Below are positions 1-64,000 of a stretch of 64,000 bases of DNA, one piece after another. The DNA is taken from IMG/VR virus record IMGVR_UViG_3300012000_000001, positions 64,001-128,000 of that record. The stretch is one strand, 5' to 3'. This DNA is from a virus. Numbering within the stretch: position 1 is the first letter of the stretch; each line of letters begins with the position of its first letter. A program made the translations under genes and the position numbers. Below the pieces are notes generated by a model, which was not told the origin of the DNA, did not search any database, and saw only the letters and a list, made by a program, of their open reading frames with translations.

Positions 1-1
1 A

Positions 2-499
2 TATCAATTCAGAGTAGCCGCGCAAAACGGTATTGGTGTCGGAGATCCTTCAGACCCCTCTGCTGCTATGACACCCGGTTCACAAGTACCCAAACGGCCA
101 GACAACTTGGCAGCAAGCAGGGTGTTTGACGAAACACTATACTCTACTGTAACATTAACATGGGAAACTCCACAATTCGGATCGGCTGAGGTTTTGGGCT
201 ATGTTATCGAAGAATCCAGAGATGGAGGACTAACATGGCAATATTATAACCTTCCATCTGCATTGATTACCACAAGCTCTGAATTAATATCAGGTACTGA
301 ATCTGCTTTAGATTATGTTTATAGAGTTTCTGCATGGAATTCTTATGGACAAAGCGCTTTTGCTTATGTTTATGTTGAAAGCAATCTAATTGATGAGGTA
401 GATCCAGAGGAAGCAGCTAGAGAAGAAGAACGAGAAAATGATGTATTAAGCAATTGGGATTTCGGAACAGTATTATTCACAGGAGTATGTCCAATATGA
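2..499 (+). CDS. Fibronectin type III repeat protein, 5'-truncated by the window (probable virion protein)
   Basis: Frame is open from base 2: YQFRVAAQNGIGVGDPSDPS ends one FN3 repeat, followed by a full FN3 (LTWETP...YVIEESRDGGLTW...YVYRVSAWNSYGQS). The ATG at 68 is internal. Confidence 0.85.
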   Translation, partial: YQFRVAAQNGIGVGDPSDPSAAMTPGSQVPKRPDNLAASRVFDETLYSTVTLTWETPQFGSAEVLGYVIEESRDGGLTWQYYNLPSALITTSSELISGTESALDYVYRVSAWNSYGQSAFAYVYVESNLIDEVDPEEAAREEERENDVLSNWDFGTVLFTGVCPI

Positions 500-1065
500 G
501 TCTTCTACTATTTAAAAGAGATGAAACGGGATTAGGCCATCCAGCACCAGAGCAATTGACTGTTGGTGAAATCGTTATCAATAGCGTAACCGGAAAACTA
601 TATACCAAGCTAATAGATGGTTCTGTTGTTGAGTTTATAGGACAAAAAATTTGTTTTGATCCAGTTCCAGAAATCAATACATATTATGAGAATGTTTTAA
701 TAACTAATGATGTTGTATCTAATTTTTGTTGTTCTGGTGCTATACTAGAGTTTGAGATTAAAAAACTGAAACCCGAACCTACACCATATTCATTTAGACT
801 AATTGAATTGACTAATAATGCCAATCCGCAAGAGATAGAGATTCAGGATGCTCAGTTTTCTACTTACGAGGAGACCATTCCTCCAGTAGCTCCTAGCACA
901 ACACCAACAATTATACCTTATCGCAAGGCGATTGTACCGGTCAATCTTGCTATTTCTTTAAACACTACGAGCATTAGTTTGTTTAAATTTGCGGTATTAT
1001 CAGATCTCAACAGACCCGCACTAATTGAAAAAATTATAACTATTAAATGTCAAGAAGGTACTTAA
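496..1065 (+). CDS. Putative tail-fibre-associated protein with Mtd_N/hyaluronidase-like N-terminal motif and Cys-containing C-terminal module
   Basis: ATG at 496 overlaps the upstream TGA (ATGA). N-terminus LLFKRDETG...PEQLTVGEIVINSVTGKLY resembles the 'KRS...P..L..GE+AIN..DGKLY' head seen on phage fibres. Confidence 0.55.
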   Translation: MSLLLFKRDETGLGHPAPEQLTVGEIVINSVTGKLYTKLIDGSVVEFIGQKICFDPVPEINTYYENVLITNDVVSNFCCSGAILEFEIKKLKPEPTPYSFRLIELTNNANPQEIEIQDAQFSTYEETIPPVAPSTTPTIIPYRKAIVPVNLAISLNTTSISLFKFAVLSDLNRPALIEKIITIKCQEGT

Positions 1066-1077
1066 GGGTAATCTTTT

Positions 1078-1965
1078 ATGATAAACATGATTAATCATAG
1101 TCTAGAAGAAGGTGAGGCAGGTCTCTTATTGAGATTTAATGTTGACCAAACCCAACTCAAGAAGAGAGATCAATATATTATTCAGTTCGATTCGCCAGTA
1201 TCATTGCCCTATGATCCTCCTGTTTTTTTGGATTTTACGCCCAGTCCTCCTTCATACTCTTTGATTAACAACAGCAATATTGTTCCACAAATTTTTGTTA
1301 AAATTAAATCTCTACATAGGGCTGAGACAAAAACATTACTGCGTTTAATTATTAAAGACATATATAATACCATTTTATATATTGATTATCTATTAATTAT
1401 TTGCTCTCCGCAATCAACATTAAAATTTGATGGATCATTGCTGCCAACTAATTCATCAACTAATGTTGGAGACAACGGTGGTAGTTTAATCAGATTAACT
1501 CAACCTAATACCATAAGACTAGATGTGGGAATGTCAGTTGAAGGTCCAGGCTTGTCGGCTAGTGAAACATATTTAATAAGAGCCATAGTAACCAATGATA
1601 CTGTTGAGTTAAATAAACTAGTTCCTACATTTGATAATAGACAGCTTAATGGCACATTTACATTTACTAGAGTTACCGGATGTGTTGATCCTAGCACACT
1701 AGCACTTAGATCCACCCAGCCGACCTATACTATTTTAGACTACAATAATAATTGGACATATAAAGTTGGCAATAGAATTATTGCTCAATTTATTGTAGAA
1801 AATAAAAATGCTAATTTAGACACTATAGTATTGTTGCCAATTAAAAATGCGGCTTTATTGAACAATTCCGATACTTCCGCAGGCATTCCTAGTATTTCTA
1901 TCATAAAGGGCGGCGGAAGGGTAATGAATGATAGTCAGTGCTTATCAGAATTAGTTTTTAGTTGA
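1078..1965 (+). CDS. Hypothetical protein, beta-rich (probable virion protein)
   Basis: 295-aa ORF in a tightly packed + strand run; no recognisable family. Confidence 0.7.
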   Translation: MINMINHSLEEGEAGLLLRFNVDQTQLKKRDQYIIQFDSPVSLPYDPPVFLDFTPSPPSYSLINNSNIVPQIFVKIKSLHRAETKTLLRLIIKDIYNTILYIDYLLIICSPQSTLKFDGSLLPTNSSTNVGDNGGSLIRLTQPNTIRLDVGMSVEGPGLSASETYLIRAIVTNDTVELNKLVPTFDNRQLNGTFTFTRVTGCVDPSTLALRSTQPTYTILDYNNNWTYKVGNRIIAQFIVENKNANLDTIVLLPIKNAALLNNSDTSAGIPSISIIKGGGRVMNDSQCLSELVFS

Positions 1966-2020
1966 TTGATAAATAACGTGGTGTAATTAACTATGAGTTT
2001 CTTTATTTTGAGTAAACAAT

Positions 2021-3220
2021 ATGATTATAAATAGCCAATTTTTTATTACATACTATATCGGCACAGAGCCACTACCTCTGAAAACGATTCCTCCTTCTTT
2101 AGCGCCCAATAGTACTGGTCGTATAGAGTATGATAATTTTATGCAGGCTATCGATACTATATATGGTAGTCAAACTTTAGATGGTTCTATTCCTAAATTT
2201 TGGACTAGGCGTACACAAACCGTTGATCAGCTTGGCAACATTAAATATTTCTATGAGCCTCATCCAGATTCTACATTATCTCAGCTGGATAGTAAATCTT
2301 CATATTATTTTATAGTTAGAGACACCACAGCTATTCCGGTTAGAATTCCTGCTATTGGCGGACTCCTATTAGGATTTACAGACGCCAATAAGCTGCCCAA
2401 TGTACTACCAGAAACCATTCCCAATACTAAATTATCTACAGATAGTAAGTACTCCTTTTCTCCCAAAATCGAAAATCTTCAACCTTATGAAGAATATAAG
2501 TATGAATTTAAAACAGTCAATGCCAACTGGCCGGTTAGCATTAATTCGATTTCGGGTGTTATCAAGCCCTCAACTGGACAAGCCTCTATTGAAAGCAGTA
2601 TAGGGTTTTGTCCAAGCACAGGCAATTGCGACACCAATGTTATGCCTTTTACTTTACCAGAAGCCTGTACTTTATCAAGCTCTGACAATAAGAGCATTAC
2701 TATGCAGTTATCTGTTTCCCCATTATCATATAATGGAGCTGAGGTACTGAGTAATCAATTTACAATAGAGTGTGAAGACTGCTTACCAAAACCATTTATT
2801 GCTATATCAGGTAAATCTCCTGCGATAGTAGTAGAACCAACCAGTGACGATGCAGATCCTGCTTCGTATGGCTTTGAGTTAGTCACCCGTAATTTAGAGC
2901 TAGATAAAGAATATTCTTATAGGATAGAAGTGTTACGATCAGAGTGGCCATTTGTATTTACAACACCCACATCTGGCACTATTAATATTAAATCATCTAC
3001 TGATAAACCTCTATTAGATGGTCAGTTGTTTTTCTGCCCGGCTACAGGATTGTGTCCACCTAATCAAAATGGTGTTGCAAACTACACCGTACCATCATAT
3101 CCCAAGTTTTTAACTGGCGCTGCTGCCTACAATGTAACGCTTAGGGCTGTACTAGATTCTTCAGAATGTAACACAGAAACTGTGTATAGTTTACCCATCA
3201 CCATCTCATACAAAAATTAA
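2021..3220 (+). CDS. Cys-rich 'WP-module' protein (2 modules)
   Basis: Two copies of the L..Y.Y...WP....SG...FCPxTGxC...CxxC pattern (NWPVS, EWPFV). Confidence 0.8.
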   Translation: MIINSQFFITYYIGTEPLPLKTIPPSLAPNSTGRIEYDNFMQAIDTIYGSQTLDGSIPKFWTRRTQTVDQLGNIKYFYEPHPDSTLSQLDSKSSYYFIVRDTTAIPVRIPAIGGLLLGFTDANKLPNVLPETIPNTKLSTDSKYSFSPKIENLQPYEEYKYEFKTVNANWPVSINSISGVIKPSTGQASIESSIGFCPSTGNCDTNVMPFTLPEACTLSSSDNKSITMQLSVSPLSYNGAEVLSNQFTIECEDCLPKPFIAISGKSPAIVVEPTSDDADPASYGFELVTRNLELDKEYSYRIEVLRSEWPFVFTTPTSGTINIKSSTDKPLLDGQLFFCPATGLCPPNQNGVANYTVPSYPKFLTGAAAYNVTLRAVLDSSECNTETVYSLPITISYKN

Positions 3221-6200
3221 ACTATGAATACAGATAATACAAATAACGACATCAGACTTGTAGGTTTAGCCAGTACAGATACTGGTTCAGACACCAGCAC
3301 AACCACTAATAATACTTCTAGTCATATAAGCGACATCTCTTTATCAATTAAAGGACTTATTAAGAGACTAGAATACAAATATGAAGTAGAGGGGCTTGGA
3401 GGCAATTGGCCTGTAGCCATAGTTCCCAACTCGGGCTCTTTTATTGCTCAATCAAAAACTGCCAATATTTATCTTAAAGCTATTTTTTGTCCAAATATGA
3501 CTTTATGTCCATCGGGCAGTGCGGATGTATTACCGTATAATCGTAATTATAGTTACGGCGTTGAAGATAAATTGCTTTTCACAACTCTTAGATTAAAAGT
3601 ATCTGAAATAGATTCTAATAGTGATTTTATTTACAGCGCCGCTACAGGACTGTCTTGTATTAATTGTTTACCCGAAGTAGGACCTAAAATAACTTTACCA
3701 AATAGTATTGTACTAGATTCTGAAACAAAGAATAGTATCACTATTAGTGGAATGGCTAGCGGTATGTTTCCAGAAACAAGATATTCATATAGGTTCAAGG
3801 TATTAGATGCAACATGGCCAGTTGAACTATATCCCCTAAGTGGAACCGTTAAGGGGTCAGATGATACTTTTGCCGTTCCAACACAATTAGTTTTTTGTGA
3901 ATCTGCTGGAAATTATGATACAGAAATGTGTGGTGTTGACAAAGACAAAAGAGCCACAATAAGCCTAGAGTTAACACCTGTGGCAGAAGGTACTGAAACA
4001 GTATCTATACTAAGCATTAATGAGGATACAGTAATTAGCAATGATATGTTTGCAGAATGTAATGATTGCGTTCCTGTGCCCAAATTAGAACTAAACGTTA
4101 CACCTTCTTTAACCATCACTAAAGCTAATCGCATATCTATTGTTGGTAATATTATTAATCTTAATCCCGGTCGTACATATCATTATAGCTTAGACAATAT
4201 TGATTCAAATTGGCCGCTATATGTAGGTAATAGATCCGGAGTAATTACTACAGACTCTACCGATTATACCCTAAATTTTGTCGGAGAATTTTGTCAAGCA
4301 GTTTCATTATGCCCGTCAGGATCTTCTGCCGTAATACCGTACTCGACCGTAGTCAGTCATACAAATGCATATACATCATCATCATTTAAACTAAAACTAG
4401 TTGACCCGGCTGTGACAGGCACTTATTATAGCAATAACATTAGGGTGTACTGTAGTGATTGTTCACAGAATTTTATGCCGGTTGTGGTGTCGTCTCAGGT
4501 ATCAGATAACCCCTCTTGTTAAATAAGGTATATAAATGTCAAATGTCAAAACTATCGGAATTAAAGTAAGTGGATTAAGTCCATTAGACACATATAATTA
4601 TACATTTACAAACAAAGGTGGGAATTGGCCCGTTAAGGTATATCCCCTATCTGGTACTTTCCAACCTAATTCACTAAATAATGTTTACGAAATTAAGTCA
4701 TATGTAGAGTTTTGTGCAACCACTGGTTTGTGTCCATCTGGTTCGCCTAATGTGCTATATAATGCCCCATATATAGATAGCAATGCAGGCGCCTCCGTAG
4801 ATAGAACTAGCCTCTATTCTATACTCGGATTGTCTGTAAATTCTGTTGCTACAGACGCAAATGTTTTAGACACTCAAACCCTTATAGAGTGCGGAAATTG
4901 CTTACCAAATATAACCCTTACTGCTGAAGAAAACATAGCGTTAGATGAAAATACTTTAAATAGTCAACAGATTGTCACATCTGTTAATGGACTAGTCCCA
5001 AATCAATTATATACATATGTATTTAGTGCTATTGATAGTAATTGGCCCGTTAAGGTTACTCCAGTATCAGGACAAATTCGTTCCTCATCGGATTCGGCCA
5101 ATATCAAAAGCTTAATCACGCTATGTGCAAATGAAAATGATTGTGTTAATGGTTTAGATTTTACTGGTACTCAAAATTGTGATGCTGGACAAAGCCCCTT
5201 CGCCGCTGTTAAATTAACAGTATCGCCAGCAAATAGTAATCTGCAATCACCAGTATCTACAGACCTTACTATCACATGTGATCATTGTATTCCCAAGCTG
5301 TTACTAACACTACCTTCTACTATCCAATTAGACAGAATAACTAAGAACAAGACATCACTCAATCTTGTTGCTTCCAATCTAAAGGTCGGTAAACAATATA
5401 TTTATCGTATTAATAGCGTAGATGCTAATTGGCCAGCCATTGTCACTCCTGTTAGCGGTAGATTAACTGCTAATTATGAAACAATGAACATTCCAATGAA
5501 GGTGACACTATGTCCTTCTACTGGACTATGTCCATCTAATAGCAGTGACGTTATTGACTATTCAATCGACGACAAGTGTTTAGTAGACTATTCTAACGTA
5601 GAAAGATTTGTAAGATTTAATGCAGAGATAACCGGTGATGATTGTTCCGGTTCTTTAGATAAGGTCTATAGTAATGATTTAACAGTTTCTTGCCTAGATT
5701 GCCTACCTAGAGTAAAAGCATCAATACCAAACATGATGCTATTGTCATCAGATTCGCTCAACGTTAATACTTTTAGTGCCGAATTAACGGATATGGTTCC
5801 TGGACAGAAATATGAATATTTATTTAAAACCAATGACAGTAATTGGCCTACTCTTATTTATCCCATTACAGGCATTATTAGTTCAGATAGCTCTACCACA
5901 ACAATACCAGCCCGTGTAACATTTTGCAGATCAACGGGGCTTTGTGAGAACGCAGATAATCTATTAGACTATACTTACAGTAGTAGTAGTTTATATACAG
6001 AAGGTCTGGAAAGATATTCATCTGTTGTTTTAGAGGTCAAGCCTGTTGATTGTTCCTATATTAGTCCCACTACTAGCAACGCTATGCTTGTTAGATGTGA
6101 TGATTGCTTACCAACACCATCTTTGGCACACTCGTCCAATGCATTTACTTTATCTTCGCCCGGAGTAAATCGCTATCAATTGTCAACATCTGCTCAAAAT

Positions 6201-6520
6201 TTAATTCCTGGTGAAACATACTCATACTCACTGAATTATGTTGACAGTAATTGGCCAACAATAGTATCCAAACAGTCTGGACAATTCGTTGCTGTTGGTT
6301 CATCTAAAAATATTGTTACTGAATTACAGTTTTGTTTCCCTAGTGGCTCTTGTGCTATTAATACCACTGACGTAATGCCATATCGAGTTAGTCCTATTAC
6401 TAGCAATACTAATAAGTACACAACTATTAACTTATCTATTGTAGATAATACAAGTGCGACAGCACCAACTATAAGTGACGACTTCACACTAACTTGCGCC
6501 AATTGTTTGCCAAATGTCAA
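2480..6520 (+). repeat. Dispersed ~135-aa protein module repeated ten times across three genes
   Basis: WP motifs at ~2525, 2944, 3404, 3812, 4208, 4623, 5040, 5427, 5841, 6249. The copies at 4623 and 5040 share AATTGGCCCGTTAAGGT at DNA level. Confidence 0.85.
3224..4522 (+). CDS. Cys-rich 'WP-module' protein (3 modules)
   Basis: GNWPV, ATWPV, SNWPL, each followed by SG, FC..C and CxxC. Confidence 0.8.
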   Translation: MNTDNTNNDIRLVGLASTDTGSDTSTTTNNTSSHISDISLSIKGLIKRLEYKYEVEGLGGNWPVAIVPNSGSFIAQSKTANIYLKAIFCPNMTLCPSGSADVLPYNRNYSYGVEDKLLFTTLRLKVSEIDSNSDFIYSAATGLSCINCLPEVGPKITLPNSIVLDSETKNSITISGMASGMFPETRYSYRFKVLDATWPVELYPLSGTVKGSDDTFAVPTQLVFCESAGNYDTEMCGVDKDKRATISLELTPVAEGTETVSILSINEDTVISNDMFAECNDCVPVPKLELNVTPSLTITKANRISIVGNIINLNPGRTYHYSLDNIDSNWPLYVGNRSGVITTDSTDYTLNFVGEFCQAVSLCPSGSSAVIPYSTVVSHTNAYTSSSFKLKLVDPAVTGTYYSNNIRVYCSDCSQNFMPVVVSSQVSDNPSC

Positions 6521-6851
6521 TTACTCTGTACTATTCTCTGGAGGACCAACTATGGTGCTTCCAACCAATTGCTGCTCAGGTAATCAGGTTGTTAGAGTTA
6601 ATATTTCTGGAGCTATTCCTGGAGATGCACATACTTATGAATTAACCTCATCATCTCCTAATGTTTCATTTATGCCCAATAGTGGTCAAGTTATATTCAA
6701 ACAAGGTGGAGTTGGTACTATCGTAAGTATGATGAGTACCGCTTTGAGCACCGAAGAATCTGCAATAGCTCAATGTAAGCTAACAAACGTTAGTTCTAAT
6801 ATTGAAGCCGTAGATTTCTTGGTGATCAAATGTGGCGCCAATGCCTGTTAA
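4536..6851 (+). CDS. Cys-rich 'WP-module' protein (5 modules plus divergent terminal module)
   Basis: Five NWP modules about 400-420 nt apart, each ending CxxC(L/I)P. Confidence 0.85.
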   Translation: MSNVKTIGIKVSGLSPLDTYNYTFTNKGGNWPVKVYPLSGTFQPNSLNNVYEIKSYVEFCATTGLCPSGSPNVLYNAPYIDSNAGASVDRTSLYSILGLSVNSVATDANVLDTQTLIECGNCLPNITLTAEENIALDENTLNSQQIVTSVNGLVPNQLYTYVFSAIDSNWPVKVTPVSGQIRSSSDSANIKSLITLCANENDCVNGLDFTGTQNCDAGQSPFAAVKLTVSPANSNLQSPVSTDLTITCDHCIPKLLLTLPSTIQLDRITKNKTSLNLVASNLKVGKQYIYRINSVDANWPAIVTPVSGRLTANYETMNIPMKVTLCPSTGLCPSNSSDVIDYSIDDKCLVDYSNVERFVRFNAEITGDDCSGSLDKVYSNDLTVSCLDCLPRVKASIPNMMLLSSDSLNVNTFSAELTDMVPGQKYEYLFKTNDSNWPTLIYPITGIISSDSSTTTIPARVTFCRSTGLCENADNLLDYTYSSSSLYTEGLERYSSVVLEVKPVDCSYISPTTSNAMLVRCDDCLPTPSLAHSSNAFTLSSPGVNRYQLSTSAQNLIPGETYSYSLNYVDSNWPTIVSKQSGQFVAVGSSKNIVTELQFCFPSGSCAINTTDVMPYRVSPITSNTNKYTTINLSIVDNTSATAPTISDDFTLTCANCLPNVNYSVLFSGGPTMVLPTNCCSGNQVVRVNISGAIPGDAHTYELTSSSPNVSFMPNSGQVIFKQGGVGTIVSMMSTALSTEESAIAQCKLTNVSSNIEAVDFLVIKCGANAC

Positions 6852-6874
6852 TTTTATAAAAAGAGGATTTGATA

Positions 6875-9800
6875 ATGCTAGATATTATAGGATTAAATAC
6901 AGCCAATTATAATAACTGTGTAGAGTGGAGATATATTCCTGGCGACGTTACAACAGTAGGTTATAATGGTGGTCCTAGTGCATATAACACTTATGATCAG
7001 TGTGGGAATGTATGGGAATGGACAGAAGAACTAGACACAATTTCTATTGGAATAGATAATTTTTATTATCGAAGAATTAGAGGCGGTTCGTTTAGAGACT
7101 CCGCTGAACAACTCAGATCATCTTATGTTCATTCTAGATATGTGCCCGGTCAACCAGAACCAGATAATGGCTTAGTCATTAAAGACGATATAGGTTTTAG
7201 AATAGCTTCTAGCGGTAATCCACTATCTTTACCTAATTTTACTACAGTATCTGATGTGGGAAATGCATCTTTAGTTCTAACTGGAACATATGCTGGATCC
7301 TATGGTTCTGTTAACTATGAATATCGTATTGGTCAACTTCTAGTTACTAACGATGATTATGTATCGTTTCTGAATAGTGTTGACCCGAATGGCTTGAGGC
7401 GTCAAAGAACATCCACCTTTAATGCGTCTGGCGAAGCAACAGTTAATAACCAAAATATATTATATCATTTTTTTATGTCCTCTAATGATAGAGGAGGTAT
7501 ATTATATAATAGTGCAGAAGCATCTGGCAGCAGGTATTCGTCAAAACCCAATGCCGGTAGTAAACCAGTAAATTTTATTACTTGGTATATGGCCGCAAGT
7601 TATTGCAACTGGTTGCACAATAGGGTCTCGGACCCAACGTCAACCGTTACTAATACTGGTGCCTATGATTTGTCTTTAGATGATCATTTAATTGTGCGTA
7701 ATGCAAATAGCTATTATAGTCTTCCTTCTGATAATGAATGGGTAAAAGCAGCATATTATAAGGGTGGTTCTCTTAATGCGGGATACTGGACATATGCAAC
7801 AAGATCAAACACTGAGCCAGCTTGTATAGATATTGATGAGAATGGTATTGGTCCATGGCAGATGTCCAAAGACTATGTGGATATTTCATTGGACAATTTA
7901 ACTGTAGGCCATGCCTATACTGTTTCGTTTTCTATTTCTAAAACCTCTCCATATAGTGTAACATTAGATAAGAACTCCTATTCTTTCGTAGCGTCATCAG
8001 TATCTGAAATAGTCACTATTTGTGTTACTAAGCATATCATAGTTGATTTTTGTATTATTACATCTTCATTAAATAACAATACTACCAATACTCTAGAATT
8101 TGTACAACCAACCGTTATCCAATGCGCTTCGCGTTCAGCTTGTAAGTTAACTCGCACGCCAACTCCTACCAAAACAGTTACACCTACACCTGGGGCTAGT
8201 AGCACGCCCACTCCAACAGTAACAGTTACGCCGTCTATTACTCCAACAAAAACCGTCACTCCTACTGTTACACCCACTATTACTGCCACATCCACAAGAA
8301 CTCCGACACCAACACGCACAGAAACACCAACTGTTACTCCTACGACTACAGTAACACCAACTATAACTCCAACAAATACTGTAACACCAACAGTAACTCC
8401 AACAGTAACAGCTACACCAACAGTTACGCCTACTATCACACCAACCACAACTGTTTCGCCAACTGTAACCCAAACTCCAGGTGCTTCTAGTTCTCCAACA
8501 CCCACCGTAACAGCTACGCCAACCAAAACCCCAACAAATACTCCTACAAGAACAGTAACGCCTACTGTTACTCCCACGAGAACAGTAACTCCTACGAACA
8601 CTGTTACGCCAACTAACACAGTAACGCCTACTCGCACAGCCACAGTGACACCAAGTGTTACGGTCACTAAAACAGCCACCCCCACCGTCACGCCGTCAAG
8701 ACCAAACGTTTTTACTAGCACTTGGAATACATCAAATACTGGCGTTAGTGATATTAATCAAATTAAACTTCCTTTAATTTTTAATGGTACTTATAACTTT
8801 AATGTAAATTGGGGTGATGGTACTTCTGATACAATAACCGCTTGGGATCAGTCGGCAACAACACATACTTATTCTCTAGCCAATATTGCTGGTCCATTCG
8901 TTTCTAGTAGAACTGCCGGTATAGCTTATGGTAATGGTATATTTGTTAGCGTGCCTACAAGCACTGATACTATAGCAACAAGCGTTAATGGAACATCATG
9001 GACCCTCACGGCTCCTGTTGGACTCTCAGCTTTCTCTAGCGTGGTATATGGTAATGGTAGATTTGTTGCTGTTTCAGACAATGTTACCAGTGTTGCAGTT
9101 ACTAGTACAGACGGCATTGCATGGACTAAAGTATATTTAGCCAACTTAAAATCTTGGAGAGGTTCAGCTTATGGTAATGGTAGGTTCGTAATTGTGTCAG
9201 ATAATATTGCAGTTAATGTTAGTACAGACGGTGTATCTTGGACTGCTGCTGTTTTACCATCAAATATTAACCCTCGCAGGATTACATATGCTAATGGTCT
9301 CTTTATTGTCGTTGGAGGTACTACTACTACGTACTTTACTTCTCCCGACGGTCAGGTGTGGACTGCAAGAGCCCTGCCAGCATCTAATCAATATGTAGGA
9401 ATATCTTATGGCAACGGCCTGTTTGTCGCCTTGCCGGGTACGAATAGATATAGCAGTTCTCTAGTCAGTACTAACATTGTCTATATCAGTCCGGATGGCA
9501 TTAACTGGACTGCTAGATCTTTACCAGTGGGTTCTATATATTCCAATGTTTTTTATGCCGATGAGTTATTTATTATAACTCCCTATAACACTAGTACGGC
9601 TTTGGTGAGTAGTGATGGTATTAATTGGAATCCTTTTAAATTACCTGCAATTACTCTCTGGTCAGAAGTAGCATATGGTAATAATACTTGGGTTATAACC
9701 TCACCATCTTTAACTTCCATAGCTTTAGGATCTACTGCCACGATTAATCCTATAAAAACTATAAGAATCTCTGGAACTATACAGGGGTGGGAATTTAATA

Positions 9801-11410
9801 ATAGTGGAGACCGACTAAAGATTACTAATATTAGTAATTGGGGTCCACTAAATATGAATGTTGCTAATAGCGCTAGAAATTTTGCTGGTTGTGCCTATCT
9901 GGACATATCCTCTGTTGGAACTCCCGTTATGCCAACAAATTGTAGCGGTATGTTTGAGGGTTGTGCTAGTCTTGTTGGTATTGGTATCAATGGTTTCAAT
10001 ATGTCTAGCGTAACAAATACATCGTACATGCTCGCTTCTTGCCCCAACTTTAATGCTCCAATTAATAATTGGAATACTAGTTTAGTGACTAATATGTCTG
10101 GCATGTTCTTTGGGGCTACCAGGTTTAATCAGCCGATAGGTTTGTGGAACACTGGTTCGGTAACCAACATGAGCAGTATGTTTAACGGAGCCGCAGCTTT
10201 TAATCAGTCTCTAAATACTTGGAATACTAGTTCTGTAACTAATATGGCCAGCATGTTTTCTGGAGCCTCTGTTTATAATCAAAGTATGAGTAATTGGAAT
10301 ACTGGTGCTGTAACTAATATGAATTCAATGTTCTTTGAAGCATTGGCTTTCAATCAAGATATTAGTATGTGGAATATTGGTTTAGTTACTAGTATGTCAG
10401 ACATGTTAAGATTTACATCTTATAGTCAGGCTAACTACCACGCACTTTTAATTGCTTGGGGAGACCCGACCCGAACAGTTCAAAACAATGTAACCTTTGC
10501 AATAGATCAAGAATTTTTATCTACGAATGCCACAGCCGTTACTAGAAGACTATACTTAATTAATACTAAAAACTGGAATATTATTGATTATGGTAATGAA
10601 ACTAGTATGGTTTTCGTTTGGAGGTATCAGTCTATTTGGTTCCCCATCAATAGATATTCGGCGAATGAGATATTTGAAATCTTCCAAGTCGCATCAGACG
10701 CTGTTGTAGAAGTTAACTGGGGTAATGGTCAAAATTTTGTTTATACCGGATCAAGCAGACTTAGTGGTGTTCAGTCTCCTACTGGTTTAGTGAATAATAC
10801 AGACTATACTATAAGAGTGACTAGAAGAAGCGGAAGTAGCGATATTCGTTTTAGGGTTGGTTCATACTATTACTATGGATTTTCTGTGCCTAGCGCATAC
10901 ACCCCATTCCAAAGCGGTTTACAAAGAGTGGTTAGGTTTGGAACTAATATTATCTTAGGTTCTGGCGGGGCTCACTTTTACTTTTGTAGGAATTTAACAA
11001 GATTGTCAGCAACAGATGGTCCAAAAATGCCATTAGATAATAATTTAAACAATTGTTTTCTAAATTGCTTTGTTTTTACTGGAGATGGACTATCCTACTG
11101 GAATACCAGTAATATTACCACTATGGAATCTTTATTTAGCAGCAATGATGGTTTGACATTTGACTTAAGAAATTTGAATTTTAGTAAAGCAACAAATATG
11201 ACTAATATGTTAAGTGGAGCTTATAGGTTTAATACAAATAAAACAGCATTATATAGTAATTTATTAATTTACTTAAACGACAATACGACTACTACTGCTG
11301 TGCCTTTAGGAGCAGCTGGATTAACCTATTTTAATCAGGCCAGCGTTATTTCTGCTAGAAACGGATTATTAGCTAGGGGATGGACCATAACCGATTCAGG
11401 AGCAGTTTAG
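6875..11410 (+). CDS. Large modular adhesin/tail-fibre-like protein: permuted FGE-sulfatase domain, T/P stalk, PKD-like domain with inserted beta-propeller, BspA/DUF285 repeats
   Basis: [30 protein letters not shown] (FGE); TPT repeats; VNWGDG/THTY (PKD-like); 7x YGNG.FV/S.DG..W blades; FNQ...WNT.SVTNM.SMF 25-aa repeats. Start is ATG 6875 (or TTG 6869) after AGAGG. Confidence 0.85.
8150..8700 (+). repeat. Thr/Pro-rich low-complexity stalk (TPTVTPT-type)
   Basis: About 180 codons of T/P/V/S repeats with diverse codons. Confidence 0.95.
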
Positions 11411-11411
11411 T

Positions 11412-11852
11412 ATGAAAATTATTAACAATACTTATAAAATATTATATATTTATTTATTTAACAAACGAAGCGTAGGCCTGTTGTTTTTTTCACAACAAAT
11501 AGAATCTGAGGATGATATTAAGGTGTTTACAACAGAAAATGAATGGATCAATTATGTCAATGATCAAATTGGTAATGATACTTGGTTTAATGAAGAAATT
11601 AAAGCACAAATAAAACTATCAGAAAATATGCCATGCATTGATATTGGTTATTTAACTCAATATAATTTTAGACTATCTGTTAACGATCAAACAGAGCAGC
11701 ATCTCGAATATTTGTCAGGATTAGATAATAGCACTATAGAGCTTGCAAGTATGTATGGAGATAAATATTATTTAAATAAAAATGAGTTTATGAAATTGTT
11801 TGAGCAATATAAATTGGATAAACCATTATATCTTAATCTAGTAAAGAGTTAA
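11412..11852 (+). CDS. Hypothetical protein, possible fibre assembly/chaperone-like
   Basis: 146 aa immediately after the fibre-like gene. The chaperone role is inferred from position only. Confidence 0.55.
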   Translation: MKIINNTYKILYIYLFNKRSVGLLFFSQQIESEDDIKVFTTENEWINYVNDQIGNDTWFNEEIKAQIKLSENMPCIDIGYLTQYNFRLSVNDQTEQHLEYLSGLDNSTIELASMYGDKYYLNKNEFMKLFEQYKLDKPLYLNLVKS

Positions 11853-11855
11853 ATT

Positions 11856-13295
11856 ATGCTACTAACGTGCAATAGCGCAAACTATAATAGTAGGGCCGAC
11901 TGGAATACTCTAGACGGCAATTTGTCTACAGTTGGTTCTAATGGTAAATCTAGTTATTATGGAACTTTTGATCAGACGGGTAATATTAATGAATTATTAG
12001 ATACTATTAGTGGTAGTTATCCTATTATTCGCGGGGGTGCATTCAATAATGATCAAACATATTTGTCTAAGTCTTGGTTCGGTACACAGGCCGCTGACGG
12101 CAAGGTGAGTAATATTGGTTTTCGCGTAGCCAAAGTGGCTGCGAGCATAGATAGTACAAACTATGTGCTGATAGAAGATGCTAGTAATAGTGGAGATGCC
12201 TCCAACAGTGATTTTGGTAGAGTTAATTATAATTATCAAATTAAAAAATATCCCGTCACCAATAGTGAGTATGCAGAGTTTCTTAATGCCATATGCAAAA
12301 CCCCAAATGGGTTGGGATTATGGCATACTGATATGGGTGATTTAAATAGGCGTGGTGGTATTAATAGAAGTTTAGTTAATGGTATATATATTTATACTGT
12401 TAGAATTAATATGGGAGATAAACCAGTAAACTATATTAATTGGTTTAGCTCCGTTAGATATATTAATTGGTTATCTAATAATAAACCAACCGGTGTTCCT
12501 GGAACAAGCACCACCGAAGATGGGGTTTACACATTATCTAATTTTATAATTCAGGGAACCAATAAGCCATCGCCAAATAATAAAAATTCTTATTGGCTAC
12601 CTTCTGAAGATGAATGGTATAAAGCTGCTTATTATACCAATAATAAAAATGGCTCGGGTCCGGGATATTGGGCTTATGCCACACAATCAGATTCGATTCC
12701 AGATTCTGTTGTTGTTGATAGCTCCGGGACTGCAAATAATACATTTAGCAATCCTAATATTTGCATCAGCCCAACGCCAACCCCTTCGATTACTCCAACT
12801 ATTACCGTTTCTCCATCGGTTACACCGAGTGTTACCATCTCTTCGTCTGCTACACCAACTCCAACAGCATCAGTGACCCCAACAAATACAGTTACACCAA
12901 CAGTAACTCCTACTAAGAGTGCCACTCCCACTCCAACAGTTACGCGAACGGTAACGCCCACACCATCTATAACACCAACTATTACTCCTACCATAACGGT
13001 TTCTATATCTCCAACACGTACCCCTACTATGACTAGGAGTTTAACTCCTACTAGTACACCCACAGCAACGGTTACCGTTACTCCGTCAAAAAGCCTGTGT
13101 GCATCCAAAAAACTTGGCGAATTGTTATATCAAAGCTCAGTGTATGTTAATGATGATATACAAGTACTTCATAAGGGGTTTTTATTACAAGGTAAATTAT
13201 TGCCTAATTTGAGTATTTTGAGTGAGATCCCAAATGCCTCACCCACACCAACTCGTACAACGACCCCTACTCCAACACCATCTTCTAGCGGTTAG
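11856..13295 (+). CDS. Second permuted FGE-sulfatase-domain protein with T/P stalk
   Basis: SYYGTFDQTGNINE, RGGAF and NIGFRVA come first, then FGRVNYNYQIKKYPVTNSEYAEFLN, KPVNYINW, WLPSEDEWYKAAYY, YWAYATQSD, then TPT repeats. Confidence 0.85.
   Translation: MLLTCNSANYNSRADWNTLDGNLSTVGSNGKSSYYGTFDQTGNINELLDTISGSYPIIRGGAFNNDQTYLSKSWFGTQAADGKVSNIGFRVAKVAASIDSTNYVLIEDASNSGDASNSDFGRVNYNYQIKKYPVTNSEYAEFLNAICKTPNGLGLWHTDMGDLNRRGGINRSLVNGIYIYTVRINMGDKPVNYINWFSSVRYINWLSNNKPTGVPGTSTTEDGVYTLSNFIIQGTNKPSPNNKNSYWLPSEDEWYKAAYYTNNKNGSGPGYWAYATQSDSIPDSVVVDSSGTANNTFSNPNICISPTPTPSITPTITVSPSVTPSVTISSSATPTPTASVTPTNTVTPTVTPTKSATPTPTVTRTVTPTPSITPTITPTITVSISPTRTPTMTRSLTPTSTPTATVTVTPSKSLCASKKLGELLYQSSVYVNDDIQVLHKGFLLQGKLLPNLSILSEIPNASPTPTRTTTPTPTPSSSG
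12768..13087 (+). repeat. Thr/Pro/Ser-rich stalk
   Basis: SPTPTPSITPTITVSP... low-complexity repeats. Confidence 0.95.
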
Positions 13296-13318
13296 TAAGT
13301 TACAAGGATTTAGGACTA

Positions 13319-15316
13319 ATGGTATACTCTCAAGATTTTTTAGATGCTACATTAGATAATGTTAATAATTTTACAGCACTATCTACTGGATCCGGCCCTA
13401 CAGTACAGGTACTATTTAAAGGCTCTGGTATTCATACTATTGGTGGACCAACACCATTTGTAGATATATCTATGAATGTAGAGAGTAATAGCATAGGTAT
13501 TCCAGAAGCTGCCACTACCAAAATAACACTAACTGGTAAAATTGTGCGCCCCCAAGCAACTAATGCTACCGGTAGTGGTATTAGCCATGTATTAAGCGGA
13601 GTCAAGCAACTAAATGATTTGTTTACTCCGGATCAATTTGGTGAATTTAAAATCACATGCAATAGTAATGGATCACCATCAACAGACATATATGCACTAA
13701 CCGGTGTTAAGGTGATTAGTGTTGATGTGTCTAAAACTGATAACAACTGGATACAAACTGCCGACTATACTATTGTACTAGAAGGATACAAAAGTTATAT
13801 CTCAGGGTATTCGGTTAAAGGACTCGTTGATTCTTGGTCCATAGAATCATTAGAAGACTATACCTATAGTAATTTTACTATTAATGGTATTACACAAAAA
13901 GTAGAATATCATAATCCTAATCTCAAACCAACAGCGCCTACAGCACAATCGCTACAACCAGGAAGTACTCAAACTGGCGGAACATCAGGAGGACAAACAC
14001 CATCTTCGTCATCTGCTACTCTGGACATTATTAATATTCCACAATTTAAAGTTACCCGTACTCTAAGCGCTATTGGTATTCCGAGTGGTACTGGTGCCAC
14101 CAGCGGCCTCATGAATAATACCTATCTTAATGCGAAAGCATGGGTTGATTCTAGGCTTGGTCTGAGCTTAACTAATTCTCCCGGAACCGGCGTGGTATCT
14201 CTGTCTGGGGCAGGTGGGACTCCTCCTCCTCATTTGGCCACAGGTTATCTATATAACCATATAAGGAATACTAATTTTAGTATTACAGAAGGTAGATATG
14301 AGGTTGTGGATAATTGGATTGCGATGCCTACAGGTATCGGCTTTATTGAAGACTATACTATAGATATGTCTACAGATGAACGATACATCCATACCGTATC
14401 AGTAAAAGGAGAAATACGAGGTTTATCCCTAGCTAGTGGTTCATTAGGTAGTGGAGTATCCAACTTAAGTTCTGGTAATCCATCTAGGATTATAGCTCCG
14501 ACAGGAGGAGCATATGCTGGATCATTAGTTCATCAGGTTCCAGACACCCTCGGCTCTAGCAGCACCACTGCTTCAATAACCGTTAATAAATATCAAAATG
14601 CTCTTAGTGGATGGATATACGATATAAAGCCGTACTTATATCGCAGAGCTTGCATTGCTATGAGCACCAGCGATAGAACGGTTGGATATGTTCCGCCATA
14701 TAATGCTGGTGGAGGTTCTCAATCCCCTCCGAACAATCCTGTTTATTCTAAACATGGTTTATTAAATATTATTCCAATATCTACTTCAGAATCACATAAT
14801 ACTAGAAAGGGTATAATTTCTTACTCTTATGATTTTAATAATAAATTTACCATTATTAGCGGCGTTATATCTGAAAGTATAAATATTGAGGATAGTGGTC
14901 CTACCGACGTAATTGGAGAAGCTTTTGTGCTAGGTAGAGCACTTGGGCCAGTTTTACAAAATTTAGGAACTAAAACTTCGGCCAAAAAAAGTGTTACTGT
15001 AGAAGTTACAGTAGTACCACCGTCTAGCCTAAAGGGGTTTTTTGTACAAAATAGCGATTGTCCGCTATGGACAGGGGGAACGGTGTATCAAGCTATAACG
15101 GGAATTGTAGAAGGATTAAAACCATTCGGAGATAGGCCGACAGCATTTTTTGGATCATCAAATGTTATGAGAGGAGGAGGATCGACCAACGCAACAGGAC
15201 AAGTATTTGTTTCATCAGATAATCAAACTTGGGATCCGACTAATGGAAGGTTTGTTCGATCTGTATCGTGGACGTATCAACAATGCACAACAAGTAAGAG
15301 CTGGTTAGACCATTAA
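13319..15316 (+). CDS. Hypothetical protein, probable virion structural (tail/baseplate region)
   Basis: 665 aa, G/S/T-rich and beta-like, in the structural run; no family recognised. Confidence 0.6.
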   Translation: MVYSQDFLDATLDNVNNFTALSTGSGPTVQVLFKGSGIHTIGGPTPFVDISMNVESNSIGIPEAATTKITLTGKIVRPQATNATGSGISHVLSGVKQLNDLFTPDQFGEFKITCNSNGSPSTDIYALTGVKVISVDVSKTDNNWIQTADYTIVLEGYKSYISGYSVKGLVDSWSIESLEDYTYSNFTINGITQKVEYHNPNLKPTAPTAQSLQPGSTQTGGTSGGQTPSSSSATLDIINIPQFKVTRTLSAIGIPSGTGATSGLMNNTYLNAKAWVDSRLGLSLTNSPGTGVVSLSGAGGTPPPHLATGYLYNHIRNTNFSITEGRYEVVDNWIAMPTGIGFIEDYTIDMSTDERYIHTVSVKGEIRGLSLASGSLGSGVSNLSSGNPSRIIAPTGGAYAGSLVHQVPDTLGSSSTTASITVNKYQNALSGWIYDIKPYLYRRACIAMSTSDRTVGYVPPYNAGGGSQSPPNNPVYSKHGLLNIIPISTSESHNTRKGIISYSYDFNNKFTIISGVISESINIEDSGPTDVIGEAFVLGRALGPVLQNLGTKTSAKKSVTVEVTVVPPSSLKGFFVQNSDCPLWTGGTVYQAITGIVEGLKPFGDRPTAFFGSSNVMRGGGSTNATGQVFVSSDNQTWDPTNGRFVRSVSWTYQQCTTSKSWLDH

Positions 15317-15318
15317 TT

Positions 15319-18300
15319 ATGCCAACACAAAGCTGTAATACCGAACCTAAGCAGATCGCTCAGACATTATTTTTAGGAGCTAGTGTATCTAGTTATAATA
15401 CTAGCGCAGGGTGGGGCGGCCAGCCTTCACAGATAACTGTTAATTTAATCGAGGACGAGGCAGCATCAAAATGTTTGCCAGAAGGCGCTCAGACATATAA
15501 TCAATTTGCAAATAGTTCTTTTGCCGATAATCATTATTCAACCTGTACAGGGGTAGGCTGTTATATTGATAAGTATACCGGACAGCAAGCCACAAACAAC
15601 ACACCTGTGGATAATAGAATCATCCCCGGTAAGGTATATTATTTTTTAGATTCTACAACAGGATTATTAAAATCACGATATTGGAGTAAACCAGACCCTG
15701 GATTTTTTGGCAATAGTACTAAAATAGATGGTGGAGGTGTTGATCAAACTACCGGTACTACAACCTTTAGATATGATATTATCGATACGCCGGTATATTT
15801 TCGTATGGGAGATTTTATGTTTGGCGGTTTTGTACAGTCTTGGACCAGGAATCTTAATAGTGGAGGTAAGCAATATAGCGTTATAATTAATGGACCATCA
15901 TCTATCTTAAACTCTTGTTATGTTATTATAGATAAGTTTGCGGGCTCAGTATTTAGCAAGGCGTCGTCTTCCACCATATATGGTTCGCCTAAAAATTATC
16001 TGGGTGTCGATACAAACATCACATACGATAATACCCACCTAAAAAAAGGTATTTTACCAAATGTCTTTAATGTTTATGGTTTTCTTGAATCTTTTGGAAC
16101 TAATGGTTTTGGAGGTTCAGGGAAAAATGATAACGGAGTGAGTATTAATTATATTTTAGATGCGCTATCTGTATTAACCTCACTATCTCCATCTTCGTCT
16201 AAAAAACTATGGACAACCGGAACAGAGCTACCTCGTACAGCATTTTCACCATTTGGAAGAATCATTTCCAAGTGTATGGTTAAAGACAAAGCAGATTCAG
16301 ATTTGTATTCTCCTATCACTAGTGCATTTTCTTCGTTTGGAGTTATACCACCTCAGCCAACTATTGCCGGTATTGGCGCCCCTAATACAGAAGGGGGTGA
16401 TCGCTGTCAGTTTGTTTTAGATTTAAATGATTTAATCTATACAGACAGAACCAGAACAACAAAAAGACTACCAGACGATATTAGACTAACTGGCCCAGTA
16501 ATGAGCGTTATGGAGCTAATTAATACAGTAGCAGAAAAAACTGGGCAAGATATTTTTATTGAGATGGTTCCAACGGTATATAATAGCACTATCACTCACG
16601 TTATTAAAGTTAAAACAATATCCAGACTACAACAGCCTAGACCAAATATTATAGAAAATACTATTAAAAACATGGAATGTAATGGATATTATATATCTTC
16701 TAATTCCTTTGGCAAAGAAAAGAACGAAACACCAGCAAGAGCGATGATTATTGGAGGTCAACAGCAAAGATTATTTCAAGTTAAAAGTTATAGATTAGCA
16801 TATTCTCAATCTAGTTTTATTTATAATCCTAAAACCGGAAACTTTATTAACTATAGAGTATATAACCAACCCAATAGCACCCCCAATTCACTACCATTCT
16901 TCTCTCAAGCTGCTCAATATGGTCATGGTAAGATAAGACCAGTCAACTTTTGTACAACTCGAAATAAACTATTAACGGATCATTTAAATAGCAATGCTGG
17001 TTTTACATACCACGATATAGTTAATGATGAAGATAGGGCAACGGGTACTACCGCATCTTTTGCTGTAGCAGACAGTGTGTGGGCTGATGCCTCAGAAACG
17101 GGTAGTGGAATATCTTCGACACATGGCAACTATAAAACAGCAATAAAATTAACCGCACAAGCCCCCATAGCGGCCAATGATAGATGGATTCCTTTGTATA
17201 TGGACGCTATTTGTCCATTTTTTGGTTTTGTTAATGATGAGAACGCTACGGTATCTATAGGAACAGATAATGACTCTAATACGGATGCCAGACAAATTCG
17301 TCCAGTATGGCTAGACTCTTGGACTGGACAAATTAATGTTGTAATCAATGTTAATGAATTGCCAACCCTTAATGTAAAATTAAATAAGGTTAGTTTAGGT
17401 TCCAGCTTCACATTACCATACACGTACACAAGATCCATTGCACAAAACACCAAGGTTCTAGACAAAACAGGACAGATTACCTCATTACCAGATGTTGAAT
17501 ATTTTTATATTACAGAGTCTGAGATTAGAGCAGCTTTGGCTGGATTTGATAACTTTTTGGTTTATTCGTTGTCAAAGACATATAAACCAGATTTAATAGA
17601 AATGGTTAGAAGGGCATATTTTCTACAGACCAAACAAAAACTAGTAGACAGAGGAGTATCGGCAACAGAAGCCGAGACTATAGCCCATAAAGAAACTGAC
17701 TGGTATTGGAAACTATTAGGTGGTAATATAGGTGGAGATGAATTATATCCTGTGCCCATTAGCCCAGACAAAACTGATGGTTCACAATATATACAAGAGA
17801 AAGCTTTGCAAGATCTCAAATTATTACATAAATTCGTAGCAGAAGTTGGCAAGCATTACGGTAAAAAATACATGGTTGCTGCGTGGGGCTTGCAATCATA
17901 TAAAGACGAGAGTTTGTTCGGAGCCGCTTTCAGTACTGCACAAGGATATGGCTATATCTTTCAAGGCGATGGTAAATTAACATATAATTACATGCCTACT
18001 AATGAAGGCGCCTGGGAAGAGTATGGTAATATAATCGATGACAGTATCGTTGTTGGTAGTCCAGAATGGTATGCTATTACAGATGAACAGGGTAGAATTA
18101 AGCCATTACTAGGCTTTAATAACAACTATAATTTTGACCATGTTCGATATGCTAAATGTCAAGCAGCTAAAAATGCGAAATTTAATGATCCTAATGACGA
18201 ATGGAATCAAGCCAATGCCAATCCTTATTTTAGTTTTAATACCTGGTTAACTTTGCAAGAGGCTAAAACCACCAATTGTTCTGATACCTATGTTTTCCCA

Positions 18301-21300
18301 TCTCTGGACATATCTAATTTATCTAGTTCTGATTATATTGTCATTGATCAAAAAACAACCGGGCTGACACCCACATTGAGTGTCGTATCCAATAGTAACG
18401 GCACATACGGCACAATTAGCCTAACTAACAATATAGCATCATATAATGCATGGGGTGAGCAGTTAAAGTCTAGGGATGCTCAGGGCGCAGAGGTACCCCT
18501 AACTAAATCTAAAATATATGTTCCAACCAGTGTAGAAGAAAATTATGTATTCTTGGACCCAATCAATAAACAATATGCTAAGATATTAATTGATTCTCCA
18601 GGATTAAGTCTCTATTTATCTAGTGAGGAAAATGCTAAAGATCCTAATAGGACAGTAATCTCTAACGTTGCTGCTGAAGACCTCATAATATATTTAAAGA
18701 CCCGTCAACAATATGATTATGAGTGGATAAGATACATGCTTAGTTATATTGTGCCAATGAGCCAAAGCAATGGTGTGCTTGGTGGAGATATTATGTATGG
18801 TACGATTGCAGCAGCTAGTAATACAACAGCGAATAATGTGGAATTAGCACCAAAAGCAGCACACCCATTTTTTGCTGCTATTCCCATCAAATCTAATATC
18901 TTTGTTTATGGTCCATGGACAAATTATCCTCATATTACCGGAACAGGCATTTTTCCAGAGGCTACGACAATTGATCAAAGTACAACTTTGCCGGTAACAT
19001 GCACACCAAGCACTTTTACAACAACGGCTGAGATGGCAGAAAAAGCCGTCAATAATATGATAACCGCTACAGAAATTGAGGTACAAGAAGATTTTGTACC
19101 TTGGAACTATGGTGGAATATATAATTTAGACATAGCTGCATTTAAAGAAATAGAAACCAAAGTCAATTATCAAACAATTATAGAAACAGCACAGGTTGAG
19201 ATGCCTGGGTTGCCATTATTCAATTTGGGCGGAAATTTTGTATATGGAAATATAGGCTTGGGTTATGATGCTGTAACCACTAGAGATATTAATTATGAGT
19301 CGTCTTCTTATGACCCTAATCCATTAGTAGATCTTACATATGCTGGTGGAAGTTTGGTATTTTCTCCTAATTCTATGAATACCAATACTTTTAATTATCA
19401 AATTATAGATGTAAAACAGGTAGCCGCTTTTGTTGCTGGCCCAATCATTACAAGTATTCAAACTTCAATTGGCCAACAGGGTATTAGTACCACATATACT
19501 TTTAGAACATATACTAGAAAAATTGGACTTTTTAATAAAGAAGAAAATGATCGAATGAAACGATTGGCTAAAATCAATATGCAGAGAAACAAACAGATAG
19601 CCAATTTGCATAACCAAATGCAGAATATTCAACAGCAACAGCAAAAATTTATTACAGATGAAAGATTGAATAAAGCCGAGTTTGGAAGTCAAGACTTATC
19701 ATCTAAATTATATGGCTGGAGTCCTAGTATGGTTATTATTGGCCAAGCTAGACCATATATTGAAGAGCCATTGAGGACACCTAAATATGCTGAAGACTTC
19801 ACATTAAATAGTAATCCCGGTGGACTTAATACCCAACCCGGATCTGCAACACAATGGAGAGTGCCGTCTGGTAGTGACGTTGGAGATTCATCGGTAGAAA
19901 AAAATGGATTATTAACCAATAGCAGCAATGCTAGGACTTTCTTAAAAAGCACAGGACGCATAACATCAACCGTACAACTTTATGAAAGAAAAGAAGTCAA
20001 TGGTCAATTAGACAAAGATTATGGGATGCAATCAGCAATGAGTCTAGACGGACTATTGTCTCCTATTTCTTTTTATCCTACATACAAAAACGCAACCTTC
20101 TCTTATTCTTTACATGACACAGCACGGTGTCCGTTTTGCAAGGGAACTAAAATTCGCAAAATGGAAACAATAGAGTATTTAGACAGTGGTCAAAAAAACA
20201 AAACAACTATCGACGTAGCCTGTGATAAATGTACTTATCTTAATAAGAAGCTTAATGCTACCTTAAATACAGACAATAATGATGTTCCTATTAATCTAAT
20301 TACATTAAACCCCATTGTCGTGCCTAAGGGTGAATTTAAAAATAGTAATAGTCAAAATTATAGCGGGAATCATCCAGATAAATTGCACGGTGATTTGTCG
20401 AATATAGGAGGATACACTGGCCAAACCAGATATTTTAGAGACAGACTCAGACACTGTATTGAAATTGTCGCCAGAGGGTCTGTTCCACCATCTAAGGCTG
20501 GCTATGCTCTAGAAACTAGTCGTAATGTCAATAAGGCTAGTACCAATCTAACATCTAACAAAAATAATTTAGACTATTATCATCAAGACATTATGCTTAG
20601 TCATATGAGATCTAAATATGGTGATAGTGTGAACAATGGTGTTGTTCATGAGAATAATCAGAGGTTTATCGGTTTAAGAGGTCCATTAGTATTACATTCT
20701 TGGGGATATGACCAAGATGGTTCTCCAGTGCCCAATGCTGCGGATGAACCTTATGCTTTTGACTCTTATGGAAGACCCATGAGATTCAAAATTAAAATTA
20801 CTCGAAAAACTAATACTAAAAAATATAAATCATTAAATATAGGAGAATCTTTTGCTCTACAAAACGACTCCAACGCCCCCATTTATGCAAAAACATTTAA
20901 TAATGAATATCTTCCAAGTGGAGTAAATGACAATACTGACGTATATCCTGTTGATATTGAAAACGACCTTAAAACAAATGGTGGTTATGATCCTAATCAG
21001 GGATACACTGGAGATATTATTGGCAAAACCCAAAAATGGAATGGATCAAGATGGACTGAAAAAGTTGCTACCAATGATTTTTATTTGAATTGGGCAGAAA
21101 GGCCCGATTTATGGAAGGTTGGTCCTATTGATTTATTTTGGGATGACGAAAGAAAAGTATGGAGTGGAGGAGATGGTGGGGCCGAATTAATGCCTCCATA
21201 TATTGTTACTAATAGTAATGATATTAGTACTTTAGAAGAGTTTTTACGCAAAAGAAAAAAGAAAAAAGCATCATATCAAAACATATATGCTACATTAGAA

Positions 21301-21711
21301 GAAGATTTAATTAAACAACCAGATTTTGATGAAACTTATGCTACAAGAGCTTTTATAGATGATTTAGAATATTCAAAAGATCCTTTGCTGGCCGGTTATA
21401 GACGTTTAATATATGTTAAAGATAAGTGCGGATATTCTGCTCCAAAAGGAACCAAGCTATTATGTAGATACAATAGAGTCACCGGCTTTTATGAACCAAT
21501 CAGTAAACCGGCGATTATGGCCAAAGGATCTATCGCTAGCAGCAATAAAGCTACTATAGAACTACACTATGTTCAAGGGAGAAGATCTGGTACAGTACCT
21601 TCTGTTATGATGGATTATACTAACCCGATGGGATTTACAACAAATACAGGAATGATAGGAATGTTTACATTTATCAACGGAACGTGGACTTTAATTTCAA
21701 TTAAATCATAA
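15319..21711 (+). CDS. Giant hypothetical protein, probable tail/baseplate component; CxxC...CxxC and short coiled coil
   Basis: 2130-aa ORF; CPFC (~20128) and CDKC (~20221); Q-rich helix near 19560-19650. Confidence 0.6.
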   Translation: MPTQSCNTEPKQIAQTLFLGASVSSYNTSAGWGGQPSQITVNLIEDEAASKCLPEGAQTYNQFANSSFADNHYSTCTGVGCYIDKYTGQQATNNTPVDNRIIPGKVYYFLDSTTGLLKSRYWSKPDPGFFGNSTKIDGGGVDQTTGTTTFRYDIIDTPVYFRMGDFMFGGFVQSWTRNLNSGGKQYSVIINGPSSILNSCYVIIDKFAGSVFSKASSSTIYGSPKNYLGVDTNITYDNTHLKKGILPNVFNVYGFLESFGTNGFGGSGKNDNGVSINYILDALSVLTSLSPSSSKKLWTTGTELPRTAFSPFGRIISKCMVKDKADSDLYSPITSAFSSFGVIPPQPTIAGIGAPNTEGGDRCQFVLDLNDLIYTDRTRTTKRLPDDIRLTGPVMSVMELINTVAEKTGQDIFIEMVPTVYNSTITHVIKVKTISRLQQPRPNIIENTIKNMECNGYYISSNSFGKEKNETPARAMIIGGQQQRLFQVKSYRLAYSQSSFIYNPKTGNFINYRVYNQPNSTPNSLPFFSQAAQYGHGKIRPVNFCTTRNKLLTDHLNSNAGFTYHDIVNDEDRATGTTASFAVADSVWADASETGSGISSTHGNYKTAIKLTAQAPIAANDRWIPLYMDAICPFFGFVNDENATVSIGTDNDSNTDARQIRPVWLDSWTGQINVVINVNELPTLNVKLNKVSLGSSFTLPYTYTRSIAQNTKVLDKTGQITSLPDVEYFYITESEIRAALAGFDNFLVYSLSKTYKPDLIEMVRRAYFLQTKQKLVDRGVSATEAETIAHKETDWYWKLLGGNIGGDELYPVPISPDKTDGSQYIQEKALQDLKLLHKFVAEVGKHYGKKYMVAAWGLQSYKDESLFGAAFSTAQGYGYIFQGDGKLTYNYMPTNEGAWEEYGNIIDDSIVVGSPEWYAITDEQGRIKPLLGFNNNYNFDHVRYAKCQAAKNAKFNDPNDEWNQANANPYFSFNTWLTLQEAKTTNCSDTYVFPSLDISNLSSSDYIVIDQKTTGLTPTLSVVSNSNGTYGTISLTNNIASYNAWGEQLKSRDAQGAEVPLTKSKIYVPTSVEENYVFLDPINKQYAKILIDSPGLSLYLSSEENAKDPNRTVISNVAAEDLIIYLKTRQQYDYEWIRYMLSYIVPMSQSNGVLGGDIMYGTIAAASNTTANNVELAPKAAHPFFAAIPIKSNIFVYGPWTNYPHITGTGIFPEATTIDQSTTLPVTCTPSTFTTTAEMAEKAVNNMITATEIEVQEDFVPWNYGGIYNLDIAAFKEIETKVNYQTIIETAQVEMPGLPLFNLGGNFVYGNIGLGYDAVTTRDINYESSSYDPNPLVDLTYAGGSLVFSPNSMNTNTFNYQIIDVKQVAAFVAGPIITSIQTSIGQQGISTTYTFRTYTRKIGLFNKEENDRMKRLAKINMQRNKQIANLHNQMQNIQQQQQKFITDERLNKAEFGSQDLSSKLYGWSPSMVIIGQARPYIEEPLRTPKYAEDFTLNSNPGGLNTQPGSATQWRVPSGSDVGDSSVEKNGLLTNSSNARTFLKSTGRITSTVQLYERKEVNGQLDKDYGMQSAMSLDGLLSPISFYPTYKNATFSYSLHDTARCPFCKGTKIRKMETIEYLDSGQKNKTTIDVACDKCTYLNKKLNATLNTDNNDVPINLITLNPIVVPKGEFKNSNSQNYSGNHPDKLHGDLSNIGGYTGQTRYFRDRLRHCIEIVARGSVPPSKAGYALETSRNVNKASTNLTSNKNNLDYYHQDIMLSHMRSKYGDSVNNGVVHENNQRFIGLRGPLVLHSWGYDQDGSPVPNAADEPYAFDSYGRPMRFKIKITRKTNTKKYKSLNIGESFALQNDSNAPIYAKTFNNEYLPSGVNDNTDVYPVDIENDLKTNGGYDPNQGYTGDIIGKTQKWNGSRWTEKVATNDFYLNWAERPDLWKVGPIDLFWDDERKVWSGGDGGAELMPPYIVTNSNDISTLEEFLRKRKKKKASYQNIYATLEEDLIKQPDFDETYATRAFIDDLEYSKDPLLAGYRRLIYVKDKCGYSAPKGTKLLCRYNRVTGFYEPISKPAIMAKGSIASSNKATIELHYVQGRRSGTVPSVMMDYTNPMGFTTNTGMIGMFTFINGTWTLISIKS

Positions 21712-21714
21712 TAA

Positions 21715-24700
21715 ATGCTATCTTCAAGACTTATAGACAAAACTAATAAATGTAATATTGTATATAGATCATTTGTAGATGATTTATATCCATATAAGAT
21801 ATCTACTGACGGCTCATCTATTTTATATAGTGATAATTCTAGCCAAACTATATCTTATAACAAATTAGATACCATAGGAGCACTAGCTGTCCAGTCTTAT
21901 TCAGATATTAATAATGATGCATTAGCCGATTGTTGGCTGCCGGTTTTTGTTACAGACGATGCGCATATAGAGAATAAGTTATTGTCTGATGATGGTAGTT
22001 ATGCCAACGGCAACTCTGCGTTAATTAGCGGTCGCATAGGCATGGAAAATTTTCTATCATTTACTCCGAGTTTTAGAAGTTTCTCCAACGCCGGACAGAT
22101 GTCTATTGACTGGATTTTAAATCGACATAACATTCCATATGCAGTATATTATGGTATAATGTGTTGGGTTAGACGCAATAGCACATCTAATCCTATGATT
22201 ATAGGCGGAGCCGCCTCTAAATTAGAGAGCTTTCCGCCCGGCACTAGACTAAAGCACTCCACCAAACCCAATGATGTATTGATTAAAATTGATAATAATA
22301 CATTATATTTAGTTAACAGTCAAAGGTACACTGTTTCCACAGCCGTATTACATCCTGATGAAAATATGTTTATTATTCAAGCATCGACGCTAACAGACTC
22401 TTATACTTTAGCGCCTGTTGTTACTAAAGAAACCTGGACCCCATCATCCACAACAACGAATACAGAAAACGTAGATGGTTTCACCATCGCCCAATTAAAT
22501 AATAACGTTAGACTATGGGTGCCAGACGGGGATTGTATATTCTATTATGCTTCTGAAGCTGAAAAGAGGGTGGCTGAAATAAAGGGCATACCTTCGAATG
22601 GTTTTGTCTCCCCGTGCCTAACTCGATCATATACTGCCATATATCGTATCTTGACACTTGATCAAACTCGTAGTTTTGCTAAAAAGAATTTACGAATCGC
22701 CAGATGCTATAGAAAGCTAGCACATGCTTTAAGTACTAGTCCTTTTATTACAGATTTTGCTATTAGGTCATTAGACTCAGCAGCGGTTAAGACTATTGTT
22801 GACACGTATATAAATAATAGTGCTACATCAACAAGCATAACTACTGAAACCAATTTATTAAAGACAGCATTAAAAGACATTAGTCTATTTTTACAAAAAA
22901 CCATTACTGTCGGTAGTGGCACAGCTAATACCGGTTTATATTTAGATACTAAACCATCGCCATATAGTCTTAACAATAATTTAATTACTAATAAAAACCA
23001 GCTATTCACAAAACTGATTACAAAATATGGAGCTAATCTGGTTCTGTCCAGCGGACCTGTGACCTTAAGTGTTAATAGTAGTTTATTCTCAGATAATGCT
23101 GGTGCCGTTATTACACAAGCTATGGATTATTACTGTCCTAAGAACACTAAAGAAAGTTTAATCTATAATAATCAAAAAATTACTTATGAAGGCACCTCAA
23201 TAGTTAGTAATATATCTCCAACAAATTCTAGTCTTTCTATTAGAAATACATTTTCTAATGAAGAAACCGTATCTATACCATTATACGATATAGCCAAACC
23301 AGACATAGATGGTGCGCAAACGTTATTCCAACCCAAGCTGTTATATACTGGATATATTGATAGACAATATATGTCTAATGGTACATTATTTAATGTGGCA
23401 AATAATATTGGTTCATATTATAAATACGCAATGAAAACATCGTCTCGTATTGATACAAATGGTACTCTGATACCCAGCCCAGATTTAATAAAGGGAGAAG
23501 AGAATGGGCCAGAATTAGACGCCATGGATTTATTGCTCAATGTTAGAGATAAAACATCATTACTATTACACGATAGATATATTGAAAACCAGATGTCTTT
23601 TTTGTGGGAAAAATTGTCTGGCCCAGATTGTGAATTTATAGAGAATAATGGAGGCTTCACCAATACTGCTAAACCGTCTAATACTACAGCTAATAGTAGA
23701 TATATAAGATTAAAAATAAAAACTTCGGGCAAATATGTTGTTCAATGTACTATTAATTCACCATATGGTACATTTAAAAAACAAAAAACAATATATGTTT
23801 ATGATGGTGCCGATCTGATGGAAAAATATAATGACAACGGTTTTAGCATCACGATATCATACGTACCCAATGTTATGCTCAACAAATGGTATGATGAAAA
23901 TACACAGTCTTGGGCAGATGTGCCCGTTTTACTTCCTAATGAGCCCGAATTTACTCCTATTTATCTTAATCGAGACAATCTAAGGGTACGTTGCTCTAAA
24001 TTTAATAGGGTGGCTATTAGTCAAATTGGAGCGGTTTTTGTTCCGATTAGTACCGGCTTTACTGTTAGAGAAATGGTTGGCGTGATAGGCTCTCTTCCAG
24101 AAACCGAAGTAGTTAAATTAGACGAATTATACAAATTTAAAACCAATAAAGAGTATACGGCTTCATCAGTATCTAATTTGGCTATAACATATAACTTAGA
24201 ATCTAATACTATAGCCAAGTTATCAGCTATTTATGTAGAAAAAATTCGAAGTAACCTACCCAACTGTGAGCAATGTTTTAGTTTATACGAGCCTAAACTA
24301 AGAGCAAGAAAAAGTAGTGTTTTTACTGGAAGCAGTAGAACTAATACTGTTAGATATGATCGTATCAATAAATTTCCAGAAGGCTTTAAATTATATAAAT
24401 ACAAAACCGCTAATGGTCCCGGCTTAATTTCGGCCGAAGAAGATGGCACGGTTGGCTTTAGCTATCCTAAAATCTCCACAACCTCGGCCCCCGCTGTTAA
24501 AACCTATGGAGGATATACTAATAGTGTTATTAATAACTTGGGCATACAAAATAATATTAATTCTTTTTATGGTACTAATATACCCGGTTTAGAACGACCA
24601 CGAGCAAATGCATCAGATGCCGGATCATTAGCGGCGACAACACCAGCCACGCTGCCTCCTGTTACGGGTTTTCCATTAGATATAGCAAACGATGATGATC

Positions 24701-27700
24701 CTAGCAAACACAAATTATGTTATCAAAGGCAAGTTCCCTATGTTGGTGGCGGACCTATTACTTTCACCAAGGGTGTGTTACATCCAAATAGCGGATGGAT
24801 ACCACATACATCTAGTGATTATGCTATTCATGCTAATCGTAGCAGTGTCTTGAAATTTAATCCAGGAGCTAGAAGTACATTTAGTTTTATTGGACCAAAA
24901 GTATCCAATATATCAGCACTATCTGCTAATATAGCAAGCGGAGTAGTTGAGCCGAATACATTGTCCAGTTCAATATCTTTAAAGATGGCAAATGGAGTAC
25001 AGTGGGATCCTCCTTGTTATTGTGAAAATCCTGGTGAAAATGCTAGTTTAGAACTTTACAACACTAATCAAAAACATAAAGAATATATTGATACTACAAC
25101 ACACAGATCGTCACATGGATATAGGTATCTACATGGTGGAGAACCCAAGCCTATTGAACGAACGGCACTAACTAATGTTGCGACTTATAATGATGAATTC
25201 GGGGCTGATCAAGATAATGATACATTCTCATATTCATTTGCTGTCACCGGGCCTGCGTCTCTACCTAGCGAAGTTATGGGCGCTGACGGAAAAATCAATT
25301 TACGAATACCGACAGTACAATCATTTGGTATCAAAGATATTGAAGTCAAATTAAATTTTTTAAATTATGTCAATACTAAGAATTTAGTCATATGGTTAGA
25401 AGTACAACCAGACGGTACTGAAACGAAAACTAGAGGACCAGACAGAAACGGTAAATACCCTTCACCAATTAAAGCTTCCAAAAAGTTTTTAGACCAGACT
25501 ATCCCACCATCCGTAGTATCTGGCATTAATTATCAAACGGGCATAGATTCACAGCTACTATATAGCAATATACCAAATAATAAAATTGCTAATTATTTAG
25601 ATTGTTTATTAAATGCTGAGAATGATTCCCCCGGCGGCCCATTAAGGCTCTTATTGTTAAACCAAGAGCATATAGAAAATAATGGATACAACTTTAGTAT
25701 TAAATTTTCTGATAATGCCTCTAAATATAATGTTTTATATGATCAAAACATTATCAACGGAACACAGGTAACTAATAGTACAACATACCCAGCCCACACC
25801 TTATCCGATTTAGAAAAACAACAAAATATAGTACGCAGCATGGGGGAAGTGAGACCATCTTTGTCGGCAGTATCATACTCAGATAGACAGGCTTGTCAAT
25901 TTAGCAAAATTCTAAAAACCAATAGACTTAACCCGACTGCTGCAAGTTTCAGTAAATTTTATACAAACACACTATTTAAAAATGCAGCACCAGAGAGTGG
26001 TCCCTGTCCTCCAGAAAGATCTCCTAAGCAGAAAGACGGAGACTTGAATGGGACTACAGTATTTACACTCAAAATTATGGTATTGGACGAAGCAGAGGAC
26101 ATGGCTCCGAATGATACATTGATCAGTAATCAATATCTAACGGGTCTTTCTTCAGCATCCAAAACACAAACTTCTAATGATATATTTAACTCATTATGTA
26201 ATTGGGAGTTAATTCTACATGTAGGAGATGTTCCAAAATTCGTACCACACACCAACCCCAATCTTGCTTCATATGGTAATTGTGATGCTTTGTCTTTACT
26301 AGACTATACTAAAAATTTAAAATATCCTGGATATAGTTTTATCGCCGATTTAACAAACTATCAACATTTATTGCCTTTAGCGAATATAGATGCTCCAAAT
26401 ATGGGCATCGCAGATACCTCTTTATGCTTAACCAATAAAAATGATCCAACAGGTGGAGGTTTTGTTGTTAAACCAGTAGATTTTCCTAGCTATGCCATAG
26501 TACAGATATTAGCTTCTTTAGTTTCTCCAACTACTGGCACTCTAATTGGAACAGCAACCGCTCCGGGTGTTGGATATAGTCAGGGATTTAATACTATTAT
26601 TAGCTGGTTTGCAGAAAGCCGTTTTTTAAGTTCACTAGAAGATTCTGGTAGACAGATCTATTCACAATCGTATACCAAATACCCATTCGGCTCTCCTGAA
26701 AAAATATTATTAAATGTGCGTAAGAATGATTCGTTATGGTATTCTTTAGAAGCATTTATTATGAAATATCATAACACACCAATTTTGCAATTAAAGAAAC
26801 ATAATTATCTAAAAGTGCAAAGAGGAATAAGTAAATATGCTACAGAATTTAAATTTAGTTTGGTACAGGATTATCAGGATTTGATTAATACAAAAGATGT
26901 GCCGGAACTAATTTTTGATTGTTCTGGAGATTTGCCATTTAATCAGACCAGTATAACATATCCAGCAACATATGGAAATCTATTAGTAAATTATGGTGAT
27001 TTGATCAATATCTCTGTTACGGGCGTTGCCAATACTCCTGATGGTACTTGTTCGGAAAATAATGGACTCTATGTTGCATTGGATACTGGTTGGAAAAAAG
27101 TAGATAATGACAATTTAGCAAATTTATCTCAAACAATATCTATGTTAGAACATAATGCTGCTTTATCCTATAATAATAGCTTTTTTACGAATGAATTGAA
27201 AGCCGCAATTACTGATTCAAAAACGATTATCTGCAAAAGTAGAATACCTTATGATATCTTTTTAGTGGGAGATAGTATAGAATGTTATCCCAATACAGAG
27301 CGTCTATCGTCTAGCAGTGCCGAAATTATTACTGTAAAAATTTTAAAGAAGGCATTAATTACCAAAAATAATAGTTTATATTCTGTTTTTGTTATAGATA
27401 CAGCAATTACCACCCAAGATACTCTGTCTCCAACACCAGACACAAATACATTATTAGTTTATTCAAATAATACTACTAGGGATCAGGGCATTAACAAAGA
27501 ATATAGTGCGTGGGGATTAGATTCTAATGGCTACTTTAAAGAAACTCCCCCATACGCAGGGTTTTCTGCTCATAGCGTCGGCTCTTATGGCAATATATCG
27601 CCATTTGTTAACAAAAATTTATTAGATAAAAATTTCAGATTTAATCAAATACAACCCACACACGAAGTTTTGAATAACCATCAAAATGATAAAATTAAAT

Positions 27701-29655
27701 ACAATAAAATTAATATCTATAATTTTAATAATGGCGCCCTATTACCTATCACTGGTTTTACTAACGATATGTCCTGTGGATTTGCTTACAGCGAAGTAGA
27801 TTTATACGAACCTAGCATTTTTCAAACCAATACACAAAACGTAGCCGTTTCTACCGAGAACATGCGTCAGGCTAATGCTGATTTTGGCGATCTAGAACGT
27901 AGCTTGATAGAACAGTTAAAACAATCAACTGGCTATAATGAAAAAAATTATTCCTTTATGTATGTTAGAACATCTACAGCCACATCTCAAAGCTCCCCAA
28001 TAGCCATTCCTCTATCTGGTTGCTTAACAATAGAGAATAATTATATAGAACATATTCCTATTAAATTAGTAGATTTAGACGGTATTGTCTCAAGACTAGA
28101 CACTATAGATAGTATTAAAACACAACCCAGCTTAGAAAACATTGTTGGAGATCCTAGCCAAACATCATCTGTACTAGCGTCAAACAGTATTAAATATGTA
28201 CAAAAGCATTTAGACAGACTCACCAAAGACGATCCTGCTGAATGTCATCGCCCCAATGCTACTGTCTCTAATTGTCCAAAACTCAGAACACAAACTAAAT
28301 TAAATAAGCTGTATAATGAGCGTACTGATTTATTAAAACTGTTAGAGCAACAGGCCGTAGCCTTTGCAACTGTTATATATGCTGATGATTCTAATAATAG
28401 ACAAACTGTTACTGGTGAAATTATCGCAGAGGGTGTGGATTTTATTACGGTTTCTAATACCAGCGGAGTGTCTAAAATTTCTAAATCAAGTATTATAAAC
28501 ACAGATACTGAGTATGGTCTAACTAAAACATATACTAGAAAAGACTTGTTGCCCAGTAACCATATTCAAAAAATACCCACCGATGTTTTACCTAAAATAG
28601 AACCTCTTATCACCACTAATACCGATGGCAGTATTGATATTGTATATTCTCCAATAAACTTAAATCATTATTGGATAAATATTGACCCCAAACAATCATG
28701 TGTGCTGGACTTTACTAGCAATCCTAAGATTTTAGTATCTACAGAATATCAATGCATCAGAGCTAATGAGTCTTTATTAAACTCTGTTGTTAGTCTGGTA
28801 GCAGATAATAATGTGTGTCCGGATTTTGCCACCAAAGAAGGAGTTCCACAATTCCCCTCCGAAGCGATAGGAGACGAGGGTTTTTCGTCGAATAATAAAA
28901 AATATAAATATACAATACCTGTTAATATTGTTGACACACAAAAAAATACATACACTTCACAGTATCCTGCTATAACGGGTTGGAAAACTCTAACTAAAGA
29001 ACGTTATTTTAATATAAATGCTGATAATAGTTTGGGCTTAGAAGGGGTCGGTTCGGAGATTACTGTAGCCTCTACAGAAACATATTTAGTGCCCGAAATC
29101 TCCACAGCCCCATCTTATAATGATGGATCTGCTGACGCTCAATCAGTTCCCGGTATCGGCGTATGTCAAACAAACCTAGGAAGTCCAGGCGGATACGGAT
29201 TATTAGGTCCGGATTATCTTGGTACCAGAGTTGGACAAAGTACAAGGGTACAGAATATATTTAATTTAGACGATATTAATAGTATTGAAGTACAAATTAA
29301 ACGTATACCAAGACTTTTACGTGGTTGTGACTTATTAGGCACTGTATACAGGTATGGTAATCGTAGTTTATTTAGACAACAGTCTTCGGCAAATCCAAGA
29401 GTACCATTTGAAGTAGACGGTATTGGTATTAATGGGCCGTTAAATAATAGTTTATACTGTTGGATATGTTTACAACAAAGTGCTCAAGACAATAAACTCA
29501 GATATGCATCAATACCACCATTTCTACAGCATCAAAACGAGATGATCTTCAGAAGTTTCTTTGGTAGTGTAGACCGTATAGAGAACAGAACAGATTTAAT
29601 GATTTCGTATTATCCATGGGAGCTTATTCCGTATGAGTACTCAAGATTCGAATAA
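21715..29655 (+). CDS. Giant hypothetical virion protein with PKD-like and proprotein-convertase P-domain-like segments
   Basis: 2646 aa; FLWEKLSGP...GKYVVQCTI (PKD-like); IKDIEVKLNF...LVIWL...F..KF.D...G...FTLKI..D...NWELIL (P-domain-like with insertions). Confidence 0.55.
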   Translation: MLSSRLIDKTNKCNIVYRSFVDDLYPYKISTDGSSILYSDNSSQTISYNKLDTIGALAVQSYSDINNDALADCWLPVFVTDDAHIENKLLSDDGSYANGNSALISGRIGMENFLSFTPSFRSFSNAGQMSIDWILNRHNIPYAVYYGIMCWVRRNSTSNPMIIGGAASKLESFPPGTRLKHSTKPNDVLIKIDNNTLYLVNSQRYTVSTAVLHPDENMFIIQASTLTDSYTLAPVVTKETWTPSSTTTNTENVDGFTIAQLNNNVRLWVPDGDCIFYYASEAEKRVAEIKGIPSNGFVSPCLTRSYTAIYRILTLDQTRSFAKKNLRIARCYRKLAHALSTSPFITDFAIRSLDSAAVKTIVDTYINNSATSTSITTETNLLKTALKDISLFLQKTITVGSGTANTGLYLDTKPSPYSLNNNLITNKNQLFTKLITKYGANLVLSSGPVTLSVNSSLFSDNAGAVITQAMDYYCPKNTKESLIYNNQKITYEGTSIVSNISPTNSSLSIRNTFSNEETVSIPLYDIAKPDIDGAQTLFQPKLLYTGYIDRQYMSNGTLFNVANNIGSYYKYAMKTSSRIDTNGTLIPSPDLIKGEENGPELDAMDLLLNVRDKTSLLLHDRYIENQMSFLWEKLSGPDCEFIENNGGFTNTAKPSNTTANSRYIRLKIKTSGKYVVQCTINSPYGTFKKQKTIYVYDGADLMEKYNDNGFSITISYVPNVMLNKWYDENTQSWADVPVLLPNEPEFTPIYLNRDNLRVRCSKFNRVAISQIGAVFVPISTGFTVREMVGVIGSLPETEVVKLDELYKFKTNKEYTASSVSNLAITYNLESNTIAKLSAIYVEKIRSNLPNCEQCFSLYEPKLRARKSSVFTGSSRTNTVRYDRINKFPEGFKLYKYKTANGPGLISAEEDGTVGFSYPKISTTSAPAVKTYGGYTNSVINNLGIQNNINSFYGTNIPGLERPRANASDAGSLAATTPATLPPVTGFPLDIANDDDPSKHKLCYQRQVPYVGGGPITFTKGVLHPNSGWIPHTSSDYAIHANRSSVLKFNPGARSTFSFIGPKVSNISALSANIASGVVEPNTLSSSISLKMANGVQWDPPCYCENPGENASLELYNTNQKHKEYIDTTTHRSSHGYRYLHGGEPKPIERTALTNVATYNDEFGADQDNDTFSYSFAVTGPASLPSEVMGADGKINLRIPTVQSFGIKDIEVKLNFLNYVNTKNLVIWLEVQPDGTETKTRGPDRNGKYPSPIKASKKFLDQTIPPSVVSGINYQTGIDSQLLYSNIPNNKIANYLDCLLNAENDSPGGPLRLLLLNQEHIENNGYNFSIKFSDNASKYNVLYDQNIINGTQVTNSTTYPAHTLSDLEKQQNIVRSMGEVRPSLSAVSYSDRQACQFSKILKTNRLNPTAASFSKFYTNTLFKNAAPESGPCPPERSPKQKDGDLNGTTVFTLKIMVLDEAEDMAPNDTLISNQYLTGLSSASKTQTSNDIFNSLCNWELILHVGDVPKFVPHTNPNLASYGNCDALSLLDYTKNLKYPGYSFIADLTNYQHLLPLANIDAPNMGIADTSLCLTNKNDPTGGGFVVKPVDFPSYAIVQILASLVSPTTGTLIGTATAPGVGYSQGFNTIISWFAESRFLSSLEDSGRQIYSQSYTKYPFGSPEKILLNVRKNDSLWYSLEAFIMKYHNTPILQLKKHNYLKVQRGISKYATEFKFSLVQDYQDLINTKDVPELIFDCSGDLPFNQTSITYPATYGNLLVNYGDLINISVTGVANTPDGTCSENNGLYVALDTGWKKVDNDNLANLSQTISMLEHNAALSYNNSFFTNELKAAITDSKTIICKSRIPYDIFLVGDSIECYPNTERLSSSSAEIITVKILKKALITKNNSLYSVFVIDTAITTQDTLSPTPDTNTLLVYSNNTTRDQGINKEYSAWGLDSNGYFKETPPYAGFSAHSVGSYGNISPFVNKNLLDKNFRFNQIQPTHEVLNNHQNDKIKYNKINIYNFNNGALLPITGFTNDMSCGFAYSEVDLYEPSIFQTNTQNVAVSTENMRQANADFGDLERSLIEQLKQSTGYNEKNYSFMYVRTSTATSQSSPIAIPLSGCLTIENNYIEHIPIKLVDLDGIVSRLDTIDSIKTQPSLENIVGDPSQTSSVLASNSIKYVQKHLDRLTKDDPAECHRPNATVSNCPKLRTQTKLNKLYNERTDLLKLLEQQAVAFATVIYADDSNNRQTVTGEIIAEGVDFITVSNTSGVSKISKSSIINTDTEYGLTKTYTRKDLLPSNHIQKIPTDVLPKIEPLITTNTDGSIDIVYSPINLNHYWINIDPKQSCVLDFTSNPKILVSTEYQCIRANESLLNSVVSLVADNNVCPDFATKEGVPQFPSEAIGDEGFSSNNKKYKYTIPVNIVDTQKNTYTSQYPAITGWKTLTKERYFNINADNSLGLEGVGSEITVASTETYLVPEISTAPSYNDGSADAQSVPGIGVCQTNLGSPGGYGLLGPDYLGTRVGQSTRVQNIFNLDDINSIEVQIKRIPRLLRGCDLLGTVYRYGNRSLFRQQSSANPRVPFEVDGIGINGPLNNSLYCWICLQQSAQDNKLRYASIPPFLQHQNEMIFRSFFGSVDRIENRTDLMISYYPWELIPYEYSRFE

Positions 29656-29656
29656 T

Positions 29657-30040
29657 ATGTGGTTTTGCAACTTTATAGAAGTAGGATTAGATACTTATCT
29701 TTGCTCTAAGTGCGGAACACAAATATCATCCGAAGATGGTCCTCCCGCCATCCTGTGCAGTGTGCCGTCTAATGAGCCAGAGGAGCAACCCTCGGTAGCC
29801 TTTTCTACTAAAGTTAAAAACTTTATTATGGCGGCTTCTGAGCATATAAACAATGGCGCTAAACTTTGCACAGACGAACAAATAGAACAGCGATATAACA
29901 TATGTCAAACATGTGAGCATTTTGTAAACTCAACATGCAATCAATGCGGCTGTCCTATTGTTCGTAACAAGCGCTTTATTAGCAAGCTATCGTGGGCATC
30001 ATCAGAATGTCCAGTTGGCAAGTGGGGTAAACTAGATTAG
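29657..30040 (+). CDS. Small Cys-rich (probable Zn-binding) protein, DUF6171-like C-terminus
   Basis: RYNICQTCEHF...CNQCGC...KLSWASSECPVGKW plus N-terminal CSKC; start taken at ATG 29657. Confidence 0.7.
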   Translation: MWFCNFIEVGLDTYLCSKCGTQISSEDGPPAILCSVPSNEPEEQPSVAFSTKVKNFIMAASEHINNGAKLCTDEQIEQRYNICQTCEHFVNSTCNQCGCPIVRNKRFISKLSWASSECPVGKWGKLD

Positions 30041-30384
30041 TTCTTTTTACCGCCTTTGCTTTCTGACTGTTCTTTAGACCACTTATGCCAGCCCTTATTT
30101 GGAAGAATGACTCCATTGTCATCTTTTCGCTTAGGAAATAGAGTGCCACCCTTCTTGTGTTGACCAAATGCCAATATGGCACCACAGTCAGCACAGCGTA
30201 ACTCATAATAATCATTGCCCTCCACATTTCGCACAATAAATCGCAGATTTGTGGATGAACAGAGACCGCACCTTTCTTCTGCAAAAATTTCTTGTATAAC
30301 GGCCAGCTCTTTAAAAATTTCCTTTTGTCCAGAACCCTCTAATTCAAAAGTTAGCTTGTCATTAGCCTTGTATAATACTTTCAT
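30037..30384 (-). CDS. Hypothetical Zn-ribbon protein
   Basis: CGLC...CADC; probable start MKVLYK at 30384. Confidence 0.7.
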   Translation of the reverse strand: MKVLYKANDKLTFELEGSGQKEIFKELAVIQEIFAEERCGLCSSTNLRFIVRNVEGNDYYELRCADCGAILAFGQHKKGGTLFPKRKDDNGVILPNKGWHKWSKEQSESKGGKKN

Positions 30385-30386
30385 CG

Positions 30387-31121
30387 TTATTTCCAATCTT
30401 TAGAATACCCAATAATATTCTCTGGTATATCATTTGTATTTTGCTGGTATTTAGATAATAGTCTAATAATCCCAACAGCATCCTCATGAGATACCGTATA
30501 AATATTATCGGTCGGTAGTTGACTATCTGAGAACAATCTCATTACATTAATATTAAGTCTTTGGGCCATAACGTCAATGAAATTAATTTGATTATTACTA
30601 ATCTTAGAAACTGTGTTTAGATCAGGATTGTCCTCAATTTCCTTAGAAATTTCCTCAGCAGCAACAACTTTTCGTAGTCTTAGTGCCCTTCTGAGTGCTC
30701 TACCTTCTGCTCGGGTTTCGGCAACAGCCACCGGATGATTACGATATACCTTGTCACAATTACCCCAATAAACGTCAGCAGAGCCATCCACAGTCACAGT
30801 ATTTAAATCCCTGCTGTCCGACTGGGCATCGTTTAAAACATAGGTTATAGAATGAACCACGGTTGCTCGTTTTTCATTGTCCGGAGTCGGAGTTTGTACA
30901 ACGGAGCTAGTTGATGCTATAACTTTACAATTAAGGGCCAATTCAAAAATACGGCGTAATCCATCTGTGGTAGGGTTGTCCGAAATTTTTTCATCATCAG
31001 ATAACAAACCCAATACATAGTCTGTCCATTCTAAGTCCGTAATCTTTGGAACTTTAACAGTATCGGTTGTGGGTGTTTCGGTTTCCTTGTCCTTGTTTTT
31101 TTCCTTGTCGGCCTTGGCCAT
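30387..31121 (-). CDS. Putative Rad52-like single-strand annealing protein
   Basis: VAETRAEGRALRRALRLRKVVAAEE resembles the AETRAxGRALR motif of Rad52-superfamily annealases; replication/recombination context. Confidence 0.55.
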   Translation of the reverse strand: MAKADKEKNKDKETETPTTDTVKVPKITDLEWTDYVLGLLSDDEKISDNPTTDGLRRIFELALNCKVIASTSSVVQTPTPDNEKRATVVHSITYVLNDAQSDSRDLNTVTVDGSADVYWGNCDKVYRNHPVAVAETRAEGRALRRALRLRKVVAAEEISKEIEDNPDLNTVSKISNNQINFIDVMAQRLNINVMRLFSDSQLPTDNIYTVSHEDAVGIIRLLSKYQQNTNDIPENIIGYSKDWK

Positions 31122-31126
31122 AGTTA

Positions 31127-31924
31127 TTAATCCTCAATGGTTAAAATTAGTGGTGTTTTAGACTGTTCACAAGATTTGATAGTATCAACTAGTTTATTAA
31201 ATATCAATATTCCTCTGGCATTTGAAAAATCTTTGGTTTGTTTGATTCTGATCAGATGCCATCCTTTACCAGTAATCAAGCCTTCTTTTTTCTTATCATA
31301 TTTAATGTTACGATCAAGAGATTGCTCGCCCCATACCGGCTCAAAATGAGAAGGTCCGTCAACTTCAATAGCCGTACCCATAGTAGGCAAGAATAGGTCA
31401 ATTTGCAACTTGGTATTGACTAGAGATTGTTCTTTATGAAATTCTACAACATAGCCTGATCCCAATAACTCTTTGAGTAAAAACTTTTCTAGTTTTGAGC
31501 CAACTTTGCTTGACTCTCTAATTGCTACAATAGCCGCCTGTTGCATATTCTCTTTTTGGTTGATATCTAATTTATCCCAATTTGCTTTAGCCTTGGCTTT
31601 GCGTGATGCTAATTCTTGATCATCTAATGATTCCCAAGCATTTAACACACCTAGGCCAATTTTTTGTTTAATATCTGATGATCTTTCAGTTCCTTTTGTT
31701 GGATGCTTATGCTTTCCTGTCTGTAAAGCATTTTTTTGTGCATCCGACTTATTTCTAATGGTTATGTGAAATTTTTTAGCATCTCTTCTAACTTTGTTAG
31801 GATAGGTAGACCATGCCTCTGCTATATCAGCAAAGCTTTTATTTAATTGTTCATACCATGTTCTAATAATCTGTTCTTTTTGCTTATCAGACAAATTATC
31901 ATATATATTTTGAGATTTCGTCAT
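31127..31924 (-). CDS. Free-standing Vsr/DUF559-like (EDxHD-type) endonuclease with NUMOD3-like segment, putative homing endonuclease
   Basis: KGTERSSDIKQKIG (NUMOD3-like); IDLFLP...AIEVDGPSHF...YDKKK...GWHLIRI. Confidence 0.7.
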   Translation of the reverse strand: MTKSQNIYDNLSDKQKEQIIRTWYEQLNKSFADIAEAWSTYPNKVRRDAKKFHITIRNKSDAQKNALQTGKHKHPTKGTERSSDIKQKIGLGVLNAWESLDDQELASRKAKAKANWDKLDINQKENMQQAAIVAIRESSKVGSKLEKFLLKELLGSGYVVEFHKEQSLVNTKLQIDLFLPTMGTAIEVDGPSHFEPVWGEQSLDRNIKYDKKKEGLITGKGWHLIRIKQTKDFSNARGILIFNKLVDTIKSCEQSKTPLILTIED

Positions 31925-32357
31925 AAGTAAATCGCTCCACTACTGCTACGGGTTTTTTCCAGCACATTGAATATAGGTCGTTTAATACGGGGCTTGAGAC
32001 TATAATATCTAGATTATCTTGATCATAAATAGACTTCCACTGACTATACAAAGACGAACCTGATTGTGTCCAGTGAGCATCCGAAGTAAAGAGTATTCTT
32101 TGGCTAATATTGGGAAACTTATTAGTTAAAATCACACTCGGTATATCAAATAATATAAGCTTACCATAAAAAAATTGGGATTGCTGAAGATGCAACAACG
32201 GAACGTTAAACGTATTGATACGATCCGAATAACTATTAAAAACTAAGTGTTCTTGATAAGGTCTATGCTTTATAAAATCAGAAATAGTTGATAAGATATT
32301 ATCATAGATTTTGTTATTCAATAACTTAATTAATACAAAGCCTATATCTTCATTCAT
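31899..32357 (-). CDS. Hypothetical protein, possibly a GT-B half-domain
   Basis: 152 aa at the end of the GT cluster; DIIVSSPVL...KKPVAVVERF resembles the end of a GT-B N-lobe. Confidence 0.5.
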   Translation of the reverse strand: MNEDIGFVLIKLLNNKIYDNILSTISDFIKHRPYQEHLVFNSYSDRINTFNVPLLHLQQSQFFYGKLILFDIPSVILTNKFPNISQRILFTSDAHWTQSGSSLYSQWKSIYDQDNLDIIVSSPVLNDLYSMCWKKPVAVVERFTYDEISKYI

Positions 32358-33090
32358 AGTTTAGTATTTCTTTCAAAAAGCGACCATATGTAATAGTATC
32401 TGACTGAGTTATATTGTCTATAGACTTTTTTTGATAAACATTTTGAGCAATATCTTCTATGGTTATGGGTATACATCCACAAGCAATTGCTTCTGTCCTA
32501 TAGTTGAGCCCTATATCTAAATTAATATCTAGATAATATTTATGATTTTGTAGCAATGCTGCCTTATCTGGCTCTGTTACCATACCCAAGTTCTGATAAT
32601 GCTTAATACTAGGACAATTAAACATTTTAATAGGTATGTTGGTTTTTGGATATAGCAAATCAGACATGCTATTAATAATACTTGATAAACCTTCCATGAA
32701 ACATACTATACCATCGGTTCTATTGGTATTGTCTTTGTTATAAAACAGCTGATCATTGATGAGATACGGAGGTATGATAATATCTGTATCGGCGTATCCT
32801 ATAGTTTTAATATTGCTATCATGAATAGCATTTTGCAAACTTGATAAAGCATTATGGTTTAGAACAAAAAAGTATATTTTGGTGGTACCAGAGTAGTCCT
32901 GACAAAACTGTACAATTTCATTAGATATTCCATTGGCAGCAAATATACAATAGTCGGGCTTGTGTCTAAAAAAGGTTTGATACAGATTGTTATCTATTGC
33001 TATATCAATAATTCTTATTTTCTCTGATGATATAGACGAACAGTTCTGTAAAAACTTACCAGGACCCTGTTGTATAAGAAGAGATTTCAT
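32350..33090 (-). CDS. Divergent GT-B glycosyltransferase-like protein
   Basis: DKAALLQNHKYYL...YRTEAIACGCIPI retains the EAxxCG motif. Confidence 0.55.
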   Translation of the reverse strand: MKSLLIQQGPGKFLQNCSSISSEKIRIIDIAIDNNLYQTFFRHKPDYCIFAANGISNEIVQFCQDYSGTTKIYFFVLNHNALSSLQNAIHDSNIKTIGYADTDIIIPPYLINDQLFYNKDNTNRTDGIVCFMEGLSSIINSMSDLLYPKTNIPIKMFNCPSIKHYQNLGMVTEPDKAALLQNHKYYLDINLDIGLNYRTEAIACGCIPITIEDIAQNVYQKKSIDNITQSDTITYGRFLKEILNYE

Positions 33091-33758
33091 ATAAATGTTT
33101 TAGCCTTTGGCAAATCCTTAATAGTATTAATTTTCATAACTTTAGTTTTATTTATATAGTGCTTATCAATAATTATATTATTAGCAATCATTTGATTTAA
33201 TAATTCAAACAAATACATTTGACCAATATTTTTTTGTTGTATAATATCATGCAATCCTAGAACAGCTTCGCCATCCAAATACACACATTCGGCCCACGGC
33301 TCAGGCAAATCATAAAAAATGTATTCTGTAGATTTATTAGTGGTAACACATCCTAGATTAAAGTTTTCTTTAGTTTTGTCAAGAAGAAATAATTTGGACT
33401 TACCAGACAACAGGTTTCTTGTAAGTGCATTGTTTTTTAATAAAATGCCATTATTAATAATTAATAAATTTTTTGGAGAATGATCTTGCAAATATAATCT
33501 AATTGATTCTGCTTGATTAGTATCTTTATACATGGGGTTAAAACTATACCCCACGTTCAAAGAATCTAGCATATCATGTATACGATCAGCCTCAAATCCT
33601 GTTGCGACCGTTATGTGTGTTTTAAGATCCAGACTTTTTATAGTATGTATCTGATATTCTAATACCTTGGTATGCTTTTTAATTTCTAATAGGGCTTTGG
33701 AACCTATAGACTTCATACCCTTAGTAATTTCTGGTACTAAAATCAAAACATTCAGCAT
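33087..33758 (-). CDS. Divergent sugar/choline-phosphate nucleotidyltransferase-like protein (LicC/MobA-like fold)
   Basis: LILVPEITKGMKSIGSKALLEI...VLEYQI...ITVATGFEADRI...N.MYKDTNQAESIRL. Confidence 0.65.
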   Translation of the reverse strand: MLNVLILVPEITKGMKSIGSKALLEIKKHTKVLEYQIHTIKSLDLKTHITVATGFEADRIHDMLDSLNVGYSFNPMYKDTNQAESIRLYLQDHSPKNLLIINNGILLKNNALTRNLLSGKSKLFLLDKTKENFNLGCVTTNKSTEYIFYDLPEPWAECVYLDGEAVLGLHDIIQQKNIGQMYLFELLNQMIANNIIIDKHYINKTKVMKINTIKDLPKAKTFI

Positions 33759-33761
33759 TTG

Positions 33762-34178
33762 TTAAACAATTATTCTTTCGATGGTTATGGTAATATTATA
33801 TTTATTATAGTTAACATTCATTAATTTAAATGTATTAATATCAATTAAAGATAATACATCTTCTGGTATAATAATGTTGCTTTTGCCTCGTAGCGCATCA
33901 AAGATTTGTGATGATGGTAGTTTAGAATTACTAAAATCTTCGAATAATTTTTTGAAATTAGTAAAACTGACCACCATTTGACCACTTGGTTTTAATTTGG
34001 CTAAACTATTAGCAATAATATCTCGCAAATTTTCCTTATCTAGATATTCTAAACAAGAGCACAAAATATTATCTGCTGAATGATTAACGATCTGATCTAT
34101 ATTATTATAGATGGTTTTTTGATATCCCGCCACACTGGAGAGTGGCTCTGATACACTGACTATGTGATAATTTCTCAT
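33762..34178 (-). CDS. Truncated class I methyltransferase-like protein
   Basis: ADNILCSCLEYL...LAKLKPSGQMVV matches the C-terminal part of class I MTases; no glycine-rich motif I. Confidence 0.5.
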   Translation of the reverse strand: MRNYHIVSVSEPLSSVAGYQKTIYNNIDQIVNHSADNILCSCLEYLDKENLRDIIANSLAKLKPSGQMVVSFTNFKKLFEDFSNSKLPSSQIFDALRGKSNIIIPEDVLSLIDINTFKLMNVNYNKYNITITIERIIV

Positions 34179-35050
34179 GCAGTAAAAAACTCCTCAAATT
34201 TAATTTTATTTAATAGATTACTTATACTATTGGTAAACTGATCAAAATTATGGTTTGTCTTAATCCATGATTGGTTTTTGTTAATATCTTCTAAACTTAA
34301 TGAATCATTAATAATTGAGCTTAATACATTATTAATATTTCCATAATCAAATAACTGTGTTATACCAGTTAAATTTTCTGATTGGGCCGTTGAGGTTACT
34401 GTTTTGCAGCCCAGGTATTGGGCTATTAGAATATGAAGATGATTATAAATGTCAATTACCACTTGATATTTAGACATTATTTCGTATAGTCTATCAATAG
34501 ACTGTATATTCTGTAGGCTATCTATTATTTGAGCAGTGGGTATGGACGTTTTAATGTGTTGATATAAACCATTAATATCTGTAGTACCATTTAGATTCAT
34601 TACTAGCACAGATTCGGTTTTTGGTACATTCTCAAATTCAGACCTAACCGGGATACCGTATGGGATAATAAAAGAACGCTGGTCGCTAAAACCCCAAGCG
34701 TTTTTGGTAACCTCGTCAGTAAATATTTTGTATGTATTAGATAATTGATTTCTGACTAGTGCTATGTCTTCTTTTTTAAATTTTAATGGAGGGTTGGCAT
34801 GAAACCATAACAGATCTAATAGGTGGGCATTTGCGACCAATGATTTAGTATTCTGTGTATGTTCAAAAAAATTATTGCTCCAAAATAAATCATAATAGTA
34901 ATGTTGGTATTGATTGCCCATATCATACAAACTATGTTCAGTAAGCCTAACTAATAAGTCAAAAACATGATTAGTTGGAGCATATAAGACATTGGTTCGA
35001 CTGTCTATATTTTTGTATGCTATGTTATATATTGTATTTAGAGTAGACAT
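34175..35050 (-). CDS. Divergent GT-B glycosyltransferase-like protein
   Basis: SFIIPYGIP..EF, DRLYEIMSKYQVVI...LIAQYLGCKTVT (eroded GT4 C-lobe). Confidence 0.55.
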   Translation of the reverse strand: MSTLNTIYNIAYKNIDSRTNVLYAPTNHVFDLLVRLTEHSLYDMGNQYQHYYYDLFWSNNFFEHTQNTKSLVANAHLLDLLWFHANPPLKFKKEDIALVRNQLSNTYKIFTDEVTKNAWGFSDQRSFIIPYGIPVRSEFENVPKTESVLVMNLNGTTDINGLYQHIKTSIPTAQIIDSLQNIQSIDRLYEIMSKYQVVIDIYNHLHILIAQYLGCKTVTSTAQSENLTGITQLFDYGNINNVLSSIINDSLSLEDINKNQSWIKTNHNFDQFTNSISNLLNKIKFEEFFTA

Positions 35051-36054
35051 CAGATATACTTATTAATATGTTGTGTTTTAAATAATGAGATTTGATTGGA
35101 AGTATTTTTAGAAACTATATATGCTTTTATAGCAGAGTTTATGCTTTCAGAAGATATTTTTAATGATCCATTATAGCTAATATAATTAGCGTGATTGGTT
35201 AGATTAAAATGATAATCTGTATTAATTTTTAGTATTGAATTGTTGAGACTAGAAGCTAGTTTGGTATTAATGCTATTAGAACCATAGTCTATTGCGTCTA
35301 TATAAGTATTAGCTGATTTATGTGCAATACAGATATTATTTAAATCAGAAGATATAGGCGCTATAATCACTCTACTAAGTGTATGGTTTATACCCATTGC
35401 CTTATAGGCATCTTGAATAAATTTTTCTAATTCTGACTTTTCATTTGCTGTTATATCTAGAGTAAATAATATCAACACCATGTCTTTAGATTTTAGATTA
35501 GCGATAAACGCAACTATAATATCATAAATGACTCTGGCATTTAATTTATAGTTACATACCATGTAGAGCTTAGTATTGCTATTGCCGAACAAACCAATAT
35601 TAAAAGAAGTAGCTGGTGATGCTGTTACAGAAAATGTGTAGTCTATATTCTTGATGTTTTTTTGTAAAAATGGATATGCCTGAGAAAGCCTGACGGCATC
35701 ACTCTTATTGTCGATTAATATAGTTGAAAATTTAGATAAGTTTTGTGCTTCAGTTTGATCTATTAGATCTGGACTCATAATAGGGATCAAGATATTATTT
35801 TGTACGGCGTTTATGGGTCTCGCTTGTTCTAATGGAACATGCTGAATTACCGTATCTAATTTGTCTATTTGATTTTTTTCTTTAGTACTTAGTACATTAT
35901 CAATAGCGTCTATAGCGTATTTACTATCAATAAACAATGGTCTAAGCTGAACATTATTTGATGATCCACTAATTATATTATGGGCTAAAGCCCTAGACCA
36001 TATGCCGTTCAGATCTCTTTGTCTATATGGTCCTATATATAGAATATTTTTCAT
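35050..36054 (-). CDS. Divergent GT-B glycosyltransferase-like protein
   Basis: ILYIGPY...GIWSRAL N-terminus; IIVAFIANLKSKDMVLIL and IAHKSANTYI in GT4-like positions; EGFG motif lost. Confidence 0.55.
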   Translation of the reverse strand: MKNILYIGPYRQRDLNGIWSRALAHNIISGSSNNVQLRPLFIDSKYAIDAIDNVLSTKEKNQIDKLDTVIQHVPLEQARPINAVQNNILIPIMSPDLIDQTEAQNLSKFSTILIDNKSDAVRLSQAYPFLQKNIKNIDYTFSVTASPATSFNIGLFGNSNTKLYMVCNYKLNARVIYDIIVAFIANLKSKDMVLILFTLDITANEKSELEKFIQDAYKAMGINHTLSRVIIAPISSDLNNICIAHKSANTYIDAIDYGSNSINTKLASSLNNSILKINTDYHFNLTNHANYISYNGSLKISSESINSAIKAYIVSKNTSNQISLFKTQHINKYI

Positions 36055-37721
36055 TATGTATTACTTTTTAAGTGAGCATATTGTATAAAGTCTTCATCAA
36101 ACTTAGTATTATTTATTTTTACATTATGTGCTTGGTTATTATTGTCGATTAGAGTATTAATATAGTCTAGTACTCCATTAAAATCAAACGCGGCCATAGA
36201 CATAGCACTACTTTGAACAAAGCCGTAATCGGCGTTGTTTAATAATTCTAGCATTTTGTGAGATCCTATGATTCCAGGATCTTTAAAATTATTATTACAA
36301 ATCGCTATTAGCTGATCAAAATATTCTTGTGGCTGTACGTTGGTTTGTGGTTTGACATTTACTTGATATTCTCCATCATTCCAGTCGGCTCTGTAGCTCT
36401 TGGCATTCAAAGAATCTAGATATTGTTCCCATTTTTTAGCAATAATATCCCAATTATAATACTGATGTGCTAATCCTTGTATTTCATGCCTAAGACTTTC
36501 TCTGGTTGGTGCTGGTTTGTTAATAAAGTCTAGAATATAGTTACTAAGGTCTTCATTATCTGGATAGGCTCTTAGGGCCTTAGTTTCTAGTTCCTTAAAT
36601 AATGTACGAACCTTAATTGGATATGCTTTAAGTTTTTTAACTATGTCGCACATTGCACTATAATTAACTGTAGCAATGGGCACTCCGCAAGCCCCTGCTT
36701 CGACTTGTGGCATCCCAAAGCCTTCGCATATTGAATATTGTATGTATAAATCAAATATGTTATAGATGCTGCTTAGTGTTTCTGGTGTAACGCCGTCAGT
36801 AACTGACGGGAATGTCATTGTTTTGCTCATGCATCTCTTGCATACTTTTTGAGCACCGCTAAAAACAGAACATTCAGTCACTTTGCAACTTTTGCAAATA
36901 TACGTAAAAAGTACCTTATTGGCCACTCTATACTGTCTTAGTAGCTCAGGAATATCCCAACCCATATCAGGGTAGCTGGTGTGTAAATAAAGATATAGGT
37001 TATGTCCTATGGGACTATTGTCTGATTGTAGTTTATCTAACGTTTTTCTAAAAACACTAAATAATTCTGGTATAAGCTTTCGTTTTTGGTTCCTCATAAC
37101 AGAACCAATAATAATGGAGTCTTGAGATAAGCCTAGTTGTTGTTTAACTTCGGCACGGTTTTTAATTTTAAATACATTAATATCCACACCGGGAGATGCT
37201 GTATCTATATAGTTGATTTTATTAGATGACTGCTCTTTTAATACCTCTGCGCCCCAGTCAGAATAAGTAAAAATTGCATCCGCACCTAAAAAAGTATCTA
37301 TCCATTCTTCTTGTTGAGGAGAGGAATCGACCGTTGGCATCAATATCCAATGGAAAAATTTTCGTAGTGGAGACATTGCTTGATAGGCACTCATCCAGTA
37401 GTCTCTAACATCAATGACAACATCTGGCTTAAAGTCTAATAAAACTTTCTCAAATCTCCAGCGACCAAATTGATTGTCTACCCTCGACATATACTCTTTA
37501 TGTCTTGGGTCGGTATCTCTCACCGCATTGGCGTAATATTTCCAATGAATAGAAGAATCTCTAGGATCATTGACAAATCCATATGAAGCAAATTCTGCTA
37601 TTTCATACTTATTTGTTTTGTGCAGCCTAGAGAGTAGCTCTTTCGCATAAATACCGAAACCAGAATTAACAAAGCTGGCTTCTGAACACATTAAGACTTT
37701 AAGTTTGTTTTTTGTCATCAT
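36054..37721 (-). CDS. Glycosyltransferase family 4 (GT-B)
   Basis: SGFGIYAKEL, SPGVDINVF, IGSVMRNQKRK, IYNIFDLYIQYSICEGFGMPQVEAGACG. Confidence 0.9.
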   Translation of the reverse strand: MMTKNKLKVLMCSEASFVNSGFGIYAKELLSRLHKTNKYEIAEFASYGFVNDPRDSSIHWKYYANAVRDTDPRHKEYMSRVDNQFGRWRFEKVLLDFKPDVVIDVRDYWMSAYQAMSPLRKFFHWILMPTVDSSPQQEEWIDTFLGADAIFTYSDWGAEVLKEQSSNKINYIDTASPGVDINVFKIKNRAEVKQQLGLSQDSIIIGSVMRNQKRKLIPELFSVFRKTLDKLQSDNSPIGHNLYLYLHTSYPDMGWDIPELLRQYRVANKVLFTYICKSCKVTECSVFSGAQKVCKRCMSKTMTFPSVTDGVTPETLSSIYNIFDLYIQYSICEGFGMPQVEAGACGVPIATVNYSAMCDIVKKLKAYPIKVRTLFKELETKALRAYPDNEDLSNYILDFINKPAPTRESLRHEIQGLAHQYYNWDIIAKKWEQYLDSLNAKSYRADWNDGEYQVNVKPQTNVQPQEYFDQLIAICNNNFKDPGIIGSHKMLELLNNADYGFVQSSAMSMAAFDFNGVLDYINTLIDNNNQAHNVKINNTKFDEDFIQYAHLKSNT

Positions 37722-37724
37722 AAG

Positions 37725-37759
37725 AATACGGGGGTCCGCTATTCACAGACCCCCGCATT
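37725..37759 (-). terminator. GC-rich hairpin after ssb, probable intrinsic terminator/attenuator
   Basis: Minus strand AAUGCGGGGGUCUG-UGAAUAG-CGGACCCCCGUAUU: 14-bp stem with two G-U pairs, followed by a short U-rich tail. Confidence 0.7.
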
Positions 37760-37780
37760 TGTCCTAAATTCCTATCAGAA

Positions 37781-38152
37781 TTAAAATGCTACAGGCTCAG
37801 ATGATTCCTGCTTACTGTTCTTGGTAAGGCGGGTAATCTTAGAGAAGTTATTAACCCTAACCTTAAGACTACTATGCTTAACGCCATCCTTTTCCCATGT
37901 GTCATTACGTAATGATCCTTCGACCATTACTAGATCGCCCTTCTTAAAAGATTCAGCGATCATCTCGGCGCCACTATCCCAAGCCTCACAATTAATAAAG
38001 GATGTAATCTTATCCTTGTCTCCACTGGCCTTGGTATACTCGCGTGATACCGCTACAGTAAAATTGACAACAGATGTTTGCTTGCCTCCAGTATTCACAA
38101 CCCTTAGTTCTGGATCACGAGCAAGATTACCCCTTAGCAATGTTATATTCAT
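37781..38152 (-). CDS. ssb: Single-stranded DNA-binding protein
   Basis: MNITLLRGNLARDPELR...FTVAVSR...FINCEAW...KGDLVMVEGSLRNDTWEKDG, C-terminal ..PVAF; AAGGAG RBS before ATG 38152. Confidence 0.95.
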   Translation of the reverse strand: MNITLLRGNLARDPELRVVNTGGKQTSVVNFTVAVSREYTKASGDKDKITSFINCEAWDSGAEMIAESFKKGDLVMVEGSLRNDTWEKDGVKHSSLKVRVNNFSKITRLTKNSKQESSEPVAF

Positions 38153-38192
38153 TTCAAACTCCTTGGTAAAAAAGAAACCACGCAACTATTAC

Positions 38193-38220
38193 ATTATAGT
38201 GAAGAGCCCCTTTCTGTCAA
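38193..38220 (-). promoter_or_regulatory. Sigma70-type promoter upstream of ssb
   Basis: TTGACA (38220-38215), 16 nt, TATAAT (38198-38193): exact consensus hexamers. Confidence 0.75.
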
Positions 38221-39842
38221 GCCACGGGCTCAAAACACTTTTCTACGATCAGACCATCCTTGCTTTTGCTTTTATTCCCAGAAAATACTAGAATATTTCC
38301 TAAAAATAAATATGAACGATATTTGGAGAATTGTTCTGGAAATAATACTACCGAATCTAATGTTCCATATTGATCTTCTATAGTAACAAATGCCATCTCC
38401 AACCCTGGATTTTTTCCACTCTTAGTTTTTGTCACATTAATATTACTAATTTCTCCAACCAATACAATATTTTCTTTTAATAAAGATGTTTTAAATGTTT
38501 TACAATTGCAATTGGCCATAGTAATATCATAAACATCTAATTTGGAACACGTAATACCCACACCCAAAAGCTCATTTTCTTGATCGGATAACCATTCAAT
38601 TTTATCGATTAAAGAATATGGTGGATGCTCTAGTGATTTGATATAATTAGATACTGTTTCTTTACGGCCACGAATTAGTTTGGTCTCAACAAACAGCCTT
38701 TGCATAATTTCTTTTACACTGCTACCAATCATTGTTTTAGCATATACATTAAATACTGTTTGTTCTTTCTTTGTTAGGCCGGAACAAATATCGTATTCAA
38801 ATAACATTTCTGATCTATTCTTTTTATAGTAATCAAATGCACCACAGCTAATCAATGCCTTGGCGGCGACAGAATTAATATTCATTAGTATGGTGCCTAT
38901 CATTTCTGGCCAAGATACTTCTGATATATTAACGTTTTTTGTTAGTTGTAAAATTTTAGTATATACAGATTTGCCAACTCCCTTTATATCAGTCAGGCCA
39001 AAGTATATTTTTTTATCTTTTAATACAAAAAACTCATTGGTATTTCTAAAATCAGGAATATGAACTTCTATGTCCATTTCCATCGCATTTCTAACTAATT
39101 CTTTAATTTCTTGTTGTGGATCGATTTTGTCTTTAGCAAACCTTAAATATGATGCGAAGAAAACTTTTGGGAAATGTGCCTTGGCATATGCCGACAAATA
39201 TGCATTCATTGCATAACTGATAGAATGACTAGCATTAAATAAATATCTTTGAGATTTTTCAATCCATTCAAAGATTTGTGCGGCCTCTGCTTCTGATAGT
39301 TTTCCTGTTTTTTTAGCTCCTTCTATAAATTGTTTGCGTACCTTTGCCATCTTGTCAGCCTGTTTTTTTCCAATCGCTTTTCTTAAGTCATCCGCTTCTT
39401 TAAGATTAAAACCAGCTAACTCTTTAGCGATAGACATAGCTTGTTCTTGGTAAATCATTTCAGAATAAGTGTCTTTTAAAATTGGTTCTAATGCCGGATG
39501 AAAATAATCAATAGACTCTAAACCATTTTTCTTATCTATATAATGACTACTTACGCTCTTACCGTCACGATGAGCCTCTAGACACCCCGGCCTTAAAATA
39601 CTAATAAGCCCAGATAGCTGTTCAATATTTTGAGGCTTCAATTTTCTGGCCATGGTTTGACCAAGCCTTGATTCTAATTGAAAGCACCCCTTGGTATTTC
39701 CAGCAGAAATAAGCTCCCATGTTTTATAACAATCAAGACTAATATCAGATAACTTAGGAGAAAATTTAATTTTAGGAAATTCTCCACTTTTGTCCAACAC
39801 TTCAAACTTACAACCGCAATCAAATACAAAAAAGTCTGACAT
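38217..39842 (-). CDS. dnaE: DNA polymerase III alpha subunit, C-terminal half (fingers, HhH, OB fold)
   Basis: GCFQLES, LISILRPG, IYQEQAM, DDLRKAIGKK, FNASHSISYA, GLTDIKGVG, MAFVTIEDQYG. Confidence 0.93.
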   Translation of the reverse strand: MSDFFVFDCGCKFEVLDKSGEFPKIKFSPKLSDISLDCYKTWELISAGNTKGCFQLESRLGQTMARKLKPQNIEQLSGLISILRPGCLEAHRDGKSVSSHYIDKKNGLESIDYFHPALEPILKDTYSEMIYQEQAMSIAKELAGFNLKEADDLRKAIGKKQADKMAKVRKQFIEGAKKTGKLSEAEAAQIFEWIEKSQRYLFNASHSISYAMNAYLSAYAKAHFPKVFFASYLRFAKDKIDPQQEIKELVRNAMEMDIEVHIPDFRNTNEFFVLKDKKIYFGLTDIKGVGKSVYTKILQLTKNVNISEVSWPEMIGTILMNINSVAAKALISCGAFDYYKKNRSEMLFEYDICSGLTKKEQTVFNVYAKTMIGSSVKEIMQRLFVETKLIRGRKETVSNYIKSLEHPPYSLIDKIEWLSDQENELLGVGITCSKLDVYDITMANCNCKTFKTSLLKENIVLVGEISNINVTKTKSGKNPGLEMAFVTIEDQYGTLDSVVLFPEQFSKYRSYLFLGNILVFSGNKSKSKDGLIVEKCFEPVA

Positions 39843-39843
39843 A

Positions 39844-40542
39844 TTATCTAATACTAAAAGCTGATTTAAACTTTACCTTTGTCGCTATATTTCTATGTAA
39901 TCTTAAAAATCTAATAAGAATATCCGCCGTATCTCTAACATCTTTTAGAGCATCATGAGCGCCTTCTTTATCTATGCCTAAATAGTCTCTCAGGTTATCG
40001 AGTGTATAATTTTTGAGTTCATTATTTCCTTCAAACCAGTAAAATACCAAATTCATTAAATCTATAACATCTCTTGGATAAAATATATCCGACCTACCCT
40101 CTTTGTTAAGATTATCATATTTTTTACTTAGTCTCTCAATAATCCGAAGATCGAATCTGTTTATATTATAACCAGCTGCAATCGGTGCCGTAAAGCATGA
40201 TTTTTTGCCGGTTGAGCGAGAATGATACATATTCAGGTATGATATGAATAACTTCCAGCCATTTTCTTGTTTTTGATAAGATTTCCAGTCACAAAGAATT
40301 TCTTCTTTGGGCTTTGATCTGACCTTGGCATGAAAATCTAGCACATCAGAATCTGCATATGCATATTCAATATTATTCTCTAGCGCTTCTGGTTTAACAG
40401 TTATATTAAATTCAGAGTCTGGAATAATCTCTAATCGATACGGATCAATCATTAGAGCAGCAATCTGAACGGGGCTACAAAGATCCGGATTAGCCCCGTC
40501 CGTTTCTAAGTCAAATACACAAATTTTTTGTAGATTAGCCAT
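39844..40542 (-). CDS. DEDDh 3'-5' exonuclease (DnaQ-like)
   Basis: VFDLETDG (ExoI), AGYNINRFDL (ExoII), HDALKDV (ExoIII). Confidence 0.92.
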   Translation of the reverse strand: MANLQKICVFDLETDGANPDLCSPVQIAALMIDPYRLEIIPDSEFNITVKPEALENNIEYAYADSDVLDFHAKVRSKPKEEILCDWKSYQKQENGWKLFISYLNMYHSRSTGKKSCFTAPIAAGYNINRFDLRIIERLSKKYDNLNKEGRSDIFYPRDVIDLMNLVFYWFEGNNELKNYTLDNLRDYLGIDKEGAHDALKDVRDTADILIRFLRLHRNIATKVKFKSAFSIR

Positions 40543-40714
40543 TCACCACTACTACTGTTGAACCTGGAAAAAATGCCTTTTGGTTAGTGTCTGATGCTAC
40601 CTGACAATTAATTGACCTACAGCAACTAACTCTAACCTCTTCTGTTTTAACGTACTCAACACCGTTGACTGTAAACTGTGTGCCAACGGCAACCTCTTCA
40701 AATTTCTTTTCCAT
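40535..40714 (-). CDS. 59-aa microprotein with CC..C motif (not in ORF track)
   Basis: Hand translation: MEKKFEEVAVGTQFTVNGVEYVKTEEVRVSCCRSINCQVASDTNQKAFFPGSTVVVVNG*. It fills the dnaE-N/exonuclease gap exactly. Confidence 0.75.
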   Translation of the reverse strand: MEKKFEEVAVGTQFTVNGVEYVKTEEVRVSCCRSINCQVASDTNQKAFFPGSTVVVVNG

Positions 40715-40716
40715 AA

Positions 40717-42585
40717 TTACTCTCCATATTGTAATATATCTGATATTGTCATAATCTTATCCAACATTGCAACACCTAGAATATCAAATTTGATCAAACC
40801 AAGACCTTCTAAGTCCTGCATTTCCATACCGGCTATGGCTTGTTTATTTCTGGTGTCATATACCATAGGACATACAGAACTCAGATTTTCACTACTAATA
40901 ACTACACCGGCAGCATGTTTTGATTGATTAGATTTAGTACCCTCTAATCGTATTGCCTGCTCAAATCTTTTTGCCAACGGACCTTCGAGCACGTTGTCAT
41001 TAGATATATAGCACCATTCCTTGAGCTTGTCAACATTATTTTCTAATGCCCACTGAATAATAGAAGCTTCACCGGTATCTTCTTTCATTTCTTGAAGCTC
41101 GTCTGCAATTTTGGCTTCGTCTGGAATATTTTTTGTAATCCTATTCATTTCATCAAACGAAATATTGCCATATACTCTTAAAACTTCTTTAAGAGCCCCT
41201 CTACCTTTCATAGTATTGAAAGTAATCATCTGAGAAACCTTATTTGCACCATACTTATTTTTAATATAGTCAATAATATATTCTCGTTTGGTGATAGGTA
41301 CGTCAACATCTATATCTGGCATGGATATGTGATCGACTGTATTTCGCCCCTCATTATAAAATCTTTCGAATAACAAATCATATTTGATAGGATTAATATC
41401 TGTTATACCTATTAGATATGATACCAGACAACCAGCAGCACTACCTCTTCCGGGACCGGGAAGCCAGCCATGGGATTTAACGTGATTCACAATATCCTGA
41501 ACAATTAGAAAGTAGCTGGACAAACCCGCATTTTGTAAAACACTGAGTTCAAATTTAATTCTGTTTAAATAAGTTTCGTGTTCAGTTTCGGGTATTTTAT
41601 TAGATATTTTATCTCGCCAACCATTTCGGCATAGTTGTCTGAGGTATTCGTCTGGTTCTAAATTATTAGGACAATCAAATTTAGGCAAAGCCGGTTTGCT
41701 TAAAATGCTGTATTCTTCACACAAAGAATCAACATAGAGAGTATTCTCAATTTCTTCTTCTGTGTGTAGTGCAAACATTTCTTCTGGAGACAGAATATGA
41801 TAGTTATCTGACTGAAAAAAACAACTTAGAGGAACTTCCTGATTGGCTAAAAGTTTTTTGTTAACGTCTACTAGTGTTGTTTTAAGATTATTACACAACA
41901 ATATACGTTGATCTATAGCATCCTCTTTATTGCAATAGTGTGCGTCTGGAGTGCAGATTACTTTTGTATTGGTTTTCTGTCCAAGAGCACGAACAAAATC
42001 AGTAACCTCTTGCTGCATAGGGTTTAACACCCTATCCATTAGTTGTACCTCAAGGAAAAAATTTTCTGGACCAAAAATTTCTTTCATCTTGGCTACAAAA
42101 TCTATGCCAGTCTTTTCAGCAGTGTTTGAGGATGTTTCAACCAAATCTGGCAACAAAGACCCTAGGTGGCCACAAAATCCTATAATGTTTCCATCTAAGA
42201 AATTTGCTAATTTATCCATACTAATTCTAGGCTTATGATAAAAATTTTCTTCTCTATTAGTTTCAGAAACTATAGAAATAAGCCTACGCCAACCAGCCAA
42301 GTTTTTAGCCAATACTAAAAAATGACTTAAGCCATTATTTTCTTTAGACTTGATAGTAGAATCATCATGAGAAATATATAGTTCACACCCCAAAATAGGT
42401 TTGATGTTTTGAGCCCTAAGTGCTTGAAAAAACTGTAAGGAACCAGATATGGTGCCATGATCAGTAAGGGCACAAGACTTTATGCCTACACTAGCACATC
42501 TTTGTGCTATTTGATGAGGCTTACTAATTCCATCCAATAAACTGTAGTGAGAATGATTATGCAAAGAGGCGTATGTTTTTGTCAT
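40717..42585 (-). CDS. dnaE: DNA polymerase III alpha subunit, N-terminal half (PHP and palm)
   Basis: HNHSHYS, LTDHG, PILGCE, TPDAHY, PGRGSAAG, MPDIDVD, HAAGVVIS, IKFDILG, then stop. Confidence 0.95.
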   Translation of the reverse strand: MTKTYASLHNHSHYSLLDGISKPHQIAQRCASVGIKSCALTDHGTISGSLQFFQALRAQNIKPILGCELYISHDDSTIKSKENNGLSHFLVLAKNLAGWRRLISIVSETNREENFYHKPRISMDKLANFLDGNIIGFCGHLGSLLPDLVETSSNTAEKTGIDFVAKMKEIFGPENFFLEVQLMDRVLNPMQQEVTDFVRALGQKTNTKVICTPDAHYCNKEDAIDQRILLCNNLKTTLVDVNKKLLANQEVPLSCFFQSDNYHILSPEEMFALHTEEEIENTLYVDSLCEEYSILSKPALPKFDCPNNLEPDEYLRQLCRNGWRDKISNKIPETEHETYLNRIKFELSVLQNAGLSSYFLIVQDIVNHVKSHGWLPGPGRGSAAGCLVSYLIGITDINPIKYDLLFERFYNEGRNTVDHISMPDIDVDVPITKREYIIDYIKNKYGANKVSQMITFNTMKGRGALKEVLRVYGNISFDEMNRITKNIPDEAKIADELQEMKEDTGEASIIQWALENNVDKLKEWCYISNDNVLEGPLAKRFEQAIRLEGTKSNQSKHAAGVVISSENLSSVCPMVYDTRNKQAIAGMEMQDLEGLGLIKFDILGVAMLDKIMTISDILQYGE

Positions 42586-43622
42586 ACCGATCCTGGTGCC
42601 TTATAAGATCCAAAAGAGTGATTCGGGTGTTTGTACAGTTCCATTGTAGTGTCGATACCGTAAAGATCAAGGTCGTGCTTTATCTGCTCGCACTTAGTCA
42701 TTTTCTGTCCAATCTGACACACCTGACCGTCCCTATATTCGACTATGGGTTCGATATTGGTGTTTTCAAATGTGGTTTTACCAAAATGACATAGCTTGCT
42801 ACACATCCAGCTTTTGTTTAGTCTTGGCTTCCGTGTGCTTTTAATAGCTTCAAATTTAGCCCGTAGCATATTCTCAGTATCTGCTAAATCAGAATCATGA
42901 AAACAAATGGTGAATGGTCCGCCATCATTAATAAAATATATCGAAAACATAATATGTTTAATATGTGGATATAAGTGCTTGATAGCATAATGATAAATGC
43001 GTAATTGAGGATCTTTTTCTAGTTTTTCTTGTGTTTTTTCTTCCCCGGTTGCCCAATCAAGCCTTCTGCCTGTTTTCCAGTCTATGATCTCTATAGTATC
43101 CTCATTCACTAAAGTAATAAGGTCTATAGTCCCCTTCATTGCTAAATTACCTGCTATCGTTTGAGACCCAACATTATATGAGTATTTAGCCCATGGTTTT
43201 TTAATCTCAAAATCAAAGTGTTGTTCTGGACACAGTATCTGTCTATTTCTTGGATCAAACATTCCATTATTAAATTTTATAGCCTTATAGACCCAGGCAT
43301 GACAATCCTTATAATCTTTAGCCGACCATTTGTGGTGTTGTGTGAGGTCAGTATAGTGCTTATATACTTGTTCAATAATGCTATTTAAGTTATATTTATT
43401 TACATTTATTAAACCAACTACATCATCGTCAATAGACTCCAAATTATCTTGTTGAGCCTTCTTGATGACTGCTAAAATTTCTAAAACCTTATGGGTAATA
43501 GTGCCTTTGTCTGCCTTTTGGCCAGATAGACCACGCCACCCTAAAACATATTCCCCAAAATATTGTTGTTCACACATTGAGTGTGTATTGTAACTGGAAC
43601 TACGAAAATATGTTATAATCAT
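42582..43622 (-). CDS. PD-(D/E)XK exonuclease (RecB/Cas4-like)
   Basis: GTIDLI...IIDWKTG...QLRIYHYA; N-terminal Cys plus C-terminal CSKLC...C cluster suggests an Fe-S staple. Confidence 0.85.
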   Translation of the reverse strand: MIITYFRSSSYNTHSMCEQQYFGEYVLGWRGLSGQKADKGTITHKVLEILAVIKKAQQDNLESIDDDVVGLINVNKYNLNSIIEQVYKHYTDLTQHHKWSAKDYKDCHAWVYKAIKFNNGMFDPRNRQILCPEQHFDFEIKKPWAKYSYNVGSQTIAGNLAMKGTIDLITLVNEDTIEIIDWKTGRRLDWATGEEKTQEKLEKDPQLRIYHYAIKHLYPHIKHIMFSIYFINDGGPFTICFHDSDLADTENMLRAKFEAIKSTRKPRLNKSWMCSKLCHFGKTTFENTNIEPIVEYRDGQVCQIGQKMTKCEQIKHDLDLYGIDTTMELYKHPNHSFGSYKAPGSV

Positions 43623-44350
43623 CTGGTCAATCCTAGGATTTTTTCTATTAATGTTTTTACTTGACTAACCTGATCATATATAGACGACTCAGCATTGTCT
43701 ATCACATGATCAAATTTGGACCAATCATACCTATCTTTATCTAAGATGCATTCGCTTAAATGATCAGAGTTGTGCGGATTCCGAGTAAGTCTTAATACTT
43801 TACCTCCGATATTTTGTATAGCCTCAACTTCGTTTGGAAAACGGCAATCGGTTATAACGGCTAGTTTGGGTTGTTCTCTCACAATTTTAGTAACTGTAGC
43901 TTTAACCCATACGTCAGAATCTAGCTTGCGAAAAATATCGGTCCCGATAATCTGCATAGCGTCTCTAGCAGTTAGCGGCTGATCATTCCATGTCAAGTGT
44001 GTTGGTTGGTTTTTGTCCATATCTGAGCCATAACACTGATCATATGTTAAACCCAAAATATTCATACAAATATCTTGTTTTAACACATCAGCAAAGTTAT
44101 AAATTTTAATTTGACTATTTAGTTTGGCTAATAGAGATTGGGCTTCTGTATCTGTTTTGGGTATAGATAACGGAGAGAACACCCCTTCGTATTGTTTATT
44201 TCCACCAAGGTCCGATATAAGAACCTGCCCATCTTCATCAAAAAATATTTTTTCAGCCAAATTAAGTTTAGCAATATATAACGATAAAATAAAATTACCC
44301 ACCGTTGTTTTCCCAGACTGCTTGCGACCAGAAACACCCAACACTATCAT
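43619..44350 (-). CDS. Deoxynucleoside monophosphate kinase
   Basis: GVSGRKQSGKTT, YNFADVLK, RDAMQIIGTDIFR, ITDCRFPNE. Confidence 0.88.
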   Translation of the reverse strand: MIVLGVSGRKQSGKTTVGNFILSLYIAKLNLAEKIFFDEDGQVLISDLGGNKQYEGVFSPLSIPKTDTEAQSLLAKLNSQIKIYNFADVLKQDICMNILGLTYDQCYGSDMDKNQPTHLTWNDQPLTARDAMQIIGTDIFRKLDSDVWVKATVTKIVREQPKLAVITDCRFPNEVEAIQNIGGKVLRLTRNPHNSDHLSECILDKDRYDWSKFDHVIDNAESSIYDQVSQVKTLIEKILGLTR

Positions 44351-45513
44351 ATAGTATATCCTTTAAGTTGTGGTACTATGCTTTCATGAATCTGTTCTAT
44401 TGTCATATCTGCAATATCATTAGAAGTTAATTGTATATGTTTAATGTTATATGTTCTACAACATTTCTCTTCAATATTTTTAGCAGCTGCCTGACCAGCT
44501 TGGTCATTGTCCATAATAGTAATTATGTTCATTGCGCCCGAAATGTCCAATAACATCTTCTGCTTGTGGCTTAATGATGCGCCGAAGATGGCAACAGCAT
44601 TGTGTATTCCTGCTTCTTCTAGTCTCCATACGTTACCGGGACTCTCTACAAGAATAACGGTATGAGAAGTAGAAATATGGTCTTTTGCAAACCAATAGTT
44701 GTACAGACACTCTTGGGTTTTAAAGTTTTTATTATGTCTCCATTTAGAATATTTCCAAATTTCACTATCTGATGGACAGTCGCTGTCTGGTATATGATAT
44801 CCTGAACATTGGCCGCATTTATCATGTATTGTTCTACCCGTACACCCAATCATATATTGGCCACTATCATCATAGACAGGGACAACCGCTCTAGAGTGCA
44901 TTTCTTTGTTGGGATCAGAGCAGTCTCCTACGTCATACCGTCTCAATACTTCCTCGCTGAACCCTCTATTTAAAAAGTAAGTGGAAGGAATCGACAATGC
45001 TTTAACAACCGATGCTCGGGGCACAGTGCTGATATTGGCCAACCTATCAGAAGGCTGAATATTTTTAATAGCATTAATAAAAGTGGACTTTTCTTTAGCC
45101 TTTTTAGACACCTTTATATTAGCAGGATCCTCTTTGCTAAAATCAATAGCATACCCAAGAGCCTCTGCAAAAGACACTACTGGGTCTCCGGGTTTTACCC
45201 ATCCCTTTTCATGAGATAAGCATCCTCTAATAAATCCTATGATAGAGGACTTGAATGTTTCCTCACATTGATGAGTACGACATTTCCAATTTCCCCTATA
45301 AGAATCTCCTTGATGATATAAATTAAAAGCAGAGTCATTATCCCCACCATGAATGGGACAACTCATAATGATCATTTTGTCTAACATTCTATAAGAAGTT
45401 ATACCAAGATGGCTCAAAAGGTTTTCAATATCATCACAAACAACATCAGATAAATGCTTTAACTGATGCTGATCATACGAAAGGTATTTCTTCTGTTTCT
45501 TCATTGTTTTCAT
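44347..45513 (-). CDS. dnaG: DNA primase (Zn finger plus TOPRIM)
   Basis: CPIHGGDN...WKCRTHQC; VILVESPGNV; IMDNDQAG. Confidence 0.9.
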   Translation of the reverse strand: MKTMKKQKKYLSYDQHQLKHLSDVVCDDIENLLSHLGITSYRMLDKMIIMSCPIHGGDNDSAFNLYHQGDSYRGNWKCRTHQCEETFKSSIIGFIRGCLSHEKGWVKPGDPVVSFAEALGYAIDFSKEDPANIKVSKKAKEKSTFINAIKNIQPSDRLANISTVPRASVVKALSIPSTYFLNRGFSEEVLRRYDVGDCSDPNKEMHSRAVVPVYDDSGQYMIGCTGRTIHDKCGQCSGYHIPDSDCPSDSEIWKYSKWRHNKNFKTQECLYNYWFAKDHISTSHTVILVESPGNVWRLEEAGIHNAVAIFGASLSHKQKMLLDISGAMNIITIMDNDQAGQAAAKNIEEKCCRTYNIKHIQLTSNDIADMTIEQIHESIVPQLKGYTI

Positions 45514-46945
45514 TGTTGCTAACTATAAACCCATCTTTTTTAGTTTGAACATTATTCATTAATTCTAATCTGGTCTTGCCCTCTGTAATTTTAGCACACC
45601 ACCCCTTCATATGACAGTTGATGTAGTCATTATCGTCTAATCCTCCACCATGGCGACTAATTAACGGAACCAGTTTTCTGTTTCCATGTTCTCCGCCATC
45701 TTCTGCAATCTCTTCGTCTGATTTACGTTTAAAAATAGTAAAGTTGCTGCACAACCATATAATTCTATCGGAACCGCTGGCAGTATCAGTACTTTCTTTA
45801 GATATGCCATCTCTATTTAATTGAATAAAGGCTACAATAGGTACTTTGTATTTAACGGCAAAATTATGTAATGATGTCATCATAAACCCAAGGACTTGGT
45901 ATTCTTTCATATCCTGAGAAATACCAGCAGAGTCCATGAGCTTTAGATAATCATAAAAAATTACACACTCTTTGGCAGTGCCGTCATCATTGAGCCCCAC
46001 TTCTTTAACTATCCACCTCCTCATTAGAGCTAGTTGTTCTTCAAATGATTTTCCTGCAATACTATGGTGGTAAAGTCTACTCTCCTTAAGCTCATTAACA
46101 GCCGCTTTCATCTTGGCTAAAGATCCGGGCGTATCTCCAAATTTGCCTGTTTCTATCTTAGATATTTCTAATTCTGATGACATAGCAAGTATACGATGCA
46201 CATGATCTTCTCTAGTCATTTCGGTATCCATATTCAATACCGGTATTTTTAACTTGCTAGCAATATAATAACCCATATTGTCTGATAGTAGTGTTTTACC
46301 TACTTTGGGTCTAGCTGCTATCACATTAACAGTTCCGCGACGTAATCCTCCACCAATAGACTGGTCATATACAGGAAAACCTGTTGAGATACCAATCTGA
46401 TCAACTTTATTCTCTTGTAAAGACTTAATATAATCATCAATATCTTTACTAATAGCCAACGGAGTAGATTCTCCGTCACTTGATAATGATGAAGCAAAGT
46501 TAAAGATGGAATCTTCTGCAATGCCTATTATAGAAGATATGTTTTCTGAGCCAGTAACATCTAATAGCTGTTCTTGCACACCTTCAAGTTCCTTATGGAG
46601 CAATCTCGCTATTTCGAGTTTCTTAATCTTTGCAGCAAATTTTCTAACATTCTCCAAATTAACTGGGAAGTCAAAAATTGCTTTGAGATGCTGCGCTTCT
46701 TCTTTCTTTGATAGAATATGAGAAAGATCTAGTTCTTGGGCAGAAGAGTATATCGAAGCCAGATCGATTTTAGTTTGTGAATTTTTATCACAGATATTCT
46801 TAATACATTTATAGATTATTTGATTGCTGTCAATAGTAAATGTATCTTCTTTAAGAATATCACAAATATCCAAATAGGCATCCTCACCATACTTTAAGAT
46901 GCCGCTCAATACCGCACGCTCTGCGGAAGGATCACATAAAATCAT
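45473..46945 (-). CDS. dnaB: Replicative DNA helicase
   Basis: AERAVLSG, ARPKVGKT, DTEM, FYDYLKLM, IQLNR, ASGSDRI. Confidence 0.93.
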   Translation of the reverse strand: MILCDPSAERAVLSGILKYGEDAYLDICDILKEDTFTIDSNQIIYKCIKNICDKNSQTKIDLASIYSSAQELDLSHILSKKEEAQHLKAIFDFPVNLENVRKFAAKIKKLEIARLLHKELEGVQEQLLDVTGSENISSIIGIAEDSIFNFASSLSSDGESTPLAISKDIDDYIKSLQENKVDQIGISTGFPVYDQSIGGGLRRGTVNVIAARPKVGKTLLSDNMGYYIASKLKIPVLNMDTEMTREDHVHRILAMSSELEISKIETGKFGDTPGSLAKMKAAVNELKESRLYHHSIAGKSFEEQLALMRRWIVKEVGLNDDGTAKECVIFYDYLKLMDSAGISQDMKEYQVLGFMMTSLHNFAVKYKVPIVAFIQLNRDGISKESTDTASGSDRIIWLCSNFTIFKRKSDEEIAEDGGEHGNRKLVPLISRHGGGLDDNDYINCHMKGWCAKITEGKTRLELMNNVQTKKDGFIVSNNENNEETEEIPFV

Positions 46946-46954
46946 AAATAGCTT

Positions 46955-47386
46955 TTACCCCGCTTGAGTTGAACAATTATTACACTTATATCTCGATGCG
47001 CCTTCAAAAATAAGTCCTGGACTTACTATTTCGGTTCTCCCACATACTCTACAGGTTACTTCTACTGGTTCAAACTCCCTCATCCTCGCTACAGGAGGAT
47101 GCTTAGCAAGTTTTTTGTCTACTGCTGCATCCTCTTTATGCATATTAAATTCTGGCATATTAGCAAACTTGTTCTCAAATTCATCATCATCTTTTCTTTT
47201 TCTTTGACGACTTTTAGTTTTCAGCTTTGTTGGTGCTGTTTTTGGTTTTCTTGTATTAGGAGCAGTTTCTGGTACGTCATCTGCTTCTGCGGCAGTAACA
47301 GTATCGTCATTTGGCAGAAGACTCTGTAGTAAATTAATTAAAAGCTTAACATTTTCTGGATTGTTTAATACTTCTTTAGGATCCAT
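46955..47386 (-). CDS. Hypothetical protein with C-terminal Zn ribbon
   Basis: CRVC...CNNC; basic low-complexity middle. Confidence 0.7.
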   Translation of the reverse strand: MDPKEVLNNPENVKLLINLLQSLLPNDDTVTAAEADDVPETAPNTRKPKTAPTKLKTKSRQRKRKDDDEFENKFANMPEFNMHKEDAAVDKKLAKHPPVARMREFEPVEVTCRVCGRTEIVSPGLIFEGASRYKCNNCSTQAG

Positions 47387-47867
47387 GGTTCACCTTGGCT
47401 CGTTGAATAGATAACATAATATCAGATAAATTCTTTAAACTATTAGCTATATAAGATAATCTATCAGATCTTTGCTTTGCAAATTTCTTAATATTGTTCA
47501 GAGATTGGGCTTTTTCATTATGCTTAATCGCCTGCAAGGATTTCTCTATATATCCGTAACCCTTATAATTATTAATTTCATCAGCAATGGTTTCTTTAAT
47601 AGATTCATCGGCCCAGTTTTGTCTAGCAATTTCTCTGTTTATTGTTCTTTGAACATGAAAAGCAAACTGTGCCAGCCTATATGATATTTGGGCACAGTCC
47701 TCTGGTGATAACTTTTCTATCTCGTCTCTCGACATAGTAAGATAGTTATTTATTTCCTGTTCGGATACACCATATGTCTGAGTATATTCAGGCAAAGCAA
47801 TGCTCTTTTCATACTCATCCAGTATTTTGTCCCAATGCTGTAAATCTTCTTTTGCTGTTCTAGTCAT
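47376..47867 (-). CDS. Helical hypothetical protein, possibly UvsY-like recombination mediator
   Basis: 163 aa, predicted all-helical, two genes downstream of recA. The UvsY assignment rests on size and position only. Confidence 0.4.
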   Translation of the reverse strand: MTRTAKEDLQHWDKILDEYEKSIALPEYTQTYGVSEQEINNYLTMSRDEIEKLSPEDCAQISYRLAQFAFHVQRTINREIARQNWADESIKETIADEINNYKGYGYIEKSLQAIKHNEKAQSLNNIKKFAKQRSDRLSYIANSLKNLSDIMLSIQRAKVNHGS

Positions 47868-48270
47868 TCTGAGATATCCTTTTTCCCCATACGTCAGCTT
47901 CTTCCATATATCCGAATACTATATATTTAATACCATTTTTTTCACACCATTCTTGCTTATCATGATCTCTTTTTTGAGCCTTGAGAAAAGACATTATAGA
48001 ATTATGATAGAATGGTATAAATTTATAATGCTGTTCTCCATGCACTTCTATAGCCATCTTTAACAAGGGAATGTAGAAATCCAGATACAGAGTTTCCGAC
48101 CTTCTTAAAGGAACTGGTACTTCCTCTAAGATCTGCATAGTAGGATAGTTCTGTACGATAACTTTCCTGGCCTGCAAATGAAGAGATGACTTGTTCTGTA
48201 GTTTACCCTTTGAGATGCATCCTGTCAAGTGCCAAGCAACCACATTGTTGTCCAAATCGATAATATTCAT
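47860..48270 (-). CDS. Vsr/DUF559-like PD-(D/E)XK endonuclease
   Basis: LYLDFYIP...IEVHGEQHY...RDHDKQEWCEKNGIKYI. Confidence 0.8.
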   Translation of the reverse strand: MNIIDLDNNVVAWHLTGCISKGKLQNKSSLHLQARKVIVQNYPTMQILEEVPVPLRRSETLYLDFYIPLLKMAIEVHGEQHYKFIPFYHNSIMSFLKAQKRDHDKQEWCEKNGIKYIVFGYMEEADVWGKRISQND

Positions 48271-49289
48271 TTCTTGATTCCAAGAACCTCTTTTACAGCA
48301 TTTTCTACAATAGTATAGGACTCGGGATTTTCTAATAGATAATTTCTAACCTTTTCAGCCCCTTGGAATTTTGGCTTATCTTCAAGAACTGTAATTGTGT
48401 ACCAAGCACCACCCTTGTGAATTATACCAACATCAGAGGCTAAATTAATAATTTCTGTATATTTATCAATACCTTGTCCATATCGAATAAAACTGGTAGT
48501 TGTAGCTCCGGGCGGACCAAGAGCAGAGCATATTACTTGCCATTCTATTTCTTGTCCGATTTGTGTATTATCAGAACCTAGTAGCCAAGGCTTAAAGGTC
48601 TTAGCTCTAAGCTTAATGTCTGTTTGATAAGCAATAGCCTGTCCAGACTTTTCTTTAAATTCAGCACCATAGCCTGTAGGATTACCCATTAAATGAGTAA
48701 TGCCAATAACTATATTTTTATTTACTGGAATAACATTAGCCACCTTGCGGCAAAATTTAGCTAATAACTTGGCACCGTCTGCTCTCTGCATTTTATCCAT
48801 ATCGGAAGTAATTTCAGCCTCTGTACACAATGCAGAATATGAGTCTATAATTAGAATACAACCAGGAACTTCATTAATAATTCTTTCAGCTATCTGTAAG
48901 TACTCTTCTCCATGTAGAATCTTTCCTTGTTGAGATCCAATCACATGAAATCGAGTTAAGTCCAAATTTGGTATACCTTCCAAATCTCTCTTTTTCAATC
49001 TACCTTCGATGTTAAGGTAGTACACTTGCCGACCATCTTTAAAAGATCCGTGAGCGTATTCTTTTTTTTGTGCTGTAGCGGCAAAGTCCAACGAGGATGT
49101 TGTTTTACCACACTTAGGCTGCCCCGTTAATACAACAAAACTACCCTCAGGTATTCCTCCGTTCAGAGCTATATCCAATGCTGGACTAACTGGTATGGTC
49201 AAAACCTTTTTATCTACAAGAGCATTGCCCGATAAAATGATTTCATCACCAAAATTTTTAATCACATCTTCTTTAAGTGTAGTAGCCAT
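48267..49289 (-). CDS. recA: RecA/UvsX-like recombinase
   Basis: LDIALNGGIPEG, GQPKCGKTT, IIDSYSAL, GQAIAYQTDIKL, KGGAWY. Confidence 0.92.
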   Translation of the reverse strand: MATTLKEDVIKNFGDEIILSGNALVDKKVLTIPVSPALDIALNGGIPEGSFVVLTGQPKCGKTTSSLDFAATAQKKEYAHGSFKDGRQVYYLNIEGRLKKRDLEGIPNLDLTRFHVIGSQQGKILHGEEYLQIAERIINEVPGCILIIDSYSALCTEAEITSDMDKMQRADGAKLLAKFCRKVANVIPVNKNIVIGITHLMGNPTGYGAEFKEKSGQAIAYQTDIKLRAKTFKPWLLGSDNTQIGQEIEWQVICSALGPPGATTTSFIRYGQGIDKYTEIINLASDVGIIHKGGAWYTITVLEDKPKFQGAEKVRNYLLENPESYTIVENAVKEVLGIKK

Positions 49290-49705
49290 TATTCTAAGTC
49301 CCGTAGTTTGGAAATGATATTAGGTTTATTTGTAGTTTTTCTGTGAACTACATTTTCTTTACGATCATAATCTGTAGTCAACTCCGTATTCTCCTGCTCC
49401 ACAGACTTCTGATATTGTTCTATAATAACTATCAGATGAGGAGCACGCAAAGAATAAATTTTCGCTGCTTTGTTATCGTTTAGTGCCTTGATAATGGCTC
49501 TAGGATGGTATTTTTGCAATAGTTTATTTGCTGAACTAATTTGATTTCTATAATAGGCGGCCCATTCTTTAGTGACCCAAAACCTATAATGTAAATCAAC
49601 CGAGTTTAATTGTGCTTTGTGTTCACAAATCAACTCGGTAATATACTGAGCAGCAGAAACGTCTTTGCCGTTAGAATACCGTGACGGGTATTTAGCTTTA
49701 TGCAT
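49289..49705 (-). CDS. Hypothetical protein
   Basis: 138-aa ORF, translationally coupled to neighbours. Confidence 0.7.
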   Translation of the reverse strand: MHKAKYPSRYSNGKDVSAAQYITELICEHKAQLNSVDLHYRFWVTKEWAAYYRNQISSANKLLQKYHPRAIIKALNDNKAAKIYSLRAPHLIVIIEQYQKSVEQENTELTTDYDRKENVVHRKTTNKPNIISKLRDLE

Positions 49706-50028
49706 TACTTATTATTTGGTCGAAAGATATTCTTTTCTTGGTTACGACCCTGACTAACAGATGCTTGTTTTCTGGTTTCATCGCCAATCGATGAAGCATC
49801 CTTTGTCATGATAGCTACATTATTTAGTTTTTTACCAGACGTATGCGTTATCATTAAATTTTTAGGATTTGTTTTAGAAGTTGTTGCTGCAACCTTAGCA
49901 TGATCAGCTAATACAGAACTAACCTGTTTTTCTGTAACGTCTAGTTCTTCAACTATCTGATCTGTAGTATGGCCAGATTGATGTAGCCAAAGTATTGCGT
50001 ATGTGTTGACTTTAGTAAGTTTAGCCAT
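49705..50028 (-). CDS. Hypothetical protein with possible N-terminal HTH
   Basis: TTDQIVEELDVTEKQVSSVL has an HTH-like pattern. Confidence 0.55.
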   Translation of the reverse strand: MAKLTKVNTYAILWLHQSGHTTDQIVEELDVTEKQVSSVLADHAKVAATTSKTNPKNLMITHTSGKKLNNVAIMTKDASSIGDETRKQASVSQGRNQEKNIFRPNNK

Positions 50029-50408
50029 CAGATCTTCTCTCTTTCTGCTTTATTAAGCCATAATAAATTTTTTGAACTAAGAAATTGTAAATAATAATTA
50101 AATACAGTTTGATTTACAGCAGTAAAGCGATTAGTTGGGCGACATGTATTGTCTATAATGCTAGTAGACTTATCTTCTCCCACTTGAGATACAGGATTAT
50201 ATAACTTATTATTTGTTGCTAGACGAATCAAATATTGAGGAGGAGCGCTAAACTTGGTAATAACTTTTGCCAAAACCTTATTATTGTCGGTCCTTGTCAT
50301 AGGGTTGCCTTCTGCATCTAAATATTCTTCATCCCCTATTAAGCAATAGAATTTATATTCTGGGGTGTCATTTTTGTTTTTATCGATTGTAAATATAAAA
50401 TTATCCAT
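50028..50408 (-). CDS. Hypothetical protein, paralogue of 51105-51506
   Basis: Shares FxCLxGxExxLD, YNP and FLxxxNxxWL motifs with the 51105 gene. Confidence 0.75.
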   Translation of the reverse strand: MDNFIFTIDKNKNDTPEYKFYCLIGDEEYLDAEGNPMTRTDNNKVLAKVITKFSAPPQYLIRLATNNKLYNPVSQVGEDKSTSIIDNTCRPTNRFTAVNQTVFNYYLQFLSSKNLLWLNKAEREKI

Positions 50409-50751
50409 TATTAATCTCCGATGCCGAATCTGTGGCTTCTTTATCTGACATCATAATACATTTCTGTAAACGGTCAAAGAACCCCGCCATATACTCATGG
50501 TAGTGTTTGTTTTGAGGAACTGGAACGTGGTAGTTTTGTTTACAAATTTCATTAACGCCTGTTGTGTTACCAGTATCGTCTTGTTCCAGAACCTTGGCAG
50601 TGACAGTAATAACAATTTCATGCCTACACTCTAAAAGCTTTTCATATTCTTGACTAATTTCATTAGCTAGTGAATATTGTTTTAAAACACTATCTAATGC
50701 GTCGTGTATACTCTTCTTTTCTTCATCACTAATATTTGCACTATCACTCAT
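50401..50751 (-). CDS. Hypothetical protein
   Basis: 116-aa ORF overlapping neighbours by a few bases. Confidence 0.65.
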   Translation of the reverse strand: MSDSANISDEEKKSIHDALDSVLKQYSLANEISQEYEKLLECRHEIVITVTAKVLEQDDTGNTTGVNEICKQNYHVPVPQNKHYHEYMAGFFDRLQKCIMMSDKEATDSASEINNG

Positions 50752-51101
50752 TATTCAGTCCATTTGATTTTCGTTTTAGGTTTCTTCATTTTGGACATAC
50801 CCTTTGGCAGATTAAGGGGTTCGTCTTTATCTTTGTAGTCGTTGTGCTTTGCATGTAGGGCCATTTTTTGATCATCACTTAACATGTCCCTATTTCTATT
50901 TGCCAAATCTCCTATAGTTTTTAATTCACTAGAGTGTTTTTTAATAGCACAAGCAACACTTGTTACGTCGTCCTCATAAGATCGCTCTGTCTGTTTATTA
51001 GAGCAGTGTACGCATCGTGGACTCTCGGTATAATCCGAAAAATGAGCAAACAATTCAAACTTACTGTTGCACTTATTACATTTATAAGTATATATTGGCA
51101 T
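50751..51101 (-). CDS. FmdB-family zinc-ribbon protein
   Basis: MPIYTYKCNKCNSKFE...PRCVHC. Confidence 0.85.
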   Translation of the reverse strand: MPIYTYKCNKCNSKFELFAHFSDYTESPRCVHCSNKQTERSYEDDVTSVACAIKKHSSELKTIGDLANRNRDMLSDDQKMALHAKHNDYKDKDEPLNLPKGMSKMKKPKTKIKWTE

Positions 51102-51104
51102 GAC

Positions 51105-51506
51105 TTATTTCGTATCTCTCTCAACTTCTCTTAACCAAGAAATATTTTGTGTATTTAAAAACTCAACATATTTATCGAATAAAATTTTATTGACTTCTTT
51201 AAATGCCCACTCTGTTTTACAAACCTGATGAATTATGTTATGTTTTTTGTCTTTAAATGCACTGAGATATGGGATAGGATTATATGCTTCTCCTGTTGGA
51301 GAAATTTTAATAAAATACCTATAATGCTGACCCACACTATCAAAATGTTTGGGTTTTTTATTTTGGATGCATTTAGCTGCTATGTGTTTAGAGTTTGGGT
51401 CAGAAACTCTAGCTTTGTTATTCTCGTCTAGAAAATCCTCACTACCCTTTAAACAAAAAAACATTTCAGTAGTAATATCTGGCTTAGTCCTAAAAATATG
51501 TTCCAT
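51105..51506 (-). CDS. Hypothetical protein, paralogue of 50028-50408
   Basis: Start MEHIF at 51506 (TAATG overlap with the HNH stop). Confidence 0.75.
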   Translation of the reverse strand: MEHIFRTKPDITTEMFFCLKGSEDFLDENNKARVSDPNSKHIAAKCIQNKKPKHFDSVGQHYRYFIKISPTGEAYNPIPYLSAFKDKKHNIIHQVCKTEWAFKEVNKILFDKYVEFLNTQNISWLREVERDTK

Positions 51507-52096
51507 TAGTCTTTCCGGTATTGAATAAATGGCTCCCAATCAGACAATATGGGCGTACCACATATAGTAGTTAGTTCCTTGTACCAAGGCAAGTACTCCA
51601 CAGAATATCTAGGCTCGACTGGAGACTGCAACAAAGTCATACCAGCTTCGTTAGGAGTTTTATTGCCCTTTTTATGATTACATTGTCTACAGGCAGTGAC
51701 TATATTATACCAGTTGGTTGATGCTTTACGATTGGGCGAGTATCTGCTTTTAGGTATGATATGATCATATGTTAATTGTGAATTAGAACATTTTTGTCCA
51801 CAATATTGACATGTAAAATTATCACGAATAAAAAGATTGTGTCTAGAAAAATTAATCTTTCTATTGTAGAGATTAAAATATCTGATTGTTTTTGCTACAG
51901 AAGGTACGGGAAATCTTTTGTCATTAGGTCCATGAATAAATTTATCTTTATAATAAGATATTATTTCTATACCATAACTGCTATCATTTTCATACTTCAT
52001 AGACCAAACTATAGCACGTTGCCACGAGATTATCCTCAATGGCGTCATATCTGCATTTAATAATAAGCATTTACTGTGTTCAGCTTTGTTGCTCAT
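51506..52096 (-). CDS. HNH endonuclease (McrA-like)
   Basis: RDNFTCQYCG, TYDHIIPKS, NIVTACRQCNHKKGNKTP. Confidence 0.92.
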   Translation of the reverse strand: MSNKAEHSKCLLLNADMTPLRIISWQRAIVWSMKYENDSSYGIEIISYYKDKFIHGPNDKRFPVPSVAKTIRYFNLYNRKINFSRHNLFIRDNFTCQYCGQKCSNSQLTYDHIIPKSRYSPNRKASTNWYNIVTACRQCNHKKGNKTPNEAGMTLLQSPVEPRYSVEYLPWYKELTTICGTPILSDWEPFIQYRKD

Positions 52097-52811
52097 AACC
52101 ATCTAATCTGGATAAAATCTTAGCAATTATAGGATTGCGTACTATATCACAAGACTCCAGTTTAGCACAGCCTATGCCTTCCAAGCCCTGCAATGCATTA
52201 ATCATACCAGCAAATCCACCTTGCAAATGTCTATTTAAATCTGATTGTCCAGTATCTCCTGTTAATACCATTTTACTATCAGTGCCGGTACGAGTTAATA
52301 ACATTTTAAGCTGCTCGTATGAAGCGTTCTGACACTCATCTGCGACAATAAATGCGTTATGAAAGTTTCTGCCTCTCATCAACCCCAGTGGAACAACCTC
52401 TATTCTATTATTTAGTTTAAGTGTTGTATATTGGGCTGTTGATATGAAGTAATTTATTTCATCAAGAACAGGTAAAAGATACGGATGTAATTTCTCTTCT
52501 GCTGATCCTGGTAAATAACCCATCTTTTCTCCTGCTTCCAATATGGGTCGAGTTATGATAATTTTCTTTACCTTCTCGTCAAGCAGATGCTCTATAGCCA
52601 TACCAATTGCAATATGGGTCTTTCCACTACCCGCTAATCCTTGACAGAAGGTTATGGTATTTTCTGCTATCGTTCTAATATACTCTTTTTGATTTTCACT
52701 GCGAGGTTTTAATCTGTTGCGATAAGTTGAAAACGAATTATTGGGTTCTAGAGAATTGGTTAAATCGACTACTTTGGACTTCTTCTTGGAAGCTTTATTG
52801 TTTTTTCTCAA
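52080..52811 (-). CDS. phoH: PhoH-family ATPase
   Basis: GLAGSGKTH, IIITRP, MGYLPG, MRGRNF, DECQN, TGDTGQSD; probable TTG start at 52811. Confidence 0.93.
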   Translation of the reverse strand: MRKNNKASKKKSKVVDLTNSLEPNNSFSTYRNRLKPRSENQKEYIRTIAENTITFCQGLAGSGKTHIAIGMAIEHLLDEKVKKIIITRPILEAGEKMGYLPGSAEEKLHPYLLPVLDEINYFISTAQYTTLKLNNRIEVVPLGLMRGRNFHNAFIVADECQNASYEQLKMLLTRTGTDSKMVLTGDTGQSDLNRHLQGGFAGMINALQGLEGIGCAKLESCDIVRNPIIAKILSRLDGYEQQS

Positions 52812-52885
52812 GAGTATTCCTTTATAATGTGGGGGACTTATAATTACCAATTATGCATTAATAATACACCATTATGGGTATAATA

Positions 52886-53324
52886 TTATCTACCGCTGGA
52901 ACCAAATCCACCCTCTGATCTTAAAGTATCTTCTAAAGAATCAACTTTTTGAAAATTTAGGCAATGAAAAGTTTCAAAAATAATTTGTGCTATTCTATCA
53001 CCACATGTAATAGTAAATGTGCTATTTTGATCAGTATTATATAGCACTACCCCTATTTCTCCTCTATAGCCCGGATCTATAACTCCTGCTAGAACGTCGA
53101 TTCCGTTTTTAAATGCTAGTCCAGAACGTGGTGCTATGCGGCCATAAATTCCATCTGGTATAGCAAGAGACAACCCGGTTCGCACCAGTTTACGAGAGAG
53201 CGGAAGAATCTCAGTATTTTCTATTGAGTATAAAATCCGCTCCTGCGTCATTATTATTGGCTCTGATTGGAGTCCGAGCCGAAGGGTCAAGCTTAATAAA
53301 TTTGACACTTAGATTGGTATTCAT
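52886..53324 (-). pseudogene. dut: Trimeric dUTPase interrupted by a 1-nt insertion (pseudogene, sequencing error or recoding)
   Basis: Frame 1 from ATG 53324: MNTNLSVKFIKLDPSARTPIRANNNDAGAD, then stop at 53213-53211. Frame 2: LYSIEN...APRSG...GVIDPGYRGEI...GDRIAQ...RSEGGFGSSG. The junction is a T4 run (A4 at 53232-53235). Confidence 0.88.
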
Positions 53325-55523
53325 TTATAATAAACATGCTCCGCCAGCACAGCTAATTTCTTCTATACCTACAGTATTATCTTCTGACTCTGATAACTGT
53401 GTATAGTCAACTTTATTATAACTATTGTATAGGTCACAATAAATTTTCCAATTATAAACATCTTTCATACAATATGTTAAACGACGCAAATCAGAATCAA
53501 AATATTTACCGGCAAAATTCTTCATTTTTGTCATAAACTTTAGTTTACTAGCATCATCTGTTTCTTTGACTTGGTTCATGCTAACATAATCACATGCTGC
53601 CCATAAATTATTATTAAATGCATTTAATCCAAGCTCTATTAAGCCAGAGCACCACAATGCAGCATCTCCGTATTCTTTAACAATTTCTCTACTAGTATAG
53701 ACTGTAGTAAATGGAGCTTGTGGATAATCTTTATCTCCACTTTGAGGAATTAAACTAATTCCAGCAAAGTATTTGCGATTATTATAAATATATTTAGTTA
53801 CCTCTTCCCACTCGTCCGGTTTTACTGTTACAGTATTACTCACATTATGACTAAGGTAGTCCTGTGTACATAGTGATCTATTTTTGCCAGAATAAACCCA
53901 ATTTTTCTGAGTTTCTTTGACGACAGCTAACATCTCAGTAGCAGGTAATTGATTCTTTAACTTGGCACCATCCGGCACCTCGATAGGGAACTTAATAACC
54001 TCGTCTGTATTATTAGCAGACCATGAAGACTTCTCACAAGCTTGAGGGTTGTGTTTCTTGAAGTGTTGATATGGTGCTTCTAAAATATTAGCCTGAACAT
54101 GCCTAATGTATCTTTTAGCGTGATGTGGGTGGATACCTGAGCTTGTTCCCAACATTGAGCTAGAAGTGCCTTCTGGTTTTAAGCAAGTTACTCTGGCCGC
54201 TTGATTTATGCCAATTTTTTCAGATATACTCTTATTGGTATCTACAGCGATCTTTGCCCCATTCTTTAATATTTTCTCTGTAAGAATAATATCATGCTTT
54301 TCCATAATACCAGTTAAGGATACGCCAAGTAAGGCTTCTCTGTCGAAAATTCTCTTACTAGTTGCGCCTAGATAATCTAAATTAGTAAATCCAGCTTGTA
54401 GTGTTCCGATGATGGCAGCGGCTCTGCATCTCTCATAAAAATCTTCTTCATCAGTAACTGACGAACAGTTAATGGTTGAAAGATTGCACCCTTGCCATCC
54501 GCTTTCTCCTGTGGTTTCATCAACTGGCCACATACCTACTTCTACACATGGATTAAAAGTCATTTCTGTTGAATCGCTCCAGATAAATCCTGGCTCGCCA
54601 AATTCTTTGACAGATTCCATCAAAGCGTTGAATTCTTCGAAAGTAGTCGAGTCTTTAAGTAATAGGGCTGAGTTATTGCTTCTTGCTCTTTGAGGGTTAT
54701 CAATATACCAATTGCCCGTTTTAGCCTTAGCCATCTCTTCATCATCCGCACTAAACAGAGCTAAAGAAGCACTGCGTCTAACACCACCAGACAGAACAGC
54801 ATCACTGCTATGCATAATAATATCATATGCGTCAATAGGGCGAAGTTTCTTTTGTCCATTGGCGATACATCTATCTAATAGAGTTCTAATTTTTTCTAGA
54901 CCATTTTGAAGTGGTTCGAAACCGGGTGCCTTGCCAACACCGGAAGATAATTTAGATCCCTTAGTTCTAATATTAGAATAATCAAACACTACATATTGGT
55001 CTTTATATTTTTTAAATGCTTCTTCACTAGGTTTAGTAAAGTATGAACTGAGTAATACTCCTAGAGCATCAGCCCAGCCTTCTATGCTATCTTCAATGAT
55101 ATATTTAACACCAACCTCTGGAGTTTTAGGATTTTGTGATAGTGTCGGTAACTTAGATACATGGTGCTTTTGCACACTAAAGCCCGTACCACTACCGCAC
55201 AATAATAACCAAAAACATTCTTGAAAAAATCTTAATCTGTCGCAATAAGAGCTTGTGCAATTATAAATTTTGGCATGTCTTTTTAGGATTGGCTCGCCGC
55301 CAAATTGTAAAGCTCTTTGTGAGCCTAATACTTTCTTTTTAAACATTAGCTCATATGCCCAGTTAATATCTTCGGAGATATTCTTATCGGCATAGAAACT
55401 ATGCATCATGTTTTTAACACGATCTACAGCTTCTTTCCATGTCTCTCTGCGGTTCTTATCTTCGATCCATCTTGCATACTTACTAACAAACGTGTAATTT
55501 TGTAATTCTTGCAGAGCTGACAT
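53325..55523 (-). CDS. nrdJ: Class II (adenosylcobalamin-dependent) ribonucleotide reductase, monomeric RTPR type
   Basis: LLLCGSGTGFSV, GGVRRSA, RSNNS, FNPCVEV, CNLSTIN, TCLKPEGTSS, C-terminal SCAGGAC; no beta-subunit gene nearby. Confidence 0.88.
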   Translation of the reverse strand: MSALQELQNYTFVSKYARWIEDKNRRETWKEAVDRVKNMMHSFYADKNISEDINWAYELMFKKKVLGSQRALQFGGEPILKRHAKIYNCTSSYCDRLRFFQECFWLLLCGSGTGFSVQKHHVSKLPTLSQNPKTPEVGVKYIIEDSIEGWADALGVLLSSYFTKPSEEAFKKYKDQYVVFDYSNIRTKGSKLSSGVGKAPGFEPLQNGLEKIRTLLDRCIANGQKKLRPIDAYDIIMHSSDAVLSGGVRRSASLALFSADDEEMAKAKTGNWYIDNPQRARSNNSALLLKDSTTFEEFNALMESVKEFGEPGFIWSDSTEMTFNPCVEVGMWPVDETTGESGWQGCNLSTINCSSVTDEEDFYERCRAAAIIGTLQAGFTNLDYLGATSKRIFDREALLGVSLTGIMEKHDIILTEKILKNGAKIAVDTNKSISEKIGINQAARVTCLKPEGTSSSMLGTSSGIHPHHAKRYIRHVQANILEAPYQHFKKHNPQACEKSSWSANNTDEVIKFPIEVPDGAKLKNQLPATEMLAVVKETQKNWVYSGKNRSLCTQDYLSHNVSNTVTVKPDEWEEVTKYIYNNRKYFAGISLIPQSGDKDYPQAPFTTVYTSREIVKEYGDAALWCSGLIELGLNAFNNNLWAACDYVSMNQVKETDDASKLKFMTKMKNFAGKYFDSDLRRLTYCMKDVYNWKIYCDLYNSYNKVDYTQLSESEDNTVGIEEISCAGGACLL

Positions 55524-55663
55524 TATGATCTCCTAGAGTTTAGAATAGCCGCTAATCCGATTATAACAACGGCGTGAAAAGAATAATTTATAGTGTCAAT
55601 ATTATCACTAAAAAAACGTTGATACATATATACTATTGTGGATATGTAAAATGCTATAGACAT
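55523..55663 (-). CDS. 46-aa hydrophobic microprotein (not in ORF track)
   Basis: MSIAFYISTIVYMYQRFFSDNIDTINYSFHAVVIIGLAAILNSRRS*; its TAA overlaps the nrdJ ATG (TAATG). Confidence 0.6.
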   Translation of the reverse strand: MSIAFYISTIVYMYQRFFSDNIDTINYSFHAVVIIGLAAILNSRRS

Positions 55664-55665
55664 GA

Positions 55666-56130
55666 TTATACACCAGGAATGTTTTTGAGCCATGATAAAT
55701 CTGGTTTGACTCGAACGATTTTTATGCCACTCATCTTAACAAATAAATCAAATCTTGCTTTAGCATTTTCGTCAAATAAATGTGTACCGTGATCGTCCGA
55801 CATAACAACAGTAGTCACACCCTCTTGCCACAAGGCCATAATACAATCATTGCAACTTTGACCTGTAACATAAGCTATTCCGTTATCCGGCCTAACAACA
55901 CAATTGCTTAGAGCATTACGTTCGGCATGAATCATCCAAGGATATTTTTCTGGCCTAGTAGTAGGCAGTTTTGTATCGGATAAGCCTCTAGGAAAACCAT
56001 TGTATCCTACACCCAATATTCTATTATTTGTATCTGTGATTACGCAGCCGTGCTGCGTGTGAATGTCGTGACTGCGTTGAGAAATCACACGAGCCAACCC
56101 AAGAAAATAATCAGTCCATTGTGGTCTCAT
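55666..56130 (-). CDS. dCMP deaminase
   Basis: GYNGFPRG, IHAERNAL, VTGQSCNDC. Confidence 0.92.
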   Translation of the reverse strand: MRPQWTDYFLGLARVISQRSHDIHTQHGCVITDTNNRILGVGYNGFPRGLSDTKLPTTRPEKYPWMIHAERNALSNCVVRPDNGIAYVTGQSCNDCIMALWQEGVTTVVMSDDHGTHLFDENAKARFDLFVKMSGIKIVRVKPDLSWLKNIPGV

Positions 56131-56170
56131 AGTATAGTTGTCTCAAAAGCCGTGTATCGACGATGAGGTT

Positions 56171-56198
56171 ATTATATCACTACAGAACCCAAAGTCAA
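56171..56198 (-). promoter_or_regulatory. Sigma70-type promoter upstream of dCMP deaminase
   Basis: TTGACT (56198-56193), 16 nt, TATAAT (56176-56171). Confidence 0.7.
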
Positions 56199-56267
56199 CC
56201 ACCATTTCATAGAATCGTCCAATTCAAATAATCGACCGGCGTCTTGCACAAATAAACATTATTACAC

Positions 56268-56921
56268 TTAATAAACTATAGATTGCAATAATTTTTCCAT
56301 AATTTCAAATTTACTTTGATTAGTAGATACGCATGACACTTGAGGTATATGAACTAACGACCCAATTAATGGATAATCAACCACAGCCATTATTGATCTA
56401 TATATCAGTTTATGATAAGATAGCATGACCATATCAGAAGAATGTGCTTTATCATCAATTTTGATATAAAATTCTTTTTGGTGCGCCATGTAAACAAAGT
56501 GATCTATTGCCTTTTGAAAATCTACATCTGTACCGGACACAACACAAGGCACATGGTTTTGGTATATCGTGAGGCCGTCTCTGTTAAACATATCCAGATC
56601 TGTCATACCTAGGTTTAATACATCGTAGTCAATCATTATTCCACCACCGACAACAACCATAGCCACCCACCTCATAAAACAATGATAATCATACGGAATA
56701 GGATTGGCACTCGGTATACTCGCAAATATAGATTTATAAAAATCATATTTAGAATGTTGTCTAGCCATATCTTCTGATAAGACTTTAAAATCCCAACCGT
56801 GCCTATTCCAAGACCTTTGACACAATCCTATGAGTTGTTCTTGATCATAGTTTCTATTATTATTTATATCACTAATTAACTCATAATATGTATGGCATTT
56901 TTTATTCACGATAGTAGCCAA
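56268..56921 (-). CDS. Putative GT-A glycosyltransferase-like protein
   Basis: RWVAMVVVGGGIMIDYDV (GG..DxD pattern); SSDMVML. Confidence 0.55.
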   Translation of the reverse strand: MATIVNKKCHTYYELISDINNNRNYDQEQLIGLCQRSWNRHGWDFKVLSEDMARQHSKYDFYKSIFASIPSANPIPYDYHCFMRWVAMVVVGGGIMIDYDVLNLGMTDLDMFNRDGLTIYQNHVPCVVSGTDVDFQKAIDHFVYMAHQKEFYIKIDDKAHSSDMVMLSYHKLIYRSIMAVVDYPLIGSLVHIPQVSCVSTNQSKFEIMEKLLQSIVY

Positions 56922-57691
56922 TGATTGTTAATTTTCATATTAGATATTTTATTTTTACCAGTAACGTAAGTATAATGTAGCATCCAATAATTTTTATTTT
57001 GTTTGTATAAATAATCTACAGATAAATTTGGAAATACAGATTTGGGCAAAGTCAATATTTTCAAATCGCTGGAAAGTAATTGTTTGTTAATGAACGATTG
57101 ATTACCGCTATTTTCCGACATATCTTTGTGATTATAGGTAAATAAATCATCAATAATTTTTTGATAATTTTTAGTATTCATGATCATGAAACCGGTGCAA
57201 TAACTGTAACAATAATGTTTATACACTAATTTAGAGTCTATAATTTCTGTACACTCGTCGTGATTTAATAAGTAGTCCTCGCCATCTTGAAAAATAACAT
57301 CATAATCGCTATTAGCTAAATACGTATTTAATAATGTTATAAAATTATTATTGATCCATATATCTGTATCTATATAAATAATGTTGTCATATATGTTATG
57401 AAACATTTTTAAGATTTTGGTTTTAATATTAAGCTTATAAAATACTAATGTTTTGTAGTCTGTGCTTTGCCACTCTAAAAATTTATCGGTAATCGAATCG
57501 TCACACTCGTCTACCAGCAAAATACAGCCATATTTAGTATATTTACCTAAAGCATTATAGCTAGTTTTGTCTAAGCACACTATAACTAAAGAATTAAGCA
57601 ATATACTGTCTAATTCTATGCACCTCTGTAAAAAATTTTTTACAATATCTAGATACCCATAGTTTGTAATTATAAAATATAAATTTTTCAT
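56906..57691 (-). CDS. Nucleotide-diphospho-sugar transferase (GT77-like)
   Basis: LVIVCLD, LVFYKL, IYIDTDIW, VIFQD, CTGFMIM, NQSFIN, LHYTY. Confidence 0.8.
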   Translation of the reverse strand: MKNLYFIITNYGYLDIVKNFLQRCIELDSILLNSLVIVCLDKTSYNALGKYTKYGCILLVDECDDSITDKFLEWQSTDYKTLVFYKLNIKTKILKMFHNIYDNIIYIDTDIWINNNFITLLNTYLANSDYDVIFQDGEDYLLNHDECTEIIDSKLVYKHYCYSYCTGFMIMNTKNYQKIIDDLFTYNHKDMSENSGNQSFINKQLLSSDLKILTLPKSVFPNLSVDYLYKQNKNYWMLHYTYVTGKNKISNMKINNHWLLS

Positions 57692-58456
57692 TTATAAGAT
57701 GCCTTTAATTTCTGAATCCGTCGGATTGTTTCGCAGCCAATTTATCATTATAGAAAAAGAACTTTCATTAGAACCAATAAAGACTTTGCACTTTTGCAAG
57801 ATGTAAAAGTCTGCTACTGTGTGTAGATCTGTTGTGTATCTCGTAACATTCGATCTGTTATAAGGACCATGAAATTTGGATTTGCCATTGTGTATTGTCT
57901 GATACACATGTAGTCTGTCTTGAAAAATTTTGAACCATTTGTTTTGAGTTTCTGCATTATCTGTAGCTAAAAAAATAGATTCTGTTTTTGATAATAATGT
58001 ATCAATAATACTTTTTTCATCTATGGGCGGATGTCTATTTTTATCTTGTTCCAGTAGAGCTGTTTTGCATCCTGTTCTTAAATGTACTCCGATACACTGA
58101 TTAATATTATTTTCTTTAATATATGACTCAAATAATTGTACTGGCATAGGTTTGTATTTTAATTTTTTATATGCCAATCTAATAATATCTTTAGCATTAA
58201 ATTCTTTCACCATATTAGAAAAAGATTGTGTAATAATTGGATCATTATTAATTGGCTTATCAGTAGGCTGTAAATGATATAAATATCTAAAAGGAAAGAA
58301 AAATTTATCAAATCGTACATTATTATGATTATTTATAATCCATTCTTGCTGTGCTGCTTGTGCTTCTCCAATACTAACTAAAAAATTAGCCGCTAGAGAT
58401 AGTCTTAGTTGGTTAATAAAACCATCAGGACATTTAATTAAAATTGTTTTATTCAT
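57692..58456 (-). CDS. NodZ/O-fucosyltransferase-like glycosyltransferase
   Basis: GFINQLR, IGVHLRTG, IFLATDN, ADFYILQKCKVFIGSNESSFS. Confidence 0.78.
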   Translation of the reverse strand: MNKTILIKCPDGFINQLRLSLAANFLVSIGEAQAAQQEWIINNHNNVRFDKFFFPFRYLYHLQPTDKPINNDPIITQSFSNMVKEFNAKDIIRLAYKKLKYKPMPVQLFESYIKENNINQCIGVHLRTGCKTALLEQDKNRHPPIDEKSIIDTLLSKTESIFLATDNAETQNKWFKIFQDRLHVYQTIHNGKSKFHGPYNRSNVTRYTTDLHTVADFYILQKCKVFIGSNESSFSIMINWLRNNPTDSEIKGIL

Positions 58457-58501
58457 AATTAATAATATTTAAATTTTTAGTATAAAAAAGTTAATATTTT
58501 T

Positions 58502-58728
58502 TTAGAGTCGGTAAGAGTATTCGTCTATATTTTTTGGTATCATATAATTTCGCCTAAGATAATATCTATATCATGCATAGAAATAATATTTGTTAATTCT
58601 AAGTTATTTTTATTGCTGAGGTCGGAATATAAATATGCTTTATTTATCTTGATCTGACATTCTATCTATAATTCTGTAAATATATCTATCATATAGTTTC
58701 GATTATAATCATTGATATAACCATCCAT
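58502..58728 (-). pseudogene. Amber-interrupted 62-codon ORF followed by a 13-aa MIPKNI stub
   Basis: ATG 58728 (TAATG-coupled), TAG at codon 21, frame open to TGA 58540; ATGA-coupled MIPKNIDEYSYRL* at 58543-58502. Confidence 0.4.
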
Positions 58729-60758
58729 TAATGTCCTCTTAAAACCTCATTATTATAACTATTGAATTGTTTGCTAGTTTTTGTTATATTATTTTTTTGT
58801 ATACTATTTTGATAAAATCCCATAGTCTGACCATATAGTAGATAGTGATGATACGCTCTTTGTGCTGGACTATATTCGCTATATCCTTCTGGAGACATAT
58901 AGTAATTTTGAACTATTGGGTATTCTGATAAATAAAAGTAGCTATCGAAATCTTCTGGGGGATTTAAACAGTTTTCTATCTTAATAATAGATAATTCTGT
59001 TATTTTTTTATGAATAATTGCCGGGTTATATTTTTTTATAATATCAGATACTTTTACATTGGTGTCATGTGAATCTTTAGTGCTATAATTATAAATTAAA
59101 TTATTAATGCTATAATTTCGTTTAATAAATTGCCATAACAGCCTATGAGAATCGTCAAAATTAAAATAATCTTCAATAATTTGATAAATAACATAATCAT
59201 AAGGCATATGATCCATGACATTTAGAATATAGCTTGGTAGAAGATTAAAACAAAAATCCATGAACCGTATAAATGTAGAACAGCCGGTGGCATATAAACA
59301 AATCCCGCCATTAAGATGCTGATTTACAATATTGCTGTATGTGGCTTCATTATATCCGTCATATATTGAACCAGATATCCAAAAAGACCCAGAGAATCTA
59401 GTATAATTATATATTCTTTCCAACCATTCATCTGTTAAATAGCAATCACACTCTAAAAATAAAGTAGTATTATATACTGTTAAAAATTTAAATGTTTGAA
59501 AAAAACTATAATTGGGTCCAGATTTATATCCATAGGTTAGGTCGCTATTCGTCTTTGTTGTATTATAAAAATTATATTTATCTGGAATATTAATATCTAT
59601 GATTTCTACTTTTTTAAATAAACTAGATAATAAATTTATATCAATTAAACTATAGTTGTCTGTTGTACAAAAAATCTTAAAATCCAATAGTTTTGCGAAG
59701 TGGGCGTTGATGGGGTTTTGAGCTATTGATTTTTGAATATTCTTTAAAAAATAAGAGTATTGATTGTCTTGTAATTCAGACCCGGTTATAAGTAATGCTA
59801 CGCATTCTAGTTTATTATCATAAGCTGATAAAAAATTATTATTTATATATGGATCAATACTGAAAATAGGATTGTGACTAGGTTTGTCGTTCAACGAATA
59901 GCTGGTGCGTTGTTTGTTTGCTCTATAATCTATATGAATAGCATTAATTTCTGGATATAAATTTACGCAATTAATTTTTTGCTCTATTAACGCTTGTTTA
60001 AGTAGTCGGTCACAGTTACCATAACCTAGTTTAAAATTTAAAATTGAAATATCAGATAGTCTGGGCGAATGTCTATAAATCCAGCAATCGTGAGAATAGA
60101 GTGGATTTGTTGGTGGAGCACTTTCGTCATAGTAATCTTTGCTTGGTATGATTTTTTTAGTTTCATGGTGCAAATCTTTGCGGGTTACCATATAGAAAGT
60201 GTGCTGATCAAATGTTTGATTATTTAATTTATCTATTGTCTCATCTAAATAAATATCAGAATTGATTAGTATTTTGATAGCATTAGCGTAATGTTCATTT
60301 GCATATTTTATCCAATCATAATAAGATAATCGATCTTTTATAAAAGAAATAGAAATTTTTGTAGAATTAAGTTCTTGTTGCAAATCTGAGATGGGGCCGA
60401 TATTTTTAGTGTCTGAGAATATATGAATATGATCAATATAAGAATTATTAATATTTTTTTTTAAACATACAAGTCTATTTTCTTTAGTATTATCATCGCA
60501 ATACCATTGAACAAACAATATCTTAAAATTATCATTGGTGTTCTGATATTTTTGTTGTTGGGCCACTATTTTTGAGGGAATAAAAAAAGCATTGCTCTGC
60601 TTATATACTCTATTTTCATATTGACCATAATGTAAATAATGTGTCCTACAGTGTGCTTCAGTTTTTAATCCGGCTTTCTGTAGATCAGGATGATTTTTTA
60701 AGTAGTATTCCCAATCAAAATCGTTTGGGATATTTTTATTATCGTATCGATTAGCCAT
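58728..60758 (-). CDS. Multidomain glycosyltransferase-like protein with terminal DF-D-x-x-YL repeats
   Basis: ILINSDIYLD and FLECDCY (two DxD-like sites); PNDFDWEYYL...HYLHYG at the N-terminus and PEDFDSYFYL...HYLLYG at the C-terminus; start MANR at 60758. Confidence 0.65.
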   Translation of the reverse strand: MANRYDNKNIPNDFDWEYYLKNHPDLQKAGLKTEAHCRTHYLHYGQYENRVYKQSNAFFIPSKIVAQQQKYQNTNDNFKILFVQWYCDDNTKENRLVCLKKNINNSYIDHIHIFSDTKNIGPISDLQQELNSTKISISFIKDRLSYYDWIKYANEHYANAIKILINSDIYLDETIDKLNNQTFDQHTFYMVTRKDLHHETKKIIPSKDYYDESAPPTNPLYSHDCWIYRHSPRLSDISILNFKLGYGNCDRLLKQALIEQKINCVNLYPEINAIHIDYRANKQRTSYSLNDKPSHNPIFSIDPYINNNFLSAYDNKLECVALLITGSELQDNQYSYFLKNIQKSIAQNPINAHFAKLLDFKIFCTTDNYSLIDINLLSSLFKKVEIIDINIPDKYNFYNTTKTNSDLTYGYKSGPNYSFFQTFKFLTVYNTTLFLECDCYLTDEWLERIYNYTRFSGSFWISGSIYDGYNEATYSNIVNQHLNGGICLYATGCSTFIRFMDFCFNLLPSYILNVMDHMPYDYVIYQIIEDYFNFDDSHRLLWQFIKRNYSINNLIYNYSTKDSHDTNVKVSDIIKKYNPAIIHKKITELSIIKIENCLNPPEDFDSYFYLSEYPIVQNYYMSPEGYSEYSPAQRAYHHYLLYGQTMGFYQNSIQKNNITKTSKQFNSYNNEVLRGH

Positions 60759-61752
60759 GACTAAGTGTCCAATCAATAGTTTTTTTAAGAGACATATCAA
60801 AACAGAGTGGAGGTTCCCAGCCCATTTCTTTAAGTTTTTTACCGTTTAGTGCGTATCTTCTATCATGCCCTGGTCTAGTTTTATGAAAATCTATATATTC
60901 TATCTTATATGGTTTATTTAGAATAGATGCTATAGCTTCTACCATTTCATCGTTTTTTAGTTTTGTATCTCCAACTATATTATAATGCTCACCAGCAATA
61001 CCATGTGTGAATAAAAAAACAGTAGCGTTAGCTGCATTTCTAGCATGTAACCAATGTCTTTCTCCAACATATTCAACTTTACCAAAATCATCTAATTTAG
61101 CATGTATCGGAATGGTTTTATCTTGTAAAATATAATCTATGCTTTTAGATACAAGTTTTTCTTTATGCTGTCTTTCTCCGAATAAGTTCATAGTATAGGT
61201 GGTAATAATAGGCAATTTATATGTAATATGATAACTGATTCCAACAGCTCCTTGACCAGCCTTACTAGCGCTATATGGATTAGACGGTCTCCATCTGTCT
61301 GTTTCTACAAAGTCATAATCCGGTGGGGCTGGACCAAATACTTCATCAGTTAAATAATTGATAAAAATAGCTTCTGGAGAATATTGTCGATACCACTCTA
61401 AGAGATTGACTGTTCCCATTACATTGTCTTCAAAGAATTGCTTAGGATACATAATGCTTCTGTCCACATGACTATTAGCCGCTATATGTGCTATATAGTT
61501 TACTTGTCCTATTTCTTCTATTAAGTGTGGAGGTAATGCAAATTTTAAATCATGATAAACTAATTTAATTCTATTAGCATGCTTCTGAACATGTAGACTA
61601 TCCATTAGTCTTCTTAGATCCCCTACATAGGTCATGCGACATAAACCTATAATATTCCAATTAGTATTGACCAAAATTTCTTCTACCAAATGAGAACCCA
61701 AAAATCCAGCAGCACCAGTAATAAGAATTGTTGGTTTAGAAAATTTTGACAT
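60751..61752 (-). CDS. rmlB: dTDP-glucose 4,6-dehydratase
   Basis: ITGAAGFLGSH, HIAANSHVDRSI, TDEVFG, PYSASKA, RPGHDRRYA. Confidence 0.9.
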   Translation of the reverse strand: MSKFSKPTILITGAAGFLGSHLVEEILVNTNWNIIGLCRMTYVGDLRRLMDSLHVQKHANRIKLVYHDLKFALPPHLIEEIGQVNYIAHIAANSHVDRSIMYPKQFFEDNVMGTVNLLEWYRQYSPEAIFINYLTDEVFGPAPPDYDFVETDRWRPSNPYSASKAGQGAVGISYHITYKLPIITTYTMNLFGERQHKEKLVSKSIDYILQDKTIPIHAKLDDFGKVEYVGERHWLHARNAANATVFLFTHGIAGEHYNIVGDTKLKNDEMVEAIASILNKPYKIEYIDFHKTRPGHDRRYALNGKKLKEMGWEPPLCFDMSLKKTIDWTLSHG

Positions 61753-61758
61753 TGGGTA

Positions 61759-62685
61759 TTAATGCCCTATATAGCTTCTATTATTTAATTTTTTATAATT
61801 TCTAATGGTAGACTCAGATAGATGATGCCACTCTATAGTAAATGAGTTGGCGTCTCGCTGCAATAGCCGACCGTGTACAGAAAGATCTTCTTCCAAAAAA
61901 ACAAAGTTATCGTATGCCATAGATAAATGTAATTTTTTAGTAGTAGATTTAGTATTTATGATTCTGATATTTGGGTATTTGGTAGACGCAATTTTATATC
62001 CATTATATTGAGAAATATATCCAAATATTCTTTCTATACTATGGCAATATTTTCCTTCTTTATAATCGATCACGTATCCTTTTTCTGTCTCTAGTCTAGG
62101 CTTTAGATAAGATAAAGACTGAGTATTAATAAACTTATGATATAAGTCACTTCTGGCCATAAACATTGTGCCAGCAGCGAACTTTCGTTTGTTAATCGGG
62201 GGTTTGGGCCATTCATAGTATTGTAATATTTCGTTAATTTTGGAGAAATTTAAAAACTCTTTATTATTTAATAGTAAATTAGCATGACTTATTAAGCCTA
62301 TTTTGTTATATTTAGTCATGTATGTATAGTTATAATCAAAATTTTTACCACCGTTTCCTAGCAAGGAATGTAATAAAACGTGTCTCCATTCTATTTTAGA
62401 CATTAATTTACTTTTTTTACTATGTATTTTTATAAAAAAAGATTGCTTGTTCATATTATTAGCAAAATCAGAAAGAAAAGGTAATATATCTCCACCAACA
62501 TTTTTATGATAATTAATTTGAAAGCTAGGAAAGTTATTTTTTACATCTGTCTCTATATTAGAAGCTAGAGACGTTTCTTCACATAATCCAAGATGTAAAA
62601 CTATCCTGTTTTTAATAGGAGACAGTAAGTCATAAAACTCGGGCCACAAATCAATATGATATAGCCATAAATAGACATCAACCAT
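61759..62685 (-). CDS. Rhamnan synthesis protein F (RgpF)-like glycosyltransferase
   Basis: LYHIDLWPEF, NVGGDILPF, KIHSKKS, WRHVLLHSL, FAAGTMF, HSIERIFG. Confidence 0.82.
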   Translation of the reverse strand: MVDVYLWLYHIDLWPEFYDLLSPIKNRIVLHLGLCEETSLASNIETDVKNNFPSFQINYHKNVGGDILPFLSDFANNMNKQSFFIKIHSKKSKLMSKIEWRHVLLHSLLGNGGKNFDYNYTYMTKYNKIGLISHANLLLNNKEFLNFSKINEILQYYEWPKPPINKRKFAAGTMFMARSDLYHKFINTQSLSYLKPRLETEKGYVIDYKEGKYCHSIERIFGYISQYNGYKIASTKYPNIRIINTKSTTKKLHLSMAYDNFVFLEEDLSVHGRLLQRDANSFTIEWHHLSESTIRNYKKLNNRSYIGH

Positions 62686-62688
62686 AAA

Positions 62689-62946
62689 CTATTTAGGAGT
62701 AGGTGATGTTAGCTTATTGTATACCACTAAAGCGATTACTGAACCCACTACGCCCATAAATAATCCTGCTGGACTCACAGCTTCATACTTACCAAGCAGA
62801 TATAATAGGGCTCCGCCAACATACGACCCTGCTATGCCCAAAGCAACAGTTTGTAAAAATCCAAATCTCTCTTCTCCCGGAACTATGCTTTTTGCAATAC
62901 TGCCAACGAAAATTCCATAAACAGCCCATATTAATATGCTAAACAT
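62689..62946 (-). CDS. GlsB/YeaQ/YmgE-family (transglycosylase-associated) membrane protein
   Basis: WAVYGIFVGSIAKSIVPG...TVALGIAGSYVGG...FMGVVGSVIAL. Confidence 0.88.
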   Translation of the reverse strand: MFSILIWAVYGIFVGSIAKSIVPGEERFGFLQTVALGIAGSYVGGALLYLLGKYEAVSPAGLFMGVVGSVIALVVYNKLTSPTPK

Positions 62947-63343
62947 TTGCAGCCTCCGCTAGTGTAATAATCTCCTCCTCCGTAAGAACCTCTCCTGTGT
63001 CTAACAAAGCAGTCAATATAGATAGACCATATTTGGCATAGTCTTCCCTACTCATTTCTTGCCTTAGAATTTTTTTGATACGCATTTTAGTAAACCAGCC
63101 CCTATTAGAACTAAAATACTTGATTTGTTCACCATATAGATTATATTTATCTTGTTGTGTTGACATCCCCACCAGTTTACTCTTATTGCATTCTTGTAAA
63201 ATTCTAATACAAGTTAATATGACGCTTATAATCATTAAAATGGTAATAATAGCAAAACCATGATTACCATCAGTTGGCACTTGGGATTTATTTAATATTT
63301 TAACAGCTATGTCTTTAAGTTTTTCGCTTTGATGATTATTCAT
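62939..63343 (-). CDS. Hypothetical single-pass membrane protein
   Basis: Hydrophobic AIITILMIISVILTCIRIL followed by a basic soluble tail. Confidence 0.7.
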   Translation of the reverse strand: MNNHQSEKLKDIAVKILNKSQVPTDGNHGFAIITILMIISVILTCIRILQECNKSKLVGMSTQQDKYNLYGEQIKYFSSNRGWFTKMRIKKILRQEMSREDYAKYGLSILTALLDTGEVLTEEEIITLAEAANV

Positions 63344-63363
63344 AAATTATAAACTCTTTAATG

Positions 63364-63597
63364 TTAGGGTTCGCAATAATTGCAATCTATTTTTTTGATA
63401 CCATCGCCGCTCATATACCAACCCTTGCCTTTACACACAGGACAATCTTTTCTTTTGTGTTTTATTGTTTCGGCCTGTACATGCTTGGCTTTAATAATGC
63501 CCCCAGCTATGACCACTGGAGCAAGCGTTGATCCATAATAATTTTGTTGAAAAAACAAAAAACCAACACACAATAATCCGATAGAAACTTTATTCAT
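63364..63597 (-). CDS. Small exported/membrane protein with DnaJ-type CxxCxGxG Zn finger
   Basis: N-terminal hydrophobic segment; CPVCKGKG...CNYC. Confidence 0.7.
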   Translation of the reverse strand: MNKVSIGLLCVGFLFFQQNYYGSTLAPVVIAGGIIKAKHVQAETIKHKRKDCPVCKGKGWYMSGDGIKKIDCNYCEP

Positions 63598-63809
63598 TTT
63601 TTTCTCCACGGTAATGGTATAACATTATCTATTGTATCTATCACCTTTTTAAGTGGTCTTGGTCTGCGTGGAGATGGAACATCGTCAGGAGGAGGAATAT
63701 CTGGTTTGGTTTTGGGAGCAAGTTTTACTAAAATATTAGCTAATTTTTCTATAATAGTAATTATTAAATTGATCAAAGCCCTGAGTTGTAATCTTTCTCT
63801 TAGATTCAT
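63594..63809 (-). CDS. Hypothetical small protein (amphipathic helix plus Pro-rich basic tail)
   Basis: 71-aa ORF, ATGA/TA-coupled to neighbours. Confidence 0.65.
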   Translation of the reverse strand: MNLRERLQLRALINLIITIIEKLANILVKLAPKTKPDIPPPDDVPSPRRPRPLKKVIDTIDNVIPLPWRKK

Positions 63810-64000
63810 AGATAATCCTCAAAACCGTAAGAAGGAAGCTTTTGTAATGGAAATCCATCAAATCCACTAAAAGCATAAGACCCGTTTTGAGCAAGCATCC
63901 CTGCCGCCACATCGGTGTGTATTAAAAATGACCCGTCGGGTATCGGACCCCATTCTGGATGTCCACCATCATTCCATTTACCCCAACTATTTTGCACTAA
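63806..64000 (-). CDS. C-terminus of a papain-like (C1) cysteine peptidase, 5' end outside the window
   Basis: Frame is open to the window edge: LVQNSWGKW (catalytic Asn motif NSWG). Confidence 0.75.
   Translation of the reverse strand, partial: LVQNSWGKWNDGGHPEWGPIPDGSFLIHTDVAAGMLAQNGSYAFSGFDGFPLQKLPSYGFEDYL

Follow-up and report, generated by a model that had tools for sequence, protein, structure and literature searches.

Naturally split polymerases are a known kind, and the arrangement described here belongs among them. In cyanobacteria, and in the 'fractured' dnaE genes of aquatic metagenomes, the C-family replicase is likewise encoded in two genes; in the fractured genes an unrelated gene lies between the pieces, with a homing endonuclease in the gap, and in both groups split inteins rejoin the protein (Dassa et al. 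2009, PMC2677866). Intein-free splits are described for family-B polymerases, namely Methanothermobacter PolB and gp43A/gp43B of T4-related Aeromonas and Acinetobacter phages, work of Petrov, Karam et al. that PMC3061061 and PMC2677866 summarise. Pfu polymerase engineered to be split in its fingers is fully active, both when a bicistronic clone produces it and when the fragments are purified apart and then combined (PMC3061061). Finally, group 2.2 jumbo phages carry a minimal Pol III alpha module in which two proteins are predicted to form an enzyme together; the module lacks PHP and other domains, is split inside the catalytic module, is encoded by distant genes and occurs alongside a family B polymerase (Iyer et al. 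2021, PMC7824862).

Here we analysed a window of 64,000 nucleotides (the whole stretch of DNA examined) from the 197-kb genome of an uncultured aquatic phage, in which a Pol III alpha-type polymerase is present as two separate proteins, cut between palm and fingers. We consider it likely, with a probability of roughly 0.8, that this locus encodes a functional, naturally split C-family replicase whose halves associate non-covalently. A literature search found no paper describing this arrangement. The enzyme shares its domains, their order, its catalytic residues and its finger motifs with single-chain DnaE of bacteria and phages (for example Taq 2HPI/3E0D, E. coli 2HNH/5FKU, M. tuberculosis 5LEW/7PU7, and the unsplit DnaE of sister uncultured phages, P0124-P0163), but compared with single-chain enzymes it has two polypeptides, a new Cys-containing head on the C-half, and genes for an exonuclease and a microprotein inside the break. 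Unlike the cyanobacterial and fractured genes, it has no intein and is broken at the palm/fingers border, a different site from theirs. Its gap holds a DEDDh exonuclease and a beta-barrel microprotein instead of the homing endonuclease of the fractured genes, and in contrast to that endonuclease the gap gene is predicted to be a functional partner.

The split family-B polymerases resemble the split enzyme of the window in being intein-free, in being broken near or in the fingers, and in having pieces that are adjacent or translationally coupled. However, they have an unrelated fold (family B rather than family C) and occur in a few phages, whereas the split found here dominates a very large clade. 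Their gap contains no proofreader gene because PolB has its own exonuclease domain. In contrast to the group 2.2 jumbo phages, the DnaE of the window is complete (PHP, HhH, OB-like), its genes are adjacent, and there is no PolB. In composition the locus recalls the E. coli Pol III core (alpha-epsilon-theta), which also combines a DnaE-type polymerase, a separate DEDDh proofreader and a very small third protein. Most split lineages resemble E. coli alpha in that the PHP metal site has decayed, whereas the window keeps an intact PHP site in addition to the exonuclease. Theta is helical, whereas the microprotein of the window is predicted to be an all-beta barrel and is limited to one subclade.

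A four-gene replicase locus

The four open reading frames of 622, 59, 232 and 541 aa that a sequence-only reading had placed in one tight run were recovered at the same coordinates, all on the minus strand. The features of the locus are as follows.

42582..46945, minus strand: PD-(D/E)XK nuclease, dNMP kinase, Toprim primase and DnaB helicase, upstream
40717..42585, minus strand: DnaE N-half, 622 aa, with PHP, palm and thumb
40535..40714, minus strand: microprotein, 59 aa, predicted by AF2 to be a six-strand beta-barrel of SH3/Tudor/KOW type
39844..40542, minus strand: DnaQ-like DEDDh 3'-5' exonuclease, 232 aa, RNase_T, PHROG 192
38217..39842, minus strand: DnaE C-half, 541 aa, with fingers, HhH and OB-like domains
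39729..39818, minus strand: split-specific head at the N-terminus of the C-half, in which C9-G-C11 and, just before KTW, C38 are invariant
37781..38185, minus strand: SSB gene (Pfam SSB, 1.7e-25), immediately 3' of the C-half and in the same replication module

The dnaE halves are kept apart by 874 nt (39843-40716) filled by two other genes. The N-half and microprotein genes meet as TAA, 2 nt and ATG, the microprotein and exonuclease genes share an 8-nt overlap (ATGGCTAA, that is, a spacer of -8), and the exonuclease and C-half genes meet as TAA, 1 nt and ATG. GGAGAG lies within the final codons of the N-half gene, and no terminator-like site was found within 37600-43000. Judged from this layout, the four genes are translationally coupled. 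The SSB gene keeps its position next to dnaE in loci L082, L083, L087 and L090-L094, and the upstream replication gene order is identical in L090-L094.

The N-half matches Pfam PHP (PF02811; 5.6e-34, 118 bits, residues 8-181), DNA_pol3_alpha (PF07733; 1.2e-74, 251.7 bits) and Taq alpha (1.7e-81). The catalytic aspartates had been assigned to this half, and alignment to Taq alpha places them there, with D424, D426 and D601 falling on its motifs (PDxD, KFD); the triad is retained in 142-143 of 143 split N-halves. The PHP metal ligands, previously described as largely intact, in fact occupy all nine of nine positions (H9, H11, D18, H43, E68, H88, H140, D214 and H216).

The C-half matches DNA_pol3_finger (PF17657; 3.5e-44, 150.5 bits), HHH_6 (PF14579; 4.9e-09, 36.7 bits) and Taq alpha (2.9e-49). 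Its OB fold (PF01336) scores 24.8 bits, under the 27-bit cut-off, and the AF2 model of the unsplit relative P0124 has a C-terminal beta domain at residues 1066-1145. The dNTP-contacting finger motifs and OB region that the earlier reading expected in this half are seen there, as LRKAIGKK, FNASH and an OB-like C-terminus, along with HhH, and GCFQLES occupies residues 52-58. Another stretch, RSEMLF, was considered as a clamp-binding motif and rejected on account of its position directly after GAFD. In E. coli alpha, unrelated sequence occupies that position, about 25 residues before the QADMF motif.

Both halves tile cleanly on full-length DnaE, with the break at the palm/fingers border. On the PHROG 405 profile the N-half covers 41-612 and the C-half 622-1052; against unsplit P0124, residues 5-619 of the N-half align with 3-611 and residues 26-534 of the C-half with 617-1141. 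By these alignments the halves abut, with no part lost. The N-half ends 21 residues past D601 of IKFDILG. In the AF2 model of P0124 (pLDDT 89.7) the strand bearing D593 (591-597) is followed by a helix (598-612) and then by a coil (613-629), at whose start the break falls, and the model thus puts the break in a loop shortly after the strand with the third catalytic Asp. This position is ~200 residues upstream of FNASH and distinct, as had been proposed, from the cyanobacterial split-intein (FNxSH) site, which appears as a second, separate break in the relative L093.

The split-specific head of the C-half, a CxC...C (Cys3) motif, is present in every one of the 76 loci that yielded the start of a split C-half, the deep lineages L087 and L090-L093 among them. 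Unsplit forms lack it or keep relics of it, as in the early-branching unsplit P0124 and P0125 (C before KTW), and bacterial DnaE is without it. Only three Cys in the head are invariant, and a search of the N-half for a split-specific Cys/His partner that would complete a zinc site with them found none. The head, which may hold a metal, is the best candidate for a docking or stabilising element.

The exonuclease matches Pfam RNase_T (PF00929) at 1.2e-10 (42.6 bits, cut-off 24) and PHROG 192, 'DNA polymerase exonuclease subunit', and is the sole PF00929 gene of the phage genome. It has all the Exo I (DxE), Exo II (D) and Exo III (HxxxD) residues of DEDDh exonucleases; D11, E13, D131, H196 and D201 are invariant across four homologues 45-76% identical to P0003. 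Its C-terminal tail is also conserved (K222, V223, F225), and its gene is linked to dnaE in split and unsplit genomes alike.

The microprotein is more restricted. Its AF2 model (pLDDT 93.8) is all-beta, and G11, F14, K23 and C31-C32 are invariant, with 56 distinct variants among 80 loci. It matches no Pfam or PHROG family, Foldseek gave no match at E <= 0.001, and the best structural Z, 5.1 (VIA-align), is to generic SH3/Tudor/KOW/EF-P-domain-I barrels; in the ESM Atlas it matches unnamed viral clusters only. An HMM of the microprotein detected nothing homologous in the L090-L092 gaps; in L087 its match, within a 222-aa ORF, was weak. As it is confined to one subclade, the microprotein cannot be a subunit common to all split enzymes; nor is it essential to the design, since deep split lineages do without it.

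Conservation of the locus is consistent with function. Conservation of breakpoint and gene order in relatives, which the earlier reading had made one of its tests, holds: the four-gene order is the same in 80 of 80 related IMG/VR loci, insofar as each contig extends across the genes, and 139 of the 146 nearest 50%-identity clusters are N-halves terminating at this break. The 80 loci were drawn from many different samples, so chance and misassembly are ruled out as the source of this order. Against a 95%-identical relative, dN/dS is 0.02 for the N-half (relative L002), 0.02 for the exonuclease and 0.15 for the microprotein, while in more distant relatives synonymous sites are saturated and pN is 0.06-0.26. 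All four genes are under strong purifying selection. Cultured phages are remote, with best identities of 35% for the N-half, 31% for the C-half and 25% for the terminase, and by megablast none of 50,697 phage records matched the locus.

Proposed assembly of one polymerase from two chains

The phage genome has one palm gene, one fingers gene and one DEDDh exonuclease, with no PolA, no PolB and no detectable beta clamp gene. By this gene content, the split DnaE is the phage's only DNA polymerase. We propose that both halves, the exonuclease and the small beta-barrel protein are made from one coupled message. PHP and palm/thumb, and with them the three catalytic aspartates, lie on the N-half, whereas the C-half brings the fingers, which grip the incoming dNTP, the duplex-binding HhH domain and the OB-like domain; the halves would then join non-covalently, and only at the interface between the two proteins would the polymerase active site become complete. 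The exonuclease is most likely an epsilon-like subunit that docks via its conserved C-terminal tail, and the microprotein may be a lineage-specific accessory or assembly factor. We infer the physical association, its stoichiometry, and the roles of the Cys head, exonuclease tail and microprotein.

Non-covalent assembly is the most likely route because nothing is present to splice the pieces. The dnaE genes of this clade are nevertheless rich in inteins (two in L091, others in P0131/P0135/P0137/P0151), split-intein-like N-fragments occur in P0250/P0266 and L093, and invariant Cys residues lie near the new N-terminus of the C-half, all of which could favour covalent rejoining after translation, whether by a cryptic or degenerate split intein or by some other ligation via the conserved C-half cysteines. 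We regard such rejoining as very unlikely. The broken ends bear no intein signatures, in agreement with the sequence-only reading: neither half matches a Pfam intein domain, the N-half ends in ...QYGE with no C/S/T intein start, and the C-half head lacks a terminal HN followed by C/S/T. Split-intein parts measure 88-105 aa and 33-54 aa (PMC2677866), whereas beyond D601 the N-half has only ~21 residues more and the head of the C-half has ~26, both far too short, and the greater part of the head region can be aligned with the polymerase of unsplit relatives. It is harder still to credit that the gap is removed at the RNA level, as an ORF-bearing intron, or skipped by the ribosome to yield one fused polypeptide. 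Phage genes are often broken by group I introns with ORFs, and in Enterococcus phage EF5 the annotated dnaE consists of two pieces with an HNH homing endonuclease gene between them; yet no Rfam intron was found in 37500-43500, even at E <= 1, and the gap is wholly occupied by two genes under purifying selection whose starts and stops are coupled to their neighbours. In addition, the gap in deep lineages contains 1 to 6 unrelated genes while the break stays fixed, which is incompatible with a conserved ribozyme.

Alternatively, the halves may no longer form one polymerase, one or both having been re-purposed (the N-half, for example, as a PHP nuclease) while a host polymerase replicates the phage. 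PHP domains are able to work as stand-alone exonucleases, and the lack of a detectable beta clamp gene means that some parts of the host replisome must be used. We nonetheless consider re-purposing improbable, as the Asp triad is invariant while the PHP ligands have decayed in most split lineages, the opposite of what a PHP nuclease would predict. The finger motifs of the C-half are also conserved, and the halves always co-occur, adjacent and ordered, within the DnaB-primase-SSB module.

Probable origin and reversal of the split

Trees rooted on bacterial DnaE and built by quick or FastTree methods place the split at the base of the phage clade, with the unsplit forms as two nested clades, so that three state changes are required; the direction of change comes from parsimony and the outgroup root. 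An AU test rejects monophyly of the split forms (p = 0.0025, for groups named after the first tree was seen). In unsplit L094 the exonuclease gene is directly upstream of dnaE, and in unsplit L082 and L083 it is two genes downstream (tblastn in the flanks). That each nested unsplit clade has a relocated exonuclease suggests two re-fusions. Thus, the split would have arisen once, at the base of a very large clade of aquatic phages, and been undone twice by re-fusion, with the exonuclease gene relocated each time. The sequence-only reading had also raised the prospect of relatives with an intact dnaE beside a decaying copy here. Intact relatives do exist, in syntenic genomes and with N-half identities of 50-56%, but the copy in the window is not decaying, and these relatives are nested and apparently re-fused rather than ancestral. 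Across the deep lineages the gap is a variable gene island in which the exonuclease usually adjoins the C-half.

The opposite history, with the unsplit form ancestral across the whole clade and one loop split many times independently by insertion of an exonuclease cassette, has some appeal: domain-border loops lend themselves to insertion, the gap is plainly a hot spot for it, and the fingertip of T4-type gp43 has been split several times (PMC3061061). We consider this history unlikely, because it needs many gains where three changes suffice. The Cys3 head is common to all split lineages, including the most basal, L090, and has left its relics in unsplit P0124 and P0125 while bacteria are without it, and the position of the exonuclease differs between the two unsplit clades.

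With a single origin and later re-fusion as the preferred history, we tentatively advance a broader reading, which we regard as possible rather than probable. The intein-free palm/fingers split would be ancestral and dominant in a huge clade of large uncultured aquatic phages, with a split-specific and possibly metal-binding CxC...C docking head to hold the halves together. The break would serve as a gene-insertion slot that couples the proofreader, and in this subclade also an SH3-like assembly factor, stoichiometrically to the polymerase, and the enzyme would have been re-fused at least twice. Evolution could then both divide an essential replicase and join it again. Splitting might let the phage regulate assembly of its polymerase, or might shield assembly from host interference.

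Two-chain replicases in a wider context

All bacteria replicate with C-family polymerases, and studies of these enzymes have dealt with single or intein-rejoined chains. A natural, abundant, intein-free two-chain form would show that two subunits can complete the active site between them where they meet at the palm/fingers hinge, which moves as nucleotides are selected, and would provide a ready-made system for dissecting or engineering that hinge. Work on split Pfu polymerase indicates that such cuts can alter substrate range (PMC3061061). The locus may also represent a rare documented case of fission of an essential enzyme followed by apparent re-fusion, in which a partner gene enters and leaves the break. 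Annotation is affected as well: metagenomic 'DNA polymerase III alpha' calls of ~620 aa and ~540 aa number in the thousands, and these would be halves of a single enzyme and not fragments.

Organization and conservation of the locus

The source record is 197,026 bp long and rated complete by CheckV; the window covers its bases 64001-128000 and has a GC content of ~35%. DnaE (Pol III alpha) is encoded here as an N-half and a C-half, split between palm and fingers, with a microprotein gene and a DEDDh exonuclease gene inside the break. The four ORFs agree exactly with the sequence-only reading in coordinates, strand and length:

40717-42585, minus strand: DnaE N-half, 622 aa; PHP and Pol III alpha palm (Pfam)
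40535-40714, minus strand: microprotein, 59 aa; no Pfam family
39844-40542, minus strand: exonuclease, 232 aa; RNase_T (Pfam)
38217-39842, minus strand: DnaE C-half, 541 aa; fingers, HhH_6 and OB fold (Pfam; OB fold sub-threshold)

The junctions are tight, consisting of TAA, 2 nt and ATG after the N-half, an 8-nt overlap between microprotein and exonuclease, and TAA, 1 nt and ATG before the C-half. A Shine-Dalgarno-like GGAGAG lies within the final N-half codons, and no terminator-like sites were found in 37600-43000. The replication module runs DnaB, Toprim primase, dNMP kinase, PD-(D/E)XK nuclease, the four polymerase-locus genes and SSB, with RecA and NrdJ farther upstream. Because a perfect sigma-70 consensus (TTGACA, 16 nt, TATAAT; 12/12; 38193-38220, minus strand) overlaps the C-half stop codon just upstream of SSB, SSB may have its own promoter, the four polymerase genes being co-transcribed from farther upstream. 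Big glycosyltransferase clusters lie on both sides of the module (31899-37721 and 56268-62685), and the 555-aa glycosyltransferase that follows SSB is found in synteny in both split and unsplit relatives (loci L082, L083, L090 and L094).

The complete genome inventory contains one palm gene, one fingers gene and one DEDDh exonuclease; family A and family B polymerases are absent. No gene for a beta sliding clamp (PF00712) was recognised anywhere in the 197 kb, and the split polymerase presumably uses a host clamp or an unrecognised processivity factor.

Breakpoint and gene order, singled out earlier for comparison across related phages, are both conserved. Each of the 80 related IMG/VR loci (68-95% identity) shows the order N-half, microprotein, exonuclease, C-half as far as its contig extends. 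When 1.84 billion representatives of 50%-identity clusters were scanned in full with HMMER, 146 of the best 150 matches listed were new, and 139 of these are N-halves ending at the same break; a word-index search returned thousands of ~620-aa homologues. One metagenomic representative (P0380, 762 aa) is an N-half that ends at the same break and is fused at its C-terminus to a circularly permuted YpsA SLOG domain (PF12694, 1.6e-35).

Position and history of the break

Aligning the halves to full-length DnaE, as had been suggested, maps the breakpoint and places the two parts side by side. Matched to the PHROG profile for full-length phage DnaE, the N-half spans positions 41-612 and the C-half positions 622-1052; N-half residue 608 corresponds to Taq alpha residue 625, and C-half residues 34 and 31 to Taq 648 and E. 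coli alpha 586, respectively. Nothing of the polymerase has been lost at the break, because both halves tile P0124, the unsplit DnaE of a sister uncultured phage (N-half 5-619 to 3-611; C-half 26-534 to 617-1141). The AF2 model of P0124 (pLDDT 89.7) places the third catalytic aspartate on strand 591-597, followed by a helix (598-612) and a coil (613-629), and the break maps to the start of this coil, a predicted loop. The catalytic aspartates D424, D426 and D601 are kept in 142-143 of 143 sampled split N-halves.

Close relatives with intact dnaE, together with decay of the copy in the window, had been raised as grounds for doubting the split. Unsplit homologues do exist in syntenic phage genomes at 40-56% identity, but they form two nested clades, and the genes of this locus are under purifying selection. 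Relative to the 95%-identical locus L002, dN/dS is 0.02 for the N-half, 0.15 for the microprotein and 0.02 for the exonuclease; against more distant loci, synonymous sites are saturated and pN is 0.06-0.26.

Two phylogenies, a FastTree of 189 N-half regions with bacterial DnaE as the root and an IQ-TREE of a 58-row subsample, each require only three state changes and place the split basally in the phage clade. A tree uniting all split forms is rejected by an AU test (delta lnL 114, p = 0.0025; groups named after viewing the first tree). The two unsplit clades also differ in where the exonuclease gene lies: L094 has it directly upstream of dnaE (32% identity over full length, tail included), L082 and L083 two genes downstream (gene order dnaE-SSB-glycosyltransferase-exonuclease). 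Thus, the most economical history suggested by these sequences is one ancient fission followed by two independent re-fusions.

Splicing elements and known split polymerases

Neither half has a Pfam match to an intein domain, and their tails at the break are far shorter than the split-intein parts of reported cases (88-105 aa and 33-54 aa; PMC2677866), which bears out the earlier impression that intein signatures are lacking. The head region of the C-half mostly aligns to polymerase sequence of unsplit relatives. Rfam finds no intron at the locus even at E <= 1, and the gap is wholly occupied by protein-coding sequence under selection. The clade's dnaE does carry inteins, but at other sites, close to C-half residue 87 and to PHP residue 73. 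The relative L093 has a second DnaE break at the FNxSH site, which shows that the classical split-intein site and the break described here are different places, as the sequence-only reading held for the cyanobacterial site.

L093 (5001-10426) encodes DnaE in three pieces: N-half, exonuclease, a 297-aa fingers piece ending after FNxSH, a 296-aa ORF without assigned family and a 375-aa piece. Its second break has spare residues at both ends and probably represents a split intein interrupted by a free-standing gene, i.e. a 'fractured gene'. The L091 C-half bears two inteins. In P0250 and P0266 (881-891 aa), which belong to the two unsplit clades, an N-terminal intein fragment follows the fingers and terminates the sequence; either these contigs are truncated or the phage group also includes a split-intein form of dnaE.

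Natural intein-free splits are known in family B, in gp43A/B of T4-related phages and Methanothermobacter PolB (PMC3061061; PMC2677866), and Pfu polymerase engineered with its fingers split is wild-type-like both when expressed from a bicistronic clone and when its fragments are purified separately and then combined (PMC3061061; also PMC2677866). These cases offer a precedent for the tolerance of such cuts. Split C-family polymerases are known in two kinds. The cyanobacterial and 'fractured gene' forms carry split inteins (PMC2677866), whereas the halves described here have no intein domain. The minimal module of group 2.2 jumbo phages is PHP-less, lies in distant genes and is accompanied by PolB (PMC7824862), in contrast to our phage, with PHP present, adjacent genes and no PolB. 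The arrangement is not mentioned in a viral replicase survey (PMC3201878) or a 2026 bacterial polymerase survey (PMC12926913), and cultured phages in a 50,697-record collection come no closer than 35%. Beyond the arrangement itself, this analysis contributes a rooted history that includes two apparent re-fusions and relocation of the exonuclease, a gap island of variable content, the cysteine-bearing head of the C-half, the pattern of PHP decay and the fold of the microprotein.

Component proteins, proposed assembly and gap content

Each split C-half whose start was recovered carries CxC...C-x2-TW there (76 loci, the most basal lineage included). This Cys3 head is absent from unsplit forms and bacterial DnaE, apart from relics in the early-branching unsplit P0124 and P0125. 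We propose for it a docking or stabilising role, possibly with a bound metal; a search for complementary split-specific Cys or His in the N-half found none.

Two potential proofreading sites coexist in this phage, as previously suspected: 9/9 PHP ligand positions are occupied in the N-half, and the exonuclease retains every DEDDh residue along with a C-terminal tail that is conserved. Among solved structures, the closest to it are those of small DnaQ-like exonucleases, the PolC exonuclease domain and ExoI, each matched with a weak E-value. With relatedness not controlled for, all nine PHP ligands are found in 43 of 132 split representatives (three or fewer in 77) and in 35 of 42 unsplit forms. 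The split-lineage pattern is reminiscent of E. coli, in which proofreading falls to epsilon and the PHP site is decayed. The microprotein is predicted with high confidence to fold as a six-strand SH3/Tudor/KOW-like barrel (pLDDT 93.8) with an invariant Cys-Cys pair, and is confined to the subclade of this phage, with a weak homologue at the N-terminus of a 222-aa ORF in L087.

We infer that the four proteins would be translated from one coupled message and that the two halves would associate non-covalently to complete the active site, the N-half supplying the aspartates and the C-half the triphosphate-binding fingers. The fingers contact the dNTP in established structures of Taq and E. coli alpha. 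The exonuclease may join as an epsilon-like subunit, and the microprotein could be a lineage-specific accessory.

Deep split lineages retain the break with varying genes in the gap:

L087: 222-aa ORF and exonuclease homologue
L090: 57-aa ORF, 190-aa ORF and VWA-domain protein; no recognisable exonuclease
L091: six small ORFs, one of them an exonuclease homologue
L092: five genes, among them UDG, followed by an exonuclease homologue
L093: exonuclease homologue only

Because this content varies while the break persists, the break behaves as a slot for gene insertion, with the exonuclease usually adjoining the C-half. In L091 (locus 5001-11917) and L092 (locus 5001-11029), 5-6 unrelated small genes lie between the DnaE halves, including membrane-like ORFs, a HAD-like protein and a uracil-DNA glycosylase. 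L090, the most basal split lineage, sits on a 172-kb contig (SDBT01000021.1) deposited within an NCBI genome assembly (GCA_004196315.1), the contig probably being a phage sequence that was binned into a MAG.
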